Source of the DNA: Spirochaetales bacterium
Lineage (GTDB): Bacteria > Spirochaetota > GWE2-31-10
Length of the DNA: 64,000 bases
NCBI GenBank assembly: GCA_017624275.1
Contig: JAGANG010000078.1
Location: 45,118 to 109,117 of the forward strand
Direction of reading: 5' to 3'
In this document: positions 1-64,000 of the stretch, in pieces
How positions within the stretch are numbered: position 1 is the first letter of the stretch
Layout: each line of letters starts with the position of its first letter
Translations under genes and position numbers: made by a program
Notes under the pieces: generated by a model
What the model was told of the DNA's origin: nothing
The model's database searches: none
What the model saw: only the letters and a program-made list of their open reading frames with translations

Positions 1-34
1 TTTATTTATATTTTTTTTTACATAGGATTGTGAC

Positions 35-1504
35 ATGGATTATTCAATTTTCTGGACAGGAATACAAAATTATTTATTAAAACAAGATGTTCCAGATATG
101 TTTTTAAATCAACTACAGTATTATTCTTTTTTAGAAAAGGAAAAAAGTTTGACTTTGGTCACACCTAACGATTTCTTAAAAGATTTTATTAATTCCAATT
201 ATAAACAAACTATTGAAAATGCACTTTTGCAGTGTTGGAATCAAAAAATTACTATTGAAATAGTAGTTAATTCGGATTCTTTCATAGCAGAACCTCAAAA
301 AGTAGCAATATCACCTAAAGAAGAAAAAATTACTTTAAATAGACAAGAAGATAATTTTCCGCAAAACAATGCAATTATAAAGGAAGAAATTAAGCTACCT
401 TTACCAGAAAAAGAAGAAACAAAAACTATTATGATAGAAGAAAAGCAACAAAGAATAACCGAATCGGATATTGACGAAGAATGTACTTTCGATTCTTTTT
501 TAACAGATGATACGAATGAATATGCTTTTAGATTGGCACAAACTATTGCCGAAGAACCGGGAAATCCAAAGAGAAACCCTCTATTTTTATGGGGTGAAAG
601 TGGGACAGGAAAAACACATTTAATAAAGGCTATAAAACAACGAGCAGAAAAGTTATTTGAACAAAAGAAAATTATTTATGTTACTTCTGAAAATTTTCTT
701 AATGAATTTTTAGATTCCATCAGAAATAAAGAACAAGATAAACCTAAAATATTCAGAGAAAAATACAGAACCTTAGATATTTTACTTCTTGACGATTTCC
801 AAGCTTTATCAGGAAAGACTGCTTGTCTTAATGAATTATTTAATACTTTTAATGAGCTTTATGACAATAAAACTCAAATGGTTATTACTTGTGATCAACC
901 TATATCCAAAGTAAAGGATGTTGAAAAAAGAATAAAAAGCCGTTTCAGTATGGGAACAACTGTAGAATTGAAACAACCTGACTATGAATTAAAAATGGCA
1001 ATATTAAAAGATTTGGCATTTCAAAATAATATGGAAATAACACTTCAAAATATAGAATATATTTGTACTAATATTTCCGGTAATATAAGAGAAATAAAAG
1101 GAGCTTTCAAAGACCTTTTATCATATACCAGTATAATGAAAATAAAAGAAATAACAATTGATGTTATAAACAAGTGTTTAAAAAATAATTTAACAGCAAT
1201 CAAAGCGGTAGGTTCTATTTCTATAGATAAAATAATGGAAATAGTTGCAAATTATTATGATTTAACAGTTTTAGATATACGTGGTAATAAAAGACCCAAA
1301 TCTATAGCTATAGCAAGACAAATAGCTATGTACCTAAGTACTCAATACACCAGACTTTCCACAACACAAATAGGAAAATATTTTAATAGAGAACATGGTA
1401 CTATTATATATGCAGCTAAAACTATAAAAGAACGAATGGATATAGATAAAAAATTAAAATCAGAAGTTATAAATATTGAAAACAGAATAAAAGAAGGAAT
1501 ATAA
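35..1504 (+). CDS. dnaA: chromosomal replication initiator DnaA
   Basis: 489 aa. AAA+ Walker A GESGTGKTHL, Walker B LLLDDFQ, C-terminal DnaA-box-binding helix-turn-helix. Begins the dnaA-dnaN-recF block. Confidence 0.95.
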   Translation: MDYSIFWTGIQNYLLKQDVPDMFLNQLQYYSFLEKEKSLTLVTPNDFLKDFINSNYKQTIENALLQCWNQKITIEIVVNSDSFIAEPQKVAISPKEEKITLNRQEDNFPQNNAIIKEEIKLPLPEKEETKTIMIEEKQQRITESDIDEECTFDSFLTDDTNEYAFRLAQTIAEEPGNPKRNPLFLWGESGTGKTHLIKAIKQRAEKLFEQKKIIYVTSENFLNEFLDSIRNKEQDKPKIFREKYRTLDILLLDDFQALSGKTACLNELFNTFNELYDNKTQMVITCDQPISKVKDVEKRIKSRFSMGTTVELKQPDYELKMAILKDLAFQNNMEITLQNIEYICTNISGNIREIKGAFKDLLSYTSIMKIKEITIDVINKCLKNNLTAIKAVGSISIDKIMEIVANYYDLTVLDIRGNKRPKSIAIARQIAMYLSTQYTRLSTTQIGKYFNREHGTIIYAAKTIKERMDIDKKLKSEVINIENRIKEGI

Positions 1505-1749
1505 AAACAAAAAAATATTGACTATAAGTTGTTCAATTCGAATAAATAAAATGTTAAAAAGGGAGTTTCTGTTAATAATGTTAATAAGTTGAAAATGTCA
1601 TAAACAAGTTTTCATTAATGGTAAATTGGCTATATAAAACTATTTATCCATGTTATAAACATATCAACAGGAACTACTATTACTTCTTCTAAATTTATAT
1701 AAATTTAGAAATAATAGAGAAAGTAAATAACTAATACGAAGGAGCAACA

Positions 1750-2859
1750 ATGAAATTTTTCTGTTCACTTGAAAGTCTTAACAAAATACTCGGTATATGC
1801 GAAAGCGTAATATCTTCCAAAAACAGCATAACAATACTGTCAAACATACATATTAAGGCAAAAGATAATCAATTAACAATAAAAGCATGCGATACATTGA
1901 TTAGTTTTTACGGAGAAATAGGAGCAGATGTAGAAGAAGAAGGCGAAATTTGTTTAAACTCAAACAAACTCTATTCTATTGCAAGAAAATTACCTTCTGA
2001 TGAAATTGAAATACATAGTGATTCAGATTTAAATATACAAATAAAAGCTAAAGGCAAAAATACTTTGCGTTACAATCTAAAAGGTATATCTCCTGATAAA
2101 TTTCCTGAAATCCTTGATACTTCTAGTGTTAATTATTTCAGTATACCTAAACAGATTTTTGCAGATATGGTAAACAAAACAAAATTTGCAGTATCACAAA
2201 ATGATAACAGAAAATTTGCCATAGGAACTCTTTTTGAATACGAAGAAGGTAAACTAAGAATGGTTACCACTGATGGAAAAAGATTAGCAAAGATAGAAAA
2301 GAATGTAGATGTCAAAAATTCATTCTCTAAAGTCGTTGTACCGCCTAAAATATTACAAGAAGCTCTAAAAATATGTAACGGCGATGATAAAGGCGACCTA
2401 AAAATAGGTATCACCGAAAAAGAAATTTTCATTAATGTCGATAATTGTTTCTTTATTTCAAATCTTTTAGATTCTGGGTTCCCTAGTTATCAATCTGTTA
2501 TACCGACAAATTCTTCTAAACAATTCAAAGTCAACAGAAAAGATTTTAAAGATGCAATAGATCGTGTCAGTGTTATGGGAGAAAAAGATACTCACAAAGT
2601 AATTATATCTTTGATGTCTGATAAAATGAAAATCTATAGTGAAAATATGACTTATGGAGACGGTGAAGAAACTATTGATATAGAATATGACAACGAAGAT
2701 ATCAAAATTGCTTTTAATTTTAGTTATATAACTGATGTTATCAGTGTTATCAAAAATGATAATCTTATTTTCAAGTTTAATAATGCATCAAGTACTATTG
2801 TTATTCTTGAAGAGGATAATCAAGATTATATTTATATAATGATGCCAATGAGTGTTTAA
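1750..2859 (+). CDS. dnaN: DNA polymerase III beta sliding clamp
   Basis: 369 aa, three-domain clamp length, immediately downstream of dnaA. RBS aaggag lies 6 nt before the ATG. Confidence 0.93.
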   Translation: MKFFCSLESLNKILGICESVISSKNSITILSNIHIKAKDNQLTIKACDTLISFYGEIGADVEEEGEICLNSNKLYSIARKLPSDEIEIHSDSDLNIQIKAKGKNTLRYNLKGISPDKFPEILDTSSVNYFSIPKQIFADMVNKTKFAVSQNDNRKFAIGTLFEYEEGKLRMVTTDGKRLAKIEKNVDVKNSFSKVVVPPKILQEALKICNGDDKGDLKIGITEKEIFINVDNCFFISNLLDSGFPSYQSVIPTNSSKQFKVNRKDFKDAIDRVSVMGEKDTHKVIISLMSDKMKIYSENMTYGDGEETIDIEYDNEDIKIAFNFSYITDVISVIKNDNLIFKFNNASSTIVILEEDNQDYIYIMMPMSV

Positions 2860-3945
2860 TTGATATTAAATAAATTAAAAGCTTTAAACTTTCGAAATTA
2901 TAAAACTCTCGATTTATCTTTTGATAAAGAAAGAAATATAAATCTTATTGTTGCAAAAAACGGTATGGGAAAATCTAACATGCTGGAAATGCTCTATTAT
3001 CTGTCACATCTTAGAGCATTTCGAAATGCAACAGACAAAGATCTTATTTTACACGGACAAAAGAACTTTCAACTTTTTTGCGAGTATGAAAACAAAGAAA
3101 TTCATGGTAATGTCAGTGTAAAATTTTCAGGTAAAAAAGAAATCCTTCTAAATGAAAAGCGAATAACTAAACATTCTGAAATACTTGGAAAATTACAAAC
3201 AGTTTTTTTCGGAAGCAATGATATTTCTATTATTTCCGGAGCTCCTGCCGAAAGAAGAGTTTATTTTGATATTTTTTTATCAATACTTGATTATGATTAT
3301 CTTGTAGCCTTAAGAACATATAATCTTTTACTAAAGCAAAAAAATGCGGCTATTAAAAGTAAACGTAATGATATTTTATTTTATTTTGATAAACAAATTG
3401 CGGATGTAGCTTTTATTTTAATAAAAAAAAGAGCGTTTTTAGTAGATAAGGTAAGTGTTTTATTTTCCGAATTATTTAAAAATATTGGTGCTTTTAAAGA
3501 TTTAGCTTTACTAAAATATGTATCTTCCTATGAACGAAATTTTAATACATCAAAAGATTTATTAGATTATATTTTGTATCAAGACAAATTTGATTTTGAA
3601 AAAGGCTATTGCATACAAGGCCCGCATAAAGATAATTATTATTTTATTTTGAATAATACTATTTTTTCAAAATACGCATCTTTAGGTCAAATTCGTCTGG
3701 GAGCATTAATATTAAAATTAGTTCAGGCTAAATGCTATGAAAACAAGTTTAAAACAAGTCCTATATTATTATTAGATGATGTGATATTAGAACTTGATAT
3801 AGAAAAACAACAAAAATTTATGAATGAAATTTGTGCAGATTATCAACTTTTTATTACAGTGACAGATGAAAAATATAGAAAATATTTCAATAATCAGAAT
3901 GCAGTAAGGATAATAAAGGTGAATAATGGAGAAGTACTTCAATAA
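2860..3945 (+). CDS. recF: DNA replication/repair protein RecF
   Basis: 361 aa. Walker A AKNGMGKSN and C-terminal LLLDDV signature. TTG start 1 nt after the dnaN stop. Confidence 0.9.
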   Translation: MILNKLKALNFRNYKTLDLSFDKERNINLIVAKNGMGKSNMLEMLYYLSHLRAFRNATDKDLILHGQKNFQLFCEYENKEIHGNVSVKFSGKKEILLNEKRITKHSEILGKLQTVFFGSNDISIISGAPAERRVYFDIFLSILDYDYLVALRTYNLLLKQKNAAIKSKRNDILFYFDKQIADVAFILIKKRAFLVDKVSVLFSELFKNIGAFKDLALLKYVSSYERNFNTSKDLLDYILYQDKFDFEKGYCIQGPHKDNYYFILNNTIFSKYASLGQIRLGALILKLVQAKCYENKFKTSPILLLDDVILELDIEKQQKFMNEICADYQLFITVTDEKYRKYFNNQNAVRIIKVNNGEVLQ

Positions 3946-4252
3946 AAATTTTTATAATATATCTTCTGTAAAAGATGAAATATCTAAACTTCTTAGTAAA
4001 ACAAATAGTTCTGTTTATTATATGTTTAAATTGGAAAATCTAAGAGGTATTTGGATAGATATTGTAGGTGAAAAATTATGTAATCTGACATACCCTGAAT
4101 ATATTTATAAAAATACATTATGTGTTTATTGCAAACATTCAGGATTAATACAAAGTCTAAATTTTTATAAAAATGAAATATTAAAGAAGATACAAAATAA
4201 AATGCCCGAGTTAAAAATTAAGGATATTTATTTTAGTATGAAGAAAAAATAA
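3926..4252 (+). CDS. DUF721 (DciA-like) zinc-ribbon protein
   Basis: 108 aa. Overlaps the recF 3' end by 20 nt. Position after recF and the small size are typical of DUF721/DciA family members. Confidence 0.55.
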   Translation: MEKYFNKNFYNISSVKDEISKLLSKTNSSVYYMFKLENLRGIWIDIVGEKLCNLTYPEYIYKNTLCVYCKHSGLIQSLNFYKNEILKKIQNKMPELKIKDIYFSMKKK

Positions 4253-4342
4253 ATTAGTAAGTATGACTTGACATTTTAGAATATAAAAGATATGTTCCCG
4301 TTAAAATTTTAAAATCAATCATAATGCGGGAGATTTATATAT

Positions 4343-4480
4343 ATGAAAATGACTTATCAACCATCTAAAATTAAGCGAGTAAGAACTCATGGATTCAGAG
4401 CTAGAATGGCTACAAAAAAAGGTCGTTTAGTTTTAAAAAGAAGAAGAGCAAAAGGCAGAAAACAATTAACAAGAGTTTAA
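4343..4480 (+). CDS. rpmH: 50S ribosomal protein L34
   Basis: 45-aa ORF not in the supplied track: [45 protein letters not shown]. Classic L34 sequence, directly upstream of rnpA. Confidence 0.92.
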
Positions 4481-4490
4481 TTTAAAGATT

Positions 4491-4835
4491 TTGGAAAAAT
4501 TTAGACGTTGTGAAAGGTTAAAAAAAAAGAAAGATTTTGAAGCTGTATTCAAAAATAAATCTTCTTTTTTTAGAAGAACTTTAAATTATAATTTTGTTGT
4601 TAAAAAAAATTCTATTGGTTTTTTGCGAATGGGAATTGTTGCAAAAAAAAATATAGGATGTGCTGTAATAAGAAATCATGAGAAAAGACTTGTTAGAGAA
4701 TTTTTTAGAAAAATGCAATATTCTAAGTCTCTTTCTTATGATTTTGTTTGTATTATAAAAAAGAGTTCTTTTTCCGATAAAGAAAAAGCTTTGGATTTTT
4801 ATGCGTTTATAGAAAGTTTGCAGAGGGGGATATAA
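4491..4835 (+). CDS. rnpA: RNase P protein component
   Basis: 114 aa, basic. Canonical rpmH-rnpA-yidD-yidC order. TTG start. Confidence 0.8.
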   Translation: MEKFRRCERLKKKKDFEAVFKNKSSFFRRTLNYNFVVKKNSIGFLRMGIVAKKNIGCAVIRNHEKRLVREFFRKMQYSKSLSYDFVCIIKKSSFSDKEKALDFYAFIESLQRGI

Positions 4836-4855
4836 TAAAAAAAGTTATTCTTTTT

Positions 4856-5044
4856 ATGATATTCCTTTATCAACATTATATATCCCCACTTTTCCCATCA
4901 TCATGTCGGTTTTACCCCTCTTGTTCAGAATATGCAAAGCAGGCTTTTTTAAAGTATAATTTCGTTAAAGCTTTAGTTTTAACTATATGGCGTATTTTAC
5001 GTTGTAACCCCTTTTCTAAAGGCGGATATGATCCTTTACCATAA
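4856..5044 (+). CDS. yidD: membrane protein insertion efficiency factor YidD
   Basis: 62 aa with the conserved YQ.YISP..P..CRF.PSCS.YA motif. Confidence 0.85.
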   Translation: MIFLYQHYISPLFPSSCRFYPSCSEYAKQAFLKYNFVKALVLTIWRILRCNPFSKGGYDPLP

Positions 5045-5055
5045 AGAGGAAATGT

Positions 5056-6798
5056 ATGGATAGTGCAAATAAAACATTTTTTTTAATGGTTGTTTTAACC
5101 ATGGTTTGTTTTGGTATTACTTTGTACCAATTTTTTAATCCTGTAAAAGATAATGTTGTACAAAATCAAGAAAATCTTAATCTAAATGAAAATAACGAAA
5201 TTAATATATCTGATAAAAAAACAGAATTTTCATTAAAAAATGAAGTGTCTGTATTAAACGAAAAGATTACATATGAAAGTGATAAATTGAAAGTTGTATT
5301 TAATGCGAATAGCGGAGATATAGCGAATATTTTTATTAAAACTTCAGATGATAAATCTTTTGATATAGTAAAAGGTAACGCATTAAATAATGCATTAAAA
5401 TTAAAACTTGGTTCATGGAAAGACGGTGTAGATTTGAATACTTTATTTGATAAAGATTCAATTTATACTTTTTCTAAAGAGAATAATAAGTTTAAATTTG
5501 CATGTGAGTTTAGTTCAGGAATAGATGAAGAAGAAATAGTTTATACATTAGAAAAAATATATACCTTTTATGAAGGTGAAAATTTATTTCATGTAGACTT
5601 AAAATTGTCTAATAATAAAAATAAATCAATGCGATTTGATTCATCTTCTAATGTGTTTTCTTTAGGTTGGGGACCTAGTTTAGGTGTAAGTTCTAATAAA
5701 AATGGTAAAAAAGATGAACGTTATGAACAGTTTAGATATATGTCTAAAGATAAAATTATCAATCTTAATCCTAAACATAAAATATTTAGAGGTACTAATG
5801 GTTTAGTTTCTTTTAGAAAATCATTGAAAGATTCATGGTTAGTATCTGACAGTCATTATTTTACATCTGTTATTATTCCTGATGGTAATGAATATGATTA
5901 TTTTTTTGACTATAGTAAGTCGTCTGATAATTTATATTATTGCGGATTTTCTCTTGTTTCAGATAAATCTGTAATTGAGACTGGATTTAATATTTATTGT
6001 GGACCTAAATCAGGAAAGATATTAAAGAAATATGATGATTTTAAAAACGAAGATGTTTATTTATCGAAAACTGAAATATCTAAAATTGATCCTCCTATAG
6101 TATGGGGATTGGGTAATTTATTAGCTTGGTGTTTAAAAATATTATATTCAGTGGTAAAAAATTATGGACTTGCCATAATAATATTAACAATAATCTTAAA
6201 GCTTATTTTGGCTCCTTTAATGATGAACAGCATGAAAAATTCACAAAAAATGCAATTGTTACAACCTAAGTTAAAGGAATTACAAGTAAAATATAAAGAT
6301 AAACCGGAAATGTTAAGCCAAAAGACAATGGAATTGTATAGAAAAGCCGGTATTAGCCCGATGTCCGGATGTTTACCTATGTTACTGCAAATGCCGTTTT
6401 TGTTTGCTATGTATCAATTGTTGGATAGAATGTTTGAACTTAAAGGTGCGACTTTTTTATGGATAAAAGACTTGGCTATGCCGGATGCTTTAATTAATTT
6501 TGGTTTTACAATACCTTTGTTAAATATTGATTCTTTAAATATATTACCTATAATAATGGTTGTTTCTCAAGTTTTTCAAAGTTTACTTACTCCTGGAATG
6601 GGAAATAATCCGCAAGCAAAAATGATGATTTGGCTTATGCCGTTAATGTTTTTCTTTTTCTTTTACAATGTATCTTCAGGTTTAGTTTTGTATTGGACTA
6701 TAATGAATCTACTTGGTATTGCTCAGCAAATGTTTATGAATAAAACTTTAGCTGTTTCTGATAATACAGTTAATGATAAAGTGAAAAAGAAAAAATAG
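5056..6798 (+). CDS. yidC: membrane protein insertase YidC
   Basis: 580 aa. N-terminal TM helix, large periplasmic domain, C-terminal 5-TM 60-kDa insertase core (PMLLQMPFLFAMY). Confidence 0.9.
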   Translation: MDSANKTFFLMVVLTMVCFGITLYQFFNPVKDNVVQNQENLNLNENNEINISDKKTEFSLKNEVSVLNEKITYESDKLKVVFNANSGDIANIFIKTSDDKSFDIVKGNALNNALKLKLGSWKDGVDLNTLFDKDSIYTFSKENNKFKFACEFSSGIDEEEIVYTLEKIYTFYEGENLFHVDLKLSNNKNKSMRFDSSSNVFSLGWGPSLGVSSNKNGKKDERYEQFRYMSKDKIINLNPKHKIFRGTNGLVSFRKSLKDSWLVSDSHYFTSVIIPDGNEYDYFFDYSKSSDNLYYCGFSLVSDKSVIETGFNIYCGPKSGKILKKYDDFKNEDVYLSKTEISKIDPPIVWGLGNLLAWCLKILYSVVKNYGLAIIILTIILKLILAPLMMNSMKNSQKMQLLQPKLKELQVKYKDKPEMLSQKTMELYRKAGISPMSGCLPMLLQMPFLFAMYQLLDRMFELKGATFLWIKDLAMPDALINFGFTIPLLNIDSLNILPIIMVVSQVFQSLLTPGMGNNPQAKMMIWLMPLMFFFFFYNVSSGLVLYWTIMNLLGIAQQMFMNKTLAVSDNTVNDKVKKKK

Positions 6799-6837
6799 AA
6801 TAAGAAAAAAATTCTCTAAATAAAAGGAGTTTCTTAT

Positions 6838-7479
6838 ATGATAGAAAGAGATTTTACTGGAAAATCAGAAGATGAAGTAATTTCTGCGGCTCTTGATATA
6901 TTAAAGTTAAAAAGAGATCAAGTTGAAATTAAAGTAGAAAATAAGGGTGGTTTTTTAGGGCTTGGAAAAAAAGAAGTTTGCGTGAAAATTTCTTATGATG
7001 AAGATTTATCTTTTGCAAATCGTAGTTTGATGCTTGTTAAAGATTTATTAGAAAGAATGGATATTGAAGCAAAGATTTACTTGATGGAAGAAGATGATGA
7101 AAAAGTATTGATTGATATTGATGCTAAAGATGATTCTGCTATTTTAATAGGTAAACAGGGAAAAACTCTTGAAGCTATCCAAACTATAGTAAATGTTATA
7201 ATGAACAAAGATTACTCTGTATGGACAAAAATTATAATTGATACTTGCGGATACAGAGAAAGAAGAGAAAGAAGTTTAAAAAAGATAGCTCAAGATGCAG
7301 CAAAACAAGTAAAAAGAGATAAAAAATCAATATTATTAGAGCCTATGAATCCTTTTGAAAGAAGAATAATTCATATGACATTAAAAAATGTTGAACAAAT
7401 AGATACAATATCAGAAGGAGAAGGGACTATAAAACGAGTAAAAGTTCTTTTTCAGGAAGAGGTTATTGAAAATCAATAA
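6838..7479 (+). CDS. jag: RNA-binding protein Jag/KhpB (KH + R3H domains)
   Basis: 213 aa. KH-like GKQGKTLEAIQ, R3H-like LEPMNPFERRIIHM. Follows yidC as in many bacteria. Confidence 0.85.
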   Translation: MIERDFTGKSEDEVISAALDILKLKRDQVEIKVENKGGFLGLGKKEVCVKISYDEDLSFANRSLMLVKDLLERMDIEAKIYLMEEDDEKVLIDIDAKDDSAILIGKQGKTLEAIQTIVNVIMNKDYSVWTKIIIDTCGYRERRERSLKKIAQDAAKQVKRDKKSILLEPMNPFERRIIHMTLKNVEQIDTISEGEGTIKRVKVLFQEEVIENQ

Positions 7480-7490
7480 TTCTATAAATA

Positions 7491-7524
7491 GAAAGTAGGA
7501 TTTTATAATCCTACTTTTTTTATT
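7491..7524 (+). terminator. rho-independent terminator after jag
   Basis: Hairpin aagtaggatt-ttat-aatcctactt followed by a T7 run. Confidence 0.6.
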
Positions 7525-7535
7525 GGGAGTGCAAA

Positions 7536-8195
7536 TTGTTTGAAAAAAATAAAAAAATTATAGCGTTTTCTTTTTTTAATTCGTTATTGAGTTCTTTTTT
7601 AGATAATCGTGATATTTCATTTTTAAGATGTGATTTACGTGAAGTAGCCAATTTATTAAATAAAAAAAAGATATCTTCTTTAAAAGAAGAGGATATAAAA
7701 ACATTAACAAGTTCTTATAACGGAAAAATTCCATTGTCTGTAGATGTTCCTTTGTTTTCTTTACTATCTAAGAATGAAATAAGTTTGGAAAAAATGTTAG
7801 CTTTAGCAGAAGTAACAAATGCAGATTATTTATCTATAGATTTAAGCTATTTTGATTTTGATATTATAAAAAAAGGTTGTTCTTTAGGAATGAAGTTTAT
7901 CGGATATTCAACTTATAAAGAATCTAATGCTGATTTTATAAAAGAGAAAGCTATAGAATTTCAGGCAGCAGGCGGAAAATTATTAATATTGGAAGAATTC
8001 CCTGATGATTTTATTCAAATGATTCATTCTACGGTAAAGTGTCCGGTAATTTCAGATAAAGGAAAAAATTGCGACGGAAGTTATATCAGAATAGATAAAA
8101 TGCTTGGACTTACTGATAATGAGAATAGCGATATAAATATGAAAAAAATATTGCTAGATATTGTTGATGAAAAGATATTTAAGATAAAAAAATGA
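7536..8195 (+). CDS. PanB-like (ketopantoate hydroxymethyltransferase-like) protein, N-terminally short
   Basis: 219 aa. C-terminal half resembles the PanB motif GAGPDCDGQVLVxHDMLGL (here DKGKNCDGSYIRIDKMLGL). Shorter than canonical PanB (about 264 aa). Confidence 0.45.
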   Translation: MFEKNKKIIAFSFFNSLLSSFLDNRDISFLRCDLREVANLLNKKKISSLKEEDIKTLTSSYNGKIPLSVDVPLFSLLSKNEISLEKMLALAEVTNADYLSIDLSYFDFDIIKKGCSLGMKFIGYSTYKESNADFIKEKAIEFQAAGGKLLILEEFPDDFIQMIHSTVKCPVISDKGKNCDGSYIRIDKMLGLTDNENSDINMKKILLDIVDEKIFKIKK

Positions 8196-9520
8196 CTAAG
8201 ATAAAAAAAAGATTTGCATGCAATGAATGTGGTTATGTTTCTGGGGCGTGGATGGGTAAATGCCCGGAATGTAACAGTTGGAACTCTTTTGTAGAAGAAA
8301 TAATATCTAATAATGTGGATGTATCACATTCAAAAGATAATAAAGAAACCCAACTTCCAGTAAAAATACAAGAAGTTCAAAATCTAGATGAAGATATTTT
8401 TATTCTTGATAATGATAATATAAATATTTTTTTTGGTTCAGGAATTGTACCTGGATCTGTAATTTTATTGTCAGGTGAACCAGGAGTAGGTAAATCGACT
8501 TTTCTTTTTTTATTGGCAAAATATATCAAGAGATCTAAAAAAATATATTATTTTTCCGGTGAAGAATCTGTAAATCAAATAAAAAAAAGATTTGACCGTG
8601 TAGGAGCTTCTGACTCTTCATTATTTGTTTCTAATATTTCACAAGTTGAAAAGATAAATGAAATTTGTCAAAAAGAAAAGCCTATGTTTGTATTTGTAGA
8701 TTCTATTCAAACATGTTTTTCCTCAGAAGTAGATTCTGCACAAGGGACTATATCTCAAATAAAAAAATGTACTCAAATCTTGATAGATTATGCAAAAATG
8801 TCCAATGCTGTTGTAATAATAGTTTGCCATGTAACCAAATCGGGAGAAATAGCCGGTCCAAAAATAATGGAACATATGGTAGATGTTGTTACGTATTTTG
8901 AAAGTGATTATAAAAATCAATTTAGAATATTACGTTCACGAAAAAATAGATTTGGTAATATTGATGAAATACTTGTATTTGAAATGAAAGAAAACGGACT
9001 TGATATTATCGATAATCCATCGTCTTTTTTTATAGAAAGTGAAAATCTAGAAGATTCATCAATAGGTAAATGCAAATGCGTTATTATAGAAGGTAAAAGA
9101 CCGGTAATTGTGGATATTGAAGCTTTAGTTGTTCCTTCTGCGTATCCTATGCCAAAAAGATTTTCAGAAGGAATAGATGTTTCCAGAATAAATCGTATAT
9201 TAGCTATAATAGATAAACATTTAAATGAAAATTTTAATAATTATGATGTTTATACTAATATATCAGGTGGTATAAGAACGTCTGATATAGGTATAGATTT
9301 AGCTATAGCCGTAGCAATGATTTCATCAAAGAAACAGAAGCCAATCAAGAATGATAATGTTTTTATAGGTGAATTGTCTTTGACCGGCGGAATAAAAAAA
9401 GTAAATCAAATTGAAAAAAGAATAAAAGAAGCTATGCGTTTTGGTTTAAATAACGTTTATTATCAAGATGAAAAAAATCAAATAAAGGGAATAATTTTTT
9501 TGAAAGATTATTTTCAGTAG
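8192..9520 (+). CDS. radA: DNA repair protein RadA/Sms
   Basis: 442 aa. N-terminal C4 zinc ribbon CNECG..CPECNSW, RecA-like Walker A GEPGVGKST, C-terminal Lon-protease-like domain. Confidence 0.9.
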   Translation: MTKIKKRFACNECGYVSGAWMGKCPECNSWNSFVEEIISNNVDVSHSKDNKETQLPVKIQEVQNLDEDIFILDNDNINIFFGSGIVPGSVILLSGEPGVGKSTFLFLLAKYIKRSKKIYYFSGEESVNQIKKRFDRVGASDSSLFVSNISQVEKINEICQKEKPMFVFVDSIQTCFSSEVDSAQGTISQIKKCTQILIDYAKMSNAVVIIVCHVTKSGEIAGPKIMEHMVDVVTYFESDYKNQFRILRSRKNRFGNIDEILVFEMKENGLDIIDNPSSFFIESENLEDSSIGKCKCVIIEGKRPVIVDIEALVVPSAYPMPKRFSEGIDVSRINRILAIIDKHLNENFNNYDVYTNISGGIRTSDIGIDLAIAVAMISSKKQKPIKNDNVFIGELSLTGGIKKVNQIEKRIKEAMRFGLNNVYYQDEKNQIKGIIFLKDYFQ

Positions 9521-9527
9521 GATTGTT

Positions 9528-10556
9528 ATGAAAGGGATAATAAAAGTTTTTTTATTTTGTTATTTATTTTTATTTTCTTCTTTTTCTATAATAGCTCAAT
9601 CGGTGTCTATCGGAGTTGTTAATCCGTTTTTATATCAAAATTCAACAGAAACGTTGTTGATAAAAAGTAATTTAGTCTTTGAACTTTTTAGTGCTAATAA
9701 CGGAGATAAATTTCTTTTAAAAAATCTTAATTGTAACGGAAACTCATTTGAAGATTTACAACAGAATGCGTTTTATACGGCAGCAGATGAATCGTTACGA
9801 TATATTTTTATGTTTAAAACATATAATTTATATGGAAACGTAATACTTCAGGTGTACCTTTTTGATATAAATAAAAACAAAGAATTGTATAAAAAAAATT
9901 ATCCGATAGAATTTAATATAAAAATAAATGAATCAATCGCAGTAGTTGCTGAACAGATAATAACTGATGTATTACAAGTCGATTTTGAAATAGAAGAAGA
10001 TATTATAAAGCCGAAAACAGATAAAACCAAAAAGGCGGAAAAAAAGGAAAATACAGAAGTAGAGAAAGAAAGGATTGAAAATCTGTTAGATAAAGAAAAG
10101 TTTAAGCATGAACTTTTTGTATCTAATGGTTTTTTAAAAGTTAATTCTCAAACTTTAACATTAGCATCTGTTTATACCGGATATAGTTTTTATGCCAGTG
10201 ATTTTATATATATGGATGTTGGTGGATGTTTAGGTTTCGGAAAAAAAGAAGCGTGGTTTGATTTTTCTGATTGGCAATGGAATTCTTTTTATGCCGGTGG
10301 ATTTGCTGGATTTCATTTTTATTTGAAAGGATGGTTTGAACCTAATATTGGCGGTAAAGTTGAAATATTATACAACAGCAATGAAAATGTTTTTTTATCG
10401 ATACCTTTTGAAATTGGATTGAAAATACATTTGGCTAAAAGGCATGTTTTACGAATATCCGGAGTATTTCCGATAATGTCTTTAAATTTAACAGATTATC
10501 AATGGGATAATCAATTAACATTAGGTTTTTTAATAGGTTATGGTGTTAAATTATAG
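9528..10556 (+). CDS. hypothetical secreted/outer-membrane protein
   Basis: 342 aa, N-terminal signal peptide. C-terminal half is rich in alternating aromatic/hydrophobic residues, suggesting a beta-barrel. Confidence 0.55.
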   Translation: MKGIIKVFLFCYLFLFSSFSIIAQSVSIGVVNPFLYQNSTETLLIKSNLVFELFSANNGDKFLLKNLNCNGNSFEDLQQNAFYTAADESLRYIFMFKTYNLYGNVILQVYLFDINKNKELYKKNYPIEFNIKINESIAVVAEQIITDVLQVDFEIEEDIIKPKTDKTKKAEKKENTEVEKERIENLLDKEKFKHELFVSNGFLKVNSQTLTLASVYTGYSFYASDFIYMDVGGCLGFGKKEAWFDFSDWQWNSFYAGGFAGFHFYLKGWFEPNIGGKVEILYNSNENVFLSIPFEIGLKIHLAKRHVLRISGVFPIMSLNLTDYQWDNQLTLGFLIGYGVKL

Positions 10557-11568
10557 AAAAATTTTATTAATTATTATGTTTTTTATTACTTATTCACTTT
10601 ATGGGGACAATAAGAAAATATCTCTTTTTTATGAAAAAGGAGATAATAGCACAGACGAAGAATGTTCTATTATCATGTATATTTTTAATTGCATTGAAAG
10701 TGAAAATCCTATTAAAGAATGTCAGTTTTATTGTGATTATACTTTTGAAGCAATTCCTATAGAAAGACGTGTTTTACTAAATAAAAATAATGCCTTTTAT
10801 ATTTTGCATTTTGAAGAAAAGAATATGATATTTGATATTTATGATGAAAGTGGGAAGAGACTTTCATCTTCAAGTTTTGATTTAGAATCATGTTCTTCTT
10901 TAGATGATTTAAATCTTATAAAAGAAAAAATCTATGATCAAATAGCAAGTGATGTTTTATTAATACCGGATAAAGATGTATTGTTAAATCAAATAAAGCC
11001 AGAAACGAAAGTAAAAAATTATAATCAAGACAAAAAAAATAATCATGATTTTCCATATATAAGCCTTTCGTTAAGCGGTTTATCTTTTCACTTATATTAT
11101 GAGGATTTAAATAATTTTTCTATTTTTCCAATAAATTTATCGTTGTCATTTTATCCGTTTAGATACATGGAGATAAATTTATTCTATAACTTGTCTTATA
11201 AAGATTTTTATTTTGATTTTAGTTCAGCAGAAATGTCTCCGTTTACACAATTTTACGGGATGTCAGTAGGTTTTTCTTTTTTCTATAAGTTAGGTCATTA
11301 TTCTTTTGGATTAAGTTTTTATAATATTTCATCATTTGTAGAATATAAAAATACTTTAAAAAGTGTTCAATCTTATTTCTTGCCGCAATTTTCTTTTTAT
11401 CAAAGGTTAGACATAAAATTATATAAAATGATTTACTATACTATGCTTATAAATTTTCATACAGTGCAAAAATATTCAAATATTGACAATGAATGGAACG
11501 GAAAAATATTTGATTATGATTTGCCGCAACTCGATGTGTCGCTGCTTGGTATTTCAGTATTTTTTTAA
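10540..11568 (+). CDS. hypothetical membrane-associated protein
   Basis: 342 aa, N-terminal hydrophobic segment, Phe/Tyr-rich C-terminal half. Overlaps the previous ORF by 17 nt. Possible paralog of the upstream gene. Confidence 0.5.
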   Translation: MVLNYRKILLIIMFFITYSLYGDNKKISLFYEKGDNSTDEECSIIMYIFNCIESENPIKECQFYCDYTFEAIPIERRVLLNKNNAFYILHFEEKNMIFDIYDESGKRLSSSSFDLESCSSLDDLNLIKEKIYDQIASDVLLIPDKDVLLNQIKPETKVKNYNQDKKNNHDFPYISLSLSGLSFHLYYEDLNNFSIFPINLSLSFYPFRYMEINLFYNLSYKDFYFDFSSAEMSPFTQFYGMSVGFSFFYKLGHYSFGLSFYNISSFVEYKNTLKSVQSYFLPQFSFYQRLDIKLYKMIYYTMLINFHTVQKYSNIDNEWNGKIFDYDLPQLDVSLLGISVFF

Positions 11569-11674
11569 ATTGTAAATATCCAAAGATATAGTACATTTCT
11601 TTTTTATTTTAGAGTAGTATAATTGTTTAATTATTTGTATATTTCTTTTATAAACAAAATGAGGAGTTTTCTTT

Positions 11675-12373
11675 ATGGTGAAAAAAAAGATTTTAATTGT
11701 TGATGATGATAAGAAGTTGACTGATATTGTGCAAAAATATTTTATTCAATATGAGTTCAATGTTGTAATTATAAATGATGGAAAAGATGTTGATCAAGTT
11801 GTAGATACAGAAAAACCAGATATTATTTTATTAGATATAATGTTACCAGGAAAAAATGGTTTGGATTTGTTAAAAGATTTGCAAAAGAAAGTTGATGTTC
11901 CTATTATAATGCTGACAGCAAAAGGTGAAGAAATTGATAAAATAATAGGTTTAGAATTAGGTGCAGATGACTATATAACAAAACCTTTTTCAATAAGAGA
12001 ATTAAGTGCAAGAATAAGAAGTGTTTTAAGACGTTCTGCAAGTACACCTTTTGATTATACTCAAAAGAAAGAATTAGTTTTCGGTAATCTTGTAATTAAT
12101 GCAGACAAAAGAATGTTGATTGTTGATAATAATGAAATGGAATTAACAAAAACAGAATTTGAAATACTTTATTTATTAGCATCAAATCCTGAAAAAACTT
12201 TTACAAGAGAAGAATTATTAAAAGTAATCTCAGATAGAGATTATGAAAGTTTTGACCGTTCTGTAGATATGCATATAAGTCATTTAAGAAATAAATTGAA
12301 ACAACAAAAATCTGAAAATTGCAGTATTAGAACAGTTTGGGGTGCGGGATATAGATTTGAAGTTAAAAAATAA
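11675..12373 (+). CDS. two-component response regulator, OmpR family
   Basis: 232 aa. Receiver domain (ILIVDDD...DLxxLD..LPG) plus winged-helix trans_reg_C. Confidence 0.9.
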   Translation: MVKKKILIVDDDKKLTDIVQKYFIQYEFNVVIINDGKDVDQVVDTEKPDIILLDIMLPGKNGLDLLKDLQKKVDVPIIMLTAKGEEIDKIIGLELGADDYITKPFSIRELSARIRSVLRRSASTPFDYTQKKELVFGNLVINADKRMLIVDNNEMELTKTEFEILYLLASNPEKTFTREELLKVISDRDYESFDRSVDMHISHLRNKLKQQKSENCSIRTVWGAGYRFEVKK

Positions 12374-13748
12374 ACGTATAAAAAGTTCTTTAAGAAAAAG
12401 GATGATAAGCCTTTTTCTTACTTTACTTTGTGTACATGTAGTTTTAACAGCAGTAATATCATTTTTCACATTTAAAAAATTACTAGATTCTCAAATGGCA
12501 GGAATTGATTTTAAAACGACTGCATTAAAATCTCAAATAGAAAAATTTTATGACGGAATAGAAGAAGAACGTTATGATGTTTATGATTTATTGAGTTATA
12601 AAAAAGATAGCGGAACTAGTTTTTTGAAAAATCATGTGGAAAAAACATTTCCCGGGATGGAATTTTCTATAAATAGCGTAGAAGGAGATATTGTTTATAA
12701 AGAGTTTCCTAAGCTAATATATAGAAATGAAACCAAAAGTTATTTATTTGAAATTAAAAGGCAAATAAGTTTTAAATCTAATTTGCCTTTTAAATCTATT
12801 GAATTATCAATTAAATTAAATTTTTTCAAAATAATATTTCAAAGCCTTTTAATAAGTTCTGTTATTTCGGCATTATTTATATTACCTTTTTTAGTTTTTT
12901 ATATAAATAGTGCAATAAAACCGTTATTTGCATTAACAGAAGCTACAGAGCAAATAGCTGTGGGTAAATATGGGGTAAAAGTAAGAAAGCAACCGAAAGA
13001 TGAAATAGGGCAGGTAATAAAATCTTTTAATAACATGTCTGAAGAACTCGTTAAAATGAAAGAAATCAGAGATGATTTACTTGCGACAGTCAGTCATGAA
13101 TTGCGTTCTCCTCTTGGAAGGATTCGTGGTTATACAGAATTGATGCTTGATATAAAGTTATCAGACTTAGAAGAAAAAAAGTTTTATAAATCAATATTAT
13201 CAGAAATCGATTTGTTGAATGACATGATTGGAGAAATTTTAGAAGTATCCAGATTAGAATTAAAGAAAGAGCAATTATTTCTTGAAATATTTGATATGAA
13301 ATATTTCTTTGAAATGTTGAAAAAAGACTTAGAGGTTTTGGAAAAAGCCAAAAATATAGCAATCGAATATAATTGTAATGAAAATCTCGTATGTGAAATA
13401 GATGTAGCAAAAATAAAAAGAGTTATTGTTAATATTATTCAAAATGCGATTAATGCTAAAGCAACTTCTATTATTGTTTCAATGAAAGAAAATGTTGATG
13501 ATAAAATTTGTGAAATCTCAATTGAGAATAATGGTAAAACTTTATCAGAAGATTATTTTCAACTTGTATTTGAAAAATTTTATCGTGTAGATAAAGCACG
13601 GAATAGAGAGTCCGGAGGATTTGGACTAGGACTTGCAATTTGTAAAGGTCTGGTAGAAGAACACAACGGGCGAATATTTTTCACTAAAGTGAAAGAAGGA
13701 ACTAAATTGGTAATGCAACTTCCGCTATATGAAGAAAACGAAACTTAA
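12342..13748 (+). CDS. sensor histidine kinase (HAMP-HisKA-HATPase)
   Basis: 468 aa. Two TM segments, H-box ATVSHELRSPL, N and G boxes. Overlaps the regulator gene. Start codon uncertain (GTG at 12342 or ATG at 12402). Confidence 0.85.
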   Translation: MRDIDLKLKNKRIKSSLRKRMISLFLTLLCVHVVLTAVISFFTFKKLLDSQMAGIDFKTTALKSQIEKFYDGIEEERYDVYDLLSYKKDSGTSFLKNHVEKTFPGMEFSINSVEGDIVYKEFPKLIYRNETKSYLFEIKRQISFKSNLPFKSIELSIKLNFFKIIFQSLLISSVISALFILPFLVFYINSAIKPLFALTEATEQIAVGKYGVKVRKQPKDEIGQVIKSFNNMSEELVKMKEIRDDLLATVSHELRSPLGRIRGYTELMLDIKLSDLEEKKFYKSILSEIDLLNDMIGEILEVSRLELKKEQLFLEIFDMKYFFEMLKKDLEVLEKAKNIAIEYNCNENLVCEIDVAKIKRVIVNIIQNAINAKATSIIVSMKENVDDKICEISIENNGKTLSEDYFQLVFEKFYRVDKARNRESGGFGLGLAICKGLVEEHNGRIFFTKVKEGTKLVMQLPLYEENET

Positions 13749-14338
13749 GTATATTGTTTTTGTTCTATAGCTTTTGACAAAGTGTGCTTATCAGCATATT
13801 CAAGAACCCCTCCCATAGGTAAACCGGTTGCAATTCTTGATATTTTAATATTTTGAAAAGTTGTTTTTATAAGATTTTGAAGGTATAAAAATGTAGCATC
13901 TCCTTCAATTGTAGGATTTGTAGCTACTAATATTTCTTCAAAATCTTTTTGATTTAATCTAAAAAGCAGTTCTTTTATTCTTAATTTTTCAGGAGTACGA
14001 TTTTCTAATGGATTTATTGTTCCGCCTAAAATATGATAAAAACCTGAAAAGACTCCGGTTTCCTCTATAGCTATCATATCTTTTTGTTCTTCAACAATAC
14101 ATAATATCTTACTATTTCTACTGTCGGATGAACAAATAGAGCATTTATCCGAATTGATAATAAAACAACCGCAATCAGAACAAAATTTGATGTTATCTTT
14201 TATATATGAAAGAACTTTTATAAAATCACCGGAATATTCTTTATTATTAACAAAGAAATAAGCAAGTTTAGAAGCTGTTTTTTTCCCGAGTCCCGGCAAT
14301 CGACTTAAAATAGCAATTAAATCTTCTATTTGATACAT
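13745..14338 (-). CDS. recR: recombination protein RecR
   Basis: Start at MYQIEDLIAILSRLPGLGKKTA (HhH), C4 zinc finger CSDCGCF...CSIC, Toprim domain. Its stop codon overlaps the kinase stop codon (convergent). Confidence 0.9.
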   Translation of the reverse strand: MYQIEDLIAILSRLPGLGKKTASKLAYFFVNNKEYSGDFIKVLSYIKDNIKFCSDCGCFIINSDKCSICSSDSRNSKILCIVEEQKDMIAIEETGVFSGFYHILGGTINPLENRTPEKLRIKELLFRLNQKDFEEILVATNPTIEGDATFLYLQNLIKTTFQNIKISRIATGLPMGGVLEYADKHTLSKAIEQKQYT

Positions 14339-14339
14339 A

Positions 14340-14654
14340 TTACTTTCCAAGAATTGAAGAAAAATCACCCAAAGAACTGCCAAAATCATTTTGGATTTTA
14401 TTCTTCATTTTTTCGCAGGCATCGTTTTGAGCACAAATTATTAAGTCTTTAAAAGTTTCTAAATCTTCAGTTATATATTTATTATTTTCATAAGCGATAT
14501 CAAGTATATTAAATTTCCCATTAATTTTAACCTTAACAAAACCACCGCCGGCTTCTCCGGTAACTTCATAAGTTTCTATTTTACTTTTCATTTCATCAGC
14601 TTTTTCTTTCAAAGAGTTAATATTAAAATTTTTTAACAAATCAAACGGTGACAT
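14340..14654 (-). CDS. ybaB: nucleoid-associated protein YbaB/EbfC
   Basis: 104 aa, YbaB family. Conserved dnaX-ybaB-recR order. Its stop is 1 nt before the recR ATG. Confidence 0.85.
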   Translation of the reverse strand: MSPFDLLKNFNINSLKEKADEMKSKIETYEVTGEAGGGFVKVKINGKFNILDIAYENNKYITEDLETFKDLIICAQNDACEKMKNKIQNDFGSSLGDFSSILGK

Positions 14655-14667
14655 TTCATTCTCCTTT

Positions 14668-16182
14668 TTATCTATATTCAGTACATGAAAAAATTTCTTT
14701 TAAGTTCTTTTTATTTATTTCGTAATCAGAAACAGTTTCTTTTTTTTCTGAGATTATTTCATTTTCAACAGGGGAAGAATTAGTAGAATCAATTTCTTTT
14801 TTAATCTCACTTTTTATAGAAACAGAAACTTCATTATTTTTTTTATCAGGTTTTATTACATTTTCAATTTTAGATTGAGATAAATCTTCATTTGGTATTA
14901 CTTCTTCTTTAATAACAGGAACAGTATTTTCAGAAGTAATATTATTTACTTTATTATCAGAAGATTTTTCTTGAACTTTATTGATTGTCGTTTGTTCTGT
15001 TTTACTGATTTCAACTTTTGGAACTTCAGTTAATTTTTTTTTTTCTAAAAATGAAGTTTGAAGCATTTTTATCTGTTTTAAAAGAGTTCCTGGTCTGATG
15101 AAATCTTTATATTTTGAAAGTTTAACCAGAAAGAATTCCAATTCAATTTCTTGATTAATTGAATATTTTAACTTTTCATAAAATTGAAAAGAGAGTTCCA
15201 TAATATTTTCAATATCATAAATGGATAACTTTTCTAATATTTCAGGTGAATAATAATTTGAATTACTTTTTATATCACCGGAAGAAATTTGGGATTTTAA
15301 CAAAAGCAAATCTCTAAAAAAAGAAATAATATCAGCAAGAATTTGTTCTATACGACAACCGGAACTAATCAAAGTTTCTAATTTAATATGAATATCCATA
15401 ATTTGTTCATTTAAAATAGAAGAAACTAATTGAGAAATTTGTTCCTTTCCGGCAAGCCCGAGTTTAGACTGAATCTTTTCAAGAGTTATCTCATTTCCAC
15501 AGAATGAAATAATTTGATCTAACAGCGTATAAGCATCACGCAGTGAACCTTTTCCTTCCTTTGCAATCCATTTAACACCATCATCATCGAATGCAATATT
15601 TTTATCAGTAAGGATTCTTTTAATATTATTTTCGATAATAGATGTAGGAATCAGTCGAAGATTAAACTGCTGACAGCGTGATTTTATAGTTGCCGGAACT
15701 TCATTTAATTCTGTAGTAGCAAAAATAAAAACAACATGTTCAGGAGGTTCTTCAATAGTTTTAAGAAGTGCATTAAAGGCACTTTTTGAAAGCATATGAA
15801 CTTCATCTATAATATAAATCTTATATTTTGCAGCAGCCGGTAAATATTGTATCTCTTCTTGAATCGTTTTAATGTTATTTATACTTGTATTTGAAGCACC
15901 ATCTATTTCAATAACATCACTATTAGTACCTTCTTTAATACTGATACATTGCGGACATTCATTACAAGGTTCTCCGGTAGGCCCGTGAATACAATTTAAA
16001 CCTTTGGCAATTAAACGAGCAGTAGTAGTTTTACCGACACCACGAGGACCGCTAAGTAAAAAGGCATTTGCAATTTTATGAGAGTTTAAAGAATTCTTAA
16101 TAGCAGTCGAGACAAAATCTTGTCCGACAAGAGAAGAAAAATTTTGTGGTCTATATTCAGTAGCTGTTGCTGTATGTGCCAT
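14668..16182 (-). CDS. dnaX: DNA polymerase III subunits gamma/tau
   Basis: 504 aa. AAA+ clamp-loader Walker A GPRGVGKTT, zinc module CNECPQC, SRC motif. Confidence 0.92.
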   Translation of the reverse strand: MAHTATATEYRPQNFSSLVGQDFVSTAIKNSLNSHKIANAFLLSGPRGVGKTTTARLIAKGLNCIHGPTGEPCNECPQCISIKEGTNSDVIEIDGASNTSINNIKTIQEEIQYLPAAAKYKIYIIDEVHMLSKSAFNALLKTIEEPPEHVVFIFATTELNEVPATIKSRCQQFNLRLIPTSIIENNIKRILTDKNIAFDDDGVKWIAKEGKGSLRDAYTLLDQIISFCGNEITLEKIQSKLGLAGKEQISQLVSSILNEQIMDIHIKLETLISSGCRIEQILADIISFFRDLLLLKSQISSGDIKSNSNYYSPEILEKLSIYDIENIMELSFQFYEKLKYSINQEIELEFFLVKLSKYKDFIRPGTLLKQIKMLQTSFLEKKKLTEVPKVEISKTEQTTINKVQEKSSDNKVNNITSENTVPVIKEEVIPNEDLSQSKIENVIKPDKKNNEVSVSIKSEIKKEIDSTNSSPVENEIISEKKETVSDYEINKKNLKEIFSCTEYR

Positions 16183-16204
16183 ATTTTCGACCTATTTTAA
16201 TGTT

Positions 16205-16435
16205 AATATTTAATCGGATAATAAAAAGCCCCTTTACACTCAAAACCGATTACACGCATAAATCTAAAAGGTACCGTTGCTATCTTCCGATCCTGGCGGG
16301 GTTAGTTTCATCATTATCGTATAGAGTCCTGAATTAAAAGAGGCAATTGAGGAATGAGGAATTGAACCTACGTATATCTTTTAGATATGTCAAATCGACC
16401 GATTAACCTTTCTCGCATTTCCCCATAAAAATGAG
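16205..16435 (-). ncRNA. ffs: candidate signal recognition particle RNA (ffs), long form with tRNA-like 5' portion
   Basis: On the minus strand the segment CCGCCAGGAUCGGAAGAUAGCAACGG resembles SRP RNA domain IV (consensus CCAGG..UCCGGAAGGAAGCAGC) with a GGAA tetraloop, compensatory closing pairs and the AGCA loop. The locus sits immediately upstream of dnaX, the conserved ffs position. An adjacent GGTTCAATTCC T-loop-like element may be an Alu-like domain. Boundaries are approximate. Confidence 0.35.
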
Positions 16436-16505
16436 CCAGAGAGGATTCGAACCTCCGACCTTTAGATCCGCAATCTAAAACTCTATCCAGCTGAGCTACT
16501 GGCTC
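16432..16505 (-). tRNA. tRNA-Arg (anticodon GCG as read)
   Basis: Cloverleaf with acceptor GAGCCAG/CTGGCTC, D-loop GCTCAGCTGGATAGAG, T-loop GGTTCGAATCC. Anticodon loop UUGCGGA. No CCA encoded. Confidence 0.8.
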
Positions 16506-16511
16506 GCTCTT

Positions 16512-16598
16512 CGGAAAGTGGGGGATTCGAACCCCCGATACGCACTAACGTATACACGCTTTCCAAGCGTGCACATTCGACCACTCTGACAACTTTCC
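16512..16598 (-). tRNA. tRNA-Ser (GGA)
   Basis: 87 nt, long variable arm, anticodon loop UUGGAAA, T-loop GGTTCGAATCC, acceptor GGAAAGT/ACTTTCC. Confidence 0.85.
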
Positions 16599-16605
16599 AG
16601 TGGAT

Positions 16606-16694
16606 CGGAGAGGAAGGGATTCGAACCCTTGGATCGGGGTAAGCCGATCAACTCCTTAGCAGGGAGCCCGATTCGACCACTCTCGCACCTCTCC
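16606..16694 (-). tRNA. tRNA-Ser (GCU)
   Basis: 89 nt, long variable arm, anticodon loop CUGCUAA, acceptor GGAGAGG/CCTCTCC. Confidence 0.85.
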
Positions 16695-16707
16695 TGTAAA
16701 TAAAAAA

Positions 16708-16794
16708 CGGAGAGCTAGGGATTCGAACCCCAGGTAGCCTCGCGACTACAACGGTTTTCAAGACCGCCTCTTTCAACCACTCAGACAGCTCTCC
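16708..16794 (-). tRNA. tRNA-Ser (UGA)
   Basis: 87 nt, long variable arm, anticodon loop CUUGAAA, acceptor GGAGAGC/GCTCTCC. Confidence 0.85.
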
Positions 16795-17108
16795 AATAGG
16801 TAATGATGAGTATTTAACCTTTTATTTTTTTTTTGTCAATAAAAAAAGATTATTTTTCTTAATAAGATTTATGAAGGGCAAGAATATTCCTGCAATTTAT
16901 CCCCAAAATTAACTTTTTCTCCGGTTGAGTCAGCAAATTTAGTTTAGGCTAAAACACCGTTTAAATAGCATTTCACGAGGCAAAATAAAAAAACTTCAAT
17001 TTTTTTCGTCAAACATGCAATGAAAAAGAAGAAAAGTTCTTTATATATAACGGAGAAATAATTGTTTTTGCACTACAAAAGCAAATTATTGTTTCCTAAT
17101 TTATATTT

Positions 17109-18059
17109 ATGGGAAAAATTATGACAAAAGAAAAAACAAATCATAATTACAAGGACTCGGTCTTTGTTGACCTGTTTGCACACGATGTGACAGCGAAAGA
17201 GAATTTCATTTCGCTCTACAACGCTTTACACGGTACGAATCTTGACGCAAAGACAACGGATGTTCAGCCGGTGATGTTAGAACGTGTACTTTACATGAAG
17301 TATTACAACGATATTGCCATGCTCATTGACGGTAAGATTGTGATTCTGATTGAACATCAATCGACAATCAATCAAAATATGCCCTTTCGGTTTCTGGAAT
17401 ACATCGCAAGAATTTATGAGAAAATCACCACAAAAGACGAGAAGTTCGGGCGTAAATTGGTGAAGTTGCCGATTCCGGAATTCTACGTTTTTTACAACGG
17501 AAAGGACGATTATCCGACAGAAAGTGTGATGAAATTGTCCGACGCATTCATGCAACTTGACGGCGAGTTGAAAAATCAGCTTGAAAATGCAAATTATCCG
17601 CTTGAAATATCCGTGAAAGTAGTTAATATTAACATGGATAAGGAAAACCCGATTTTGAAGCGTTGCGAGACATTAAAGCAATATTCAAAATTTATTGAAC
17701 AGGTGCGTTACAATATTGAGAATGTTGTTCCTGAGCCGTTTACGACTGCGATAAAAGAGGCAATCAAGAAAGGTTTTCTTTCTGATTATTTGAACCGAAA
17801 ATCAACGGAGGTACAAAATATGTTACTAGCAGAATATGATTATGATACAGACATTGCTGTTCAACGAAAAGAAGCCTTTGAAGATGGTATCGCAATCGGT
17901 GAAAAAGTAGGTGAAGAGCGTGGCATTTCTATCGGTTTGTCGCAGGGTGCACATCAAAAAGCTATTGAAACAGCTAGAAATGCATTAACAATGAATTTAT
18001 CTATAGAACAAGTTGCTACTCTTACCGGGCTAGCACCTGAGGAAATCGAAAAGCTTTAA
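17109..18059 (+). CDS. Rpn-family recombination-promoting nuclease / putative transposase (TIGR01784-like)
   Basis: 316 aa. N-terminal PD-(D/E)XK-like nuclease region and C-terminal repetitive tail (DGIAIGEKVGEERGISIG) typical of the multi-copy Rpn/YhgA family described in Treponema. Confidence 0.75.
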   Translation: MGKIMTKEKTNHNYKDSVFVDLFAHDVTAKENFISLYNALHGTNLDAKTTDVQPVMLERVLYMKYYNDIAMLIDGKIVILIEHQSTINQNMPFRFLEYIARIYEKITTKDEKFGRKLVKLPIPEFYVFYNGKDDYPTESVMKLSDAFMQLDGELKNQLENANYPLEISVKVVNINMDKENPILKRCETLKQYSKFIEQVRYNIENVVPEPFTTAIKEAIKKGFLSDYLNRKSTEVQNMLLAEYDYDTDIAVQRKEAFEDGIAIGEKVGEERGISIGLSQGAHQKAIETARNALTMNLSIEQVATLTGLAPEEIEKL

Positions 18060-19190
18060 AACAATAAAGGAAAACATAGATTCCAAAACAAGTTCGGAAG
18101 ACAGGAGCCATACGGATTGGTTCGACAAGCTTACGCTCGGTATTGAACTACCAAATGTTTTAGCGTCTTTTTCTCTTGGGAGTTATAGAGGGTATTCTCT
18201 TTTCATCGCAAAAAAGAGAATACCCTCTAACTTTTACCAACTTTGAACCAAAGTTGCATTTTGAGGCGGACTTGTCCGCAAATTGTCTTTAAACCCGGCG
18301 ACAGCCGAAGCCTTAAACAACAAAAACGCTTCAATGTCGGCTATGCCGACAAATAAAGCTCCAAACCTGCAAAGGTTTATAAAACTTTAAACCAAAGTTG
18401 GCATTTTAACGCCGGGCTACCCCGGCAAAACGTAGAATAACCGAGCGTAAGCCCACTTTCTATTAAAGTTTAGTTTTATGGCGGCGTGCCGAGGAATGGG
18501 GAGGTCATAGGAGGGGAAAACCTGCGGCCTTGCAAAGAGCCGGTGTTCCCCTCCTAAAGATTACACGTTTTGAACCCAAAACGATCTTTAAATGTCGGCT
18601 ATGCCGACAAATAAAGCTCCAAACCTGCAAAGGTTTATAAAACTTTAAACCAAAGTTTGCATTTTAAATGCCGGTATCGCCGGCGAATTGCCACACGGAT
18701 TCGAAATGTCTAACGACATTTCATGAAGTGAAAAAAGTAAGAATAAACTACAAATGTCAGAAGCGTTCTTTTCTTTTAGGGGTATAAGGGGAACTTTTCT
18801 TTTTATCGCAAAAAAGAAAAGCTCCCCTTTAATATTCGTTGTTCTTAGAACAACAAAAACGCTTTAGGGCAGGCTTGTCCGGCAAAACCGATTAAAACCA
18901 AAATGGTTTTATAAAGTTTTGAACCCAAAACGATTTTTTAATGCCTGCCGTCGGCAGGCAAAAGGAACTTTAAACCCAAGTGGGTTTATAAAACTTTGAA
19001 CTAAAGTTGTATTAAAAATGCCTGCCGAAGGCAGGCAAAACGTAGAATATCCGAGCGTAAGCCCTCTACTCCACTGTGGAGAACATCTAAAGTATAATCA
19101 TAGAATTGACAGTTTTTTTTTTTTTTTTACATTCTCTTTGCTTTTCCCCAGCCTTTACTATACTCAAGGGAGAAAAGCGAGGAGTTTAAA
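18060..19190. repeat. mosaic of short repeat and hairpin families
   Basis: Contains a 17-bp-stem hairpin (agagggtattctctttt...aaaagagaataccctct), palindrome arrays (aaactttgaaccaaagtt / gcattttaaatgc / gccggcatcgccggc / tgtcggctatgccgaca), a GGAGGGGAA...TTCCCCTCC hairpin and a ccgagcgtaagccc motif. All recur elsewhere in 18-28 kb in both orientations. Confidence 0.8.
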
Positions 19191-19192
19191 AT

Positions 19193-19927
19193 ATGGCAAA
19201 TAACAATCAATGGCAGGTCTACCTGCGACCGAACACACTCACAAAGGACAACGACAAAGACTGTATCGCCGATGTCCACCTAAACGGTGCGACTCTTACA
19301 AATGAAGACGTAGCACAAAGAATCGTCAGCGAACGAAGCGAATACCGCAAAGACACAATCATCAACATCCTAAATTTACGTGACAATGCAGTAAAGGCAT
19401 TCATTCAAGAATGCTCAAGTTTCCGTGACGGCTTGGTACAAATCACCCCACGTGTCAGCGGAGTATGGGAAAACGAAGCATCTGCATTCGACCCGGCAGT
19501 ACATAAAAGAACAGTAGACCTTGTACCGACAGCAGATCTGCGAAACACATTAGACGCAATATCTGTAAAAGTCATGGGAACGACATCCGCCGCTGCCCGA
19601 ATATCTGCAATCACAGACAGTGCAACGGGACTGAAAGACGGTACAATCACCATCGGAGATGACATCATCATCGACGGAGAAAAAATCAAAATCACAGACG
19701 AAACAGACCAAAATCAAGGTGTATTCATTGTAGATGCAACCGGCACAGAACACCGTGTAACACGCCGACTAACAGTAAACAAACCGAGCCAAATAATCGC
19801 CCGTGTACCGTCATCAGTACCAGCAGGAGCCGTGACAGTAAAAATCAAAACGAACTACAGCGGAAACAAAGCACCACTTTCTGCCATAAGGGAAATATCC
19901 TACGGCTATGAATGCACGGCGGTCTGA
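19193..19927 (+). CDS. HU-like DNA-binding domain protein with DUF4469-like C-terminal domain (Bacteroidetes-type)
   Basis: 244 aa. N-terminus (MANNNQWQVYL...LNGATLTNEDVAQRI...) resembles the Bacteroidetes 'HU family DNA-binding protein' family. GC content is clearly higher than the flanking chromosome. Confidence 0.7.
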   Translation: MANNNQWQVYLRPNTLTKDNDKDCIADVHLNGATLTNEDVAQRIVSERSEYRKDTIINILNLRDNAVKAFIQECSSFRDGLVQITPRVSGVWENEASAFDPAVHKRTVDLVPTADLRNTLDAISVKVMGTTSAAARISAITDSATGLKDGTITIGDDIIIDGEKIKITDETDQNQGVFIVDATGTEHRVTRRLTVNKPSQIIARVPSSVPAGAVTVKIKTNYSGNKAPLSAIREISYGYECTAV

Positions 19928-19947
19928 CTATCTGAAGTACACAGTAT

Positions 19948-20040
19948 GCCTTATGTGAGACCATCACATAAGGTGACCCCCGATGTACAGGACGCTCTAT
20001 GTGAGACCCTCACATAAGACGACCCCTGACATACAAGACG
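19948..20040 (+). repeat. two tandem about-46-nt hairpin units
   Basis: ccttatgtgagaccatcacataaggtgacccccgatgtacaggacg and ctctatgtgagaccctcacataagacgacccctgacatacaagacg. Each contains the inverted repeat tatgtgag...tcacata. Confidence 0.7.
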
Positions 20041-20596
20041 AACGACATCAAGCGTGTCCAAGGAGGGGAGAGGTTATAGGAGAGGGGAACCTTCGGACAT
20101 CGCAACTTTGAGATGGTTCCCCTCTCCTAAAAATTACCAACTTTGAACCCAAAACGATTTTTTAATGCCTGCCTTCGGCAGGCAAAAGGAACTTTAAACC
20201 TTCGTGGTTTAAAAAAGCTTTGAACAAAGCTTTAGCCCGGTGCCGGCATTGCCGGCGAATTGCCACACGGATTCGAAATGTCTAACGACATTTCATGAAG
20301 TGAAAAAAGTGAGAATGAACCACCGCAAGGAGTATGTTTTTTCTCTTTGGGGTTAAAGGGGGACTTCTCTTTTTGATTACAAAAAAAGAGAAATCCCCCT
20401 TAAAAACCTCGTTGTTCTCTGAACAACAAAAAAACTTCAGGGCAGGCTTGCCTGCAAAAGAAGCCTTGAACCTTGCAAAGGTTTAAAAAAACTTTGAACC
20501 AAAGTTGCATCTTAAATGCCGGCATCGCCGGCAAGCCGAAGCCTTAAACCCAGCATGGGTTTAAAAAAAATATTTGTAATAAAAAAAGGAGTACCC
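20041..20596. repeat. mosaic repeat block upstream of the LRR lipoprotein gene
   Basis: Contains the GGAGAGGGGAACC...GGTTCCCCTCTCC hairpin, the gaaatgtctaacgacatttc hairpin, the gggggacttctcttttt/aaaaagagaaatccccc hairpin and palindrome arrays. Its last about 190 nt are roughly 90% identical to 23337..23527. Confidence 0.8.
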
Positions 20597-22972
20597 ATGA
20601 AAAGATTCTTAATCTTGCCGTTAACATTCTTAATGTTAACATCCACCATCATCGGTTGTACGGAAGTACAAGAAAACACAGAAAACACACCCACAACCGA
20701 CGAACAAACTAAAGAGGAAGAAACACCGACAAAAGCCTCTTACACAATAGAACATTACAAACAAAACATTGATGACGACGAATACACCCTTGTAATTGCC
20801 GATACAGAAAACAAAAACGGCAAAATCGAAAATTATACATCAGCAATTGCAAAAGATTACGACGGATTTACATCACAAAAACCGGAACAGCAGAAAATTG
20901 CAGCAGACGGAAGTACAACGGTAAAAATCTATTACGACAGAAAAAAAATCACATTGACATTGAACCTATACGGCGGAAAAGGTGACAAAAGTATTACCGG
21001 CAAATACGGCGAGGCAGTAATCAACGCAACTGTTCCCACAAAGACAGACAGCCTTTTCAACGGCTGGGAACCGGCACTTCCTGCGACATTTCCCCTTGTG
21101 CCCACATTACATACAGCTGTATGGGTAAAAGGAAGCGACACCGTAACAGCAGACGGATGTACATATACAAAAGATATGAAAACTCTGCTGACGGCACAAA
21201 AAGACATTACAACGGCAACAATCCCCGACGGCGTAACTAAAATCGGTGAAAATGCATTTAAAGATTGTACCGCATTGACAAATATAACAATCCCGAACAG
21301 CGTGACAGAAATCGGCTTCTTCACATTTTCAGGTTGCGAAAACTTAGAATACAACGAATACAGCAACGCATTATATATCGGTAACGCCGACAATCCTTAT
21401 CTGATTCTGGTAAAAGCAAAAGACACATCGATAACATCTTGCGAAATCAACAACGACACAAAAATAATCTTATACGCAGCCTTTGACGGATGTAAAAATG
21501 TAGAAACCTTGGCAATCGGCGACGGCATTACATCATTCGACAATCTACCCATAACGCCGGCATTAAAAGAAGTCACAATCGGTAAAGGAATAACTTCAAT
21601 TTGTGATTATGCATTTTTTAATTGCAAGAACCTAACAAATGTAACACTCCCTGACAATGTGACAAAAATCGGAGAATCAGCATTCTCTTGTTGCGACAAC
21701 TTGGTAAATATATCAATCCCCGAAAGCGTAACTGAAATCGGAGACTATGCATTCTACGGCTGTGCAAGCTTGCCGGATATAACAATTCCCGACAACGTGA
21801 CGGAACTCGGAAACTATACTTTCTACGGTTGTAACAGCTTGGCGAGTATAACAATTCCCGACAACGTAACTGAAATCGGAAATCATGTTTTCTACGGTTG
21901 TGACAACTTGGCAAATATAACAATTCCCGACAACGTAACGGAAATCGGAACTCATGCATTCTACGGCTGTGCAAGCTTGGCAAATATAACAATCCCCGAC
22001 AACGTAACAGAAATCGGAAGCCATGCATTCTACAGTTGTGACAAATTGGCAAGTATAACGATTCCCGACAATGTAACTGAAATCAATGACTATACATTCT
22101 CTTGTTGTGACAACTTGGTAAATATATCAATCCCGGACAACGTGACAAAAATCGGAGAATATGCATTCTACGGCTGTGCAAGTTTGACAGACATGACAAT
22201 CCCCGACAGTGTAACTGAAATCGGTTTCAGAGCATTCAACGAGTGCAGTAACCTTACAAGTGTGACAATCGGTAACAGCGTAACTTTTATCGGTTACGAA
22301 GCATTCGAGAATTGCAGTAACTTAGAAAACGTATATATTTTCGATTTAGAAGCTTGGTGTAATATTGAGTTTGAATCCTCTGCAAATCCGCTAAGTAACG
22401 GAGCAAATTTATATTTAAACGGTAACCTGGTAAAAGATTTAGTAATCCCCGACAGCGTAGCTGAAATAAGAGGTGCTTTCGACGGTTGTTCAAGCTTAGA
22501 AAGTGTAATCATTCCTGACGGCAAGACTTCTACCGGTTGGTTCCGTTATTGCAGTAACTTAACAAGTGTTTCCATTCCGGACAGTGTAACTGAAATCAGT
22601 GGCTATGCATTCGAAGGTTGCAGTAGTTTAACAAGCGTAACAATTCCTGATAGCGTGATTACTATCGGCTACTATGCGTTCAGAGGTTGCTCTAGCCTAA
22701 TAAGCATAACAATCCCGGACGGTGTGACTGAAATCTGGAGCAGAGCATTCGAAAAGTGCAGTAGACTAACAAGTGTAATAATCCCTGACAAAGTAACTGA
22801 AATCGGTTTCAGTGCATTCAACGAGTGCAGTAACCTTACAAGTGTGACATTTAAAGATACTGTCGGCTGGAAATATGGCTGGGAAGAGATAGAAATCGAC
22901 GTAACAGATCCGGCACAAAACGCAATTTATTTAAAAGAGACTTATCACGGTAACTCTTGGTACAAAAAATAA
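20597..22972 (+). CDS. BspA-like leucine-rich-repeat surface lipoprotein
   Basis: 791 aa (ATG at 20597 behind RBS aaaggag). Lipoprotein signal MKRFLILPLTFLMLTSTIIGC. At least 20 copies of a 23-aa repeat IPDNVTEIGxYAFYGCxSLxxITIP (LRR_5/BspA type). Confidence 0.85.
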   Translation: MKRFLILPLTFLMLTSTIIGCTEVQENTENTPTTDEQTKEEETPTKASYTIEHYKQNIDDDEYTLVIADTENKNGKIENYTSAIAKDYDGFTSQKPEQQKIAADGSTTVKIYYDRKKITLTLNLYGGKGDKSITGKYGEAVINATVPTKTDSLFNGWEPALPATFPLVPTLHTAVWVKGSDTVTADGCTYTKDMKTLLTAQKDITTATIPDGVTKIGENAFKDCTALTNITIPNSVTEIGFFTFSGCENLEYNEYSNALYIGNADNPYLILVKAKDTSITSCEINNDTKIILYAAFDGCKNVETLAIGDGITSFDNLPITPALKEVTIGKGITSICDYAFFNCKNLTNVTLPDNVTKIGESAFSCCDNLVNISIPESVTEIGDYAFYGCASLPDITIPDNVTELGNYTFYGCNSLASITIPDNVTEIGNHVFYGCDNLANITIPDNVTEIGTHAFYGCASLANITIPDNVTEIGSHAFYSCDKLASITIPDNVTEINDYTFSCCDNLVNISIPDNVTKIGEYAFYGCASLTDMTIPDSVTEIGFRAFNECSNLTSVTIGNSVTFIGYEAFENCSNLENVYIFDLEAWCNIEFESSANPLSNGANLYLNGNLVKDLVIPDSVAEIRGAFDGCSSLESVIIPDGKTSTGWFRYCSNLTSVSIPDSVTEISGYAFEGCSSLTSVTIPDSVITIGYYAFRGCSSLISITIPDGVTEIWSRAFEKCSRLTSVIIPDKVTEIGFSAFNECSNLTSVTFKDTVGWKYGWEEIEIDVTDPAQNAIYLKETYHGNSWYKK
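21700..22210 (+). repeat. near-identical 69-bp tandem DNA repeats encoding the LRR units
   Basis: Repeated units aatataacaattcccgacaacgtaac(t/g)gaaatcggaa...ttctacggctgtgcaagcttggca in tandem. They also produce artefactual minus-strand ORFs. Confidence 0.85.
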
Positions 22973-23527
22973 AGTGAGAACGAACCACCGCAAGGAGTAT
23001 GTTTTTTCTCTTTGGGGTTAAAGGGGGACTTCTCTTTTTGATTACAAAAAAAGAGAAATCCCCCTTAAAAACCTCGTTGTTTCACTTGGTGTTTACAGAC
23101 GTAAACACTTCGTTCGTTCACGCAGTGAACTCACCACTGTTCTCTGAACAACAAAAAAGCTTTAGGGCAGGCTTACGCTCGGTATTTAACTGACGTTAAA
23201 TACTCCGTTCGTTCTACGAACTCACCGTTGCACAGTGACCGAGAGAACGAACTCCCGCTCCAAGCTTGCCAAGGAATGGGGAGGTCATAGGAGGGGAAAA
23301 CCTGCGGCCTGCAAAGAGCCGGTGTTCCCCTCCTAAAAATCCGTTGTTCTTAGAACAACAAAAAAGCTTCAGGGCAGGCTTGCCTGCAAAAGAAGCCTTG
23401 AACCTTGCAAAGGTTCGAAAAAGCTTTGAACCAAAGTTGCATTTTAAATGCCGGCATCGCCGGCAAAAGAAGCCTTAAACCCAAGTGGGTTTATAAAAAA
23501 ATATTTATTTTAAAAAGGAGTCATCTC
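22973..23527. repeat. mosaic repeat block upstream of the second lipoprotein gene
   Basis: Same hairpin and palindrome families as 20041..20596. Includes an 85-bp element (23068..23152) with an inverted copy at 27419..27503. Its 3' about 190 nt duplicate 20405..20596. Confidence 0.8.
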
Positions 23528-25327
23528 ATGAAAAGACTTTTAATTTTATTAACATTATTAATGTTTACTTTACCAAACTGCACAAACACTTCCGAAGACA
23601 GTGAAAACATATTCAACAATAACGAAAACACCACCCAAGACAAAACCGAAGAGGAAGAAGAACAAAAAGAAATCACGTTGACATCAAGCAAATTAACAAA
23701 TGTCACAATCAAAACTCCGCCGGTAAAAACAGAATACACCGCCGGCGAAACATTCGCCCCCGCAGGACTTTATTTGCAGGCAACATATACAGACACATAC
23801 TCCGACGGCACGCAAAAGGAAAACATCGAATTTATAGATTGCGAAACGGGAGCGGTCACATTCACAGGTACAGACTTTGCAGAGGCAGGCACAGCGACCG
23901 TCACAGTGACATACAAAGGGAAAAATGTCACATTCAGCGTAAAGGTAACAGAAAAGCCGGCATTCCCAACAATAGGAAACTACAAAATCACAGGCGAAGA
24001 CATCATAATAAGCGACTTTTCGGACATCACGGTATCGGGAAGCAGTGACGCAGAGTTCAATATATCTTTTCTCGCAACAAAACAGACACAGCTTTCACTG
24101 CCGGAAATAAGCAACATCGCAAAGGCTTTCCCAAACGCTACAATAACAGCAGATGATAAGATTTCATATACAATAAACGGCGGAACAAAAAGGGGAGATA
24201 TACCTGCTGATATTTTCACTTATAATACTTTAGTAGATAATGAATTTAAGGATTTGACAACATTTGCAATTGAAGGAAAAATATTAATTGATGAAACAAC
24301 AGATGTTAATTCCACTGAACACTATGATAATAGACCTGTAAAAATAAGAACTATTACGTTGGACAACGGCACGACTCTTAATATAACAGGAAAATATCTT
24401 GATATCGGACGAAATCGTTTTAAAGTTACTAACAATGCAGTTGTTAATCTGTCTGATGATATAGAAATTACAACATATGATAATAGTGAAAATTCTAGTC
24501 CAACTCATGCAAATATTACTTCCGACATCGCTAATACGCAATTTGACGCATTGGGCCTCACCACCCCAAACTTTGATTTAGCAATCTCTGATGAAAATTT
24601 ATATAATTTCGCTCACAATATTCTTGATAGATATGATAGTTTCGATAAGACAAAGCATAAATTAAAATCATCCTCTTATTTTAATGGTAATTTGAATAAT
24701 TCTACAAATGTTTTATATACAGGAGATGCTCTAGTATCAGAAGAAGATCGTCCAACTTTAAAGTTTTCTAGTGTTAAATATATTTCTGATAAGAATAAGT
24801 TGATAACAATGTATAATCTTGTAATAAATAATAATATTCCTGTAGAGGATAATACTAATCTAGATGTGACTGCAGATTTTACAAATATTGTATTTGAAGG
24901 AGATTTTTCTAATTTTCATAATAAAGGAAGTTTTGAAGGCATATCTCATTTTATGGGTAATCCGATGCAAGGTGTTTCAAATTCTAATGGATATGTAAAA
25001 GTTGATTACGTTGATACTAATGTAGGTGAAATATTTGGAGATATTATAGATCTTACCGACTTGTCAGATGATATAATGTATGATATAGGTTCTAATAGAA
25101 ATATGATGTTAGGAGGAGCTGCTGATGTTATAGGTATCTTTAGAGATGAGAAACAACAAGTTGCGGCTGAAAATATACGTAAGAAAGGTAGTAACCTTGG
25201 TTTTAAGCCTGTTTATTTGCAAGATAATCCTAAGCATAAAAATGAGTTTATTAAAACCCTTGCAGATTGGGAAGTGGAATATAATTCTTCGAAAAAACTT
25301 CAATCTTCAAATACTGCTCAACAGTAA
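23528..25327 (+). CDS. surface lipoprotein with N-terminal Ig-like domain and AT-rich C-terminal region
   Basis: 599 aa (ATG at 23528 behind RBS aaaggag). Lipobox LLMFTLPNC. Residues about 50-190 are GC-rich and look Ig-like (TVTVTYKGKNVTFSVKV). From about nt 24180 the composition switches to AT-rich unrelated sequence. Confidence 0.75.
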   Translation: MKRLLILLTLLMFTLPNCTNTSEDSENIFNNNENTTQDKTEEEEEQKEITLTSSKLTNVTIKTPPVKTEYTAGETFAPAGLYLQATYTDTYSDGTQKENIEFIDCETGAVTFTGTDFAEAGTATVTVTYKGKNVTFSVKVTEKPAFPTIGNYKITGEDIIISDFSDITVSGSSDAEFNISFLATKQTQLSLPEISNIAKAFPNATITADDKISYTINGGTKRGDIPADIFTYNTLVDNEFKDLTTFAIEGKILIDETTDVNSTEHYDNRPVKIRTITLDNGTTLNITGKYLDIGRNRFKVTNNAVVNLSDDIEITTYDNSENSSPTHANITSDIANTQFDALGLTTPNFDLAISDENLYNFAHNILDRYDSFDKTKHKLKSSSYFNGNLNNSTNVLYTGDALVSEEDRPTLKFSSVKYISDKNKLITMYNLVINNNIPVEDNTNLDVTADFTNIVFEGDFSNFHNKGSFEGISHFMGNPMQGVSNSNGYVKVDYVDTNVGEIFGDIIDLTDLSDDIMYDIGSNRNMMLGGAADVIGIFRDEKQQVAAENIRKKGSNLGFKPVYLQDNPKHKNEFIKTLADWEVEYNSSKKLQSSNTAQQ

Positions 25328-25394
25328 CCCTGTAACAGCATTTTAATTATACATACACGCCTGCGGGACTTTTTCGCCCCCGGGCTTTTTTTAT

Positions 25395-26100
25395 GTCCTC
25401 TCCCCCTTTAGCAGGAAGGCTCTTTTCGTCGGCATAGCCGACACAGAGCTAAAGCAGACTTTAAGGTGCAACGGCTTTCGCAGGGTTCGGGGACAATTTG
25501 TCCGCCTACGGCGGACGGCGAGGCTAAAGCTTTCTTCAAAGCAAAACCACGAGGGTTTAAAGTTCCTTTTGCAGGCAAAGCCTGCATTTAGGAATCGTTT
25601 TGGGTTCAAAACGTGTAAATCTTTAGGAGAGGGGAACCATCTCAAAGTTGCGATGTCCGAAGGTTCCCCTCTCCTATAACCTCTCCCTTCCTTGGACACG
25701 CTTGGAGTGGGAGTTCATTCTCACTTCTTGAAATCTCGTAGACGATTGGTGCATTTCGACTACGCTCAATGACCGTTTTTCTTTTATTTTCTGTTTGGTG
25801 AGCCACGGTGAATGTACGTAGTACATGAACGAAATGTTTACTTTAGTAAACATCGAGCGTAAGCCACGGTGAGTTCGTAGAACGAACGGAGTATTTCCGA
25901 TAGGAAATACCGAGAGAAAGCTTGTCGAACCAATCAGTGTGGCTCCTGTCTTCCGAACTTGTTTCGGAATCTCTACTTCCACAGGCTTTTAGATGTCTAC
26001 GGAATATTCTTTACAGCAATGTACATTTTTTATATAAAGCTATCGGAAATGCTTAAGTTTCAGGCGGCGTCTCCCAAACTCAATAATTAATTGAAACAGG
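25395..26100. repeat. mosaic repeat block, reverse-orientation copies
   Basis: Reverse complements of the 18-23.5 kb families (tcgtcggcatagccgaca, gcaggcaaagcctgc, TTTAGGAGAGGGGAACC...GGTTCCCCTCTCC hairpin) plus an about-200-bp unit (25746..25980) repeated directly at 27628..27862. Confidence 0.8.
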
Positions 26101-26111
26101 GAGGCTTGTCT

Positions 26112-26213
26112 ATGACTATAGAATTAGTTTTATCAGTAGTGACTTGTATTGCTACGGTAACTGGTACAGTTATAGCATTGCTCTCTTTCCTAAAAAAGAA
26201 AGATAAAGAGTAA
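26112..26213 (+). CDS. small hydrophobic peptide (type-I-toxin-like), 33 aa
   Basis: MTIELVLSVVTCIATVTGTVIALLSFLKKKDKE. Single TM helix plus charged tail, RBS gggagg 7 nt upstream. Not in the supplied track because it is under 60 aa. Confidence 0.35.
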   Translation: MTIELVLSVVTCIATVTGTVIALLSFLKKKDKE

Positions 26214-26329
26214 AAAATAAAGCCGCCAAAATGACTCGAAACTACTTTTGACGGCTCTTAGCTAAAATCGTGGAGACGACCAAATGAACTTGGGCATTTC
26301 CTTTTTTTAATATACACCTACTAATTCTT

Positions 26330-26560
26330 TTTTGCAAGAACGTTTTCTACTTCCTTTTTTTATATCTCCATGACTACGAAGTATTTAACGTCAGTCATTT
26401 GATGTTTTCTTACGAAAACATCGAGCGTAAGCCACGGTGAGTTCGTAGAACGAACGGAGTATTTCCGATTAGGAAATACCGAACGAGCTTGTCGAAGTAA
26501 TCCGGTGTGGCTCCTGTCTTCCGACTTGTTTCGGAATCTCTACTTCGAAAGGCTTTTTAT
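26330..26560. repeat. third partial copy of the about-200-bp repeat unit
   Basis: catcgagcgtaagccacggtgagttcgtagaacgaacggagtatttccgattaggaaataccga...cttgtttcggaatctctacttcg, matching 25850..25980 and 27735..27850. Confidence 0.75.
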
Positions 26561-26634
26561 TATTGCTGCTGCGTTTGTTTCTTCTAAGACTTTTTGATAT
26601 AATATAGTAATAATTTTTACTTGGAGGTAGAACT

Positions 26635-26850
26635 ATGTCATTAGCGATATTGGAACAAAAAATAGCTACTTTACCAACACTATGTGTTACTGAACTTGAA
26701 GATTATGTTGATTTTCTAATTCAGAAATATTGTACAAATAAAAAAGACGATGAAACAGAATCATATTTTGGAGCTTTAAAAAATAAAATATCATTTATTT
26801 CTTCTGATTTCGATGAGCCTCTCGAAGAAGATTTTAAGGATTATATGTAA
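26635..26850 (+). CDS. DUF2281-like type II antitoxin
   Basis: 71 aa. ATLPTLCVTELEDYVDFLIQKY resembles DUF2281 antitoxins, and the C-terminus is acidic. RBS ggagg. Directly precedes a PIN-domain ORF. Confidence 0.55.
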   Translation: MSLAILEQKIATLPTLCVTELEDYVDFLIQKYCTNKKDDETESYFGALKNKISFISSDFDEPLEEDFKDYM

Positions 26851-27231
26851 TGGAAAAATATCTTTTTAGATACACATGCAATTCTTTGGTATTTTCAAGG
26901 AAATGAAAATCTACCAAAGAAAATACGTACAATTATAGAATCTAAATCATGTTTTTACAGCATTATATCTTTTTGGGAAATTGCAATAAAGCAAAAGTTA
27001 GGCAAATTGGATTCATCTTTTTCAATCCAAGAACTTGAATCCATGTGTACAAAAGCAAATATACAAATTGCTCCTATCACATCAAAATCCATAGAAACAA
27101 CAAAATTTTTGCCTTTAATTCACAGAGACCCTTTCGACCGACTTTTAATTGCTCAAGCAAAAAACTTAAACTTAATATTAATTACCAAAGACATGTTCAT
27201 TCCGCAATACGATGTGAAAATTTTATGGTAA
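26851..27231 (+). pseudogene. vapC: PIN-domain VapC-like toxin gene whose start codon is out of frame
   Basis: The frame from 26851 encodes (W)KNIFLDTHAILWYFQGNENLP...DPFDRLLIAQAKNLNLILITKD, with the PIN signature motifs. It has no in-frame ATG. An ATG at 26850 is +1 out of frame, just upstream of a 5-A run (26854..26858). Confidence 0.6.
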
Positions 27232-27239
27232 ACAGCCCG

Positions 27240-27870
27240 AGGAATTTTTTATTTTCTAAACCTTTGCAAGGTTTGGGGATTCGGCTTGCAGACTGCGATG
27301 GCTGTCGCCGGGTTCAGGGGCATATTGTCCACCTACGGCGGACGGCGGTGCTAAAGCTTTCTTCAAAGCTTTTTTAAACCACGTGGGTTTAAAGTTCCTT
27401 TTGCAGGCAAAGCCTGCCTCATAGCGTTTTTGTTGTTCAGAGAACAGTGGTGAGTTCACAGCGTGAACGAACGAAGTGTTTACGTCTGTAAACACCAAGT
27501 GAAACAACGAGGTTTTAAGGGGGGCTTTTCTTTTTTGCGATAAAAAGAAAAGTTCCCCTTTGACCCCTAAAAGAAAAGAACGCTCCTTTAGGTGAGTTCA
27601 TTTTCACTTTTTAATATCTCATGCGGTTGGTGCATTTCGACTACGCTCAATGACCGTTTTTCTTTTATTTTCTGGTTGGTGAGCCACGGTGAATGTACGT
27701 AGTACATGAACGAAATGTTTACTTTAGTAAACATCGAGCGTAAGCCACGGTGAGTTCGTAGAACGAACGGAGTATTTCCGATTAGGAAATACCGAGAGAA
27801 AGCTTGTCGAAGTAATCCGGAGTGACTTCTGTCATTCCGACTTGTTTCGGAATGTTTTTGCACTACTAAA
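27240..27870. repeat. mosaic repeat block, reverse-orientation copies
   Basis: Contains gtccacctacggcggac, gcaggcaaagcctgc, the inverted 85-bp element (27419..27503), the ggggggcttttctttttt/aaaaagaaaagttcccc hairpin and the direct about-200-bp unit (27628..27862). Confidence 0.8.
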
Positions 27871-27994
27871 AATAAAGATGATTGTTTCACGTGAAACATG
27901 AATATTTTTACATAAATTATTATTTAGTTGGAAAGTAATATTAAAAAATATATAATAGGGAATAAAATTAAAAGCACACTTTGGAGGGTTTTGA

Positions 27995-28333
27995 ATGAGT
28001 GAAGAATTAAGAACAGAGCGTAGAGTATCAGTGGAAATGGTTCCGGAAGATTTAAGAGAGTTTAATTTTTCTGCAGGATTATTTCATGAAAAACAAGCTG
28101 AGCTTGCAAATCTTAGTAAGGGCGGAATCAGCTTTTTAACGGATGATGTAGATAATCATTATGAAATAGGACAAAAGTTAAAAATTATGTTTTCTTCCAG
28201 AAAAATAAAGCTTTCTGGAAAAATTGTTTATGTTTATCGTGTAAATGATACAAAAATGAAAATCGGAATGTTTTTATCTCCGTCTGCCGAGTTAGATGAA
28301 ATAAAAGAAATTATTGATAATATATCAGAATAA
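27995..28333 (+). CDS. PilZ domain protein
   Basis: 112 aa with the c-di-GMP-binding PilZ motifs RTERR (RxxxR) and NLSKGGISF (D/NxSxGG). Confidence 0.7.
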   Translation: MSEELRTERRVSVEMVPEDLREFNFSAGLFHEKQAELANLSKGGISFLTDDVDNHYEIGQKLKIMFSSRKIKLSGKIVYVYRVNDTKMKIGMFLSPSAELDEIKEIIDNISE

Positions 28334-28345
28334 GTAAGGATAAAA

Positions 28346-29479
28346 ATGGAAGACAAACAGCCGGTTATCATTCCAGTAGCCAGTGGAAAGGGTGGAGTAG
28401 GTAAAACTCTTATTTCTGTTAATTTAGCGTATGCACTGGCAAATTTAGGAAAGAAAGTAATTCTAATGGATCTCGATTTCGGAGGGGCTAATATCCATAC
28501 ATGTATGGGATATTCTGTAGCTCCGGACGGAATAGGGAACTTTTTAAATCAGCGGAATTCTAAATTACCTAATTATATCCTTTCTACAGGGAATAAAAAT
28601 TTATCTTTTATTTCCGGTGATGCAGAAATGGTGGGAATTGCAAACATTACAGCTGCTCAAAAAAAGAAGTTGATTTCTCAAATATTTCATTTAGATGCGG
28701 ACTATATTATTTTAGATTTGGGTGCAGGTTCTTCTTATAATACGGTAGATTTTTTTATCTTGAGTTCGTGTGGGATTCTCGTTGCAATGCCGGAATTAAC
28801 TTCTATATTAAATGCATATTCGCTATTAAAAACTTCTGTTTTCAGAAGATTGTTTTTGGAGTTTAAGTCTATTCCGGAAATGAAAGATTTGTTTAATGAA
28901 CAAATTAAAAAAGGCGGCGAAGATGCGTGGAAAGTTTCAGAGCTTTTGCAAATGATAAAAAATGTTTCTCCGGCAACATTTTTAAAAGCTCGTTATTTTG
29001 TTAATGAAATGTCTCCTAAACTGATTATTAACATGGCGACATCTCCCTCAGATTTGGAAATGGGTGAGAAAATTCGCAAAATATCACATTCTTTTTTAAA
29101 TATAGACATGGAGTATTTAGGGTTCTTGTATAGAGATAAAAATGTTCATGATTCTATAAATAAGAGACAGCCCCTTGCTGTTTCTAATCCTACAAATCAG
29201 ACTTATCAATCGATAGCAAAAGTTGCGTATAAAATAGCATCTCTTAACAAACTTCAAAAATCATCTCACGACTATGAAGATTACGAGGAAATTCTTGATG
29301 AAATAACAGAAGATTTGCCGTCAAAGATTTCCGGTTATTCAGAATTAGCAGATGAGAATTTGATTTCTATTAATGATTTAGTGGCTCTTGTTACAAATCA
29401 GGAATATGAAAATCTTATGCTAAAAAAAGAAATAGAATCTTTGAAAAAGCAACTTTTGCAATATGGAAAAAAAGCTTAA
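28346..29479 (+). CDS. MinD/ParA-family P-loop ATPase
   Basis: 377 aa. Deviant Walker A ASGKGGVGKT, MinD/FlhG-like. Adjacent to the PilZ gene. Confidence 0.85.
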   Translation: MEDKQPVIIPVASGKGGVGKTLISVNLAYALANLGKKVILMDLDFGGANIHTCMGYSVAPDGIGNFLNQRNSKLPNYILSTGNKNLSFISGDAEMVGIANITAAQKKKLISQIFHLDADYIILDLGAGSSYNTVDFFILSSCGILVAMPELTSILNAYSLLKTSVFRRLFLEFKSIPEMKDLFNEQIKKGGEDAWKVSELLQMIKNVSPATFLKARYFVNEMSPKLIINMATSPSDLEMGEKIRKISHSFLNIDMEYLGFLYRDKNVHDSINKRQPLAVSNPTNQTYQSIAKVAYKIASLNKLQKSSHDYEDYEEILDEITEDLPSKISGYSELADENLISINDLVALVTNQEYENLMLKKEIESLKKQLLQYGKKA

Positions 29480-29967
29480 CAGAATTTATTTTTTATAGCT
29501 TGGTAAACATTAGGTGGAACTTTATTTGAAATATCTCCGCCTAGTGTTGCCAAGTCTTTTATTAAACTACTGCGTAAATAAAAATATTTCTGATCTGTAA
29601 GTATAAAAACTGTTTCGATATTATTAGATAATTCTCTGTTTGTCATTGCCATTTCGAATTCGTATTCGAAATCTACAAGCGGTCGAATACCTCTTATGAT
29701 AACGGTGATATTATTTTCTTTGCAATATTCTACTAATAATCCTTGATAAGATGCGATTTTGACTTTGTCCTCAAGGTGCATTTCAGCAATTGCTTCTTTT
29801 ATCATTTGGGTTCTTTCTTCAAGTGTAAAGTATGTATTTTTCGAAAGATTTTGAGCTAGAAGCACAGTTACGTTGCCAAACATGTTGGCGGCTCTTTGTA
29901 TGATATCTAAATGTCCGTATGTAAGAGGATCAAATGTGCCGGGATATACAACTTTTGTATTAGTCAT
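29476..29967 (-). CDS. coaD: phosphopantetheine adenylyltransferase
   Basis: 163 aa, VYPGTFDPLTYGHLDI nucleotidyltransferase motif. Confidence 0.9.
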   Translation of the reverse strand: MTNTKVVYPGTFDPLTYGHLDIIQRAANMFGNVTVLLAQNLSKNTYFTLEERTQMIKEAIAEMHLEDKVKIASYQGLLVEYCKENNITVIIRGIRPLVDFEYEFEMAMTNRELSNNIETVFILTDQKYFYLRSSLIKDLATLGGDISNKVPPNVYQAIKNKFC

Positions 29968-30012
29968 TTTCAGTTTCCTTATAAAAAAGTTGATAGATAA
30001 ATATTGTATTTA

Positions 30013-30050
30013 AAAGAAAAAGGCAACCAAAATCGGTTGCCTTTTTTAAC
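30013..30050. terminator. bidirectional rho-independent terminator
   Basis: ggcaacc-aaaatc-ggttgcc hairpin flanked by an A-run 5' and a T-run 3'. Lies between ctpA and coaD. Confidence 0.55.
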
Positions 30051-30063
30051 TATTTTGAATGGA

Positions 30064-31479
30064 TTATTTTTTTAATGAGTATTCACCTTTATTGCTTACA
30101 ATGGAGCCGTCAGTCAGTATTTCCATTGCTTTTTGTAATTGAATGTCGTATTCAAGGTCATAAATCGGAGCAGAACTATTTTCATAGTCTAAAGTATTTT
30201 TTAACAATCGACGCATCATTCTGTCGGTAAATACATATCCTTTTTCTTTGAGGTTGACCAAAAATGAATCAATGTCTTTATCTGTAGGGTTTTTATGTAT
30301 TTTGATAAATTCTTCGATAACTTTGTCTTTATAAATTTTCTTTAGACCTTCACGTTCTTCTTCATTCAATTCTGGTTCTTTTATTGTAATGTCCGGCTCT
30401 ATACCTACGCCGTGTATTGAAACGCCGGACGGAGTATAATATTTAGCTGTTGTCATTTTAAATCCGTCAGTACCGTCCGGTAAAAATTGAATGCTTTGAA
30501 CTGAACCTTTACCGAAAGATTTTTCGCCTACTAATATACCTCGTTTTGTATCTTTCAAAGCTCCGGAAACAATTTCTGATGCACTTGCAGAGCCGTTATC
30601 AATCAATACGACGATAGGAATATCTTTTGCGACAATGGTATTAAAAGAAGTTGCAGAATTAACAGTTTGTTCTTTTAATCTGCGGCCTTTTGTCGAAACT
30701 ATAGTTCCTTTGTCTTGGAAAAAGTCTACTATACTGATTGCAGAACTAAGTAATCCGCCCGGATTCATTCTTAAATCCATAATAATACCTTTTACTTTTT
30801 TTGATTTGAAATCAAGTAAAGCTTCTTTGACATGTTTGTCTGTAGTGCCGGAAAATTGTGTAATACGTAAGTATCCGATTTCGTTATTAATAACATCATG
30901 TTTGACTGTAGGCAAATCTATAATTGCACGAACTAATTCAACTTCATATTTTACTTCATCACGCAAAAATTCAATATTTGCACTTGTACCGGGAGCACCT
31001 TTTAACTTTTCCGCAGCATCAGAAACAGAAACGCCTTTTAAAGATTCGCCGTTTACTGAAATCAAAAGGTCTCCTGATTTCATTCCTTTTCTGTATGCCG
31101 GTGTTCCTTCTATAGGAGAAATAACACCAATGTAATCATCTTTTTCTGTGATAATCATTCCGACTCCGGCAAAAGTTCCGGTAGTCGTAGTTTGTAAATC
31201 TTTAACATCTTTTTCACTTAGATAAACAGTGTAGGGATCTCCTATTGCGTCTAACATGCCTTTTATAGCACCGTTGATCAATGTTTTATCATCAAGTTTA
31301 TCTGCATCTACATAGTCTGATTTGATTGCATTAAAAACACTGATAAATTTGTTCATAAACGGAAACGGTTGTTGACTGAATGTTGCCGTAGCGGCAGTAT
31401 TTACAAAAACAGTGAATGTACAAAATGCTAAAAGTACACAAACAGAACAAATCCAGAAAGTTCGTTCTCTTTTTTTCAT
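30064..31479 (-). CDS. ctpA: carboxyl-terminal processing protease (S41), PDZ domain
   Basis: 471 aa. Signal/TM N-terminus, PDZ domain, S41 catalytic region (GGLLSSA, ASASEI). Confidence 0.88.
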   Translation of the reverse strand: MKKRERTFWICSVCVLLAFCTFTVFVNTAATATFSQQPFPFMNKFISVFNAIKSDYVDADKLDDKTLINGAIKGMLDAIGDPYTVYLSEKDVKDLQTTTTGTFAGVGMIITEKDDYIGVISPIEGTPAYRKGMKSGDLLISVNGESLKGVSVSDAAEKLKGAPGTSANIEFLRDEVKYEVELVRAIIDLPTVKHDVINNEIGYLRITQFSGTTDKHVKEALLDFKSKKVKGIIMDLRMNPGGLLSSAISIVDFFQDKGTIVSTKGRRLKEQTVNSATSFNTIVAKDIPIVVLIDNGSASASEIVSGALKDTKRGILVGEKSFGKGSVQSIQFLPDGTDGFKMTTAKYYTPSGVSIHGVGIEPDITIKEPELNEEEREGLKKIYKDKVIEEFIKIHKNPTDKDIDSFLVNLKEKGYVFTDRMMRRLLKNTLDYENSSAPIYDLEYDIQLQKAMEILTDGSIVSNKGEYSLKK

Positions 31480-31521
31480 TAATAGCTCCTTAATATTTAA
31501 GTGGTAATTTGTTTTATTTTC

Positions 31522-31815
31522 TTATTTAAACCAATTTTCAATTTCGTCCATATTGTCGTTAATAGACTGTGTGAAATCTTTTAATTGAGACAACGTCATG
31601 GTAATCCCTTTTTTAGTAGGTTTAAATTCATCAGTGCTGTCTTTATAATATTTTCGAATGTCTACATATTTTTTATTCATGTAACTGCTCAATGAAATAA
31701 AAATAGGCTCTTTTGCCGGTGGGTCTGTATCAATTCCTATTTTTGCGATAATATTTGCTTCTTCAGACATAATTTCTTCCTTAATATAGTTATATTTTGG
31801 TATGATTTCTGACAT
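31522..31815 (-). CDS. PC4/YdbC-like single-stranded-DNA-binding protein
   Basis: 97 aa. YVDIRKYYKDSTDEFKPTKKGITMTLSQLKDF matches the PC4 (transcriptional coactivator p15) fold signature. Confidence 0.5.
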   Translation of the reverse strand: MSEIIPKYNYIKEEIMSEEANIIAKIGIDTDPPAKEPIFISLSSYMNKKYVDIRKYYKDSTDEFKPTKKGITMTLSQLKDFTQSINDNMDEIENWFK

Positions 31816-31911
31816 AATAACGAATTATTTCATTATAGTGAAGACAAAGCAGGATTTTTTTTTATCAATGTTTTTACCGACAATTTTGTTTGAAAGGAGA
31901 TTGTTTTTTTT

Positions 31912-33450
31912 ATGAAGAAATATTTTTTTAGTTTTATATTTTTGGCTCTTACGTTGTTATCAGCAACAGCAAATGAAGTACGTATTTTATTTTCTGGATC
32001 AACACTTGGTCATTCTTTAAAGTTTATCGATGATAACGGAGAAAATCAAGGTGGTTATCCGGCTCGTAAAACCTTAATCGATGATTTGCGAGAAAACGGT
32101 GAAAATAATATTGTACTTGTTGATACCGGAAATTTTGTCAGTGACTATTATATGTCAGCGATTACTAACCATGTTCCTGATTATACAGCAATGAATATGA
32201 TTGGTTATGATGTAATGGGATTGGGATTTAATGAAATAAACAGAGACTTTGCCAGTTATAATAACCTGAACAAGAAAACATCGTTTAAAAAAATAAATTG
32301 TAACGTAAAAACCTTGAAAGGAAAAAGAGTTGCAGAGCCATATTTTATAAAAGTAGTGAATGGCGTGAAAGTCGGATTTGTATCAGTACTTAATGAAAAT
32401 ATGTATTTGGCATTATCACGTGAAGCAAAAGACTCAATAACAATAGAAGATCCGATTGTGGCTCTTGAAAATGTATTGATGGAATTGGTAGGAAAAGCAG
32501 ATGTAATTGTGGCATTAACCAACTTAGATTATCATGCTGATTTAAAAACCGGTGCCGGGCTTTTAGCGTCAACATATCCGGATATTGATTTGATAATAGA
32601 AGGTTCATACGGAGCGAATAAAAATAAAATCTTTAATGTAAGCGGAACAAGAATTTATACTATTGAAAAAAACGGAATGTATTTAGGAGACGTAACATTT
32701 AAAGTTACAAAAGGTAAAGGTGACGAAAGAAATCGAATAGATATAGTCTCTGAACAATTTTATCCAATTAACGTTCATGTAAACGGCAGACTTGTTTCAG
32801 ACCATATATCTGAAGACAAAAAATTATTGCAACGTTTGGAAAAACTGACAGAAAAAGTAGAAAATAAATTGTCTGTTTCCGGTTCTAACGTAGCAACAAC
32901 AAATTTTTCATCTATCGGGAAAATGGATAATTTCACAAAATTGTGCTGTATTGCTACAGACGCACTTCGAGTAGAAACGGGAGCTGATGTGGCATTTTTA
33001 AATGCCGGGCTGTTTAAAGAAGTAGATTTATCAAAGGAAAAAAACTTGTCGTATACTTTTGCTTCTGACATATTGAAATATAATAACAACGCAGTTATCG
33101 TTAATTTACGTGGAGACGAAATAAAAAATATTATCGAATACTCGATGATTCGCCGTGGTTACGGACAATTTTTAATTTTCAGCGGAATGGAAGTAGAATA
33201 TTCTGTTAAGAAAAAGAAAGTTACTGATTTGCAAATTTATAAGAAAAAAGTTGTAGATGATAAAATTTATAAAATAGCAGTAAGTGATTTCCTTGCAAAC
33301 GGTGGCGATACTTATTACTTCTTTGAACGAGAAAAAAATAAGATTTACACATACAAACCGCTGGAAAATATAATTAATGATTATGTATCAAAAATAGGTA
33401 ATATCTCAAGTGACAGTGTTGATATGAAACGCTTAAAATTAGTAGATTAA
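31912..33450 (+). CDS. 5'-nucleotidase / metallophosphatase family lipoprotein
   Basis: 512 aa. Signal peptide, N-terminal calcineurin-like region and C-terminal 5'-nucleotidase substrate-binding domain (FLNAGLF..., GGD). Confidence 0.65.
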   Translation: MKKYFFSFIFLALTLLSATANEVRILFSGSTLGHSLKFIDDNGENQGGYPARKTLIDDLRENGENNIVLVDTGNFVSDYYMSAITNHVPDYTAMNMIGYDVMGLGFNEINRDFASYNNLNKKTSFKKINCNVKTLKGKRVAEPYFIKVVNGVKVGFVSVLNENMYLALSREAKDSITIEDPIVALENVLMELVGKADVIVALTNLDYHADLKTGAGLLASTYPDIDLIIEGSYGANKNKIFNVSGTRIYTIEKNGMYLGDVTFKVTKGKGDERNRIDIVSEQFYPINVHVNGRLVSDHISEDKKLLQRLEKLTEKVENKLSVSGSNVATTNFSSIGKMDNFTKLCCIATDALRVETGADVAFLNAGLFKEVDLSKEKNLSYTFASDILKYNNNAVIVNLRGDEIKNIIEYSMIRRGYGQFLIFSGMEVEYSVKKKKVTDLQIYKKKVVDDKIYKIAVSDFLANGGDTYYFFEREKNKIYTYKPLENIINDYVSKIGNISSDSVDMKRLKLVD

Positions 33451-33466
33451 TTTTTGGATTTGATAA

Positions 33467-33500
33467 AGGACTTTTACGACAAACAAAAGTCCTTTTTTTG
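33467..33500 (+). terminator. rho-independent terminator
   Basis: aggactttt-acgacaaac-aaaagtcct hairpin followed by a T7 run. Sits between the nucleotidase gene and the convergent XRE gene. Confidence 0.55.
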
Positions 33501-33512
33501 TATGGTATAAAC

Positions 33513-33827
33513 TTATAAATTCTTATCTATAAAATCTTCAATTTGAGCAATAAGCTGAGTTTTCAAAATTTCCTTTGTTCCCGAAACGGTTGTAGAAGCA
33601 TTCCGTAAAAAAAGGTCTGCCGGGTGAATATTCAAAGCCGTCGCAATTTTTTCAATCATCTCAAAAGACGGAAGTTGATTATATGATTCGATACAACCAA
33701 TTGTAGATGTAGCACAGTCGCAAAGTTCTGCGAGTTTTTCCTGTGAAATATGCTTTTCTTTCCTGTAGAATTTTAGGTTCTTAATAAAATCATCTTGAAA
33801 TTTCATACGTATTCTTATTTTAAGCAA
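33513..33827 (-). CDS. XRE-family helix-turn-helix transcriptional regulator
   Basis: 104 aa. HTH_3 ISQEKLAELCDCATSTIGCIE. Divergent from the 34221 operon. Confidence 0.8.
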   Translation of the reverse strand: MLKIRIRMKFQDDFIKNLKFYRKEKHISQEKLAELCDCATSTIGCIESYNQLPSFEMIEKIATALNIHPADLFLRNASTTVSGTKEILKTQLIAQIEDFIDKNL

Positions 33828-33959
33828 GAAAACTTGTATTTTTATTGCTTTAAACTAACAAAATATGCAATAATGTTGGTTGAAACAATATTTCTTAGCC
33901 ATTTATTGTTTTCACAAATAAAAACCGGAGTGCTGAAAAAAATCTGCAAAAATTTTTTT

Positions 33960-34155
33960 GGTCTAGCCGTATATCAGAGACCAGTTATGTTACGGTGAGT
34001 GAAATATAGGTTGCTGATAATGATTGTTGTTTACATTCACTTTCGGAATTTTCTTTATGGAAAATCCTATCGTTCATGTAAACGGTTTCGTTTTCGACTT
34101 TCTGAAGAAAGTCTGCAAATCGAAACCAGAGACCAGTTATGCTACGGTGAGTAGA
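33960..34155 (+). promoter_or_regulatory. two 26-nt direct repeats in the 5' leader of the 34221 operon
   Basis: tctgcaaa...cagagaccagttatgttacggtgagt (33975..34003) and tctgcaaa...cagagaccagttatgctacggtgagt (34123..34152), one mismatch. They lie between the XRE gene and the operon. Confidence 0.5.
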
Positions 34156-34220
34156 TTGCAAAAGGGAAAATCTTTCCGGTAAGGAAAGAAGAAATAAATA
34201 ATAATTTTAAGGAGAAAAAA

Positions 34221-34541
34221 ATGATTCCATTAATTCCATTACTAATAGGTGGAGGACTTATAGCGTGGGCTATAATAACTATTTCAAAACTAATAAACAT
34301 TATAAAGGGAAGATTTCAGAATGCGGCTTATGTGGAAGTAATTTCAAATAAGATAAAATCTAGTCTTGATAATGGGAATGCCAATGTTGTCAGTGTATTA
34401 AAAGTCAAAGCTTATGATTGTGACGGTAATAAACTGGGAAAAGACAAAATAGAAGGAAAATTTGATGAAGAGGTTCGAGATTTAAGAAAGGGAGAGATTC
34501 TTGATTTAGAAGATGGAGAAGTTTATACATATGAAAATTGA
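34221..34541 (+). CDS. small membrane protein (N-terminal TM helix) with LDNGNxNV motif shared with downstream paralogs
   Basis: 106 aa. RBS aaggag. Stop overlaps the start of the AAA+ ATPase gene (translational coupling). Confidence 0.55.
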   Translation: MIPLIPLLIGGGLIAWAIITISKLINIIKGRFQNAAYVEVISNKIKSSLDNGNANVVSVLKVKAYDCDGNKLGKDKIEGKFDEEVRDLRKGEILDLEDGEVYTYEN

Positions 34542-35895
34542 TGAAAATATTGTCTTTTTTCCAGACGGTAGCATTGATGAATTATTTGAAAAGTTTAGAG
34601 ATGATTTGGAAGTTGCATTAAACAAGGCAGAAAAAATCTGTTCAAAAATTCATGTTTATCTAATTAAAAATTATCTTAATTATTTTCCAAACTCAGATCA
34701 GGATATTGTTTTTAAATATTTTGATTCTTCCCGATTTTCCGGAGAAGATGAAGATATTGTTCATAATTTTATAAAAGAAATGAATAATATAAATGAAAGG
34801 TGGAAAATGGGAAACAATGGTCTTAAAAAACATAATCTAAAGATTATCGTTTTCTTTAATTTTCCCAATAAAGAAGCAATAGAAGATTATCTGTTCGGAA
34901 AAAATAGTCCTAAAAACGATAACGGAACTCCGACTTTAAATATTTTACCTTTAGAACCTAAATACAATTTTAATCAAATGGTTCTAAATGAAAGTGTTAA
35001 ATCTTCCTTGGAAAGTTGTAGCACGATGATAAAAAATATGGACAAGATTTATAAAGAATGGGGATTTGAAGAAATCGACCCGGTTCAAAAATCTGTTCTA
35101 AACTTTTTCGGTCCTCCTGGAACGGGAAAAACCATGGCAGCCCATGCAATAGCAGCGGAGCTGGGCAGAAAGATTCTTGCGGTAAATTATGCAGAAATTG
35201 AATCAAAATTTGTCGGTGAGGCACCAAAAAATTTAATTTCAGCATTTGAAATAGCAAAGAAAGAATCATGTGTTTTATTTTTTGATGAGGCAGATTCATT
35301 CCTTGGAAAAAGAATTACAAGTGTAAGCTCCAGCAGTGACCAAGCAGTAAACTCACTCCGAAGTCAGATGTTAATCCTTTTGGAAACATTCGACATCACT
35401 GTAATATTTGCTACCAACCTAAATGAAAACTACGACAAAGCTTTTGACAGTCGAATTTTGTGCAGTATAAAATTCGAATTACCTGACAGAGAATTGCGTA
35501 AACAATCTATTGCAAAAATGATTCCCTCAAAAGCTCCTATCAACAGAGAAATTCTTACAGATGAACTTTTGTATAAATTAAGCGATTTAACAGAAGGATT
35601 CTCACATCGAGAGTTAAAAAATGTTGCTTTGATGGTACTGACTGAATGCTGTAAGAAAGATTCTCAAATCACTGAAGAATTGCTTGTAGATGTATTTACT
35701 CGCAAAAAAGAAGAGTTTGAGGAACGAAAAAACAAGGAGGGAAAGAGAAAAGAAGAACTCGGTAATAAGATTACTGAAAAGCTTAAAAGCGGTGACTACA
35801 ATGTTAGTAAATCAGCAGCTTCAGAATCTACTGATAATTCGGAATCTCAAGCAAATAGTAACGAGGAAAAGACTGAAGATAAAAAGGAGAAATAA
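34513..35895 (+). CDS. AAA+ ATPase with novel about-190-aa N-terminal domain
   Basis: 460 aa. Walker A GPPGTGKT, Walker B VLFFDEAD, sensor-1 ATN, Arg finger DSR. Lys/Glu-rich C-terminal tail. Alternative ATG at 34531. Confidence 0.85.
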   Translation: MEKFIHMKIDENIVFFPDGSIDELFEKFRDDLEVALNKAEKICSKIHVYLIKNYLNYFPNSDQDIVFKYFDSSRFSGEDEDIVHNFIKEMNNINERWKMGNNGLKKHNLKIIVFFNFPNKEAIEDYLFGKNSPKNDNGTPTLNILPLEPKYNFNQMVLNESVKSSLESCSTMIKNMDKIYKEWGFEEIDPVQKSVLNFFGPPGTGKTMAAHAIAAELGRKILAVNYAEIESKFVGEAPKNLISAFEIAKKESCVLFFDEADSFLGKRITSVSSSSDQAVNSLRSQMLILLETFDITVIFATNLNENYDKAFDSRILCSIKFELPDRELRKQSIAKMIPSKAPINREILTDELLYKLSDLTEGFSHRELKNVALMVLTECCKKDSQITEELLVDVFTRKKEEFEERKNKEGKRKEELGNKITEKLKSGDYNVSKSAASESTDNSESQANSNEEKTEDKKEK

Positions 35896-36057
35896 TAGGG
35901 AAATATATTTGAAGATATAGGAAAGTCTTTTCTTTATTTTTGGGATTTAAGGAGACAAGAAAAAAATAAGTGTAGATGATGTTAAGGTGATTCGTGTTTT
36001 TGGTAAAAAAGATGAAAATTACGATTATGAAGACAAATTAAATAAAGGAGATAAAAA

Positions 36058-36579
36058 ATGAAAATAGGATTTAAAGAATTAAACAAAATTAATAAGCACT
36101 TAAATAAGTACTTAAAAAAGTCCGGAAAGGAAATTGGAAAAATTATTGATAAATACGGTAAAGATATAAGTAAAATTGTAGTGGAAGAAGGCGGAAAAAT
36201 CATTGAATATCTAAAAGAAAAAGCCAGTGATATTGATGAAGCAATTGATAATGCCGGCGGACTTGAAAATGTATTAAAAACACTGTGGAATACAGAAGAA
36301 GAAGTAGTTGATGTTTTAACATTAGAAATGATGATTTCTTGGTGTAAACAAAATTTGTCTTCTGATACAGAAAGAGCCAGAGCTGTAATCTTACTTTTGA
36401 AACCGTCTCAATTTCCGGATGATTCAAAAATTGATGACTGTCGTTTTTGTTGCTTTGTAGGTTTTCTTGATAATAACGATGACATTATTGATTCAAAGAA
36501 GAAGTATTTTTACTCCGATACTATGGATTTGAACTTGAAAGAAACTTTCGGTGATAAAGATATGATTATTTTGAATTAA
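36058..36579 (+). CDS. hypothetical protein, paralog family member (C-terminal FGDKDMIILN)
   Basis: 173 aa, RBS aaaggag. N-terminal lysine-rich repeats. C-terminal about 60 aa homologous to 36591 and 36942. Confidence 0.55.
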   Translation: MKIGFKELNKINKHLNKYLKKSGKEIGKIIDKYGKDISKIVVEEGGKIIEYLKEKASDIDEAIDNAGGLENVLKTLWNTEEEVVDVLTLEMMISWCKQNLSSDTERARAVILLLKPSQFPDDSKIDDCRFCCFVGFLDNNDDIIDSKKKYFYSDTMDLNLKETFGDKDMIILN

Positions 36580-36590
36580 AGGAGAGTGAT

Positions 36591-36938
36591 ATGGGATTAT
36601 TAGATTTTATATTTGATATATTTGATGATTTATGGAAAACATTGTGTCGTTTTGGTAAAACAATAAAAAAGGCAATTATTTCATTTACAAAAAATATTGT
36701 ATCTTTTTTCAAAGATCCGAAACGATTTAAAAAACTCGCTAAAACTAAAAAGATTTTGGCAACGACAATAAAAGAAAATTTAGACAACGGAAATGTTAAC
36801 GTGATAAATTGTCTTTATGATACAGAAAAAGAACAAGTTATTGAATTGGAAGAAAATGCTATAGGATACGAAAACGGAGAAATGGATCCAGAACTTGCTC
36901 GTAACTTTGGCAATAAAGACATGATTATTTTGCAATAA
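36591..36938 (+). CDS. hypothetical protein, paralog family member (C-terminal NFGNKDMIILQ)
   Basis: 115 aa, RBS aaaggag. Amphipathic N-terminus. Shares about 90 aa with 36942. Confidence 0.55.
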   Translation: MGLLDFIFDIFDDLWKTLCRFGKTIKKAIISFTKNIVSFFKDPKRFKKLAKTKKILATTIKENLDNGNVNVINCLYDTEKEQVIELEENAIGYENGEMDPELARNFGNKDMIILQ

Positions 36939-36941
36939 GGA

Positions 36942-37349
36942 ATGGGTATGAAAATGGAAAATATAATTACTACTGTTGTTTGGACTGTTATCGGAGCTGT
37001 AGCTGTCGGTTTAATTGGAAGCTTAATATATTTTAGAGCAAAGAAAAATCCTCTGGCTATGTTGAAAGCTAATGCAATAGAAGTGGGAGTGATAAAATTT
37101 CAAGATATTATTGCTTTTTTCAAAAATCCGGCATGTCTTGACACTCTTAAGAAAAATAAAAATCTTCTTGCTGTAGCAATTAGAGAAGAAGAAGCTGACG
37201 GTACTATATTTGTACAGGCTTGTCTTTATGATGAAGAAAAAGAAAAAGTCATTGATATGGAGAATTCTTTTATTGTCTACAAATCAAAGCATATGGATGA
37301 TGAATTAACAAAAAACTTCGGTAATAAAGACATGATTGTTTTGCAATAA
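36942..37349 (+). CDS. hypothetical membrane protein, paralog family member (C-terminal NFGNKDMIVLQ)
   Basis: 135 aa, N-terminal TM helix. Tandem paralog of 36591. Confidence 0.55.
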   Translation: MGMKMENIITTVVWTVIGAVAVGLIGSLIYFRAKKNPLAMLKANAIEVGVIKFQDIIAFFKNPACLDTLKKNKNLLAVAIREEEADGTIFVQACLYDEEKEKVIDMENSFIVYKSKHMDDELTKNFGNKDMIVLQ

Positions 37350-37409
37350 ATTTTTTTTATGTTTCGTTGCAAACTAAATTAAACATCGATATGTAATAAC
37401 AGCATATTT

Positions 37410-37438
37410 TAAGGAGGTAGAAATGCCTCCTTTTTTTA
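37410..37438 (+). terminator. rho-independent terminator ending the 34221-37349 operon
   Basis: aggagg-tagaaatg-cctcct hairpin followed by a T7 run. Confidence 0.6.
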
Positions 37439-37439
37439 A

Positions 37440-37515
37440 TGTTTTATAGAAATACATTTCTAAAAGTTATGAAAAAACAGGAGTTTTAGAAACGTATTTC
37501 TAAAACTTGACTTTT
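37440..37515 (+). promoter_or_regulatory. two near-palindromic 18-20-nt operator-like sites upstream of the 37544 gene
   Basis: ttagaaatacatttctaaaag and ttagaaacgtatttctaaaac, about 45 nt apart, followed by ttgac. Confidence 0.3.
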
Positions 37516-37543
37516 ATGCTCTTTTTGGATATATAATTAATTT

Positions 37544-38785
37544 ATGGAAAATCAAGAAAACTTACTTGTTCGATATGATTATTTGGAAACACTAAAAAGA
37601 TTTAAAGGTAAACAATTAATAAAAGTTATTACCGGGATTCGCCGTTGCGGAAAATCCACTTTGTTTGATTTGTTTATAAATCACTTATTAGAAAATAATA
37701 TTCCAGAACAAAACATTATAAAAATCAATTTTGAATCCCCTGATTTTTTTGAATTGCAAGATTGGCTTTCTGTTTATAAATATATAAAAGAAAAACTTTC
37801 CTCTGATTCAATGAATTATATTTTTCTTGATGAAATTCAAAATGTTCCTGATTTTCAAAAGGCTGTTGATGGTCTTTTTATAATGAAAAATTGCGATATT
37901 TACATAACAGGCTCAAATGCATATTTGCTTTCCGGGGAATTAGCGACTTTGTTGTCTGGTCGCTATGTAGAAATAAAAATGCAGCCACTTTCGTTTAAAG
38001 AATATCTTTCTGCCTATGATGATAAATCTGATTTGCCTTCTAAATATCGAAAGTATATCCAGTTTGGTTCTTTTCCCTATATTCTGCAACTTTCTGAAGA
38101 AAAAGATATTCGGTCGTATTTGGAAGGAATTTACAATACTGTTGTACTAAAGGATATTGTTGCTCGTAGAAAAATTGCTGATGTTGGAATGTTGGAAAAA
38201 GTTATTCGATTTATGTTTGATAATATTGGAAATCCAACTTCTGCCACAAATATTGCCAATACAATGACTTCGACTCGCCAAAAAATTTCTTATCATACTG
38301 TAGAAAATTATCTTTCGGCACTTTTGGATAGTTTTATTTTTTATAAAGCCGAACGATATGATGTAAAAGGAAAGCAATATTTATCTACAAATGCAAAGTA
38401 TTATTTGTGTGATATTGGGCTTAGATATTATTTACTAGGAACAAAACCTGCTGATTTTGGACATATTTTGGAAAATATTGTTTTTTTGGAACTTTTGCGG
38501 CGTGGAAATGAAGTTTATGTTGGCAAAGTTGATGATTCTGAAATTGATTTTGTTGCAATTTATAATGGTGAAAAAACATATTATCAAGTGGCATATACAG
38601 TAATTGATTCAGACAATTCCGTCAAAACATTGACCCGAGAATTAAAGCCGTTAAAATCTGTAAAAGATAATTGTGAAAAGATTTTATTAACGATGGACAA
38701 TATTCCGCCGGTTTCTTACGACGGAATAAAGCAAAAATATGTTTTGGATTGGTTGTTGGAAAAGTTACAGCGAAATCAAAATTGA
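37544..38785 (+). CDS. AAA+ superfamily ATPase with DUF4143 C-terminal domain
   Basis: 413 aa. Walker A GIRRCGKST, Walker B IFLDEIQ. Architecture matches the widespread 'ATP-binding protein' (COG1373) family. Confidence 0.8.
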   Translation: MENQENLLVRYDYLETLKRFKGKQLIKVITGIRRCGKSTLFDLFINHLLENNIPEQNIIKINFESPDFFELQDWLSVYKYIKEKLSSDSMNYIFLDEIQNVPDFQKAVDGLFIMKNCDIYITGSNAYLLSGELATLLSGRYVEIKMQPLSFKEYLSAYDDKSDLPSKYRKYIQFGSFPYILQLSEEKDIRSYLEGIYNTVVLKDIVARRKIADVGMLEKVIRFMFDNIGNPTSATNIANTMTSTRQKISYHTVENYLSALLDSFIFYKAERYDVKGKQYLSTNAKYYLCDIGLRYYLLGTKPADFGHILENIVFLELLRRGNEVYVGKVDDSEIDFVAIYNGEKTYYQVAYTVIDSDNSVKTLTRELKPLKSVKDNCEKILLTMDNIPPVSYDGIKQKYVLDWLLEKLQRNQN

Positions 38786-38979
38786 TAAAAACAGTTTTGT
38801 TATATTTAACGGAGATAAAACAAAAGATTTCAGGAACGGAAAAATCCATTGTACACAAAAACCTCTTCGATTGAAATTACGTAATATCTGTGGTGATGAA
38901 ACTATTTGGTGTGTGTAATGTAAACTTGTTTTTCAAAAATGTGGTATAGTACGCTTTTATAAAATTGGAGGATAGATAT

Positions 38980-39204
38980 ATGGTTAGTTCATTTACATTG
39001 AAGACTGATGAATTAGATAATAACTTTCTTGCTACAATAAAAAAATTATTTGCAGGTAAAGAAATTGAAATTACTATTCAAGACTCTCAAGCTGATACAG
39101 ATTATCTTTTGAAAAATCCAGTAAATAAAGCTCATCTACTTTCTTCTATCTCATCTTTGGAAAAAAATGAAAATATAAAAGTTTTTTCAGGAGATGATTT
39201 TTGA
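38980..39204 (+). CDS. yefM: YefM/Phd-family antitoxin
   Basis: About 74 aa from the ATG at 38980 (RBS ggagg). Overlaps the toxin start by 4 nt. Confidence 0.7.
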   Translation: MVSSFTLKTDELDNNFLATIKKLFAGKEIEITIQDSQADTDYLLKNPVNKAHLLSSISSLEKNENIKVFSGDDF

Positions 39205-39455
39205 ACATAATATTTTCTGAAGAATCTTTCTCAGACTATCACAGTTGGGCATTTGAAGATAAAAAATTCTACAAGAAGATAAATGAATTAATAAAAGATA
39301 TAATTCGTTCCCCTTTTTCTGGAATAGGAAAACCTGAGCCTTTAAAATATGAACTTTCGGGATATTGGTCTCGCAGAATAAACGAAGAACATAGATTGGT
39401 TTATAAAGTAATCGATAATTCTATTTTTATTGCTTCTTGTAAATATCATTATTAA
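39201..39455 (+). CDS. yoeB: YoeB/Txe-family mRNA interferase toxin
   Basis: 84 aa. SWAFEDKKFYKKINELIKDI...RRINEEHRLVYKV matches YoeB. Confidence 0.8.
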   Translation: MNIIFSEESFSDYHSWAFEDKKFYKKINELIKDIIRSPFSGIGKPEPLKYELSGYWSRRINEEHRLVYKVIDNSIFIASCKYHY

Positions 39456-39471
39456 ATAAGGAAATTACACC

Positions 39472-39987
39472 ATGAACGAAACTATTAAAACAATTTTAGC
39501 ACGACGTTCTTGCAGAGCGTTTACCGACCGAGCTGTAAGCGAAGCCGATATTAGACAGATTTTAGATTGTGCCTTATCCAGTGCCAGCGGAATGGGATGG
39601 CAAACTTGGCAATTTACGGCTGTCATGAACAGAGAAAAGATTCAATTGTTGGCAAAGGCTGTCGGCAATGCATTAGGGCGTGAAGAATATGATATGTATA
39701 ATCCGGATGTTTTGATTATTACTTCCAATGATAAGGATTCAAAATATCGTGAAGTAGATAATGCTTGTGCAATACAAAATATTTATATTGCCAGTGAAGC
39801 TCTCGGGTTAGGTTGCGTTTGGATAAATCAACTTTTGGATTGTTGTGATGACCCGCAAGTGCGTGAAATCTTAGATTCATTTGGTGTTCCACAAAATCAT
39901 GGTGTTTACGGTTGTGCAGCAATCGGATATAAAGCACAAGAACCTACACAAAAAGAAATCAAAGGTAAGGCGTGCATTGTCAAATAA
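39472..39987 (+). CDS. nitroreductase-family protein
   Basis: 171 aa, ILARRSCRAF FMN-binding nitroreductase motif. Confidence 0.8.
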   Translation: MNETIKTILARRSCRAFTDRAVSEADIRQILDCALSSASGMGWQTWQFTAVMNREKIQLLAKAVGNALGREEYDMYNPDVLIITSNDKDSKYREVDNACAIQNIYIASEALGLGCVWINQLLDCCDDPQVREILDSFGVPQNHGVYGCAAIGYKAQEPTQKEIKGKACIVK

Positions 39988-40078
39988 AATTTATTGCAAT
40001 GCAGTATAAGACATAAAAAAAAGTGTACCGATGAAGTTTTTTCCTCCAGTGGTACACTTTAAATTTTTATAAGCTTAT

Positions 40079-41068
40079 TTATTTACCGATTCTTTTTTTA
40101 ACAAAAGCTCCGGATGTTACTTGTGATTTTAACTGAGCGAGAGTTTCTTCCATATTAGAATTACCTTCAATCAATACTTTAAAAACTCCGTCTTTATCTT
40201 CTAAAACTACAGATTGAAATCCTTTTTGTCTTATTTCAGTACAGATATTAAATGCATTCTCTTTTTTTACGAATGAACCGATTTGAATATAATAAAGATT
40301 TTTTTGCATTGCGTTTATCATTATTACTTTGTTTGCAGCAGGTACAGGAGTTGTAGTTGTTGACGGTTCAGGAACTACTACAACTTCTTCTTTTGTTACC
40401 GGAGATGACTCTGTAATGCTTGGATTTTTTACTACACTGCCCACTTCTGTATTAGTAGGTAATGCAGGCGGAGCAGAAGTTTTACCGTTTTGAGTAAGAT
40501 TTTTTAGTTTAGCAATCATGTCATGCTTTTTTGTAGCAGTTGCGTCGTTTACATAAATCTCACAAGGACCGGATGCTTTTTTAAATTTGTTATATCCGGA
40601 AACATCTTTTTGATTGTCAAAAAACTCAACTGTAACATAATCAATACTTACATCAGTAATGATAAAAGTAATGTTATTGCTAATCCAGTTGTAGTCTTCT
40701 ACAATATTTTCCGGAAGCATTCTTGTTAATTTATATGTTCCGCTTTCATCTTTTGCATATTTACAAGCGAATCCATCAAAATTCATAAAATAAAAAAAAT
40801 CCCCGTTGGAAGAATCTGTGAATTGATAAGCTTTTTGGTTTTGCAATTTATTTTCTTCGTCAGTAATTTGGAATGCACCGTCAATTGTCCAAGTACAACT
40901 TGTTGCAGTACCGTTTTCTTCTTTCGAAAACTCTCTGATTTGTCCAACGCTCATTGGAAAAAATTGGTTTTTGTTATCTCCGGAATCTTGATTTATTCTG
41001 TTGAATACCGGTGAAGCATTTATGGCTAATGAACAAAATAATAATGTAACAATAAAAATACGTTTCAT
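40079..41068 (-). CDS. secreted protein with C-terminal SPOR (peptidoglycan-binding) domain
   Basis: Signal peptide MKRIFIVTLLFCSLAINA. Pro/Thr-rich linker. C-terminal YYIQIGSF...LIEG SPOR fold. Confidence 0.7.
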   Translation of the reverse strand: MKRIFIVTLLFCSLAINASPVFNRINQDSGDNKNQFFPMSVGQIREFSKEENGTATSCTWTIDGAFQITDEENKLQNQKAYQFTDSSNGDFFYFMNFDGFACKYAKDESGTYKLTRMLPENIVEDYNWISNNITFIITDVSIDYVTVEFFDNQKDVSGYNKFKKASGPCEIYVNDATATKKHDMIAKLKNLTQNGKTSAPPALPTNTEVGSVVKNPSITESSPVTKEEVVVVPEPSTTTTPVPAANKVIMINAMQKNLYYIQIGSFVKKENAFNICTEIRQKGFQSVVLEDKDGVFKVLIEGNSNMEETLAQLKSQVTSGAFVKKRIGK

Positions 41069-41241
41069 AATAATTAAACCTCCCGAATAACGCCATTTAC
41101 TATACCCTGTATACTTCGGTTTTTTTATTTTTTCCTTAACACACAAAATTAATTAAATGAGTTTGTTTTTTAAAATAGAAAAGTAATGATGAAAACTGTA
41201 ATTTTTGCTATAGTACAGTGATTTCTTGGAGGGAAAATATT

Positions 41242-41706
41242 ATGAAAAATATGACAGATATAATCGAAAAAGATGCAATTGCGATTATGGAAAATGTAGA
41301 ACATAAGGCTGTAATTGATAAATTATTAGAGTTATTAAAGAACTCAAAAAAGATAACAAATCATACAAAATTACGAGAATTAATACTTGAAAGAGAAAAT
41401 ATAATTTCTACCGGAATCGGTGTCGGACTTGCGATTCCTCACACTCGTCGCAATATTATAAAAGATTTTGTTGCGTCGGCCGTTTTGATTCGTGGTACAG
41501 GTTGTGAATGGAACTCAATTGATAATCAGCCTGTAAAATTTGCGATTTTAATTGCGTCTCCTCAAGATACTCACAAAGAATATTTAAAAATTCTTGCTAA
41601 TTCCGTGCTTGTTTGGAAAAATGAAGAAAAGAGAAACAAAATTCTTTCAGCCAACACAGAATCAGAAATATATGATGCTTTATCAGTAATCGAGTTTGAT
41701 ATTTAA
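41242..41706 (+). CDS. PTS EIIA type-2 (PtsN-like) regulatory protein
   Basis: GIGVGLAIPHTR with the phosphorylatable His typical of EIIA(Ntr/Fru). Start chosen at the ATG behind RBS ggaggg. Confidence 0.7.
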   Translation: MKNMTDIIEKDAIAIMENVEHKAVIDKLLELLKNSKKITNHTKLRELILERENIISTGIGVGLAIPHTRRNIIKDFVASAVLIRGTGCEWNSIDNQPVKFAILIASPQDTHKEYLKILANSVLVWKNEEKRNKILSANTESEIYDALSVIEFDI

Positions 41707-41715
41707 GTGATATAG

Positions 41716-42192
41716 TTATTTCATTTTACGAGGATACTGTTTGCTGTGGGATTCAAGAAAAATCTCCCAATCGTTTTGTGTCATTCTTTGGCGTGGGGGA
41801 GTTTTCTTTTTCCAAAATGCAACAAGTTTCTTTTCTTGAGTAGAATATTTCATTATAGGGAGTTCTCGTTCATCTGTAATGATGATTTCTACTCTTATTT
41901 TTTCATTATTAAGAGTTATCAGAATTTGCTGGTCATTTATTCCGTTGTTTCCAAAACTAAATAAATAAACTAAATCGACTAATCGATTATTTTCGTTGCG
42001 AAGTTTAAGTACATATTGATCCATTCTGTGGTAATAACGTAAATCTTCAAGTTGTGAAGCTATTAATATTTCATATAATTGCGAATAATCAGACATATGA
42101 TCTAAGAATGAATGGATTCTATATTTTTTTAAAAAATTAAATATAGAAGAAAAAAAGTCTTTTATTTCCGGTAAATCAGCTAAATTATTCAT
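41716..42192 (-). CDS. hypothetical protein
   Basis: 158-aa ORF with no recognisable motif. Lower-case coding support only. Confidence 0.45.
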   Translation of the reverse strand: MNNLADLPEIKDFFSSIFNFLKKYRIHSFLDHMSDYSQLYEILIASQLEDLRYYHRMDQYVLKLRNENNRLVDLVYLFSFGNNGINDQQILITLNNEKIRVEIIITDERELPIMKYSTQEKKLVAFWKKKTPPRQRMTQNDWEIFLESHSKQYPRKMK

Positions 42193-42202
42193 GATTATTC
42201 TC

Positions 42203-42245
42203 CTATAAAAATAAAAACGTCGGATGATTTTTCCGACGCTTTTAT
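42203..42245 (-). terminator. rho-independent terminator downstream of carB
   Basis: On the minus strand, gcgtcgga-aaaatca-tccgacg hairpin followed by tttttattttt. Confidence 0.55.
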
Positions 42246-42256
42246 TTTTTGTAATC

Positions 42257-45200
42257 TTAAGGATTAATTTTTTTTACCGGGTATTTTTCCAAATATTCAT
42301 TTAATGAACAAACCGGAACAGTTTCAGATGATTTTTCACGATCCAAAGCATTTAAGATACTCATAGTCGTATCAAATGATGTAATACATGAAACTTTGTA
42401 TTCTACAGCCAATCGACGGATTTTAAATCCAAGTTTACTGATATTTTTTCCTTTTGTAGGAATATTGATAATAATATCAAAACAATTTTGGCGAATCATA
42501 TCGAGAACATTCGGTGTTGCATCTCCCGGATGAGGTGCTAATGCAACTTCAGAATGACCTCGTTTTTGTAAGAACTCATAAGTTCCTTTAGTAGCAGAAA
42601 GTTTATATCCTAATGATTGTAGTTTAGGAATAAAATCTAACAATTCTTCACGGTCTTTTTGTGCAACGGACAATAAAATATGACCGCTGTCCGGTACTTG
42701 AATACCAGAACCGGTAACGGCATTGTATAATGCGTCCATTCTGTTTGTTCCCAAACCAAGAACTTCTCCGGTAGATTTCATTTCCGGTCCAAGTCCCGGT
42801 TCTACCATTTTCAATTTATCAAAACTGAATACCGGTGCTTTTATTGTACAGTATGCAGGCATTTCTAATAATCCGGAACCGTAACCCAATTCTTTCAATG
42901 TTTTACCAGCCATAATTTTTGTCGCAATTTTTACCATAGGAATATTAGTAACTTTACTCAATACCGGTACGGTTCTACTTGCACGAGGATTTACTTCAAT
43001 ACAATAAACTTTTCCGTCAGAAATAACATACTGTACATTCATCAATCCTATTGTTCCCAATTCTCTACCGAGAGCGATAGTATGACGTTTGATTGTATTT
43101 ATTTCTTCTTCAGATAAATTTGTAGGCGGATATACAGCCATAGAGTCTCCGGAATGTACGCCGGCACGTTCGATATGTTCAAATATTCCCGGAATAAAAG
43201 TATCTGTTCCGTCACAAATTGCGTCAACTTCAACTTCTTTTCCCAACAGATATTTATCAACCAAAACAGGGTGATCCGGAGAAATCTTTGTTGCAAATCG
43301 CATATAAGAAAATAACTCGTCATCGTTATAAACAATTTCCATTGCGTGACCGCCGATAACATAAGACGGACGAACAAGCACGGGATATCCCAAACGATTT
43401 GTAACACCGAGAGCTTCTTCAAAAGAATAAACAGCACGTCCTTCGGCTTGAGGAACTCCGGCACGTTGTAAAATCTGTGAAAATTTATCACGGTCTTCTG
43501 CATCATCTATTGTTTGTACTGATGACCCCAAGATTTTTACGCCGGCATCGTTCAATTTACCGGCTAAATTAATAGCTGTTTGTCCTCCGAATTGAACAAT
43601 TACACCTTCCGGATTTTCTTTTTCTATTACATTTAAAACATCTTCAATATTAAGCGGTTCAAAATACAATTTATCAGATGTATCGAAATCTGTACTTACA
43701 GTTTCAGGATTATTATTAATAATTATAGATTGAATATTTTCCTCTTTAAGTCCCCATACAGAACGAACGGAACAATAGTCAAACTCTATACCTTGTCCGA
43801 TACGAATAGGACCGGCACCTAAAACCATCATTTTTCTTATATCTGTAGCAACTTCAACTTCGTCTTCTTGTTCGTATGTAGAATAATAGTATGGAGTCAT
43901 AGCTTCAAATTCTGCTGAACAAGTATCTACCATTTTGTAAACCGGAATTACATTGCAACGTTTTCGGAATGCACGGAACTCTAAATGGGGAACTCCGATG
44001 GTTTTTGCCAAATAAGTATCACCAAAACCGCAACGTTTTAGGCGTTTAATCAAATCTTTAATGTCATCGCTAGGATTTTGTTCTGCTATTACTTCTGCTG
44101 ATAGTTTTTGCAGTGCTTCTTTTTCCAGAGCGATAATATTTTCAAATTTCTTAACAAAGAAAATATCCATTTTTGTAATTTGGACAATTTTTCCAACAGG
44201 ATAATCTCTTCTTAGTAATTCAAATATTGCAAATAAACGTCTGTCGTCTGCACGGCGAAGCATTTCTTCAAGAGCTTCAGTTTCTTCTTTATCTAAGTCC
44301 GGCATTCTAGGCCCATCGACTTTTATTTCGAGTGAGCGAATTCCTTTCATTATAGAACCTTCGATAGTTCTGTCGATACTCATAATTTCACCGGTAGCTT
44401 TCATTTGAGTACCCAATTTACGATCTGCCGATGTAAATTTGTCAAATGGCCATCTCGGAATTTTTGTAACAATATAGTCAAGTGTAGGTTCAAAACAAGC
44501 AAGTGTCTTTTTTGTTACAGAGTTTTGAATCTCGTCAAGATGAAGTCCGATTGCTATTTTTGCTGAAACTTTCGCAATAGGGTAACCGGTAGCTTTTGAT
44601 GCTAACGCAGATGAACGAGATACACGTGGATTTACTTCTATAATGATGTAGTTTTTTGAATATGGATCAAGTGCGAATTGTACATTACATCCACCTTCAA
44701 TTTTCAACGCATCGATAATTTTCAATGCTGATGTTCGCAGCATTTGATATTCTTGATCACAAAGAGTTTGACTCGGAGCAAGAACGATACTGTCACCTGT
44801 ATGGATTCCTACAGGGTCGATATTTTCCATATTACAAACAGTAATACATGTTCCGTTTGCATCACGCATTACTTCATATTCTATTTCTTTCCAACCGGCT
44901 ACAGATTGCTCTAATAAAACCTGATGAATTCTTGAATGTTTAAGTCCGAGTGAACAGATATTAACAAGTTCTTCTTCGTTATTGGCAATACCGCCGCCGA
45001 GTCCACCCATTGTATACGCAGGACGAACGATTAACGGATAACCGGCTTTATTTGCAAAAGCGACGGCTTCGGTTAAATTATTTACGATTTGGCTGTCAGC
45101 AATAGGTTCTCCGATTTCTTGCATCAAATCTTTGAACATTTCACGGTCTTCAGCCTGTTTGATAGCAGAAAGAGAAGTCCCTAAAAACTTAACATTATAT

Positions 45201-45529
45201 TTATCAAGAATCCCTTTTTCCGATAATTCAACGGCAAGGTTTAGTCCGGTTTGTCCTCCGAGTGTCGGAAGTAAACCATCCGGACGTTCTTTGTCGATAA
45301 TTTTTTCTAAAGAACTGACATTTAACGGTTCCAAATAAGTTGAATCCGCCATATTCAAGTCTGTCATGATTGTGGCAGGATTTGAATTTACGAGTATTAC
45401 ACGTAAACCTTCTTCTTTCAATGCTTTACATGCTTGAGAACCGGCATAGTCAAACTCTGCCGCTTGACCGATGATTATCGGTCCTGAACCTATGATTAAT
45501 ACACTTTTTATTGATTTGTCTAAAGGCAT
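42257..45529 (-). CDS. carB: carbamoyl-phosphate synthase large subunit
   Basis: 1090 aa. Duplicated ATP-grasp halves and MGS-like C-terminal domain. Confidence 0.95.
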
Positions 45530-45544
45530 AAAACCATCCTTAAA

Positions 45545-46621
45545 TTATTCGCAGAGTTTTAAAAAATCTTCAAAAATATATGTGGAATCATGCGGTCCCG
45601 GTCCGGCTTCCGGATGGAATTGAACGCTGCAAACTTTTTTGCTTACACATCTGATTCCCTGTACGGTAAAATCATTTAAATTAATATGTGTAATTTCCAC
45701 ACCTTCAGGGATATTTTCGTTTCTTACGGCATATCCGTGATTTTGAGATGTTATTGTAACTTTTCCGGTAAGTAAATTTTTAACCGGATGATTTGCACCA
45801 CGATGACCGAATTTTAATTTGAAAGTGTCGAGTCCCAGTGCAAGTGATAAAATTTGATGTCCTAAACAGATTCCGCCGATAGGAAGTTTTCCCAGTAAAC
45901 CTTTTACCAATTCTACTCCGTAAGTAGTTTGTTTTGGATCTCCGGGACCGTTAGATAAGACAACAAGATCAAATCCTTTTTGTAAAACATAATCAGCTTT
46001 TACATCAGCTCGCATTACGGTAAGTCTGTGTCCCATAGCTTGCAAAGTACGAATGATACTTTGTTTTATACCGAAATCAACAACTCCGATATTTTTACCG
46101 TTACCTTCTATTACATATTCATTTTCAGTTGTTGCATCCATTACATAATCATGACTTGCAAAATCCGGAACGTTTTGGGCAAGTTGAACCATTTTGTCGT
46201 CGGGCAATTTATTTGTTGTAATAAAACCTTTCATTACTCCGCGGTTTCTGATTCTTTTTGTAATTGCACGAGTGTCAACTCCCTGTATACCGAGTAGATT
46301 ATTCTTTTTTAAATAAGCATCGATAGTTCCTTGGCTTCGGAAATTATTTGGGAAATCCGCAGCTTCTTTTACTACAAATCCTCTCAAAAATGGATGCCGA
46401 GATTCGGTATCACTTTCTATATATCCATAATTTCCAATTTGCGGATAAGTCATTACTACTATTTGACCGCTGTAAGAAGGGTCAGTGAGTAATTCTTGAT
46501 ATCCGGTAACACCGGTATTAAAAACTACTTCGCCCTCAGTATATTCTCCGCTACCAAATGCGGTTCCTTCAAATATGGAACCATCTTCAAGTACAAGATA
46601 CGCTTTTTTACACTCGTCCAA
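45545..46621 (-). CDS. carA: carbamoyl-phosphate synthase small subunit (glutamine amidotransferase)
   Basis: 358 aa. GATase triad context GICLGHQ. Confidence 0.95.
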   Translation of the reverse strand: MDECKKAYLVLEDGSIFEGTAFGSGEYTEGEVVFNTGVTGYQELLTDPSYSGQIVVMTYPQIGNYGYIESDTESRHPFLRGFVVKEAADFPNNFRSQGTIDAYLKKNNLLGIQGVDTRAITKRIRNRGVMKGFITTNKLPDDKMVQLAQNVPDFASHDYVMDATTENEYVIEGNGKNIGVVDFGIKQSIIRTLQAMGHRLTVMRADVKADYVLQKGFDLVVLSNGPGDPKQTTYGVELVKGLLGKLPIGGICLGHQILSLALGLDTFKLKFGHRGANHPVKNLLTGKVTITSQNHGYAVRNENIPEGVEITHINLNDFTVQGIRCVSKKVCSVQFHPEAGPGPHDSTYIFEDFLKLCE

Positions 46622-46623
46622 GA

Positions 46624-47817
46624 TTAAGTCCTTTTTTTAAAGATTTGTTCTAATGCATTAAGCACTAAATCTATTTCTTCTTTTTTTATAATTAACGGTG
46701 GTAAAAATCTAACTACAGAAGTACCTGCAGGAACAGTAACAATATGATGTTCCAGTAATTCTTTTACAAGTTCTGCTGCAGAATAATCGATTTCAATTCC
46801 TAACAGAAAACCGACACCGCGAATATCTTTTATCACATTATATTTCTGCTGCAATTTTTTTAAACTTTCGACAAAATAACTACTGTTTTCTTTTACAGCG
46901 TTAAGAATGTTTTCTTTATTAAATACGTCCAATACAGCATTGGCTGCAGCGGCTACAATCGGATTTCCTCCGAATGTACTGGCGTGGTCACCGGGTTGCA
47001 ATATGTTTTCAGTTTTTTCGTTTACAAAAAAAGCACCCATAGGTAAGCCGCCGGCAAGACCTTTTGCCGTAGTGAAAACATCCGGAGTACAGTCTTTGTA
47101 TTGCATATGACAAAACAAAGAACCGGTACGTCCCATTCCGCATTGAACCTCATCATAAATCAAAAGAGCATCGTGTTTATCACACAAATCACGTACGCCT
47201 TTTAAGAAATCATGGCTTGCCGGATGAACTCCGCCTTCACCTTGAATCGGTTCTAATATAACAGCACAGACATCATCATCCATTAGATTTTTTACAGAAT
47301 CTAAGTCGTTGTATTCTGCATAATAAACATCCGGTAATAATGGATAAAAAGGTTTCTGGTATTTTTCTTGTGCGGTCACAGTTACCGTAGCCATAGTTCT
47401 GCCGTGAAAAGAGTGGTACATGGAAATAATCTTTGTTTTATTTGTTTTCCCGTTTTGCTTTCCGTATTTACGGGCAAGTTTCAATGCTCCTTCATTAGCT
47501 TCAGCTCCGGAATTACAAAAGAAAACACGTTTTGCTCCGGTAGCATTTATTAATTTTTCAGCTAAGTCAGCAACAGGAGTACTATAGTAAAGATTACTCG
47601 TATGCCACAAAGTTTCAGCTTGTTCTTTTACCGCTTTTACAAGTTCCGGATGACAATGTCCTAAAAGGGTAACAGCTATACCGGAACCCATATCTAAGAA
47701 TTTTTCTCCGTCTTTTGTATATAAAAAACAACCTTCCCCTTTTTCAAAAACTACAGGGTAGCGATTGTATGTATTTAGAATATATTTACCAGTTTTTTCT
47801 ATTGTATCCATATTCAA
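46624..47817 (-). CDS. argD: acetylornithine aminotransferase
   Basis: 397 aa class-III PLP aminotransferase (DEVQCGMGRTG). Sits within an arginine gene block. Confidence 0.88.
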   Translation of the reverse strand: MNMDTIEKTGKYILNTYNRYPVVFEKGEGCFLYTKDGEKFLDMGSGIAVTLLGHCHPELVKAVKEQAETLWHTSNLYYSTPVADLAEKLINATGAKRVFFCNSGAEANEGALKLARKYGKQNGKTNKTKIISMYHSFHGRTMATVTVTAQEKYQKPFYPLLPDVYYAEYNDLDSVKNLMDDDVCAVILEPIQGEGGVHPASHDFLKGVRDLCDKHDALLIYDEVQCGMGRTGSLFCHMQYKDCTPDVFTTAKGLAGGLPMGAFFVNEKTENILQPGDHASTFGGNPIVAAAANAVLDVFNKENILNAVKENSSYFVESLKKLQQKYNVIKDIRGVGFLLGIEIDYSAAELVKELLEHHIVTVPAGTSVVRFLPPLIIKKEEIDLVLNALEQIFKKRT

Positions 47818-47829
47818 ATTCCCAGAAGA

Positions 47830-48732
47830 TTAATTTCCTACAACCATTGTTCCTATACCGTGATCAGTAAAGATTTCCAATAAGATTGAATGTTTTTGGC
47901 GACCGTCTACGATATGAGTACGTTTTACTCCGTTAGAAATTCCGTTGATACAAGCACGAACTTTTGGAATCATTCCACCGCTGATTTCTCCTTTTTCAAT
48001 CATTTGTTTTGCACGATGGATTGTAAGAGATTCTATTTTTGTTGCCGGATTACTTGGATTTTCGTAAATGCCGTCAACATCTGTAACCATGATAAGTTTA
48101 TCAGCCTTTAAAGAAACTGCTACTTCACTGGCAACTTCATCGGCATTGATATTGTAGTGTTCTCCGTCAATACCTACTCCGATAGGAGCGATAACAGGGA
48201 TATAACCGTTTTGATTCAACAAGTTTACAAGTGAACTGTCGATTCTTTCAATATCTCCGACAAAACCTAAATCAATATTTTTTTCTTTCTTAGTTTCCGG
48301 ATCGAGAACAGTTTCCATCATTTTCTTTCTTGCTTGGATAATATTTGAATCCGCTCCGGATAGACCGACAGCTTTTCCGCCGAAATGATTAATCATACTG
48401 ACAATGTCTTGATTTGTTTTTCCTACCAAGCTCATTTGAACTGCATCCATTGTTTCTTTATCAGTAACTCGTAAACCATTTACAAAAGTAGTTTCTTTTC
48501 CGATTTTTTGCAGAAAAGATGTAATTTCAGGTCCGCCGCCGTGAACAACAACTACGTTAATACCAATATAGCGAAGCAATATGAAATCTTTGATAATATC
48601 TTGTTTAAGATTATTATCAACCATTGCAGCACCGCCATATTTTATAACAAATGTTTTTGAATGAAATGTCTTAATATATGGCAATGACTCTATTAATACA
48701 TCTGCTTTTTCTTCTAATTTCTCAATCATCAT
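47830..48732 (-). CDS. argB: acetylglutamate kinase
   Basis: 300 aa amino-acid kinase (VIKYGGAAM, VVVHGGGP). Confidence 0.9.
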   Translation of the reverse strand: MMIEKLEEKADVLIESLPYIKTFHSKTFVIKYGGAAMVDNNLKQDIIKDFILLRYIGINVVVVHGGGPEITSFLQKIGKETTFVNGLRVTDKETMDAVQMSLVGKTNQDIVSMINHFGGKAVGLSGADSNIIQARKKMMETVLDPETKKEKNIDLGFVGDIERIDSSLVNLLNQNGYIPVIAPIGVGIDGEHYNINADEVASEVAVSLKADKLIMVTDVDGIYENPSNPATKIESLTIHRAKQMIEKGEISGGMIPKVRACINGISNGVKRTHIVDGRQKHSILLEIFTDHGIGTMVVGN

Positions 48733-48760
48733 CTTTACCTTCCTTTGTCTTTGTTAAAAA

Positions 48761-49975
48761 TTATGAGCGGTAATCCGCATTTATACGAACATATTCGTGA
48801 GAAAGATCTGAAGTCCATACACTCCAGCTTTTACTTCCTTTATCTAAATCAATTATAACTTTAAATGAATCTTTTTTTAATATTTGAGCAGCTTCTGCTT
48901 CATTAAAAGAAGTCGGTTCGCCGTTTTTAAATAACAAAAGATTATCAAAATAAAGTTTTAATTTAGTCGGTTTAAAATCTACGCCGCAATATCCGACAGC
49001 ACACAATATTCTACCGAAATTTGCGTCTTCGCCGTAAAATGCTGTTTTTACCAAACAAGACGTTGCGACAGACATTGCAACCTGTTTTGCTTCTTTTTCT
49101 GTTTTAGCATTTTTTACGTATATTTCCACGAGCTTTGTAGCACCTTCACCGTCTTGAACAATACTTTTTGCCATAGTACAAGCTGTTATTTCTACAGCTT
49201 TTGCGAATAATCTATAATCATCTCCGTTACCGCTGATTTCTTTGTTTCCGGCTAAGCCGCTTGAAATAAGAAATGTAGAGTCGTTTGTACTCATGTCTCC
49301 GTCAACGGTAATACTGTTAAAACTTTTTTCTACTGCGGCACGAAAAGCTTTTTCCAATGCTTTTTTACTGATTTTTGCATCGGTAAAAAGGAAACTCAAT
49401 GTAGTTGCCATATTTGGATGTATCATGCCGGAACCTTTTGCTACTCCGACAATGTGATATTCTTGATCTTTATTTTTAACTGTTACTCCATAGATTTTCA
49501 TGCGAGTATCAGTAGTCATAATTGCTTTTGCAAAATTATTCGGGTTTTGTTCATTAATTATTTTTGCGATTTTACTTAATCCGGAAGATATCGCATTGAA
49601 TGGTAATCTTTGCCCGATAACACCGGTAGACATCGGCAAAACACTGTCTGTAGGAATGTTAAATAGTTCAGAACATTCTTTACACGTATTGTACGCATCT
49701 TCTAATCCTAAATTCCCGGTACAAGCGTTAGCGTTGCCGCTGTTTACGACAACTGCACGTATTTTATTCTTAACATTCTTCTTACAAACTAAAACAGGTG
49801 CAGCTTTTACCTTATTAGTAGTAAACATTCCGGTACCGATACAATCAACATCGGCTAAAACAACACCTAAATCTAAAACGCCTTCTTTTTTGATTCCGGC
49901 GGCAACGCCGTTTGAATGAAAACCTTTTACCATTTCAATAGTAGGGCTTTCGATGAAAGAGATTTTATTATCCAT
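48761..49975 (-). CDS. argJ: bifunctional ornithine acetyltransferase / N-acetylglutamate synthase
   Basis: ATTLSF autoprocessing (ATML-type) motif. Start placed at MDNK behind RBS aaggaaa. A longer ORF to 50002 exists. Confidence 0.88.
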   Translation of the reverse strand: MDNKISFIESPTIEMVKGFHSNGVAAGIKKEGVLDLGVVLADVDCIGTGMFTTNKVKAAPVLVCKKNVKNKIRAVVVNSGNANACTGNLGLEDAYNTCKECSELFNIPTDSVLPMSTGVIGQRLPFNAISSGLSKIAKIINEQNPNNFAKAIMTTDTRMKIYGVTVKNKDQEYHIVGVAKGSGMIHPNMATTLSFLFTDAKISKKALEKAFRAAVEKSFNSITVDGDMSTNDSTFLISSGLAGNKEISGNGDDYRLFAKAVEITACTMAKSIVQDGEGATKLVEIYVKNAKTEKEAKQVAMSVATSCLVKTAFYGEDANFGRILCAVGYCGVDFKPTKLKLYFDNLLLFKNGEPTSFNEAEAAQILKKDSFKVIIDLDKGSKSWSVWTSDLSHEYVRINADYRS

Positions 49976-50280
49976 ACTCATTTCCTTTGAAAATAGGCAC
50001 ATTTCAATCTTATTACAAAAAGGGGAAAATTCTCCTGTACGACCAGTAAAGAAATTTTCCCATATCGGAGATACTTATTTTCAATTCGAAAAAATTTGAT
50101 ACAAAGTACTATATTTCGTTAATTTGTCAAGATGTCATACAAGGAATGAATGAACTGTTTAATGAAATGGAATTGTAATCTTTATAATATAGACGACAGA
50201 CTCAAATTTTATTTGTGACAAAAGCCGAATAAAGAGTTCTCGAAACTATTTGAGTTCCGTCGCCTATCTTGTTTTATAAA

Positions 50281-51045
50281 TTAATTTTCAAGGATGTCTC
50301 TGTGCAGACTTTCCTTATGTTTCAGCATTGCCAAAGGTACATTATAAGCGGCTTCCAGATTTTCTTTTGTAAAGACGTCTTTTGTTTTTCCTACAATAGG
50401 TTTTTCATCCCTTAAAAGAATGCATGCATTATCTGAATATTTTTCGCATAAGTTCAATTCATGAGCACAAAAAAGCAATGACATATCATTTTTATGAGAG
50501 TAGTCGGACAAATATTCTAAAGCTTTTTCTTTTTGATAATCTTCTAATGCAAAAACCGGTTCGTCCATTATTAAACTTTTAGAACCGTAAAGAAGACTGA
50601 ATGCCATTATAATTCGTTGCAATTCTCCTTTGCTGACTTCTTGAGTTTTGCGAGTCAATACATCGGAAAGTTCGAAAACTTGTATCAATTCTTGTAAAAA
50701 ACTTTCTTTCTTTTCTTTGTGAAAACCGTTTTCATAAACATATTGCAGTAAATCGCCGGACGGTTCTTCTGATTCAAATTCCATATTTTGAAAAACAAAT
50801 GATACCGCAGCTTGGCGTTCTTCCATAGAAGTAAAATCTTTCGTATTTTTTCCGCCGATAAAGACATCGCCGCTTTCCGGAAGAACAACGCCGCCGGCTA
50901 AAAGTAACATTGTAGATTTTCCGGTTCCGTTTTCTCCGATTACAGATGTAACGCCTGTGGGGATTTCTACGGAAAAATTTTTCAATGTCGGTTCTTCCAT
51001 ATCCGGATAAGTATAGGTAATATCTTTTAAGATAAATTCATTCAT
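50281..51045 (-). CDS. ABC transporter ATP-binding protein
   Basis: 254 aa. Walker A GENGTGKST, signature SKGELQR, Walker B LIMDEP. Confidence 0.8.
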   Translation of the reverse strand: MNEFILKDITYTYPDMEEPTLKNFSVEIPTGVTSVIGENGTGKSTMLLLAGGVVLPESGDVFIGGKNTKDFTSMEERQAAVSFVFQNMEFESEEPSGDLLQYVYENGFHKEKKESFLQELIQVFELSDVLTRKTQEVSKGELQRIIMAFSLLYGSKSLIMDEPVFALEDYQKEKALEYLSDYSHKNDMSLLFCAHELNLCEKYSDNACILLRDEKPIVGKTKDVFTKENLEAAYNVPLAMLKHKESLHRDILEN

Positions 51046-51196
51046 TATGATTTTCTCCTTAAATCAGTAAAACGTTAATCAATTGTATGTTTCTTAATAA
51101 ATCTCAATTATTGCGAAATATTAAAAAAAGGGTTAATGTGAAGTGTGTATTCTAACAGATTTCCGGTTAAAAGTTTTAACACGAGGCGTATTATTA

Positions 51197-51943
51197 ATGA
51201 AAAAATTATTATTTTTTTTATTATGCAGTCTATTTGTATTCAATTTGGTAGCAAATGAAAAAATAGTATCTGCAAATTTCTCTTTTGACCATTCATTAAA
51301 AACAGATTACAAAAGGAAAGTTTCTGATGATTTCGATATAACTCGACGTATTATTAATTACAATAATTGTAATACTGCCGGTATTTTTCTTTTATCTTAC
51401 AGTATTCCTACTTTTTTATGGTCAGTAGTATCGACATCTGTTTTTTCCGAACTTGTAAAATCCGGAGATGCTGATTTTGATAGTTGGGGAACGATTGCTC
51501 TGACATCCGGCTTGTTGAGTTCCGGATTATTATGCTCGGGTTTGATTTTGTTAATTTTCGGTGCAGTAAAATATCATCGTTATAAAAAATGGGGAAACCG
51601 AGAGATTTTGTATGATGTCTTCGCCGCAAGACAACGTTTATTTTCCTATTTTGCCATAGGCGGCGGTATAGCTTCCGGGATCAGTACAGCATCTCTTATA
51701 AGCTGCGGAGTAGCCATGCTCTTTTTCCCGGAAATAATTTCATCATATATTTTAGGCGGAATAGTTATCACTTCGGCAACCTTATTGACAATAGGATTAC
51801 CGTTGATGATTGTCAGTTTGGCATTAAGAAGTTGGATAAAAAAAGAGTGTAGGCGACTCGATTTCGCAATATCTCAAACAAAAGATAAAGAATTGCGAAT
51901 GTCAGTCAGTATACCGTTTAAAACAACATATACTAAATATTAA
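51197..51943 (+). CDS. hypothetical multi-pass membrane protein
   Basis: Start placed at MKKLLFFLLCSLFV. Several hydrophobic helices. No known motif. Confidence 0.5.
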   Translation: MKKLLFFLLCSLFVFNLVANEKIVSANFSFDHSLKTDYKRKVSDDFDITRRIINYNNCNTAGIFLLSYSIPTFLWSVVSTSVFSELVKSGDADFDSWGTIALTSGLLSSGLLCSGLILLIFGAVKYHRYKKWGNREILYDVFAARQRLFSYFAIGGGIASGISTASLISCGVAMLFFPEIISSYILGGIVITSATLLTIGLPLMIVSLALRSWIKKECRRLDFAISQTKDKELRMSVSIPFKTTYTKY

Positions 51944-51957
51944 CAGTCGGAGAAAAC

Positions 51958-52665
51958 ATGAAATTACCAGTAAAAAATAATCCCGGAAAAACATATAAGG
52001 TGTGTCCGTCAAAAATACTTGCAATCGGACTAAATTACAAAACACATATTGCAGAAAGCGATAAAATTAATGTTCGCGGTTTTACTGCGGAAGAACCTAC
52101 AGAACCGGTAGTTTTTCCAAAAACTCCGAATGCAATAACAGGCAATGCAACTGCAATAAAACTTCCTGCAATAGCAGAAAGTTACGGATTTGAAACGTTG
52201 CGTACTGATTATGAAGGAGAGTTGGCTGTTATTATCGGGAAAAAATGTAAGAATGTAGCACCGGAGAAAGCACTTGATTATGTTTACGGCTATACAATTG
52301 CAAATGATGTAAGTCAGCGTAATATTCAAAATGCTGATAAATCCGGATGGTTTAGAGGTAAATCATTCGATACATTTTTACCTTTAGGACCGGAAGTTCT
52401 ATTGAAAGAAGATGTTGCTGATATCCAAAATCTTCGATTAACAACACGTTTAAACGGCATTCCCGTACAAGACAGTAATACCGGCATGATGATTTTTCCG
52501 GTAAAAGAATTAGTATCATTTTTATCTCGTAATTTTACTTTAGAAGCGGGGGATATCATATTGACCGGAACACCGAGTGGCGTGGGAGAGTTGCACGTGG
52601 GAGATTCCGTAGAAATTGAAATTGAGCAAATCGGGATTTTACGCAATACGGTAGAAAAAGAATAA
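51958..52665 (+). CDS. fumarylacetoacetate hydrolase (FAH)-family protein
   Basis: 235 aa. YEGELAVIIGK...FDTFLPLGP...TGTPSGVG typical of the FAH fold. Confidence 0.8.
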   Translation: MKLPVKNNPGKTYKVCPSKILAIGLNYKTHIAESDKINVRGFTAEEPTEPVVFPKTPNAITGNATAIKLPAIAESYGFETLRTDYEGELAVIIGKKCKNVAPEKALDYVYGYTIANDVSQRNIQNADKSGWFRGKSFDTFLPLGPEVLLKEDVADIQNLRLTTRLNGIPVQDSNTGMMIFPVKELVSFLSRNFTLEAGDIILTGTPSGVGELHVGDSVEIEIEQIGILRNTVEKE

Positions 52666-52757
52666 TAACCGTAAAAAGTTCAGTAAGATTTTTTAACTAG
52701 TACGATAATGCACTTCTAAAGTCGGACAGATAATGTCAGATTTCAGAAGTGCTTTTT

Positions 52758-53321
52758 TTATAAGAATTCTTTTACTCCACCGAAAGTTTTTCGGTGAATC
52801 GGGCTGACTCCGAACTGTTTTATTGCATCACGATGTTCGGCGGTGGGGTAACCTTTATGTTTTGTAAAATTGTATTGCGGATAAATTTCTGCCATTTTTA
52901 GCATATAACGGTCTCGACTGACTTTTGCCAAAATAGATGCCGCCATGATTTCTTGAATCTTACTGTCGCCTTTTACTACGGCTTCTCCCGGGATTTTTAA
53001 TGTTGCAGGGTAGCGATTCCCGTCAACTTGGATAAAAGTCGGCTTTATCTGAAGTTGTTTTACAGCTCGCTGCATTGCAAGAAACGTTGCTTGTAAAATA
53101 TTTAGGCGATCGATTTCTTCCGGACTTGCCCAGGCAATAGCGTAAGCTACAGATTTTTGGATTATTTCATCAAAAAGCAATTCTCGTTTTCGTTCAGAAA
53201 GTTTTTTAGAATCGTTAAGACCTTCTATTTGTACTCCGTGTAAAATTACGGCGGCAGCACATACCGGTCCGGCTAAAGGTCCTCTTCCGGCTTCATCTAC
53301 ACCGGCAATAATAGCATCCAT
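52758..53321 (-). CDS. rnhB: ribonuclease HII
   Basis: 187 aa. [14 protein letters not shown] active-site motif. Confidence 0.9.
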
Positions 53322-53331
53322 TTTATTTTCC

Positions 53332-54336
53332 TTAATTTTTTAAAGTTCCTACAAGAGTAACTTCATCTCTATCATGATAAAGATGGACTACTTTTGCATT
53401 GTTTGTATGTGGCATAAGCAAGCCGCCGGCATGTTCCAATTCTGAAATTAATTTAATCGGATTAACATGACCGAACTTAAAATTTATAACAAAAGAACGA
53501 CACCAACGATTGGCAAACCATTGTGAAATCATTTGCATTACATGATGAGGTTCTTCTACCAAGTCGCAGAACAACCAATCCATCCTTGTATGCGGTACAA
53601 ATTTAAAAGCATCATTTTTTTTATGAATGATGGTATCCCATTGCAATGCACCTTTTTTTAACGGGCCGTTGTCTATGGCAAAAACAGTAGCTCCACGTTT
53701 TGCCGCACTGAAACTCCAACCTCCGGGAGCCGCTCCTAAATCCACAACTAAATCGTTTTGTAACGGAGAATGTTCCAATACTCTGTAGCCTTCTTCTACT
53801 TTTAAATATGAACGTGACGGAGCTAACGGGTCATCCGCCATTCTACATTGCCCGTTATAATGAAAGTTTACTGCAATATTTAACTTGTTAAAATCTGTAA
53901 CATAAACGAGTAAACCAATATGATCTCCCGGTTTTTTAGGGAAATCGTCGACCATTAGTTTTGATACTCGGGACATACGTTTTTTTAATATTTCAAAAAA
54001 TGCATCTTTTATCGATTTCATTCGACGGGACAATCCCGGTTCGGCTCTGGAATCAAGAAAAACAGCATGCCATGAGCTTTCAAATTTTATATTTAACGTG
54101 TTGTTAATAAAATAATCAAATATCCGTCCGGCAAGAGTTTTTACCCCGGTATCTTCTAATATTTCACTGTTGTTTGCAAAAAAATGAGGAAAAACACAAT
54201 TATTTAGTTTGCCGGAATACATTACACATCCCGGAGAATGCGTCAGCGGTTTTACATTACGCAAATCAGCCAATTCATCTCTGGTTAAAGCCTCAAAACC
54301 ATTTTGGCAAATTGCAAATCCATTTTTATCACTCAT
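53332..54336 (-). CDS. rlmM: 23S rRNA (cytidine-2'-O)-methyltransferase RlmM-like
   Basis: 334 aa. C-terminal [10 protein letters not shown]...FCDLVEEP...NFKF matches the RlmM SAM-methyltransferase domain. Confidence 0.75.
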
Positions 54337-54483
54337 TATTTTTTCCTTTATATAGTGTGAAATTGTTTTAATAACATAAGGACTTTTCCTTGTCTACTTT
54401 TCTTGTAGCCTTGAAGAAAATGTTTAAAAAAAGTATTTTCTGTGCTATATGTAAAATCCCTATATTTGATAAAGGCGGAAATC

Positions 54484-55410
54484 GTGACATTCAGAAAAGC
54501 TTTAGTAATTTACGTTCCAAGAGTAGGAAAGCGAAAAAAGATAAAAACGTCGCAGAAATTGTACAACATGATAAAAAAAATATCTGTAGAATCTCCGATT
54601 TTTTTCGAGACTCCGTCAGTAGAAGCGACTCACTCTTTTATTTACGAAAATTTACTAAAGAAAGAATTTGATGTGATATTGGTTGCCGGTGGAGACGGAT
54701 TGGTTTCTTCTGTTTGTAACGGGCTAATGAGTGTTCCCAAAGATTTTCGAGTGCCTTTTTTGCCTTTGGCAATGGGTAGCGGAAATACTTTTTCCGAAGA
54801 TTTAGGAATAAAATCAGTCAAAGATGCGATTCGGTTAATAGAAAAAGCAACAGTCCTTTCAAAAACGGATATTTTAAAAGTTAAAACAAATGAGAAAGTT
54901 TTTTATTGCGTAAATGTTCTCGGCGGCGGTTTTATTACCGATGTAGCAAAGCTTGCAGAAGAAAGCGGAAAGAAGCTGGGAGCATTTACTTATATTTGGG
55001 CTGTTATAAAAGCATTAAAGAAAATGAATAATTATAAAGTAAGATTAACAGGGCGAGATGGAAAAACCTTGTTCCAAAGTTCACGAACAGTTTTGATTTC
55101 ATTTAATAATAATTGCAAAACTGGTGCAGCATTTAAAATGGCTCCGGATGCGTTGATTAATGACGGAGTTGTTGATGTTGTGGTTCTTCATGATATTTCT
55201 CGAATTGAGTTTTTTATCGGTTTTTTAAAACTTTTTAACGGCGAGCATATTTTTTGTCGTGGTTGTGAATATTTTCAGACTGACTATATAAAGGTAGAAT
55301 CTTTACCGGAATTAGCACTTATGCCGGACGGAGAATTGTTCGGTAATTCGCCGTTTGAAGTAGAAGTAGTAAAAAATGAATTAGAGATTGCCTTAACGTT
55401 GAATAATTAA
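54484..55410 (+). CDS. diacylglycerol-kinase-family lipid kinase (YegS-like)
   Basis: DVILVAGGDGLVSSVCNGL DAGK_cat motif. GTG start at 54484 chosen behind RBS aaaggcgga. The longer ATG ORF from 54442 is unlikely. Confidence 0.72.
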   Translation: MTFRKALVIYVPRVGKRKKIKTSQKLYNMIKKISVESPIFFETPSVEATHSFIYENLLKKEFDVILVAGGDGLVSSVCNGLMSVPKDFRVPFLPLAMGSGNTFSEDLGIKSVKDAIRLIEKATVLSKTDILKVKTNEKVFYCVNVLGGGFITDVAKLAEESGKKLGAFTYIWAVIKALKKMNNYKVRLTGRDGKTLFQSSRTVLISFNNNCKTGAAFKMAPDALINDGVVDVVVLHDISRIEFFIGFLKLFNGEHIFCRGCEYFQTDYIKVESLPELALMPDGELFGNSPFEVEVVKNELEIALTLNN

Positions 55411-55475
55411 TACTTTATATAATTAAATAATTACACTTAGTATACATGGCTTTTTAATAAAAGTATAAATTATTG

Positions 55476-55511
55476 ACTTACAAATTAACTTCTTTTATAA
55501 GTAGTGGTTAT
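55476..55511 (+). promoter_or_regulatory. sigma70-like promoter for glyA
   Basis: TTGACT-17 nt-TATAAG about 30 nt upstream of the glyA GTG start. Confidence 0.4.
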
Positions 55512-55539
55512 CTTTTTAATGCGAGAAGGAGAAAGTTAA

Positions 55540-56823
55540 GTGGATAATTTGAAACAGTTTGATCCAGATTTATTTAATGCAATGGAAAAAGAGTTGGGAC
55601 GTGAAAAATACCAGCTTGAAATGATTGCCAGTGAAAATATTGTAAGTAAGAATGTGCTTGATGCTCAAGGAAGTGTTTTGACCAATAAATATGCCGAAGG
55701 ATATCCCGGAAAGCGATATTACGGCGGTTGTGAGTATGTAGATGTAGTAGAAAATCTTGCAATAGAACGAGCTAAGAAATTGTTCGATTGTGAATACGTT
55801 AATGTTCAGCCGCACTCCGGAAGTCAGGCAAATATGGGTGTTTATTTGTCAGTATTAAAACCGGGGGATAAAATATTAGGAATGTCTTTGGCACACGGCG
55901 GACATTTGACTCATGGAGCAACAGTTAATTTTTCAGGAAAAGTATTTAAATCGGTTACTTACGGAGTTTCAAAAGAAACCGGTTATATTGATTATGACGA
56001 ACTTGAAGCAATTGCAAAAAAAGAAATGCCTCAAATTATCGTAGCCGGAGCCAGTGCTTATCCGAGAGTAATTGATTTTAAACGATTCAGAGAAATAGCA
56101 GATAGTGTCGGTGCTTATTTAATGGTAGATATGGCACATATTGCAGGATTAGTTGCAGCCGGAGTTCATCCGTCACCTGTTCCTTATGCTCATTTTGTTA
56201 CTACGACTACACATAAAACTTTACGTGGACCTCGTGGCGGTATGATTTTAATGGGAAAAGATTTTGAAAACAAAATGGGAATTGTGGCTCCGAAAAGCGG
56301 TCGTGTAAAAATGATGAGCGAAATTATTAACAGTACAGTTTTCCCTGGTATTCAAGGCGGTCCGTTAATGCATGTAATTGCAGGAAAAGCTGTAGCATTT
56401 AAGGAAGCATTAGAGCCGTCATTTAAGGATTATCAAAATCAGGTCGTAAAAAACAGTCAGGCATTAGCTAAGAAATTACAAGAATACGGTTTTGATTTAT
56501 TTTCAGGCGGTACGGACAATCATTTGATGTTAATAAATCTAAATAATAAAGGTGTTACCGGAAAACAAGCTGAAGAAGCTCTTGATAAAGCCGGAATCAC
56601 TGTTAATAAAAACGGAATTCCTTTTGATACTCAACCTCCTACAGTTACCGGAGGATTACGAGTAGGAACAGCTGCATTGACAACAAGAGGAATGAAAGAA
56701 GCAGAAATGGAAACGATTGCAAATTGGATGAGTCAGATTATTTCTGATATTGATAATGTTTCACTTCAACAAGAAATTAGAAATGAAGTAAAAGCATTAT
56801 GTGAAAAATTTCCGATTTACTAA
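55540..56823 (+). CDS. glyA: serine hydroxymethyltransferase
   Basis: 427 aa. PLP site [17 protein letters not shown] start behind RBS aaggag. Confidence 0.95.
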
Positions 56824-56843
56824 AAAATATTTGGAGAGTGTTG

Positions 56844-57347
56844 ATGATTCAAGAAAATCTTGCTTTTTTATTGGATAATTTGTCGGGAGTATGGAAAATA
56901 CTTTTTAATCGTGTAATGATATTGAGTTGTTCTTCCCAGATTGTGTCAATGCTTGTGAAGTCTTTGATAAAGTCTGTTAAGAATAAAAAGTTTTCTTTAA
57001 AGGAAATGGCAAGTTATGGTGGAATGCCGTCCAGTCATACAGCATTTATTGTATCGGCAACACTTGGTTTGGGAATCGAATACGGTTGGAATTCCGGAGT
57101 TTTTGGTTTTGCTATAGTATCGGCATTGATAGTACTTGTAGATGCGGTAAAATTACGTGGAACGATAGACAGAGTGAATGAACGCTCTACTTATTTGGCT
57201 AAAGACTGTCCGGAAAGTGAGATAGGAAAAACACCTAAGCATATTGCTCACAAATTTAGTGAAGTTATAGGCGGAATTGTATTTGCGATAATTTATACTT
57301 TCCTATTTTACCTTTGTTTCAAAGGTTTTTTTGATTTTGCAAATTGA
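56844..57347 (+). CDS. divergent PAP2/DUF212-family membrane protein
   Basis: GGMPSSHTA signature of the DUF212 (acid-phosphatase/haloperoxidase-related) family. ATG at 56844 behind RBS ggagag. Confidence 0.7.
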   Translation: MIQENLAFLLDNLSGVWKILFNRVMILSCSSQIVSMLVKSLIKSVKNKKFSLKEMASYGGMPSSHTAFIVSATLGLGIEYGWNSGVFGFAIVSALIVLVDAVKLRGTIDRVNERSTYLAKDCPESEIGKTPKHIAHKFSEVIGGIVFAIIYTFLFYLCFKGFFDFAN

Positions 57348-57373
57348 TATTGTTTTTATCTTTTTTCTGTGGG

Positions 57374-57410
57374 CTCAGGTGACATATTGTTACCTGAGTT
57401 TTTTTTATTT
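57374..57410 (+). terminator. rho-independent terminator
   Basis: ctcaggt...acctgag hairpin followed by a T8 run. Confidence 0.55.
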
Positions 57411-57422
57411 TACCTTCAGGCA

Positions 57423-57456
57423 TAAAAAAAGTGCATATTCTTTAAGAATATGCACT
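57423..57456 (-). terminator. rho-independent terminator downstream of groEL
   Basis: agtgcatattc-tttaa-gaatatgcact hairpin with a T-run on the minus strand. Confidence 0.55.
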
Positions 57457-57480
57457 TTTTGCTTATAAGCTAAATGTATT

Positions 57481-59112
57481 TTAGTACATTCCGCCCATGC
57501 CACCCATACCGCCGGCAGGCATTGCAGGTTCAGGTTTATCAGTTTTTTCTTCAGCTATAAGTGTTTCTGTAGTTAATACTAAAGATGCAACACTTACAGC
57601 ATTTTGTAATGCAGTTCTTACAACTTTTGCAGGGTCAATAACACCGGCTTCAATCATATTAATGATTTGCAATGTTTGAGCGTTAAATCCCATTCCCCAT
57701 TTTTCTTGTTGTAATTTATAAATAATAACGTTTCCGTCTTCTCCGGCATTTTCTGCGATTTGGCGTAACGGATATTTTACAGCATTGAAAACAATTTTTG
57801 CACCCAATTCTTCATCCGGATCAGCAGATTTGAATCCTTCAAGAGCTTGAGCTGCATGAATCAATGTAACACCACCACCAGGAATGATACCTTCTTCTAC
57901 CGCAGCACGAGTAGCGGCAAGAGCATCTTCAGCTCTCATTTTCTTTTCTTTTAATTCTACTTCAGTTGCTGCACCTACAGAAATGATTGCAACACCGTTT
58001 GACAATTTTGCAAGTCTTTCTTGTAATTTTTCTTTATCGTAATCAGAAGTAGCTGTAGAAATAGCAGAACGAATAGCTTTTACTCTGGCTTCTCTGTCTT
58101 CTTCACTTCCGGCACCTTCAGAAATAGTAGTATTTTCTTTGTCGATAGTAATGCGTTTTGCACGTCCTAAGTCAGACAATTCTACTTTTTCAAGAGACAT
58201 TCCCAATTCTTCAGAAATTACACGTCCGCCTGTTAAAGTCGCAATATCACCAAGCATTTCTTTTCTTCTGTCTCCGAATCCTGGAGCTTTTACTGCACAA
58301 ACTTTTAAGCTTGATTGAAGCATATTTACAACTAAAGTAGTAAGAGCTTCTCCTTCAACATCTTCAGCGATGATTAACATTGCTTTTTGCATTTGAAGAA
58401 CTTTTTCTAGAATAGGAACTAAAGGTTTCATTGATGAAATCTTTTTGTCGTAGATTAAGATAAAAGCATCGTCAAAATTTACTACACCGTTTTCTGAACG
58501 AATAGCAAAGTACGGAGAAATATATCCGCGGTCAAATTGCATACCTTTAACAACTTTTACAGAGTTTTCGATTGTTTTAGATTCTTCAAGAGTGATAACG
58601 CCGTCTTTTCCTACTTCATGCATAGCATTAGCAATCAAGTTTCCGATTACTTCATCGTTATTTGCACTGATAGAAGCAACTTTTGCAATATGTGCTTCTT
58701 CTACAGGCTGGCTGTTTTTCTTGATTTCTTCTACAACGATATCACATGCTTTTTGCATACCGCGTTTTAATGACATCGGATTAGCACCGGCAGTAACATT
58801 TTTAATTCCTTCTGTTACAAGAGCTTGTGCTAAAACTGTAGCTGTAGTAGTTCCGTCACCGGCTACATCATTTGTTTTTGTAGAAACTTCTTTCACTAAT
58901 TGAGCACCCATGTTTTCGTATGGATCAGGTAATTCTATTTCTTTTGCAATAGTAACACCGTCATTAGTAACTAAAGGTGCACCGAATTTTTTTTCAAGAA
59001 CAACGTTTCTTCCGCGAGGTCCGAGTGTAACTTTTACCGCATTTGCTACAGCATCGATACCTTTTTTTAAAGCATCTCTTGCTTCGATTGAATACAAAAT
59101 TTGTTTTGCCAT
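57481..59112 (-). CDS. groL: chaperonin GroEL
   Basis: 543 aa. [13 protein letters not shown]-terminal [10 protein letters not shown]. No groES upstream. Confidence 0.95.
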
Positions 59113-59314
59113 GTTTTAAATCCTTTTTATTAACTTAAAATTTTATTTTATTGTTGCTCCCTCAATCATAAAAATAAAAATTGGGGATTTAATTGAAGGG
59201 AAAATAATAATTTTTTTGTAATAAGGCAAGATTTATTTTTTAAAAAAAGTAAGTATAGTTCTTGCTATAAAAATATGATACAAATAACCAAAAATTAAGA
59301 GGGGAAATCTGTAA

Positions 59315-60478
59315 ATGAAAAAGTTATTCAGCTTATTTATTATGATGTTTATTTTGTGTTCTAATGTTTTTGCACAAGATAATAATAAGGAAGAAACTAT
59401 AGAAGTTCCGTATTTTGAAATAAAACCGGAAATAGAATCTGTTACTACGGCAGAATTGGAATTTATGGATGAAGACGACACTGCGGCTGTTTCTCCGGCG
59501 TTGTCAAAATCTTCTCCGTCATTTGAAGAAGAACTATCTGCATTTGTCCGTTTTAATCGTTACGGTTCTGAAAAGTTTGTTTTCGGGCCTTACGGATTCT
59601 ACGACGGAGAAATGACTTTCAGAAAAAATACTGTATTAGATTATGAAACTAACGACCAAGATGAGCTACGTTCTTATTTTCTTCTAAAAAAAATCAACGG
59701 ATTCGGAGGGGCTGGATTTCGTGTAGGTTTTAAAAGAGAAAAAAAAGAATTTAAAGGTTCATCAGTATACATTGGTATTCCGTTTTCAATGTTTTATGAC
59801 ATAAACGACAAAGATACAGCCGCAATAAATTGGGAAGATAAAAAACTTAAAGATATTACAACAAAAAATCCACTTATTCCTACAACTTCAGAAGCTGACT
59901 ATTTTACTTTCTTTTATATCGGAAGCGGTCTTGATGTCAGCGGAAAATTAAAAAGCAAAACTACAAAACTTGAAGTTTCATTAAGCAATCGTTTGCTTTT
60001 CGGTTTTACTCCTTATGCCGTAGCAGACAGAGCCGACAATTTTTACCTAGCCGACACGTTAAATGCAAAGGTAGAATTTTCACCGTTTGATTTCTTTTGC
60101 AAAGCTGTAAATGTAACATTTGAAGTCGGAGACAAACTCGATATCGTTCGTAATACATTTCATATTCAGGTAAAAAATCGAGTATGGCTTGGGTTGACAT
60201 GGAAACCTGTAAAATATTTTAAATTGATAACATTACCTTTCTATTTTAAAAGTAATTGTAAATTCAAAACTGATGATACCGATTATTACTATGATTGGAC
60301 AGAAAATATTTACGGTAAATACGGAGTATATTTTGGATCAGATAATATCGGTTTTGAAATAAATGTTTGTCCAGACTATTGGGCTGCGTACAGAAAAGAT
60401 CCAGCAACTCCGGCTGTATCTAATACAGACAGTACTCGTGTAGTTACAATCAGTGCCGAATTAACATTGAAATATTAA
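59315..60478 (+). CDS. hypothetical outer-membrane protein
   Basis: 387 aa, signal peptide, Tyr/Phe-rich beta-rich sequence. Confidence 0.55.
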   Translation: MKKLFSLFIMMFILCSNVFAQDNNKEETIEVPYFEIKPEIESVTTAELEFMDEDDTAAVSPALSKSSPSFEEELSAFVRFNRYGSEKFVFGPYGFYDGEMTFRKNTVLDYETNDQDELRSYFLLKKINGFGGAGFRVGFKREKKEFKGSSVYIGIPFSMFYDINDKDTAAINWEDKKLKDITTKNPLIPTTSEADYFTFFYIGSGLDVSGKLKSKTTKLEVSLSNRLLFGFTPYAVADRADNFYLADTLNAKVEFSPFDFFCKAVNVTFEVGDKLDIVRNTFHIQVKNRVWLGLTWKPVKYFKLITLPFYFKSNCKFKTDDTDYYYDWTENIYGKYGVYFGSDNIGFEINVCPDYWAAYRKDPATPAVSNTDSTRVVTISAELTLKY

Positions 60479-60479
60479 T

Positions 60480-61595
60480 TTGAGGTTTCTTTTTATGAAG
60501 AGAAAAATTTTGTTTTTTATATTTTCGTTATTTTGTGTAGCGGCATATTCGCAGCCGTTACCTTTTATATTGAATGGCAAATACGGTTACATTAATTGTG
60601 ATAATAATGATGTTATTGTTTCGCCTCGATTTCTTTCTGCCGGAGAATTTAGTGAAGGTTTTGCAGTAGTGCAAGAGTTTCCTACAAGTGGATTCGGCGG
60701 TCAAGTACGTTATGGTTTTATTAATGAAAAGGGAGATTTGCAAATTCCGTTTCAATTTGAAAATGCGACTCGTTTTAAGCGAGGTTTTGCTCGTGTAAAA
60801 CTCGGCGGAGCATGGGGAATGATTAATACGGAAGGTAAAATAGTCGTTCCTACATTGTATGATGACTTGTGGGCATTTCGTGAAGAGCGAGCTTTAGCTT
60901 GGAAAGACGGATATTTTGGTTACATTTCTACTGAAAATAAAATTGTAGCACCTTTTGTTTATACCGGAGGCGGACATTTTCACGACAGCCGGGCTCGTGT
61001 AAAGAAAAATGGTCGCTGGGGATTTATCGACCTTAACGGAGAAATAGTAATTGATTGTTGGTATGAAAAAGTTGATGATTTTAATGAATTGTTTGCCGGA
61101 GTAAGAGATAACGGACGTTGGGGATTTGTTGATTCTAACGGTAAAATTGTGATTGATTGTGTTTATGAAAAAATCAGTAAATTCAATGAAGAATTAGCGG
61201 CAGTTCGAGAGCGTAATCGCTGGGGATTTATTGATAAGAAGGGCGAAAAAGTTATTAAGTGTGAGTATAAGAGCGTAAAAGATTTTAGCGAAGGTTTAGC
61301 TCCGGTAAAAATCAAAGGTTCATGGGGATATATTGATAAAACCGGTAAACTTGTAATAAACAATATTTATCAGAATGCATATCGCTTTCAAGACGGGCTG
61401 GCAAAAATTAAAATTGATGGAAAATATGGTTATATAAACAAAGAAGGACGATTGATTGTAAAACCGGAATATGACAAAGTCGTTCGAATGGATGACGGGA
61501 AAACAATTCTTGTTTGCAAAAATGGATTTTTATCAAAACATTACAATTATCTAAATTGTAACGGAGAAATTGTAGCTGAAAATATTTATCGATAA
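60480..61595 (+). CDS. WG-repeat (KWG) containing protein
   Basis: 371 aa, signal peptide. About 10 repeats of WGFIDxxGKxVI typical of KWG/WG repeats. Confidence 0.75.
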   Translation: MRFLFMKRKILFFIFSLFCVAAYSQPLPFILNGKYGYINCDNNDVIVSPRFLSAGEFSEGFAVVQEFPTSGFGGQVRYGFINEKGDLQIPFQFENATRFKRGFARVKLGGAWGMINTEGKIVVPTLYDDLWAFREERALAWKDGYFGYISTENKIVAPFVYTGGGHFHDSRARVKKNGRWGFIDLNGEIVIDCWYEKVDDFNELFAGVRDNGRWGFVDSNGKIVIDCVYEKISKFNEELAAVRERNRWGFIDKKGEKVIKCEYKSVKDFSEGLAPVKIKGSWGYIDKTGKLVINNIYQNAYRFQDGLAKIKIDGKYGYINKEGRLIVKPEYDKVVRMDDGKTILVCKNGFLSKHYNYLNCNGEIVAENIYR

Positions 61596-61604
61596 TAAAA
61601 AAAC

Positions 61605-61643
61605 AAAAACGCACTCAGATTAAGGAGTGCGTTTTTTTACATA
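61605..61643 (+). terminator. rho-independent terminator
   Basis: acgcactc-agattaag-gagtgcgt hairpin followed by a T7 run. Confidence 0.55.
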
Positions 61644-61662
61644 TAAAGACAAAGGAGAATAT

Positions 61663-62634
61663 ATGAAGATTATAGGAATTAATGAAATTGAAAATATAAA
61701 AATAGGAAATGCCCAAAATGAAGAGGCGGCAACCGGATGTACGGTTATAATATGTGAAAACGGAGCTGTGACCGGACTCGATGTCCGTGGCGGGGGGCCG
61801 GCATCAAGAGAATCTGAACTTGTAAAACCTACGGCTGCGTCTCAATTTATTAACGCCGTTCTTTTAAGCGGGGGAAGTGCTTTCGGTCTTGATGCTGCCG
61901 GCGGTGTAATGAAATATCTGGAAAATAAAAATGTTGGCTTTGATGTGGGAGTAACCAGAGTTCCTCTGGTGTGCCAGTCGTGTATATTTGACTTAACCGT
62001 AGGCGATATGTCGGTCAGACCCGATGCAGCCATGGCAATAAAAGCTTGCGAAAATGCTGAGGAAAATAATCCTAAAATGGGAAATGTCGGAGCCGGTACT
62101 GGAGCCAGTGTAGGAAAACTGGGTGGAATGGAAACAGCCATGAAAAGCGGGCTAGGTTCGTATGCCGTTCAGATAGGAAAGCTAAAAGTTGGGGCAATTG
62201 TTGCAGTAAATGCTGTCGGTGATATATTTGATTATGATACCAATCGGATAATTGCGGGAATGCTTACGCCGGATAAAAAATCTTTTGCTAATACAGAAGA
62301 GGTAATGTATAAGGAATCAAAAAAAGTCTCAACATTGACTATGCAAAATACAACCATCGGTGTTGTAGTAACTAACGGTAAATTTACAAAAGCAGAAATG
62401 AATAAAATTGCCGCAATGGCTCATAATGGATATGCGAGAACGATTAATCCGGTACATACTTCTATGGACGGTGACAGTATATATGCTATGTCTGTCGGAA
62501 ATGTTCAGGCTGATATGGATATGGTAGGAACATTGGCGGCAAATGTAATGGGACACGCTGTTTGTGACGCAGTCCGTAAAGCAACAGATGCTTACGGACT
62601 GATATCAATGACAACATTTGCAAAAGGTGTTTAA
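61663..62634 (+). CDS. DmpA/OAT-fold aminopeptidase (peptidase S58 / P1 family)
   Basis: ATGCTVIICE...GLDVRGGGPASRE and autoproteolytic Gly-Ser context. Start at the ATG behind RBS aaaggag. Confidence 0.78.
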   Translation: MKIIGINEIENIKIGNAQNEEAATGCTVIICENGAVTGLDVRGGGPASRESELVKPTAASQFINAVLLSGGSAFGLDAAGGVMKYLENKNVGFDVGVTRVPLVCQSCIFDLTVGDMSVRPDAAMAIKACENAEENNPKMGNVGAGTGASVGKLGGMETAMKSGLGSYAVQIGKLKVGAIVAVNAVGDIFDYDTNRIIAGMLTPDKKSFANTEEVMYKESKKVSTLTMQNTTIGVVVTNGKFTKAEMNKIAAMAHNGYARTINPVHTSMDGDSIYAMSVGNVQADMDMVGTLAANVMGHAVCDAVRKATDAYGLISMTTFAKGV

Positions 62635-62748
62635 AAAAACAAAGCTGACATCAAGCCAAAATAAAATTGAGCTGTCTAAAAGTCCTTGTCAAACAGGAAT
62701 AAGTATAGAATAACATTATATTTTTTACTTATTAGACAGCTCTTATCT

Positions 62749-63948
62749 TCAATCCCAAATTTGCAATTCTCGTGAAGTATCAATTAAGTCGTTTTCACTT
62801 AAATTATTTTCAGAACCTACTGCGATAATGTAGGATTTTGTGGAAAATGACAGTTCATTAGAATCTAACAAATTTATATACCAAGAATTTGTATCTTCTA
62901 AAGTAGACGGATGATTGTTTTCATTTATATCTATATTCTTTTTTTCTGACATAAACATATTGTGAATGCGACTGGCATTGTAGTCGTAATCCATATCAAA
63001 AAAAGCTAAACTGAATCTATTATCATTTTGATAAAAATAACTGGCAGCTCTCCAATGACCTACTATAGGAACAGACCAATTTGAATAACCTCTTTCACGA
63101 GCGTAATCGTCGCCGACTTTTGATAAAGTAAAATATAAGAAGTCTCGTTGTACTGAATCATTTTTTTCCGGTAGAACAAGCAAGTTTTTACGCAATTGCG
63201 GATAAACCAGTAAATTACTGTCATTTGAAATATTGTTAATAAATGCCATAAATTGATTTTCATCGAAATCTTTGCTTATCATAGCTACAAACATATTTTG
63301 TGATGGATTTATTCCGTACAAATAATAATCAGTACTGTCATTTTTACTGATTGTACAATCAAGTACGTCATCTACAATAGCGAATTGAATTTTATCAGTA
63401 TTTTCTGTTTCTTTGGGAACGAAAGTTCCGTTATCTCCGACTGCGATAAACACTGAAACTTCATTATTGAATAAATCATCTTTATATTTTGCCAAAGACA
63501 CAGCATGAATATTTTCTGTTTCTTCCAGATAAGTATCTTTGATAAAGTCCAAATCTTCAACTTCGGATTTGGTAGCATTGATATTGTCAATGTCAAAAAG
63601 CATTATTTCTTCAATTTGAAAATCTTTATTTATAGGAAATTGAGTGATACATTTTCTTATCCACGGAGAAAATGACGACGGGATGGTATAACTGCCGGTA
63701 TCGTAACTGATTTCATTATTTTCAATCATTTCATTGTATTTTTCTATATCATCAATAATGTCTTCATAGTTAGAAATTTTTGTATCTTCAATTCCTAAAT
63801 CCGCAAGTTTATTTTGCAAATCAAGTCCGTCTTTTTCATCTTCAAATGCTCCAGTATGGAGATTGAATGAGAAATATGACGAATCATCAAAGGTTTTCAG
63901 TACATAAGCATCGATATCATTTTTTGCCAATCGTTCTTTATCATTCAC
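62749..63948 (-). CDS. hypothetical protein
   Basis: 399 aa acidic protein with no recognisable motif. A further minus-strand ORF continues to the window end. Confidence 0.5.
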   Translation of the reverse strand: MNDKERLAKNDIDAYVLKTFDDSSYFSFNLHTGAFEDEKDGLDLQNKLADLGIEDTKISNYEDIIDDIEKYNEMIENNEISYDTGSYTIPSSFSPWIRKCITQFPINKDFQIEEIMLFDIDNINATKSEVEDLDFIKDTYLEETENIHAVSLAKYKDDLFNNEVSVFIAVGDNGTFVPKETENTDKIQFAIVDDVLDCTISKNDSTDYYLYGINPSQNMFVAMISKDFDENQFMAFINNISNDSNLLVYPQLRKNLLVLPEKNDSVQRDFLYFTLSKVGDDYARERGYSNWSVPIVGHWRAASYFYQNDNRFSLAFFDMDYDYNASRIHNMFMSEKKNIDINENNHPSTLEDTNSWYINLLDSNELSFSTKSYIIAVGSENNLSENDLIDTSRELQIWD

Positions 63949-64000
63949 GGCAGCTTGTTCTTCTTTGTAAGAACGTACTAATATTGAATAAGGTTTTTCC

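Follow-up and report, generated by a model that had tools for sequence, protein, structure and literature searches.

We analysed a window of 64,000 nt from a Spirochaetales bacterium (GCA_017624275.1, JAGANG010000078.1:45,118-109,117, forward strand), an uncultured low-GC gut Spirochaetota, in which an island of ~11 kb (16.8-27.9 kb) extends from a tRNA cluster to pilZ, ~17 kb from dnaA in the replication origin region. The island carries genes for an Rpn nuclease, an HU-DUF4469 protein, a BspA-type LRR lipoprotein, a Big_3 lipoprotein, a 33-aa ORF and a VapBC pair (Table 1), and the Pfam assignments agree with the gene descriptions in the first-pass annotation. The Rpn gene, whose TIGR01784 match was below the cutoff, belongs to a very large family of paralogues and lies in a repeated gene unit (~16987-18068) without terminal inverted repeats at its ends. 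Solo Rpn genes without the mosaic were found at L061/L062, one of them between core genes and without arrays. These observations match the description of rpn genes as lacking TIR/TSD and not being transposases (PMC10327210).

Direct repeats enclose every island gene. Blocks at 18687-18993 and 20259-20570 enclose the HU-DUF4469 gene, which is preceded by a promoter-like site (19106-19133). The LRR_5 gene, which contains 69-nt (23-aa) tandem repeats, lies between copies of a 114-nt direct repeat (20303-20416 and 22968-23081; 98% identity) and of a 176-nt repeat (20394-20569 and 23326-23501; 83% identity), the latter being conserved 5' of LRR and Big_3 paralogues. Furthermore, direct copies of the R-unit + X enclose the 33-aa ORF and the toxin-antitoxin cassette; PIN is frameshifted in the window, where T5 at 26862-26866 replaces the T4 of five strains.

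Table 1. Features of the island and its borders, in window positions.
Feature	Position	Strand	Basis or remark
Left core boundary: SRP RNA, tRNA-Arg, three tRNA-Ser	16236-16795	-	ARAGORN, Rfam
SRP RNA	16236-16333	-	Rfam; part of left core boundary
Rpn-family PD-(D/E)XK nuclease gene (Transposase_31)	17109-18059	+	Pfam; GC3 0.39
X unit (hairpin + leader running into linker GCTTACGCTCG)	18078-18144	+	left terminal unit of mosaic
X unit, inverted copies (one inverted pair at 93%)	25906-25975, ~26483-26550, 27788-27855		
Right terminal X unit	27788-27855	-	last mosaic element before pilZ promoter, all strains
T-hairpin family (17-20-bp stem)	18163-18256, 18763-18862, 20334-20432, 23000-23101	+	
T-hairpin family, reversed	27483-27583	-	
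Long-stem hairpins	18186-18229, 18786-18829, 20353-20404, 23018-23069, 27511-27561		
Four-hairpin array unit, ~100 nt	18330-18429, 18588-18687, 18863-18962, 20436-20535, 23368-23467	+	
Four-hairpin array unit, reversed pieces	~25400-25623, 27250-27420		
G hairpin (GGAGGGGAA...TTCCCCTCC)	18484-18562, 20049-20135, 23264-23340	+	~45-nt stem-loop with leader
G hairpin, reversed	25620-25704	-	
M block	18687-18740	+	gaaatgtc-taac-gacatttc hairpin at 18703-18722
M block, second copy	20259-20312		hairpin at 20275-20294
HU-DNA_bdg + DUF4469 gene	19193-19927	+	Pfam; PDB 4fmr; GC3 0.43
Two tandem hairpins	19949-20016	+	directly 3' of HU stop codon
BspA-type LRR_5 lipoprotein gene	20597-22972	+	Pfam; GC3 0.40
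Two two-hairpin (2HP) modules	23089-23232	+	
2HP modules, reversed	~25802-25865, 27444-27507, 27683-27746	-	
2HP partial modules	25873-25910, 26401-26479, 27754-27792		
Big_3 lipoprotein gene	23528-25327	+	Pfam
Terminator-like hairpin with T7 run, at Big_3	~25361-25395		
R-unit + X	25732-25975	-	head-to-tail 2HP modules ending in X
R-unit + X, other copies	27613-27855 (full), 26402-26550 (partial)		full copy 96% over 170 nt
33-aa hydrophobic ORF (MTIELVLSVVTCIATVTGTVIALLSFLKKKDKE)	26112-26213	+	strong RBS
VapB (DUF2281) + PIN cassette	26635-27231	+	DUF2281/VapB at 26635-26850
pilZ promoter	27928-27956		after last mosaic element, all strains
PilZ gene	27995-28333		Pfam

Every repeat element named in the first-pass annotation is present, arrays of GC palindromes included. 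Its claim that all intergenic stretches consist of recurring elements held in part: 37-95% of each of the six island spacers (~4.3 kb in total) is repeated elsewhere in the island (0.79, 0.95, 0.94, 0.66, 0.37 and 0.73 by spacer), but promoter-proximal and cassette-specific parts are unique, and island repeats were not found in the spacer preceding Rpn (16796-17108). At least 60 direct repeat families and 89 inverted pairs were counted within 15.5-29 kb. All long inverted pairs connect 18.0-23.5 kb with 25.3-27.9 kb, so the annotated zoning into forward and reversed repeats is real; the repeats were forward to the left of Big_3 and reversed to its right in 9/9 strains compared, and the switch falls across the Big_3 gene itself.

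At least seven repeat families share this one locus, with modules nested in hairpin loops and units of 81-85 nt and 170-176 nt present. The T-hairpin occurs in four to five stem variants with compensatory changes across 41 copies. The four-hairpin unit runs from a GC palindrome through an A-rich spacer, an AAACC..GGTTT hairpin and a CTTTGAAC..AAAG hairpin to a second GC palindrome, with 7-17 distinct perfect stems per position among 38 unique copies. The G hairpin is present in three forward copies and one reverse copy. The 2HP module is laid out as linker, hairpin A (8-9 bp), TYCRTTC, hairpin B (5-6 bp) and TCACC; among its 17 unique linker-defined copies, hairpin A forms 7-9 pairs in 15 and hairpin B 5-6 pairs in all 17, whereas shuffles gave 0.4 in the 2HP test. 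These modules were shown to combine conserved single-stranded linkers with freely covarying perfect stems.

Hairpin enrichment in the island is far above chance. Perfect hairpins (stem of at least 7) numbered 47 in 4.2 kb of island spacer (~11/kb), against 1.3 +/- 1.0 (0.3/kb) in shuffles, 2.0/kb in non-island spacers and 0.6/kb in CDS. Relative to shuffles, the folding z-scores of the spacer at 18230-19050 were -15.4 (+ strand) and -11.9 (- strand). Hairpins stand directly after stop codons and directly before ribosome-binding sites, and most small ones lack U-tracts in either orientation. Among 98 unique hairpins, we detected neither G-U excess nor strand asymmetry in the stems (G.T 7 vs A.C 9), and an RNA role for them therefore stays putative.

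The genes had been described as GC-richer than the chromosome, and codon positions agreed: GC3 was 0.39-0.43 in Rpn, HU, LRR and the 5' half of Big_3, against a core-gene mean of 0.22 (range 0.14-0.30). Big_3 is compositionally chimeric, with GC3 of 0.43 in its 5' part and 0.17 from ~24.2 kb onwards, and VapB/PIN (0.14-0.24) are host-like. HU and Rpn are 68% and 50% identical to proteins of Treponema sp. HNW, whereas the 120 best matches of the host DnaX include no Treponema, the best named one being an uncultured Spirochaetes bacterium (63%). These sequence comparisons make it plausible that the GC-richer genes are of foreign origin, as the annotation had supposed. Any such transfer is not recent: the gene families and repeats are multi-copy residents of the lineage. 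Alternatively, GC-biased gene conversion among recombining paralogues may account for the high GC.

Comparison with 10 other assemblies supported an accessory, strain-variable segment: flanks were 98-99% identical, island genes 87-96%, and gene content and spacers varied, although these loci are short-read metagenome assemblies in which repeats can be mis-joined. In every strain seen, the island occupied this same site; gene order was constant across nine strains, and no strain compared carried an inversion of the segment. Between strains, bracketed genes were lost or gained, spacers were patchworks and module number changed, with junctions in conserved linkers or 4-11-nt microhomologies. The HU-DUF4469 gene is missing from L004 and L006, the VapB/PIN cassette from these two and L007, the 33-aa ORF varies from 0 to 2 copies, and the Big_3 stretch 24667-24877 is hypervariable. 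In L004/L006, the pre-LRR spacer consists of stretches that match in turn the pre-LRR and the pre-HU spacer of the window. L002 carries an extra 57-nt module between CGAKCGTAAGC and CGAGCGAAAGC, and in L004 and L010 a module is nested within the loop of a hairpin. We found one clean empty-versus-filled insertion, in which a 59-nt 2HP module flanked by CATTGC(T) splits the 33-aa ORF of L002, L003, L005 and L009; since the four strains share an identical 59-nt sequence, it may represent a single event spread by conversion. Deletion, duplication and patchwork conversion, with no inversion, agree with the repeat-mediated shuffling proposed earlier, and MITE-like proliferation fits this one 57-59-nt family.

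The repeats are not spread uniformly: the island families were absent from the remaining 53 kb of the window. Among 185,579 species genomes, the repeats occurred in just two related Spirochaetota MAGs, where at least 8 contigs carried them, either beside LRR/HU genes or at the end of the contig; searches of viral, plasmid and phage sets gave no match. Loci that combine Rpn, HU-DUF4469 and LRR_5 genes with spacers rich in hairpins (5.3-11.1/kb vs 0.3-1.5/kb elsewhere) number six, from at least five lineages, and their spacers share no sequence homology; such spacers flank HU-DUF4469/LRR/Rpn genes at 4/4 distant Treponema-type loci examined. Oral Treponema loci (Treponema sp. HNW CP144459, 2.65-2.67 Mb; CP051200) share the gene families, their order and long hairpin-dense spacers with local repeat families, and HNW has a tandem hairpin set at the equivalent position 3' of HU (L055 10748-10885). 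Their spacers are unrelated, however, HNW hairpins having ATCCGTG-type loops in a GC-richer context, and the present host belongs to a different low-GC lineage. This recurrence without homology suggests a function or a common generating mechanism or enzyme, which would fit better than purely selfish repeats.

Among known systems, the spacers recall the REP/BIME elements of enterobacteria and pseudomonads: lineage-specific, short GC-rich extragenic palindromes in mosaic arrays with other short motifs between genes, often directly after stop codons, and tied to recombination and mRNA-end effects. Unlike these, island units run head-to-tail within a zone rather than alternating, stems vary freely while linkers are conserved, copies were seen in few surface-protein islands rather than hundreds of spacers, and no RAYT gene was identified in the window. 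The 2HP module resembles REPIN/RAYT and IS200/IS605-derived PATE elements in its two hairpins, conserved single-stranded flanking motifs and lack of terminal inverted repeats, and in a one-unit insertion beside sequence resembling its own 3' end, which would favour head-to-tail arrays; yet the window has no Y1/HUH transposase, the module is smaller than most PATEs, and microhomology-templated copying explains the same junctions. BOX of Streptococcus pneumoniae (boxA-boxB(n)-boxC) and Correia/NEMIS of Neisseria are likewise small modular repeats with variable internal module number and stable hairpins near surface or virulence genes, but of unrelated sequence and without the at least seven families per locus and loop nesting seen here. 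The Rpn gene recalls rpn (YhgA-like) regions, where a nuclease gene that lacks TIR/TSD is present in many copies, moves horizontally and sits in variable regions, with paralogues of varying length (301-341 aa); the literature searched contained no case of rpn associated with hairpin-chain spacers, HU-DUF4469 and LRR surface-protein genes.

We favour, at slightly better than even odds (about 0.55), a strain-variable surface-protein island of Treponema-type multi-copy families, with lineage-specific REP/BIME-like palindrome chains as spacers and repeat-driven diversification. Counting against it are the lack of a module-mobility enzyme (Y1/HUH transposase, RAYT or integrase) in the 64-kb window, the recurrence of hairpin spacers without homology in distant Treponema, and a forward/reverse zoning fixed in all strains. 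Possible, though unlikely, is that the repeats are conserved 5'/3' untranslated flanks of paralogous surface-protein genes, kept for RNA structure, with the mosaic an ordinary homologous recombination by-product and nothing mobile. Hairpins adjoining stop codons and ribosome-binding sites would fit this, as would plentiful compensatory stem changes, a 270-nt block 5' of LRR paralogues that keeps its gene-relative orientation at another island, the promoter-like TTTAGA-17-TATAAT of Treponema sp. HNW followed by an array leading into Rpn, and the proposal that hairpin clusters act as intrinsic terminators (PMC8355165). Such flanks are hard to reconcile with reversed copies beside + strand genes at 25.3-27.9 kb, with stems free of G-U enrichment and strand bias, with small hairpins that mostly lack U-tracts, with one module that interrupts a coding sequence and another that is nested in a hairpin loop, and with spacers of 0.4-1.1 kb, far above normal untranslated-region length. 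Distinctly improbable, in our judgement, is an antigenic-variation-like device shared with Treponema, in which the chains form a DNA-level (cruciform or ssDNA) platform that HU-DUF4469 binds or Rpn cuts, regulating the neighbouring LRR genes or exchanging them in programmed fashion. Distorted and four-way DNA is a known target of HU-family proteins, and structure specificity is established for several PD-(D/E)XK nucleases, which counts for such a platform, as do the six-locus association with unrelated spacers, the perfect, strand-symmetric stems that DNA palindromes predict, and the folding of both strands far better than shuffles. Against it, strains with an HU-less island (L004, L006) keep the arrays, a solo Rpn gene between core genes lacks them, gene order is unchanged across nine strains, and E. 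coli RpnA was without structure or sequence specificity in reported assays (PMC5350276).

Insertion of an integrative element or prophage, now a remnant, into a tRNA gene, suggested by the adjacent tRNA cluster, atypical GC and toxin-antitoxin genes aboard, is very unlikely: there are no integrase, phage or conjugation genes, the island adjoins the 5' rather than the 3' end of tRNA-Ser(tga) with no tRNA fragment repeated, viral contigs, phages and plasmids gave no match, and the site is the same in all strains seen. Least credible is the integron-like cassette array raised by the first-pass annotation, with its integrase outside the window. Treponema species do have chromosomal integrons (PMC3607928), and their arrays share with the island a spirochaete host, structured repeats and strain-specific small cassettes, here the 33-aa ORF and VapBC with a repeated unit after each. 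We rejected this reading: no tyrosine recombinase was present in the 64 kb, nor within +/-10 kb in ten strains, and neither strand held attC-like R''(RYYYAAC)/R'(GTTRRRY) pairs. Moreover, Treponema attC are single 63-132-bp sites (PMC3607928), whereas spacers here span 400-1100 bp with 5-15 hairpins each; the host is not a Treponema, large island genes have their own promoters, IntI is missing, and the cassettes of the strains form subsets of a single fixed order, a pattern that deletion between direct repeats accounts for.

Under the favoured reading of a diversifying surface-protein island, at least the 57-59-nt 2HP module would spread as a small non-autonomous element. It would do so either by REPIN/RAYT-like or PATE/IS200-IS605-like ssDNA hairpin transposition into targets similar to the CRTTGC of its 3' linker, or through copying templated by microhomology, which the Rpn nucleases, abundant here, may stimulate; RpnA cuts DNA with low specificity and is a proposed source of substrates for microhomology-mediated assembly (PMC5350276). 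Hairpins 3' of stop codons and 5' of ribosome-binding sites probably act in transcripts, in termination or mRNA-end protection. The repeats would serve as portable homology and as sites of hairpin-induced breakage or slippage, so that paralogous islands undergo deletion, duplication and gene conversion with one another, and it is through these exchanges that we propose the surface proteins may diversify.

The genes at the start of the window, led by dnaA, dnaN and recF and followed by rnpA, yidC, jag, radA and then recR and dnaX, indicate that the window adjoins the replication origin. Approximately 17 kb separates dnaA from the island, in which every gene is co-oriented with the rightward fork. 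The island comprises the 11 kb to the right of a tRNA cluster and ends at pilZ (27995), and Pfam scans of window ORFs of at least 110 aa across the 64 kb, together with smaller island ORFs, returned the island gene content that the first-pass annotation had described. On the evidence of DnaX, the host is evidently not a Treponema: same-species matches were 99% identical, uncultured relatives 72-78%, and the best named match among those listed, 'Spirochaetes bacterium GWF1_31_7', 63%, with no Treponema among the best 120 matches. The composition of the core is itself uneven, with a GC content of 24-29% in the origin-proximal 16 kb (1-16000) and 30-38% past the island (28000-64000).

Positions, strand and third-position GC content (GC3) of the features, in window coordinates
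Feature	Position	Strand	GC3	Basis or remark
dnaA	35-1504			window start
dnaN	1750-2859			window start
recF	2860-3945			window start
SRP RNA and four tRNA genes	16236-16795	minus		3' of dnaX
Rpn	17109-18059		0.39	Pfam
X unit, forward copy	just past Rpn stop	forward		67-nt hairpin plus leader
Direct repeats bracketing HU	18687-18993 / 20259-20570
HU-DNA_bdg + DUF4469	19193-19927		0.43	Pfam
BspA-type LRR_5 lipoprotein	20597-22972		0.40	Pfam
Big_3 lipoprotein	23528-25327		0.43 (5' part), 0.17 (3' part)	Pfam
X unit, reversed copies	25.9, 26.5, 27.8 kb	reversed
33-aa ORF	26112-26213
VapB/PIN	26635-27231		0.14-0.24 (toxin-antitoxin genes)	Pfam
Core genes, n=25			mean 0.22 (range 0.14-0.30)

A repeat search over 15.5-29 kb yielded 60 or more direct families, together with 89 inverted pairs. 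Repeat coverage of the six spacers beyond Rpn, together 4.3 kb of approximately 10.9 kb, was 0.79, 0.95, 0.94, 0.66, 0.37 and 0.73 in order, and coding regions had essentially none, LRR repeats excepted. Each long inverted pair joins the zone at 18.0-23.5 kb to the zone at 25.3-27.9 kb; the map of these pairs, and all strains compared, bear out the earlier observation that repeats run forward in the former and reversed in the latter. Perfect hairpins, defined by a stem of at least 7 and a loop of 3-8, numbered 47 in 4.2 kb of island spacers (11.1/kb) against 1.3 +/- 1.0 in shuffles of the same spacers, with densities of 0.6/kb in island CDS, 0.8-1.5/kb in the rest of the window and 2.0/kb in non-island spacers. 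Each spacer holds 5-15 separate hairpins, and the folding z-scores of an 821-nt spacer were -15.4 (plus strand) and -11.9 (minus strand).

Seven repeat families were resolved. The T-hairpin (17-20-bp stem; 5 copies in the window, 41 across all loci) occurs in 4-5 stem variants, in which complementarity is kept by changes in both arms. A four-hairpin array unit of ~100 nt, with 38 unique copies, corresponds to what had been annotated as GC palindromes with A-rich spacers; each of its four positions is occupied by 7-17 distinct stems, nearly all perfectly self-complementary. The G hairpin (GGAGGGGAA...TTCCCCTCC) shows a compensatory two-base insertion on both arms in one copy, the M hairpin is gaaatgtc/gacatttc, and tandem hairpins lie directly 3' of the HU stop codon. 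The X unit stands forward after Rpn and reversed at the right, so that inverted X copies delimit the mosaic. Behind X, two-hairpin (2HP) modules stand head to tail, each consisting of CTTACGCTCG, hairpin A (8-9 bp), TYCRTTC, hairpin B (5-6 bp) and TCACCGTGGC; these arrays account for the 85-bp and about-200-bp units of the first-pass annotation.

Covariation was scored by per-copy stem extraction; MAFFT alignments set the hairpin arms out of register. Among 17 unique 2HP modules picked by their linkers alone, hairpin A had 7-9 terminal Watson-Crick pairs in 15 and hairpin B 5-6 pairs in all 17, compared with 0.4 in shuffles, and eight distinct A stems and seven B stems are in use. Stems were perfect in 70 of 98 unique hairpins, and the single mismatches among these 98 were divided between G.T (7) and A.C (9) with no strand bias. 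The covariation of the stems proves the importance of pairing. These wobble counts were uninformative as to the strand of action; the symmetry of the mismatches leans towards DNA, or both strands, as the paired molecule.

Contigs from 394 collection blocks encode the exact PilZ protein, and ten of these loci (given L numbers below) were compared. Identity to the window was 98-99% in the flanks and 87-96% in island genes, and the spacers were rearranged; with both gene content and spacers differing between near-identical flanks, the segment is accessory and variable, as the first reading had proposed. The order Rpn-HU-LRR-Big_3-[33aa]-[TA]-[33aa]-pilZ was constant in all strains compared. Within it, HU is missing from L004 and L006, the toxin-antitoxin pair from L004, L006 and L007, and the 33-aa ORF varies from 0 to 2 copies. 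The Rpn position (17109-18059; L002, L007, L008) holds one of two very different alleles, Transposase_31 (312-316 aa) or PDDEXK_2 (279 aa), which have in common only the final ~115 nt and the downstream X unit. Module composition differs between strains in almost every spacer.

The direct repeats that bracket HU have counterparts around LRR (a 114-nt 98% repeat and a 176-nt 83% repeat) and around the small cassettes (R/X copies, 96% over 170 nt). Since each gene is flanked by direct repeats, deletion or duplication by recombination suffices for the differences in gene content. Furthermore, the pre-LRR spacer of HU-less strains is a patchwork of the window's pre-LRR, then pre-HU, then pre-LRR sequence, with switch points inside shared hairpin modules, and in the final 420 nt before pilZ strains differ by whole modules, with junctions at CGAGCGTAAGC/CGAGCGAAAGC (11 nt), GGAGTG (6 nt) and CAGT (4 nt). 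In each strain, modules are forward to the left of Big_3 and reversed to its right, and no segment was inverted in the strains compared. The suggestion of repeat-mediated shuffling agrees with these data in the form of deletion and duplication between direct repeats and of patchwork spacers, with gene order fixed. The comparison loci are short-read metagenome assemblies in which many contigs end within the region, so misassembly could affect the structure of particular spacers; that assemblies made independently concur in gene order, zoning and module grammar speaks against an artefact.

The Big_3 gene is compositionally chimeric, with GC3 falling from 0.43 to 0.17 at ~24.2 kb. Its stretch at 24667-24877 has no megablast match in several strains, and the alleles of L004 and L006 share sequence only over the first 600 nt. 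The chimeric GC3 and the allele breaks suggest recombination inside the gene.

The 33-aa ORF gives evidence of insertion by one of the modules. The window, L001, L004 and L005b have the uninterrupted ORF; in L002, L003, L005a and L009 it is split by the same 59 nt. The insert corresponds exactly to a single 2HP period (TTAGCTTG, hairpin A, TTCATTC, hairpin B, TCATCATTGC), placed after the ORF's CATTGC, and produces a premature stop; it is flanked by CATTGC(T), a motif that is also the module's own 3' linker. No terminal inverted repeats are present in the module. The target resembles the 2HP 3' linker (CGTGGC or CGTTGC), which would also explain the head-to-tail arrays. A module is nested in the loop of another module's hairpin A in L004, L006 and L010, and L002 carries at a linker an extra, different module that L001 does not. 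The MITE-like proliferation offered as an alternative in the first-pass annotation fits one family, which has this empty-versus-filled site polymorphism; at least one family proliferates as a small insertion module, an event shown once. Insertion may have proceeded as for a REPIN/RAYT-like or IS200/IS605-derived (PATE-like) ssDNA element, or by microhomology-templated copying. Pfam scans of the ORFs within the 64-kb window detected no Y1 HUH transposase or RAYT gene. The endonuclease RpnA has low specificity and may supply microhomology-mediated assembly (PMC5350276).

The 33-aa ORF itself is hydrophobic (MTIELVLSVVTCIATVTGTVIALLSFLKKKDKE), is preceded by a GGGAGG ribosome-binding site and is identical in sequence in all strains; it had no family match and resembles a membrane peptide of the type I toxin kind. 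In the neighbouring VapBC pair, VapB (NF050009 TA_VapB) precedes an overlapping PIN toxin ORF (PF01850). The PIN gene (VapC; 26850-27231) is frameshifted in the window, with T5 at 26862-26866 compared to T4 in five other strains, reflecting either inactivation of the toxin in the window's strain or a homopolymer sequencing error.

The Rpn protein matched PF04754 with 42 bits against a cutoff of 21 and TIGR01784 with 46.9 bits, under its cutoff of 52.1; the Transposase_31 match extends across the N-terminal PD-(D/E)XK domain, placing the protein in the YhgA-like (PF04754) Rpn family. This family comprised 3948 90%-identity clusters below 1e-20, more than 120 of them 84-95% identical to the window's Rpn, which shares 50% identity with a Treponema Rpn. 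HU, LRR and the 5' part of Big_3 had been described as GC-richer, and their GC3 of 0.40-0.43 against the core mean confirms this. The GC-richer families are old, multi-copy residents of the lineage; their composition and Treponema affinity support a probable horizontal origin, and GC-biased gene conversion could contribute to the composition.

Outside the species, the closest HU-DUF4469 homologues were multi-copy oral Treponema proteins with 64-69% identity. The gene combination recurs in Treponema sp. HNW (L055, CP144459), as Rpn, a 1.4-kb spacer, HU-DUF4469, LRR_5 and Rpn; in a Treponema locus (L063, CP051200), as Rpn-like, LRR_5, HU-DUF4469 and Rpn; and in metagenomic Treponema-like contigs (L064, L066), as HU-DUF4469 beside LRR genes. 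A second island of the window's own lineage, adjoining asparagine synthase, contains Rpn, two LRR genes and HU with the window's repeat families. Island spacers at these other loci held 5.3-10.4 perfect hairpins/kb versus 0.3-1.0 elsewhere. The repeat families in the HNW spacers are distinct, with loops of the ATCCGTG type, and these spacers do not resemble the window in sequence. A perfect 7-nt microsatellite, CACTCAG in ~35 copies, occupies 9183-9430 of L055 in the hairpin-rich Rpn/HU-DUF4469 spacer and is a candidate slipped-strand phase-variation tract. On L066 (5078-5470, 9236-10921), the LRR and HU-DUF4469 genes are flanked by a 130-aa leuA fragment (IPMS_D2) on one side and full leuA on the other, as though their insertion had duplicated a portion of leuA.

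The island families had no further copy in the other 53 kb of the window. A related module at 33936-34127, also found in other strains' islands, is located at the left edge of a second strain-variable segment (34200-39000) and recurs beside LRR genes at four other loci (L015, L020, L027, L057). This segment carries an AAA ATPase, four small unknown genes and a DUF4143 ATPase in the window and most strains, with YccF, DUF4143 and other genes in their place in L004 and L006. When one genome per species was scanned with a 19-base hairpin pattern, genuine copies occurred only in two 'Spirochaetota bacterium' faecal MAGs, on at least 8 contigs, mostly at contig ends or beside LRR_5 and HU-DUF4469 genes; the same pattern gave two real short contigs and no more in JGI metagenomes. 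In L015 (518-5309; fecal_MAG_478), sbcC and sbcD are followed immediately by a copy of the mosaic. SbcCD is a nuclease that cuts DNA hairpins, and the lineage appears to keep it though rich in perfect palindromes. The island repeats were not described in open-access literature on DUF4469, TIGR01784 with Treponema, Treponema hairpin repeats or BspA islands.

Several known systems were considered as explanations. An integron-like array, raised in the first-pass annotation, would have cassettes, and the island does carry small ones; it fails the defining tests, with no IntI or other recombinase in Pfam scans of the window or in Pfam lists for +/-10 kb in ten strains, zero candidate attC pairs on both strands at 16.8-28.0 kb (an imperfect palindrome with R'' RYYYAAC and R' GTTRRRY, 57-141 bp, one per cassette), and strains that are all subsets of one order, [33aa]-[TA]-[33aa], in place of permuted cassettes. 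Treponema attC sites have been described (PMC3607928). A tRNA-targeted integrative island would suit the position next to the tRNA cluster; it is the tRNA 5' end that borders the island, however, no piece of a tRNA recurs and no integrase is present, one Rpn-family protein being the sole integrase or transposase match among ORFs scanned in the 64 kb. The idea that this Rpn gene is a transposon with the repeats as its cargo is contradicted by the lack of terminal inverted repeats and by a solo Rpn copy between core genes without the mosaic, in agreement with the published view of rpn genes as horizontally moving nuclease/antitoxin genes, not transposases (PMC10327210). A prophage, plasmid or ICE finds no phage or conjugation genes; viral contigs gave only chance singles of the 19-base pattern, and plasmid and phage collections no blastn match. 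Inversion between the forward and reverse zones, as in a shufflon, is rejected by large matches that are all collinear in nine strains. Known RNA families were likewise rejected: no island element reached the gathering threshold in Rfam 15, where only the tRNAs and SRP RNA passed, and island matches at the E-value level were generic hairpins far below threshold.

Two comparisons come closer. As in REP/BIME elements, extragenic, short, imperfect GC-rich palindromes are combined with other motifs into mosaics; successive REP/BIME units alternate in orientation, whereas island units are head to tail with one orientation per zone. PATE, or IS200-IS605-derived, elements have subterminal hairpins, conserved guide/cleavage motifs and insertion 3' of a short target without target-site duplication; 2HP has two hairpins and conserved linkers, and its single observed insertion lies 3' of CATTGC. 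Unrelated hairpin chains beside HU-DUF4469, LRR and Rpn genes in distant spirochaetes, and the orientation flip at Big_3 in every strain, leave room for a dedicated HU-DUF4469- or Rpn-dependent system. Under this proposal, which we regard as improbable, the chains would be an obligatory DNA-level part of an undescribed spirochaete system, in which HU-DUF4469 and/or Rpn-type PD-(D/E)XK nucleases would act on extruded hairpins or cruciforms to control or programmedly exchange BspA-type LRR genes, 2HP being the unit copied by such machinery or by some ssDNA transposase. Collectively, the evidence best supports a repeat-mediated, strain-variable surface-protein island, in which modular palindromic repeats give each gene portable homology. 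The repeats would supply hairpin-prone sites of breakage or slippage and, to judge from their position, the hairpins may also act in transcripts.

In spirochaetes and other mucosal bacteria, BspA-type LRR lipoproteins serve as adhesins and as factors of interaction with the host. Short-read assemblies are interrupted by spacers of this kind, and the gene families beside them are therefore likely under-represented in MAGs. At this locus, surface-protein genes stay variable with no need of phages, integrases or classical insertion sequences, each lying among portable modules of hairpin-rich repeats that recombine and, at times, insert. Conserved linkers with free stems provide a clean, testable signature of a hairpin-recognising activity, for which an HUH transposase, the Rpn nuclease and the HU-like binder are candidates. 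That the gene-plus-hairpin layout recurs in distant Treponema, where the sequences are unrelated, suggests that such islands follow a general principle.

Follow-up and report, generated by a model that had tools for sequence, protein, structure and literature searches.

Upstream DNA shared by two spirochaete lipoprotein genes is probably, for the most part, a chain of locally recombining hairpin repeats

Two lipoprotein genes in a 64,000-nucleotide stretch of DNA from a Spirochaetales bacterium (the window), one encoding a BspA-type LRR protein and the other a Big_3 Ig-like protein, are preceded by closely similar DNA, while their mature proteins are unrelated (BLASTP E=2.6). A sequence-only reading had taken the similarity for a single expression module driving interchangeable surface-protein cassettes. 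This raises the question of whether the shared DNA is a promoter that belongs to the two genes, or whether it has come to lie in front of both in some other way.

A global alignment of positions 20405-20605 with 23337-23535 (window coordinates throughout) gave 179 identical columns out of 205 (87.3%), with 10 gap columns; the pair was also recovered by blastn-short (E=7.6e-53), by MAFFT and by a repeat search of the window. Identity was 92.9% (117/126) from the D hairpin through the second GC hairpin, 88% along the entire hairpin chain, 61% in the A/T-rich leader and 75% over the first 48 nt of the coding sequences, while in the following 150 nt it was 57%, which is background. The similarity spans the Shine-Dalgarno (SD) site, the ATG and ~45 nt of the signal peptide, and ends there. 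Since other signal peptides in the spirochaete DNA examined are just 52-65% identical to this pair over their first 48 nt, the similarity that reaches into the signal peptide is real but modest. These results confirm that both genes share upstream DNA, SD, ATG and the start of the signal peptide. The identity of ~90% over ~190 nt initially given for the duplication is more accurately 87%, with a core at 93%, and ~160 of those 190 nt are a chain of hairpins. No third gene with the same leader and signal peptide was found, and a representative-protein search with the translated leader and signal peptide, a 55-aa query of low sensitivity, returned only the LRR cluster itself. Upstream of the Ig-like gene, ~260 nt of other repeats separate the second copy of a 114-nt block from the shared region. 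These repeats contain a long hairpin (23263-23342) and, at 23082-23141, a 56-nt insert inside a D hairpin with a TGTT duplication; the insertion site is empty in chain A of the window and in strain locus L066, and is filled also in L062.

The hairpin chain consists in both copies of the same six short, perfect-stem hairpins, arranged head to tail as D-G-P-X-G-Y, and their folding is much more stable than that of shuffled sequences (z -4.5 to -10). The RNA fold of chain A (z=-4.5) leaves the SD unpaired; that of chain B has z=-5.2. The units, all hairpins of 13-21 nt, form one GC-rich class (G) and two AT-rich classes (P/Q/Y and X/W), joined by A-rich linkers in the order G, Y-class, X-class, and the D hairpin (GTTGTTCnnnGAACAAC) is often the chain start. 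Among aligned array copies, X/W was followed by a G hairpin in 28 of 28, and G by the start of a Y-class unit in 22 of 28. These 28 GC hairpins were picked by their adjacent X/W unit, independently of their own pairing. Pairing across them was 90.8%, and compensatory changes were present at five of seven pairs (18 cells), a result matched by none of 500 shuffles; pairing in the GC-rich hairpin is maintained via compensatory changes. The units are regularly spaced at 23-30 nt. One and the same strand is A-rich in all linkers (AT skew +0.25), and X/W, G and Y-class units follow a directional order. The stems are flanked by TTAAAT or AAAA; GTAG was seen in two chains alone, 5 nt past their final hairpin (near 18431 and 19042). 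All units lie in spacers, none inside a Pfam-supported gene. Whole chains yielded neither terminal inverted repeats nor target duplications, the D and Y ends each being self-palindromic and not mutual inverted copies. Tandem Repeats Finder missed the chains because the units are too divergent, and Rfam, at gathering and E-value thresholds, returned only tRNAs, SRP RNA and sub-threshold generic hairpin matches.

The same unit types occur in every spacer of a 10-kb island (18.06-27.9 kb), in mosaic order and in both orientations (Table 1), and sequence comparison found no chains in the 54 kb of the window beyond it. Hairpin density is 20/kb inside the island and 8/kb elsewhere in the window, and each island spacer (550-1130 nt) carries many hairpins. 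The island is chromosomal and strain-variable, with dnaX plus a tRNA cluster on one side and PilZ/ParA genes on the other, and its genes have Pfam matches to Transposase_31 or PDDEXK_2, HU-like, LRR, Big_3, DUF2281 and PIN. The third, more divergent copy reported in front of the HU-like gene does exist; it is built, however, from a different combination of units and lies upstream of a separate promoter-like site. Chains of its type also precede the LRR gene in five strain loci other than the window's (L060, L064, L066, L069 and L071). At the position of the YhgA/Rpn-like gene on the island edge, other strains carry a PDDEXK_2 gene instead. ORFs of ~100 aa within the right-hand repeats had no Pfam match.

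Table 1. Features of the repeat island and the two lipoprotein genes, in window coordinates (bounds of the shared regions are approximate)
Feature	Position	Strand	Basis or remark
YhgA/Rpn-like nuclease gene (Transposase_31), left island edge	17109..18059	+	Pfam
Two chains, X-G..G-P-X-G and W-G-P-X-G, in same spacer as third copy	18238..18671	+	hairpin map
Chain D-G-Q-W-G-Y-X-G (third copy), upstream of HU-like gene	18838..19037	+	hairpin map
Best sigma-70-like site in island, TTGACA-16-TACATT, spacer a T16 run	19106..19133	+	promoter scan; upstream of HU-like gene (19193-19927)
Chain G-Y-X-G, distal half of HU-LRR spacer	20166..20256	+	hairpin map
114-nt block with long hairpin, directly 5′ of chain A	20303..20416	+	98% identical to 22968-23081
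Shared region, copy A: hairpin chain, leader, SD, ATG, first ~45 nt of LRR lipoprotein gene	20387..20640	+	alignments, blastn
Chain A: D 20411-20427, G 20442-20455, P 20469-20483, X 20490-20506, G 20517-20533, Y 20544-20564	20411..20564	+	hairpin map
LRR-specific A/T-rich leader (aaaaaaatatttgtaataaaaaaaggagtaccc), SD AAAGGAGT 20585-20592, ATG 20597	20565..20599	+	conserved in nine LRR loci
BspA-type LRR lipoprotein gene, 791 aa, signal peptide MKRFLILPLTFLMLTSTIIGC	20597..22972	+	Pfam LRR_5 E=3.8e-152; putative lipobox
114-nt block, second copy, starting at LRR stop codon	22968..23081	+	repeat comparison
Other repeat modules (~260 nt) between 114-nt block and chain B	23082..23342	+	
Shared region, copy B: same parts, 5′ of Ig-like lipoprotein gene	23320..23570	+	alignments, blastn
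Chain B, same order: D 23343-23359, G 23374-23387, P 23400-23416, X 23424-23436, G 23449-23465, Y 23476-23493	23343..23493	+	hairpin map
Ig-specific leader (taaaaaaatatttattttaaaaaggagtcatctc), SD 23514-23521, ATG 23528	23494..23530	+	conserved in seven Ig loci
Big_3 Ig-like lipoprotein gene, 599 aa, MKRLLILLTLLMFTLPNC	23528..25327	+	Pfam Big_3
Weak candidate terminator: imperfect hairpin then U7, after Ig-like gene	25358..25393	+	dG -13.7, z -1
Inverted-orientation chain and long hairpin downstream of Ig-like gene	25428..25704	-	inverted repeat of 20049-20201
Inverted-orientation chain and long hairpin downstream of PIN gene	27258..27587	-	inverted repeats of 18759-18887, 20182-20236, 23048-23174

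The strain comparison drew on eight conspecific loci, and chains were set side by side at nine LRR and seven Ig loci; the first of these comparisons came from a spurious ORF in the module used as a protein query, which gave three matches only. Where flanking sequence is included, it is ~98% identical between strains (97.7-99%); the strains do not have the same set of genes or the same spacer architecture, and the surface lipoprotein varies in its outer two-thirds. The LRR gene was preceded by D-G-P-X-G-Y, D-G-Q-W-G-Y, D-G-Y or W-G-Y, and the Ig-like gene by D-G-P-X-G-Y, D-G-Q-W-G-Y, D-G-Y-X-G-Y or D-G-Y, such that chains running from D to Y contain either no internal set of G, Y-class and X-class units or one, of type P-X, Q-W or Y-X. 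Orthologous sites differed by whole internal units, and not by presence or absence of an element. The leader and signal peptide, by comparison, are gene-specific and kept in every strain, while the chain in front of them varies. This is the reverse of one module with interchangeable cassettes: genes, leaders and signal peptides are fixed and the hairpin chain is swapped between strains. The repeats, not coding cassettes, are the interchangeable part. As to whether the module is unique to the two genes, its hairpin units are not, and its leader and signal peptide were found only with these two. Identity between the LRR and Ig upstream regions was highest of seven strains in the window strain (87%) and 57-82% in the other six, a peculiarity that points to recent local conversion between the two positions; with seven strains compared, this is suggestive. 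A clear within-genome match of chain types is limited to the window strain, and one strain's LRR chain was closest to another strain's Ig chain (84%).

Outside the species, the unit-plus-linker pattern matched several contigs only in two related Spirochaetota MAGs, at ~80% identity, and under a strict pattern there were eight sites on six contigs in one MAG and three contigs in the other. These chains mostly follow 3′ ends or lie between convergent genes, with methyltransferase, rhodanese, HD, DUF763, nitroreductase and symporter genes as neighbours. Scans of JGI metagenomes gave no matches for the gene-proximal pattern and one short contig for the family-level pattern, so that the lineage is nearly absent there. 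The single match among viral contigs lay inside a coding region and was set aside as chance.

We consider that the shared 190 nt is probably, for the most part, six chained stem-loops that belong to a family of small interspersed repeats, intergenic and specific to this lineage, whose chains recombine while the genes stay. Against this stands the possibility that the shared region is a promoter or operator, in which case the lipoprotein genes would be separate co-regulated units, as with the upstream homology box (UHB) of Borrelia burgdorferi ospE, ospF and erp genes, a defined promoter/operator region with many paralogues on cp32 prophage plasmids. Both cases involve recombination among members and spirochaete lipoprotein genes with unrelated mature parts, common upstream DNA (here 87%) and a common leader peptide (here 48 nt, 75%). 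They differ in that there are here two chromosomal genes, no predicted sigma-70 promoter, and shared DNA that is mostly dispersed hairpin repeats. A Y-class-ending chain, then AAAAAAATATTT, then the SD stands directly 5′ of the gene at each of the nine LRR and seven Ig loci examined, the leader contains weak -10-like hexamers (e.g., AATATT), the similarity runs on into the signal peptide, and pneumococcal boxA and boxC modules can stimulate downstream genes (PMC3049150), all of which speaks for a promoter. However, a + strand scan limited to sigma-70 sites predicted none in 20300-20596 or 23000-23527, and neither copy bears out the proposed shared promoter in this respect; any -10 read from the leader sequence is without an acceptable -35, and the internal units vary by strain, to the point of D-G-Y alone in some. 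Moreover, because units also occur after 3′ ends, between convergent genes and in both orientations, the shared DNA is unlikely to be a dedicated promoter module. On balance a promoter or operator is rather unlikely. In every strain the chain stops ~30 nt short of the SD at both genes, and this fixed end could reflect some function at that position, an unusual promoter included, and not mere passive presence.

Programmed antigen switching, with different surface-protein segments placed behind a single expression site as chains recombine or as the DNA between them inverts, is highly improbable, even though recombination is active here and surface proteins vary by strain. Direct and inverted copies do lie on both sides of the lipoprotein genes (e.g., 20049-20201 and 25552-25704), the island edge carries a gene for an Rpn-like nuclease, and in 49 alleles of the Ig-like protein residues 1-215 are constant and the C-terminal two-thirds (220-599) hypervariable, with alleles mosaic among strains. 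Yet the break at about residue 220 is inside the gene, away from the module; neither the 64-kb window nor the 6-10 kb on either side of the Ig gene in three other strains holds a silent or partial copy of the variable region; eight contigs of the window's clone, from seven samples, are 99.99-100% identical across the arrays; and inversion between the inverted repeats puts no gene behind a promoter. Of the switching originally suggested, the recombination and the variable proteins stand, and silent cassettes and within-clone variants were not found. Two independent insertions of one miniature mobile element targeting sites 5′ of genes are quite unlikely as well. The family is dispersed, and the 56-nt insertion described above, with its 4-bp duplication and empty sites in other copies, is one clear nested insertion of a kind typical of such families (PMC3049150); whole chains, however, have neither of the hallmarks sought above, orthologous sites vary by whole internal units, and an inserted element leaves unexplained the similarity past the chain into leader and coding sequence. 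Equally doubtful is a local diversification system in which the chains would be recombination scaffolds on either side of every gene in a surface-protein island, acted on by the Rpn-like PD-(D/E)XK nuclease of the island edge. If true, exchange of spacers and surface-protein alleles would greatly outpace that of the remaining genome, in an integrase-free cassette system of gut spirochaetes.

Other candidates for the variability were rejected. A diversity-generating retroelement has a nearby reverse transcriptase and a template repeat, and its variation is confined to a short C-terminal region; variation in the Ig-like protein is too broad, and there is neither a second or template copy of the variable region in the window or neighbouring loci nor a reverse transcriptase among the island genes. 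Integron cassette arrays have an intI integrase and one attC at each cassette end; the island has no integrase, and its spacers hold many hairpins, not a single attC. Beyond an Ig domain at the N-terminus, a good fold model of the Ig-like protein (pLDDT 81) recovered just a faint likeness to Bacteroides Ig+LRR surface proteins (TM 0.12-0.17), and gave no assignment for the variable domain.

The best analogues of the chains appear to be BOX, BIME and REP-type composite repeats. BOX elements of Streptococcus pneumoniae and S. suis consist of boxA, a variable number of boxB and boxC; they insert into one another, fold as stem-loops once transcribed and may affect co-transcribed genes (PMC3049150). 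The chains resemble them as small interspersed intergenic repeats built up from different modules, in which the ends are constant and the interior varies (here D to Y), and in varying by strain in length and composition at an orthologous site (here nine LRR and seven Ig loci). They differ in having units of 13-21 nt as against BOX modules of ~45-60 nt, three hairpin classes in fixed order, and ends without terminal inverted repeats, where BOX termini resemble an IS end. The host is a spirochaete, not a streptococcus, and the likeness is one of architecture, with no sequence relation expected. REP palindromes, known from enterobacteria and pseudomonads, are imperfect, ~20-40 nt long and extragenic only, and a RAYT (Y1 transposase) gene is flanked by REPs. 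REP and BIME are described as short extragenic palindromes in regularly spaced clusters, with pairing kept by compensatory change and proposed roles in mRNA stabilisation and protein binding (PMC2817692, PMC3733652); further traits are dispersal at high copy number, usually >100 per genome (PMC2817692), and a GTAG or CGTC tetranucleotide at one palindrome end (PMC3733652). The chains share the short extragenic palindromes, regular spacing and compensated pairing. In contrast to BIME REPs, which alternate in orientation, their units all point the same way; they lack a GTAG/CGTC tag next to the stem, and the copies counted by strict pattern are those on the MAG contigs given above. No RAYT gene or other REP-type Y1 transposase was seen among the island genes. 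The YhgA-like gene was rejected as a RAYT analogue, as it has its own terminator before the chain in a related MAG and most chains elsewhere are without such a neighbour. REP-type transposase, terminal inverted repeats and target duplications, none of which was found, thus do not explain how the family spreads. Neisseria NIMEs, with units of 50-150 bp bounded by 20-bp dRS3 inverted repeats (dRS3 being a phage integration target), and "minimal mobile elements" form mosaic arrays around surface-protein genes, in islands with strain-variable genes and conserved flanks. The present island has the same mosaic arrays in spacers around surface-protein genes, strain-variable content and conserved flanks; no dRS3-like bounding repeat was seen.

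Under the favoured explanation, that the repeats recombine and the genes stay, gene conversion or unequal exchange among similar chains would swap chain variants while the genes remain in place. A recent exchange in the window strain would have left both genes with D-G-P-X-G-Y, hence their 87-93% identity; the leader, SD and first ~15 codons would be a distinct and older resemblance of the two lipoprotein genes at their 5′ ends. The T16-spaced site is a candidate promoter of a HU-LRR-Ig transcript; the tract is T16 in four strains and in one other species, and phase variation there was rejected for want of length variation. Co-transcription of the three genes is inferred solely from the absence of predicted terminators. 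The chains may then be transcribed as long 5′ or intercistronic spacers of the transcript from this site, in which stacked stem-loops might have the same effect on mRNA stability or processing for both genes. As DNA, the chains may be a source of homology that sustains recombination in the island.

The repeat family described here follows a simple grammar and belongs to a gut spirochaete lineage that is uncultured; we found neither an Rfam match nor a paper for the family. Because the repeats break short-read assemblies, the surface genes are usually on contigs of ~2 kb. An apparent shared promoter of two surface-protein genes can be a by-product of dispersed, locally recombining hairpin repeats, and such duplications need a different reading in genome scans. 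The locus is a natural place for studying host-driven diversification.

The 5' regions of the two lipoprotein genes were compared by alignment, confirming the shared region described in the sequence-only reading: 179 of 205 alignment columns (87.3%) are identical, and short-word BLAST recovered the pair at E=7.6e-53. Identity is 92.9% from the first to the fifth hairpin and 88% over the entire hairpin chain, while it is 61% in the A/T-rich leader, 75% over the first 48 nt of coding sequence and 57%, equal to background, over the following 150 nt. Both copies end at their 3' side with AAAGGAGT, a spacer of 4-6 nt and then ATGAAAAGA. MKRFLILPLTFLMLTSTIIGC and MKRLLILLTLLMFTLPNC, the N-termini of the two products, are putative signal peptides of the spirochaetal lipoprotein type. 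Because the same 48 nt in other signal peptides of the spirochaete DNA compared are only 52-65% identical to this pair, the homology reaching into the signal peptide is real, though modest. Past the start, the coding sequences are unrelated, as had been claimed: one gene encodes a BspA-type LRR protein and the other a Big_3 Ig-like protein, and no similarity was detectable in a protein comparison of the two. A second common block, absent from the earlier reading, is separated from the shared module in the second spacer by ~260 nt of other repeats.

Positions of the features in nucleotides of the window, with side observations
Feature	Position	Observation
HU-like gene	19193-19927	missing in L066
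LRR gene	20597-22972	product 493 to 814 aa across strains
Ig-like gene	23528-25327	
Shared copies	20405-20605; 23337-23535	
Second common block	20303-20416; 22968-23081	98% identical
Repeat-rich island	18.06-27.9 kb	
Island of variable gene content	16800-28000	tRNA/SRP-RNA cluster to PilZ/ParA genes
Top sigma-70-like site of island	19106-19133	TTGACA-16-TACATT, upstream of HU-like gene
46-nt unit, x1.9	19952-20040	directly after HU-like gene; each copy an 8-10 bp hairpin (TATGTGAG...CTCACATA)
56-nt element	23082-23141	within D hairpin; 4-bp TGTT duplication; sole clean insertion signature found
Same, uninterrupted site	20411-20427	also uninterrupted in L066; filled in L062
Same, filled and inverted	27434-27500	
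Second small repeat family (ACGGTGAGT... type)	23175-23262; 25800-25915; 26400-26480; 27690-27795	
Same, outside island	33975-34153	~25-nt direct repeat GAGACCAGTTATGYTACGGTGAGT on its flanks
33-aa hydrophobic ORF MTIELVLSVVTCIATVTGTVIALLSFLKKKDKE	26112-26213	called in 6/7 strains, twice in L071; may be a small membrane peptide or type I toxin
PIN toxin gene of DUF2281/PIN pair	26849-27231	frameshift from one extra T in T run near start; intact (126 aa) in L062, L064, L071
Three tandem small genes	36058-37349	173, 115, 135 aa; common conserved C-terminal end ...NFGNKDMIILQ

Each shared copy consists of six perfect-stem hairpins, arranged head-to-tail with A-rich linkers between them: D (GTTGTTCnnnGAACAAC), G (GCAGGCttGCCTGC), P (AACCTTgcaAAGGTT), X (AACTTTGaacCAAAGTT), G (TGCCGGCatcGCCGGCA) and Y (TAAACCCAnnTGGGTTTA), where G is GC-rich and P/Q/Y and X/W are two AT-rich classes. 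The predicted RNA fold of the shared region is far better than that of shuffled controls (z -4.5 to -10) and leaves the SD site unpaired. In all 28 aligned array copies a GC hairpin lies 11-14 nt after the X/W-class hairpin, and in 22 of these a Y-class hairpin begins next. For a pairing test, GC hairpins were selected through the adjoining X/W unit, regardless of whether they pair themselves. At least 8 different stems occur among the 28 copies (GCAGGC, GCCGGC, GTCGGC, GCGGAC, GCCGAC, GCAAGC, GCCTGCC and GCCGGG), with 90.8% of cells paired and two-sided changes in 5 of 7 pairs (18 cells). Neither any of 500 shuffles nor any slid control came near this compensatory-change score. This says that the palindromy of the GC hairpin is maintained, which would be compatible with either RNA or single-stranded DNA as the relevant molecule.

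The chain units were found to extend well past the two genes. All spacers of the repeat-rich island are filled by them, together with two longer hairpin modules and the second small repeat family, the orientation being direct on the left side of the Ig-like gene, inverted on the right; hairpins number 20 per kb in island spacers versus 8 elsewhere, and chain units are absent from the remaining 54 kb of the window. Further copies also recur in a faecal Spirochaetota MAG and in one other Spirochaetota MAG, the only genomes with multi-contig matches to the pattern of an X unit plus linker; all other matches were single and by chance. The MAG chains show ~80% identity to the window chains. Most follow directly on the 3' end of an ordinary gene or separate two convergent genes, with neighbours encoding a methyltransferase, rhodanese, HD-domain protein, DUF763, nitroreductase and solute symporter; in one MAG the chain is inverted relative to the HU-like gene when compared with the window. 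The units are thus independent of lipoprotein genes, of promoters and of any single orientation. The shared module is mainly a locally homogenised chain of a dispersed hairpin-repeat family, to which a short and truly common leader and signal-peptide start are joined.

Contigs encoding exactly the window's proteins proved to be one clone, 99.99-100% identical and without variation, and the population-level comparison was informative among other strains, which were reached through a spurious ORF translated from the module and through homologues of the Ig-like protein. Housekeeping flanks of three loci compared full-length (L062, L064 and L066) are 97.7-99% identical to the window, and L069-L071 share its flanking gene order; all were therefore treated as one species.

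Hairpin chains upstream of the two genes among strains
Gene	Chain	Found in
LRR	D-G-P-X-G-Y	window and one other strain (L059, D degraded)
LRR	D-G-Q-W-G-Y	five strains
LRR	D-G-Y	one strain
LRR	W-G-Y	one strain
Ig-like	D-G-P-X-G-Y	window only
Ig-like	D-G-Q-W-G-Y	three strains
Ig-like	D-G-Y-X-G-Y	one strain
Ig-like	D-G-Y	two strains

Both genes retain their own leader and signal peptide in every strain compared, and the LRR chain of one strain is nearest to the Ig chain of another (84%). The chains are therefore the exchangeable part, moving between both positions; strains exchange chains instead of the interchangeable coding cassettes that had been proposed. Over a fixed 190 nt, the upstream pair of the window (87%) is the most similar among seven strains (others, 57-82%), which points to a recent event in the window strain and, from seven strains, is suggestive of gene conversion. 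Short-read metagenome assemblies break in these repeats (L001-L008 and other contigs), and contigs with either gene are mostly only 2-3 kb, ending within a chain.

Variation of the Ig-like lipoprotein fits the proposal that surface antigens diversify here, but its breakpoint falls within the coding sequence, away from the shared module. Conservation among 49 alleles (P0004-P0062) is 91-98% over residues 1-215 and drops to 25-78% over residues 220-599; where strains have flanks ~98% identical, identity of the variable part goes from 82% down to ~30% over only a portion of it. There are mosaics among the alleles, and a search for donor copies of the variable part found none in the window nor, in three other strains, in the 6-10 kb flanking the gene on each side. 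Gene content of the island also varies among conspecific strains (L062, L064, L066 and L069-L071): the nuclease gene is Transposase_31 or PDDEXK_2, and the DUF2281/PIN pair is missing in three strains.

A promoter had been placed in the module; a consensus scan found no sigma-70-type site on the + strand of either copy. A weak or activator-dependent promoter could still lie within the conserved leader, which holds the hexamer AATATT, although an acceptable -35 is lacking in front of it. On the evidence so far, a promoter function and a programmed switch are the less likely readings. In the top-scoring site of the island, the spacer consists of 16 T and nothing else; its length is the same in four strains and in another species (L026), with no sign among these of phase variation by slippage. 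No terminator-like site was predicted on the + strand from the HU-like gene to the end of the Ig-like gene, after which a weak hairpin is followed by U7. In a working model, HU, LRR and Ig would be read from one transcript, and the chains may be its structured intercistronic spacers, acting on mRNA stability or processing, an action proposed for REP and BOX elements (PMC2817692, PMC3733652, PMC3049150).

Among known systems, BOX-type composite repeats are the closest analogue. Both have a modular build with constant ends and variable internal modules, between-strain differences at one site, nested elements and stem-loop folds (PMC3049150); the chains differ in their much smaller units, three-class order and lack of terminal inverted repeats. 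Like REP/BIME, they are short extragenic palindromes in regularly spaced clusters, but without alternating orientation or the GTAG/CGTC tag, and no RAYT gene was seen among the island genes. The Borrelia upstream homology box likewise joins common upstream DNA and a leader peptide to unrelated lipoproteins, but differs in genomic setting, copy number and its demonstrated promoter. Integron and DGR readings were rejected, the locus showing the defining features of neither. Rfam holds no family matching the hairpin repeats, a literature search yielded no account of repeats of this kind for Treponema or any other spirochaete, and JGI metagenomes and viral contigs added almost nothing to the family. 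The hairpin-repeat family appears to be undescribed, yet a familiar kind of element.

Follow-up and report, generated by a model that had tools for sequence, protein, structure and literature searches.

A five-gene operon at positions 34221-37349, on the plus strand of the window (the whole analysed stretch of 64,000 nucleotides), encodes in order the small protein T, an AAA+ ATPase and the small proteins L, S and M. The operon is a real, coherent unit, and it is undescribed across all libraries searched. We read it, tentatively and with somewhat less than even confidence, as a conserved five-part membrane-associated AAA+ unfoldase system whose genetics resemble those of a conflict locus (anti-phage/abortive-infection or toxin-antitoxin-like). 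The features listed in an earlier note on this DNA (XRE gene, repeats, five genes, terminator, ATPase motifs and small paralogs) were all found in place. The note offered two readings, a conflict system and an unfoldase with cognate partners, and both gain support from the extreme divergence within the species, which is limited to the partners, the ATPase N-domain and its tail, and from the LRAT-headed paralogs of other genomes.

33513-33827, minus strand: divergent XRE-family HTH regulator, 104 aa (Pfam HTH_3, E=1.2e-10)
33975-34152, plus strand: leader element, a single 152-nt unit with a 26-nt direct repeat at either end (repeat comparison)
34221-34541, plus strand: T, 106 aa, predicted N-terminal TM helix and truncated ("short-form") partner domain (hydropathy, hhalign)
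34531-35895, plus strand: classic-clade AAA+ ATPase, 454 aa from the probable start; the ORF spans 34513-35895
35203-35220, plus strand: pore-loop-1 region SKFVGE, aromatic-hydrophobic-Gly (family alignment)
35758-35805, plus strand: ATPase tail motif LGNKITEKLKSGDYNV, matching the strand-turn-strand that opens the partner domain (in S: ILATTIKENLDNGNVNV)
35896-36057, plus strand: decayed remnant of a small extra ORF (frame 0 read against conspecific haplotypes)
36058-36579, plus strand: L, 173 aa, soluble, helical Lys-rich head, C-terminal domain ending FGDKDMIILN (domain HMM)
36591-36938, plus strand: S, 115 aa, N-terminal amphipathic helix, C-terminal domain ending FGNKDMIILQ (domain HMM)
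36942-37349, plus strand: M, 135 aa, N-terminal TM anchor followed by RAKKN, C-terminal domain ending FGNKDMIVLQ (domain HMM)
37411-37432, plus strand: intrinsic-terminator-like hairpin at the operon end, 9-bp stem with 4 G-C pairs, then the T run TTTTTAATGT
37544-38785: DUF4143 gene (confirmed)
39201-39455: YoeB gene (confirmed)

Leader, remnant ORF and flanking genes

The two direct repeats of the leader (33975-34000 and 34127-34152) are present and identical at 25 of 26 positions (96%), but they form the ends of a larger 152-nt unit. In the conspecific contig L002 (the same contig as L095) this unit occurs in 2.2 tandem copies, with three 26-mers at 152-nt spacing; the other 10 of the 11 conspecific haplotypes carry two. 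The leader RNA (33940-34225) has a folding z of -3.3, and no match to it was found in Rfam. Downstream of the ATPase, the end of frame 0 in the remnant (NKGDKK, then stop) resembles a 64-aa ORF of L002, but is interrupted by stop codons; an intact counterpart, a truncated paralog of 54-65 aa, is found in 5 of the 11 haplotypes. From 37350 on, identity with the L002 haplotype is back at 96%.

The XRE regulator is a lineage-specific accessory outside the universal core. It is present here and shows 94-100% identity among the 11 conspecific haplotypes, but of 87 non-redundant loci just 11 have a divergent XRE-type ORF upstream of the module. Two neighbours that the earlier note included in its description of the architecture, the DUF4143 ATPase and the YefM/YoeB pair, adjoin the module only in close relatives (conspecific or syntenic contigs) and are not part of the system.

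The ATPase and its partner proteins

The most probable start of the ATPase is the ATG at 34531: it yields 454 aa, as many as in the 99%-identical P0001, and is preceded by a GGAG at a distance of 9-10 nt. The overlap with the T gene noticed earlier stands, with this later start; it would comprise 11 nt, running through the T stop codon (34539-34541). The protein consists of an N-domain (about 34531-34932), a linker to 35085, the AAA core (35086-35715) and a Lys/Glu tail (35716-35892), and it matches Pfam AAA with E=5e-28. Walker A (GPPGTGKT, 35110-35133) and Walker B (LFFDEADS, 35275-35298) are accompanied by FATN at the expected sensor-1 position (35407-35418) and by FDSRI (35443-35457), the Arg of which (R314) is placed like the arginine finger of classic AAA+ proteins. 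The family alignment shows no variation in either Walker motif, in the KFVG pore loop or at R314; E230, S231, K232 and G235 around pore loop 1 are likewise invariant among 42 family members. An aromatic-hydrophobic-Gly pore loop is the mark of a polypeptide-threading AAA+ motor. With its motor motifs intact, the ATPase is a putative protein-unfolding motor.

In this respect it resembles Msp1/ATAD1 and FtsH, AAA+ motors that act on a membrane protein from a free terminus and extract or degrade it. Here, too, a classic-clade motor whose pore loop is aromatic stands beside small proteins, predicted to be membrane-anchored, with an exposed terminus. Unlike in those systems, no protease domain was found among the Pfam matches of the ATPase, and its N-terminal 185 residues are modelled as a soluble alpha/beta domain instead of a TM anchor (the two AF2 models have moderate confidence, pLDDT 71 and 78). 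T, S or M would have to provide any membrane attachment of the ATPase.

L, S and M have in common a domain of about 85 aa, which nearly always ends at the protein C-terminus (within one residue in 247 of 263 copies). One profile matches the three proteins with E=3e-25, 5e-35 and 4e-36, respectively, so their likeness is far above chance; in L the match runs to the last residue. The domain has no match in Pfam, NCBIfam, PADLOC or PHROGs, and its family counts 390 representatives in 1.84 billion proteins, every one of them small. The proteins differ in their N-terminal parts. L has no TM segment (Kyte-Doolittle maximum 0.72), residues 10-27 of S reach a hydrophobic moment of 0.77, and residues 8-26 of M a Kyte-Doolittle value of 2.22; paralogs of the M class, at the third position of the triad, are TM-flagged in most loci. 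In the AF2 model of S (pLDDT 71.5), the N-terminal helices lead into a sheet of four strands, after which come one helix and a terminal strand; no structural match to it was found in the PDB or among viral structures.

The claim of three paralogous small proteins was right in that they form one domain family, but two further carriers of its motif had been missed. T, which begins with a hydrophobic stretch (residues 1-19, Kyte-Doolittle 2.23), is by profile comparison a fourth, truncated paralog (its family against the partner-domain family in hhalign: probability 81%, E=1.2e-5). The ATPase tail, which had seemed to match nothing recognised, bears, as judged from its sequence, the same hairpin motif as the partners. 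An HMM trained solely on non-ATPase ORFs gives 19.3 bits for it, 31% of 85 ATPase tails score at least 12 bits with the partner HMM against 0.1% of 1,700 shuffled tails, and the family alignment shows next to no variation at tail residues I420 and Y429.

Such sharing recalls the coupling by effector-associated domains (EADs) described in NTP-dependent conflict systems by Kaur et al. 2020 (PMC7159879), where a small non-enzymatic domain is likewise common to the terminus of the core NTPase and to adjacent products that join it to membrane or enzymatic heads. Here, in contrast, the ATPase bears a hairpin-sized fragment and not a full domain copy, the domain is without any Pfam match, the paralogs form an ancient fixed triad and not lineage-specific duplicates, and the core is a single classic AAA+ protein and not MoxR-vWA, STAND or GAP1.

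Distribution and variation between strains

The linkage of the ATPase with its paralogs is conserved across phyla. A neighbourhood check found domain paralogs beside the ATPase in 83 of 93 related loci, always on its strand and in fixed L-S-M order. In 66 loci the ATPase is directly preceded by a T-like ORF, whose end is no more than 120 nt away from the start of the ATPase ORF. Only the ATPase and partner families recur as gene families of the 93 loci. The cassette is spread patchily over at least nine phyla, in Spirochaetota, Helicobacter, Bacteroidota, Bacillota, cyanobacteria and others. In a collection of 185,579 species, each represented by a single genome, there are 510 tblastn-confirmed stretches, which is a lower bound because the scan demands exact motif patterns. 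The three classes remain orthologous even at the deepest split, where 41-45 of 62 best matches stay within their own L, S or M class. The small proteins are not a diversified free-form array: on sequence grounds, L (soluble), S (amphipathic) and M (TM-anchored) form an ancient triad of distinct classes that keep one order, and T comes in addition. Some genomes carry extra paralogs in which phospholipase/acyltransferase-like LRAT heads are joined to the partner domain (L021, L023 and L028, also L008, L009 and L010; E=1e-24 to 9e-29).

Within the species, the cassette occupies one and the same site in 11 of 11 haplotypes. This core locus near oriC is some 34 kb away from dnaA. The flanking genes have dS of about 0.04 and at least 99% amino-acid identity among the 11 haplotypes, and the module has dS of 0.23-0.89 with dN/dS below 1. 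Minimum amino-acid identity falls to 0.19 in T, 0.33 in S, 0.50 in L, 0.53 in M, 0.49 in the ATPase N-domain and 0.50 in its tail, while the AAA core stays at or above 0.93; allelic hypervariability thus spares the motor core alone within the cassette. The allele classes (T 6, N-domain 4, core 1, tail 3, L 3, S 6, M 6) are shuffled between haplotypes as a mosaic, and the raised dS is a sign of recombination and of alleles that are old, and does not by itself show positive selection. Variability this extreme among conspecific strains suggests a role in conflict or defence.

Proposed mechanism and alternative readings

We infer the following physical contacts, membrane topology, direction of regulation, trigger and cellular outcome. 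T and M would be held in the inner membrane by their TM helices and S by its amphipathic helix, with L soluble. The small alpha/beta domain common to all four would face the cytoplasm and probably mediate their assembly. A hexameric ATPase would dock on this assembly by its variable N-domain and, in this clade, also by the tail hairpin, which would mimic the first strands of the partner domain. The KFVG pore loops could then pull the partners, most plausibly from the invariant free C-terminal strand FG[DN]KDMI[IV]L-COOH. Continuous ATP-dependent unfolding or extraction may keep the membrane-active partners harmless, comparable to IetA, which is reported as the antitoxin of the IetS protease (PMC13069673); partners elsewhere also comprise LRAT-type lipid enzymes. 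If the motor or the docking surfaces were disturbed, e.g., by a phage protein, the partners would accumulate and damage the membrane.

The conflict component of this scheme is favoured by the effector-like heads of paralogs elsewhere (LRAT heads, and DUF1232 heads joined to T-type proteins), an NYN gene lying within the operon at locus L007, the module-confined divergence, the patchy occurrence across phyla, XRE or WYL regulators that adjoin the cassette at some loci, and the presence of some defence and mobile-element neighbours. Defence and mobile-element genes are, however, a minority of the immediate neighbours (WYL 4 of 125, integrase 3, few others). Further points against it are the occurrence in every haplotype at a fixed site, whereas most defence systems vary in presence or absence, the dN/dS below 1, the lack of any PADLOC match for T, L, S and M, and the absence of the tail motif from Bacteroidota-type ATPases in the partner-HMM scoring. 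The ancient L/S/M triad also fits a structural hetero-oligomeric machine no less well than an effector set.

Such a machine, for membrane remodelling or repair by ESCRT-III/Vps4 (or PspA plus ATPase) logic, is the first alternative, which we consider unlikely. In that case L, S, M and T would build a membrane-bound polymer as its differentiated subunits, and the ATPase, by recognising the conserved C-terminal end of each, would take the polymer apart or remodel it. As in Vps4/CdvC with ESCRT-III/CdvB paralogs, one classic-clade AAA+ protein with a dedicated N-domain (CdvC and Vps4 are among its matches) accompanies several paralogous small subunits, each with an N-terminal membrane-binding element and a conserved extreme C-terminus; the fixed order across phyla and the presence of the cassette in every conspecific haplotype near oriC agree with this. 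But the partners are alpha/beta and not ESCRT-III/PspA helical hairpins, with no Snf7 or PspA Pfam match, and the N-domain is alpha/beta and not the MIT three-helix bundle. Divergence between strains to 19-53% identity ill fits a housekeeping machine. The low number of confirmed stretches (itself a lower bound) and the LRAT-headed versions also count against this reading. Identity with Vps4/ESCRT-III proper is ruled out, as there is no MIT domain and no Snf7 fold.

Rather less probable is a cassette for interbacterial competition or kin discrimination, in which the variable small proteins would serve as membrane-active toxins that have cognate immunity proteins, and the ATPase and T would form a dedicated export or loading device reading the C-terminal signal domain. 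Toxin-immunity and bacteriocin loci are similarly always present, hypervariable and mosaic, heads of various kinds, LRAT lipid enzymes among them, precede the constant C-terminal module, and the S head is amphipathic and peptide-like. Nevertheless, the conserved core has no signal peptides or recognisable secretion-system genes, the positive-inside rule would place the M domain in the cytoplasm, and the L/S/M classes are orthologous across phyla and not freely swapped pairs. Moreover, no classic-clade AAA+ protein is known to serve as a primary export motor, which speaks against such a device.

IetAS is a plasmid-stabilising toxin-antitoxin and anti-phage pair of the AAA+ ATPase IetA and the serine protease IetS. 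That the cassette is a divergent member of this family is very improbable: IetA/IteA is the best named match and nearest named bacterial relative of the ATPase core (PADLOC 9.3e-32, NCBIfam 4.4e-26), and both systems co-encode a classic AAA+ with potentially toxic partners, but the match spans only the AAA core and lid with 91.9 bits against an equivalog cut-off of 510, the N-domain is unrelated, there are five genes and not two, and four paralogous new-domain partners replace the subtilisin-like IetS protease, which is absent from the operon and from the recurrent gene families of the 93 loci. With no IetS protease and a score far under the IteA cut-off, IetAS identity itself is ruled out.

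Operon layout and the AAA+ motor

The conserved cassette comprises an AAA+ ATPase and four paralogous, mostly membrane-targeted (by prediction) partner proteins, designated here T, L, S and M, which carry a new, nearly always C-terminal domain; this description is directly supported. The XRE gene, the direct repeats, the five-gene operon and the terminator are all found where the earlier note placed them, and the Walker A, Walker B and conserved arginine that it reported could be located in the ATPase.

Features of the operon (genes from gene calls, repeats from repeat comparison)
33513-33827, - strand: XRE-type HTH gene, divergent (Pfam HTH_3, E=1.2e-10)
33975-34000 and 34127-34152: 26-nt direct repeats, one base different
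34221-34541, + strand: T
34513-35895, + strand: AAA+ ATPase
35110-35133: Walker A, GPPGTGKT
35203-35220: pore loop, SKFVGE (residues 231-236)
35275-35298: Walker B, LFFDEADS
35407-35418: FATN at the expected sensor-1 position
35443-35457: FDSRI, holding the conserved arginine R314
36058-36579, + strand: L
36591-36938, + strand: S
36942-37349, + strand: M
37411-37432: terminator-like hairpin followed by a T run

The ATPase scores 98.6 bits with Pfam PF00004, for which the gathering cut-off is 21.2, and its motifs are invariant or nearly so in an alignment of 42 homologs, where K232 and G235 of the pore loop are invariant. An aromatic-hydrophobic-Gly pore loop 1 is the mark of a substrate-threading AAA+ motor. 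The assignment to the classic clade of AAA+ proteins, with predicted competence for threading, is directly supported. The start codon is most likely the ATG at 34531, which gives a protein of 454 aa, the length of P0001 (a homolog 99% identical to the ATPase); a GGAG lies 9-10 nt upstream, and a start there overlaps the stop of T by 11 nt. Considered alone, the ATPase is unremarkable within a known superfamily, with numerous homologs at 40-99% identity. The family phrog_3757 (function unknown) matches its core and tail only (E=4e-50), and relatives at ~40% identity occur on phages and plasmids, such as Moraxella phage Mcat5 and a Lactobacillus plasmid; among the annotated genes of these two records, no T/L/S/M-like arrangement surrounds the ATPase match.

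The neighbouring genes reported earlier are present in the case of the downstream DUF4143/AAA_14 ATPase (PADLOC PDC-S01, E=5e-162) and the YoeB toxin, but the YefM match of the ORF upstream of YoeB is weak. Their membership in the system did not hold, as DUF4143 and YoeB genes recur in just 6 syntenic loci. By clustering of 93 loci, DUF4143 and YefM/YoeB were ruled out as module parts, being unlinked to the module beyond close syntenic loci. The XRE regulator, found divergently upstream in 11 of 87 non-redundant loci, was ruled out as a core component. All-against-all clustering of the 93 loci revealed no further widely recurrent gene family around the ATPase besides the ATPase itself and the partner family.

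Two observations concern this boundary. An inverted repeat of 22 nt at 37444-37505 (91% complementary, spacer of 18 nt), also readable as a 25-nt direct repeat, separates the terminator of the operon from the gene for the DUF4143/PDC-S01 ATPase; it is a possible operator or second terminator. The YefM/YoeB pair (38965-39455) is decaying in some contigs of the same species: YoeB is cut down to 66 aa in both L097 and L099, and no YoeB gene is called in L093, L101 and L102.

The partner family and its distribution

L, S and M are paralogous, as proposed, since a single domain profile matches all three (E=3e-25 to 4e-36). This partner domain of ~85 aa is unmatched in Pfam (2025), NCBIfam (2026), PADLOC and PHROGs, and T, L, S and M are all without a PHROGs family. 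Among 1.84 billion representative proteins, an exhaustive search with its profile returned just 390 members at E<=0.001, the best 150 of which are 55-241 aa long. In 247 of the 263 copies from 83 loci, the domain ends at most 1 residue from the C-terminus of the protein. The AF2 model of S (pLDDT 71.5) runs from N-terminal helices through a small sheet and one helix to a terminal strand. The S family profile reached a best E of 0.31 against PDB sequences, and a Foldseek comparison with viral structures gave no match at E<=0.001. No relative of the family was detected in IMG/VR, 72,556 plasmids or 50,697 phage records (plasmids and phages searched with S by tblastn).

The first gene of the operon had been described as a 106-aa TM protein. 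The TM helix is present, but the earlier note overlooked a further relationship: past this helix, T contains the K-x-x-L-x-N-G-N-x-N-V-V strand-turn-strand found also in L, S and M, and 77 T proteins align with the partner-domain family in a profile-profile comparison with a probability of 81% (E=1.2e-5). T is a fourth partner paralog, in truncated form. At the 3′ end of its gene, a 24-nt tandem repeat (34469-34523; 2.3 copies, 75% matches) encodes the acidic ...RDLRKGEILDLEDGEV... end of T, and it is this end that overlaps the ribosome-binding site and start codon of the ATPase.

The ATPase tail is Lys/Glu-rich as stated, but it is not matchless, because it carries a partner-type motif, LGNKITEKLKSGDYNV, at 35758-35805. 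With an HMM of the tail motif trained on non-ATPase ORFs only, all ATPase ORFs being excluded, the window ATPase tail scores 19.3 bits; scores of at least 12 bits are reached by 31% of 85 ATPase tails versus 0.1% of 1,700 composition-matched shuffles. The motif is limited to the clade having the gene order of this operon. The N-terminal domain of the ATPase was also considered as a relative of the partner domain or T, and the hhalign probability is below 1%; the full homotypic-domain model is therefore rejected. Between the ATPase and L, 35896-36057 holds the decayed remnant of a truncated paralog of 54-65 aa, whose ORF is intact in 5 of 11 haplotypes of the species.

Scanning one genome per species yielded 510 loci, which is a lower bound. 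They include Treponema, Brachyspira, several non-pylori Helicobacter and many Bacteroidales and Prevotella, together with Bacillota, cyanobacteria, Desulfovibrio, Lentisphaerae, Kiritimatiellae and Patescibacteria. The gene-neighbourhood check proposed earlier, carried out on the 93 loci analysed for linkage, places partner-domain paralogs beside the ATPase in 83, on its strand in every case. The order of the triad is fixed: a soluble L of 130-180 aa, an S with an amphipathic head (~108-117 aa) and an M with an N-terminal TM helix (~118-146 aa). In spirochaetes and Helicobacter the triad is located downstream of the ATPase; Bacteroidota and others have it upstream. T is found directly upstream of the ATPase, frequently overlapping it, in at least 66 loci. 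Best reciprocal hits between the two arrangements fall in the same class for L in 44, S in 41 and M in 45 of 62 cases, where ~21 are expected by chance, which indicates that the triad is old and differentiated.

Some operons contain extra paralogs in which an LRAT-type enzyme head (NlpC/P60 superfamily, PLAAT-like) and a hydrophobic segment precede the partner domain; examples are the loci L008, L009/L010, L021, L023 and L028 (Pfam LRAT, E=1e-24 to 9e-29). DUF1232 membrane heads are fused to T-type short domains in L008, L021, L027 and L028. Locus L007 holds seven paralogs and an NYN-domain gene within the operon, and an FGE-sulfatase-like gene is present in L011. Just upstream of T, in Brachyspira and others (7 loci, e.g., L005 3649-3900 and L009 4383-4712), a zinc-ribbon-like protein of 83-109 aa with two CxxC...RHPNGxxKGxH repeats occurs, a candidate for an alternative regulator or an additional component. 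Bacteroidales-type cassettes have two more conserved families of ~133 aa after the ATPase on the same strand (9 and 7 loci, e.g., L057 6204-6608 and L080 7665-8066).

Allelic variation and readings of the function

The window was compared with ten further contigs of the same species, whose PC4-like neighbour gene is identical to that of the window. In all ten, the module occupies the same position, ~34 kb from dnaA.

Divergence among the 11 conspecific haplotypes (minimum amino-acid identity; median dS)
Flanking genes (CtpB, 5′-nucleotidase, SPOR): at least 0.99; ~0.04
T: 0.19; 0.84
S: 0.33; 0.60
L: 0.50; 0.27
M: 0.53; 0.33
ATPase N-domain: 0.49; 0.89
ATPase tail: 0.50; 0.29
ATPase AAA core: 0.93; 0.23

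S has a dN/dS ratio of 0.57 and M one of 0.45, versus 0.02-0.09 in the CtpB, 5′-nucleotidase, DUF4143, nitroreductase and SPOR genes; the short XRE and YefM genes have 0.25, the ATPase tail has a median dN of 0.195 against a dS of 0.286, and the ratio is below 1 throughout. Between the window and the conspecific contig L002, sliding DNA identity is 97-100% up to the start codon of T, 37-74% across T and the N-domain, 93-99% in the motor, 51-82% in the tail, L, S and M, and 96% from the terminator onward. There are 6 allele classes for T, 4 for the N-domain, 1 for the core, 3 each for the tail and L, and 6 each for S and M, and these classes are combined as a mosaic. S varies in both its head and its domain; conservation is highest at the extreme C-terminal tail in S and L, which is not so in M or T. 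The module alleles are old lineages that have been retained or exchanged at one fixed site, and in our judgement the pattern is that of loci under frequency-dependent conflict. The N-domain and the tail vary with the partners and the motor does not, which is the best indirect evidence available for an interaction of these parts.

The cassette is rated as a putative AAA+-centred multi-component conflict system. It is plausible, at somewhat less than even chances, that the motor controls membrane-active partners as part of a system of the defence, abortive-infection or toxin-antitoxin-like type. The motor would dock on the partner assembly via the variable N-domain and tail and would pull the partners starting from the invariant free C-terminal strand, with the outcome that the membrane-active proteins are kept under control. 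Against the conflict reading stand the presence of the module in every haplotype examined, the ancient triad, which resembles a structural machine, the only modest number of adjacent defence genes and the dN/dS below 1. The fuller proposal is held tentatively: an undescribed pan-bacterial AAA+-driven membrane conflict or immune machine with its own partner fold, ESCRT-III/Vps4-like logic and ancient balanced polymorphism within species, with an unchanging motor core and cassette-wise exchange of all recognition surfaces and partners. Such logic is here taken to mean paralogous membrane-binding subunits recognised at a conserved C-terminal end.

A membrane-remodelling machine of the ESCRT-III/Vps4-like type built from unrelated folds, to which the machine-like triad would fit, is unlikely. 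No Vps4-type N-terminal MIT three-helix domain was found on the ATPase; for the Snf7/ESCRT-III or PspA fold, S and M have no Pfam hit at E<=0.1, and the weak sub-threshold hits of L and T are unrelated. ESCRT-III/PspA partners are helical hairpins, whereas the AF2 model of S is a beta-sheet domain. If this reading applies, the cassette would be a bacterial ESCRT-III/Vps4 analogue made of unrelated parts. The same motor and partners could also form an interbacterial toxin-immunity or export cassette, which is quite improbable. A divergent IetAS has hardly any probability, because the ATPase reaches only 91.9 bits with the IteA equivalog (NCBIfam NF042959; cut-off 510), over residues 148-412 only, and the IetS subtilisin-like protease is missing: T, L, S and M have no peptidase domain, and no such family recurs in the 93 loci. 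IetA, the nearest named ATPase family, is reported as the antitoxin of IetAS (PMC13069673), and this role is a functional precedent for the proposed control of the partners by the window ATPase.

The cassette may parallel the EAD pattern, in which a small domain on the terminus of a core NTPase accompanies adjacent effector-headed proteins (PMC7159879). Partner-domain copies occur on LRAT, TM and DUF1232 heads, and the ATPase itself has a motif of ~16-20 aa only, in one clade only. No Pfam or PADLOC family matches S or M, EAD families included as far as these libraries contain their profiles. In PADLOC-DB v2.0.0, T, L, S and M match 0 families and only the generic ATPase core matches; the PDC-S01 match belongs to the neighbouring DUF4143 gene, which outside this lineage is unlinked to the module. 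Full-text literature searches on IetA-like systems, on DUF1232 combined with AAA and defence, and on anti-phage systems of AAA+ and small TM proteins returned no description of the cassette. In the libraries and literature searched, no described system corresponds to the family of the partner domain, the arrangement of T, L, S and M, the mimicry in the tail or the cassette polymorphism within the species.

If the cassette is a conflict system, it would be a widely spread immune or toxin module in gut and oral Treponema, Brachyspira, non-pylori Helicobacter, Prevotella, other Bacteroidales, cyanobacteria and more. Its effectors would be membrane-active proteins restrained by an unfoldase, unlike the nuclease- and NADase-centred systems that dominate the catalogue. 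The new ~85-aa domain family with its strict C-terminal placement is an experimental opportunity, and the constant motor with swapped N-domain, tail and partners is a natural experiment on the co-evolution of AAA+ adaptors and substrates.

The leader and the remaining window

The 26-mers upstream of T bound a 152-nt leader unit, which is present in 2.2 copies in L002; the number of 26-mers is two in ten haplotypes and three in the remaining one. The unit is 98% conserved between haplotypes despite the replaced downstream genes, and the leader RNA is more stable than 200 of 200 shuffles (z=-3.3). Rfam gave no match for the operon and leader at E<=1. The leader element is lineage-specific and possibly acts as a regulatory RNA or as an array of operators. 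Within the leader repeat, a 52-aa ORF (34024-34182, + strand; ...KPETSYATVSRLQKGKSFR) resembles an XRE-type helix-turn-helix fragment, with no hit in Pfam, and could be a relic gene or due to chance.

The window starts with replication genes, dnaA (35-1504) and dnaN (1750-2859), with yidC, a radA-like gene and dnaX beyond. The G+C content is 25-28% in the first ~14 kb (1-14000) and 30-45% across the remaining window. Four tRNA genes and a small SRP RNA are clustered at 16236-16794 (- strand), and these are the only matches in the whole window at the Rfam gathering threshold. A BspA-type leucine-rich-repeat protein of 818 aa (20516-22972) and a Big_3 Ig-like protein of 640 aa (23405-25327) are encoded in a stretch with a G+C content of 40-45%. 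As their lengths differ among the conspecific contigs (793-845 aa and 589-601 aa, respectively), they may form a second variable locus, of surface proteins.
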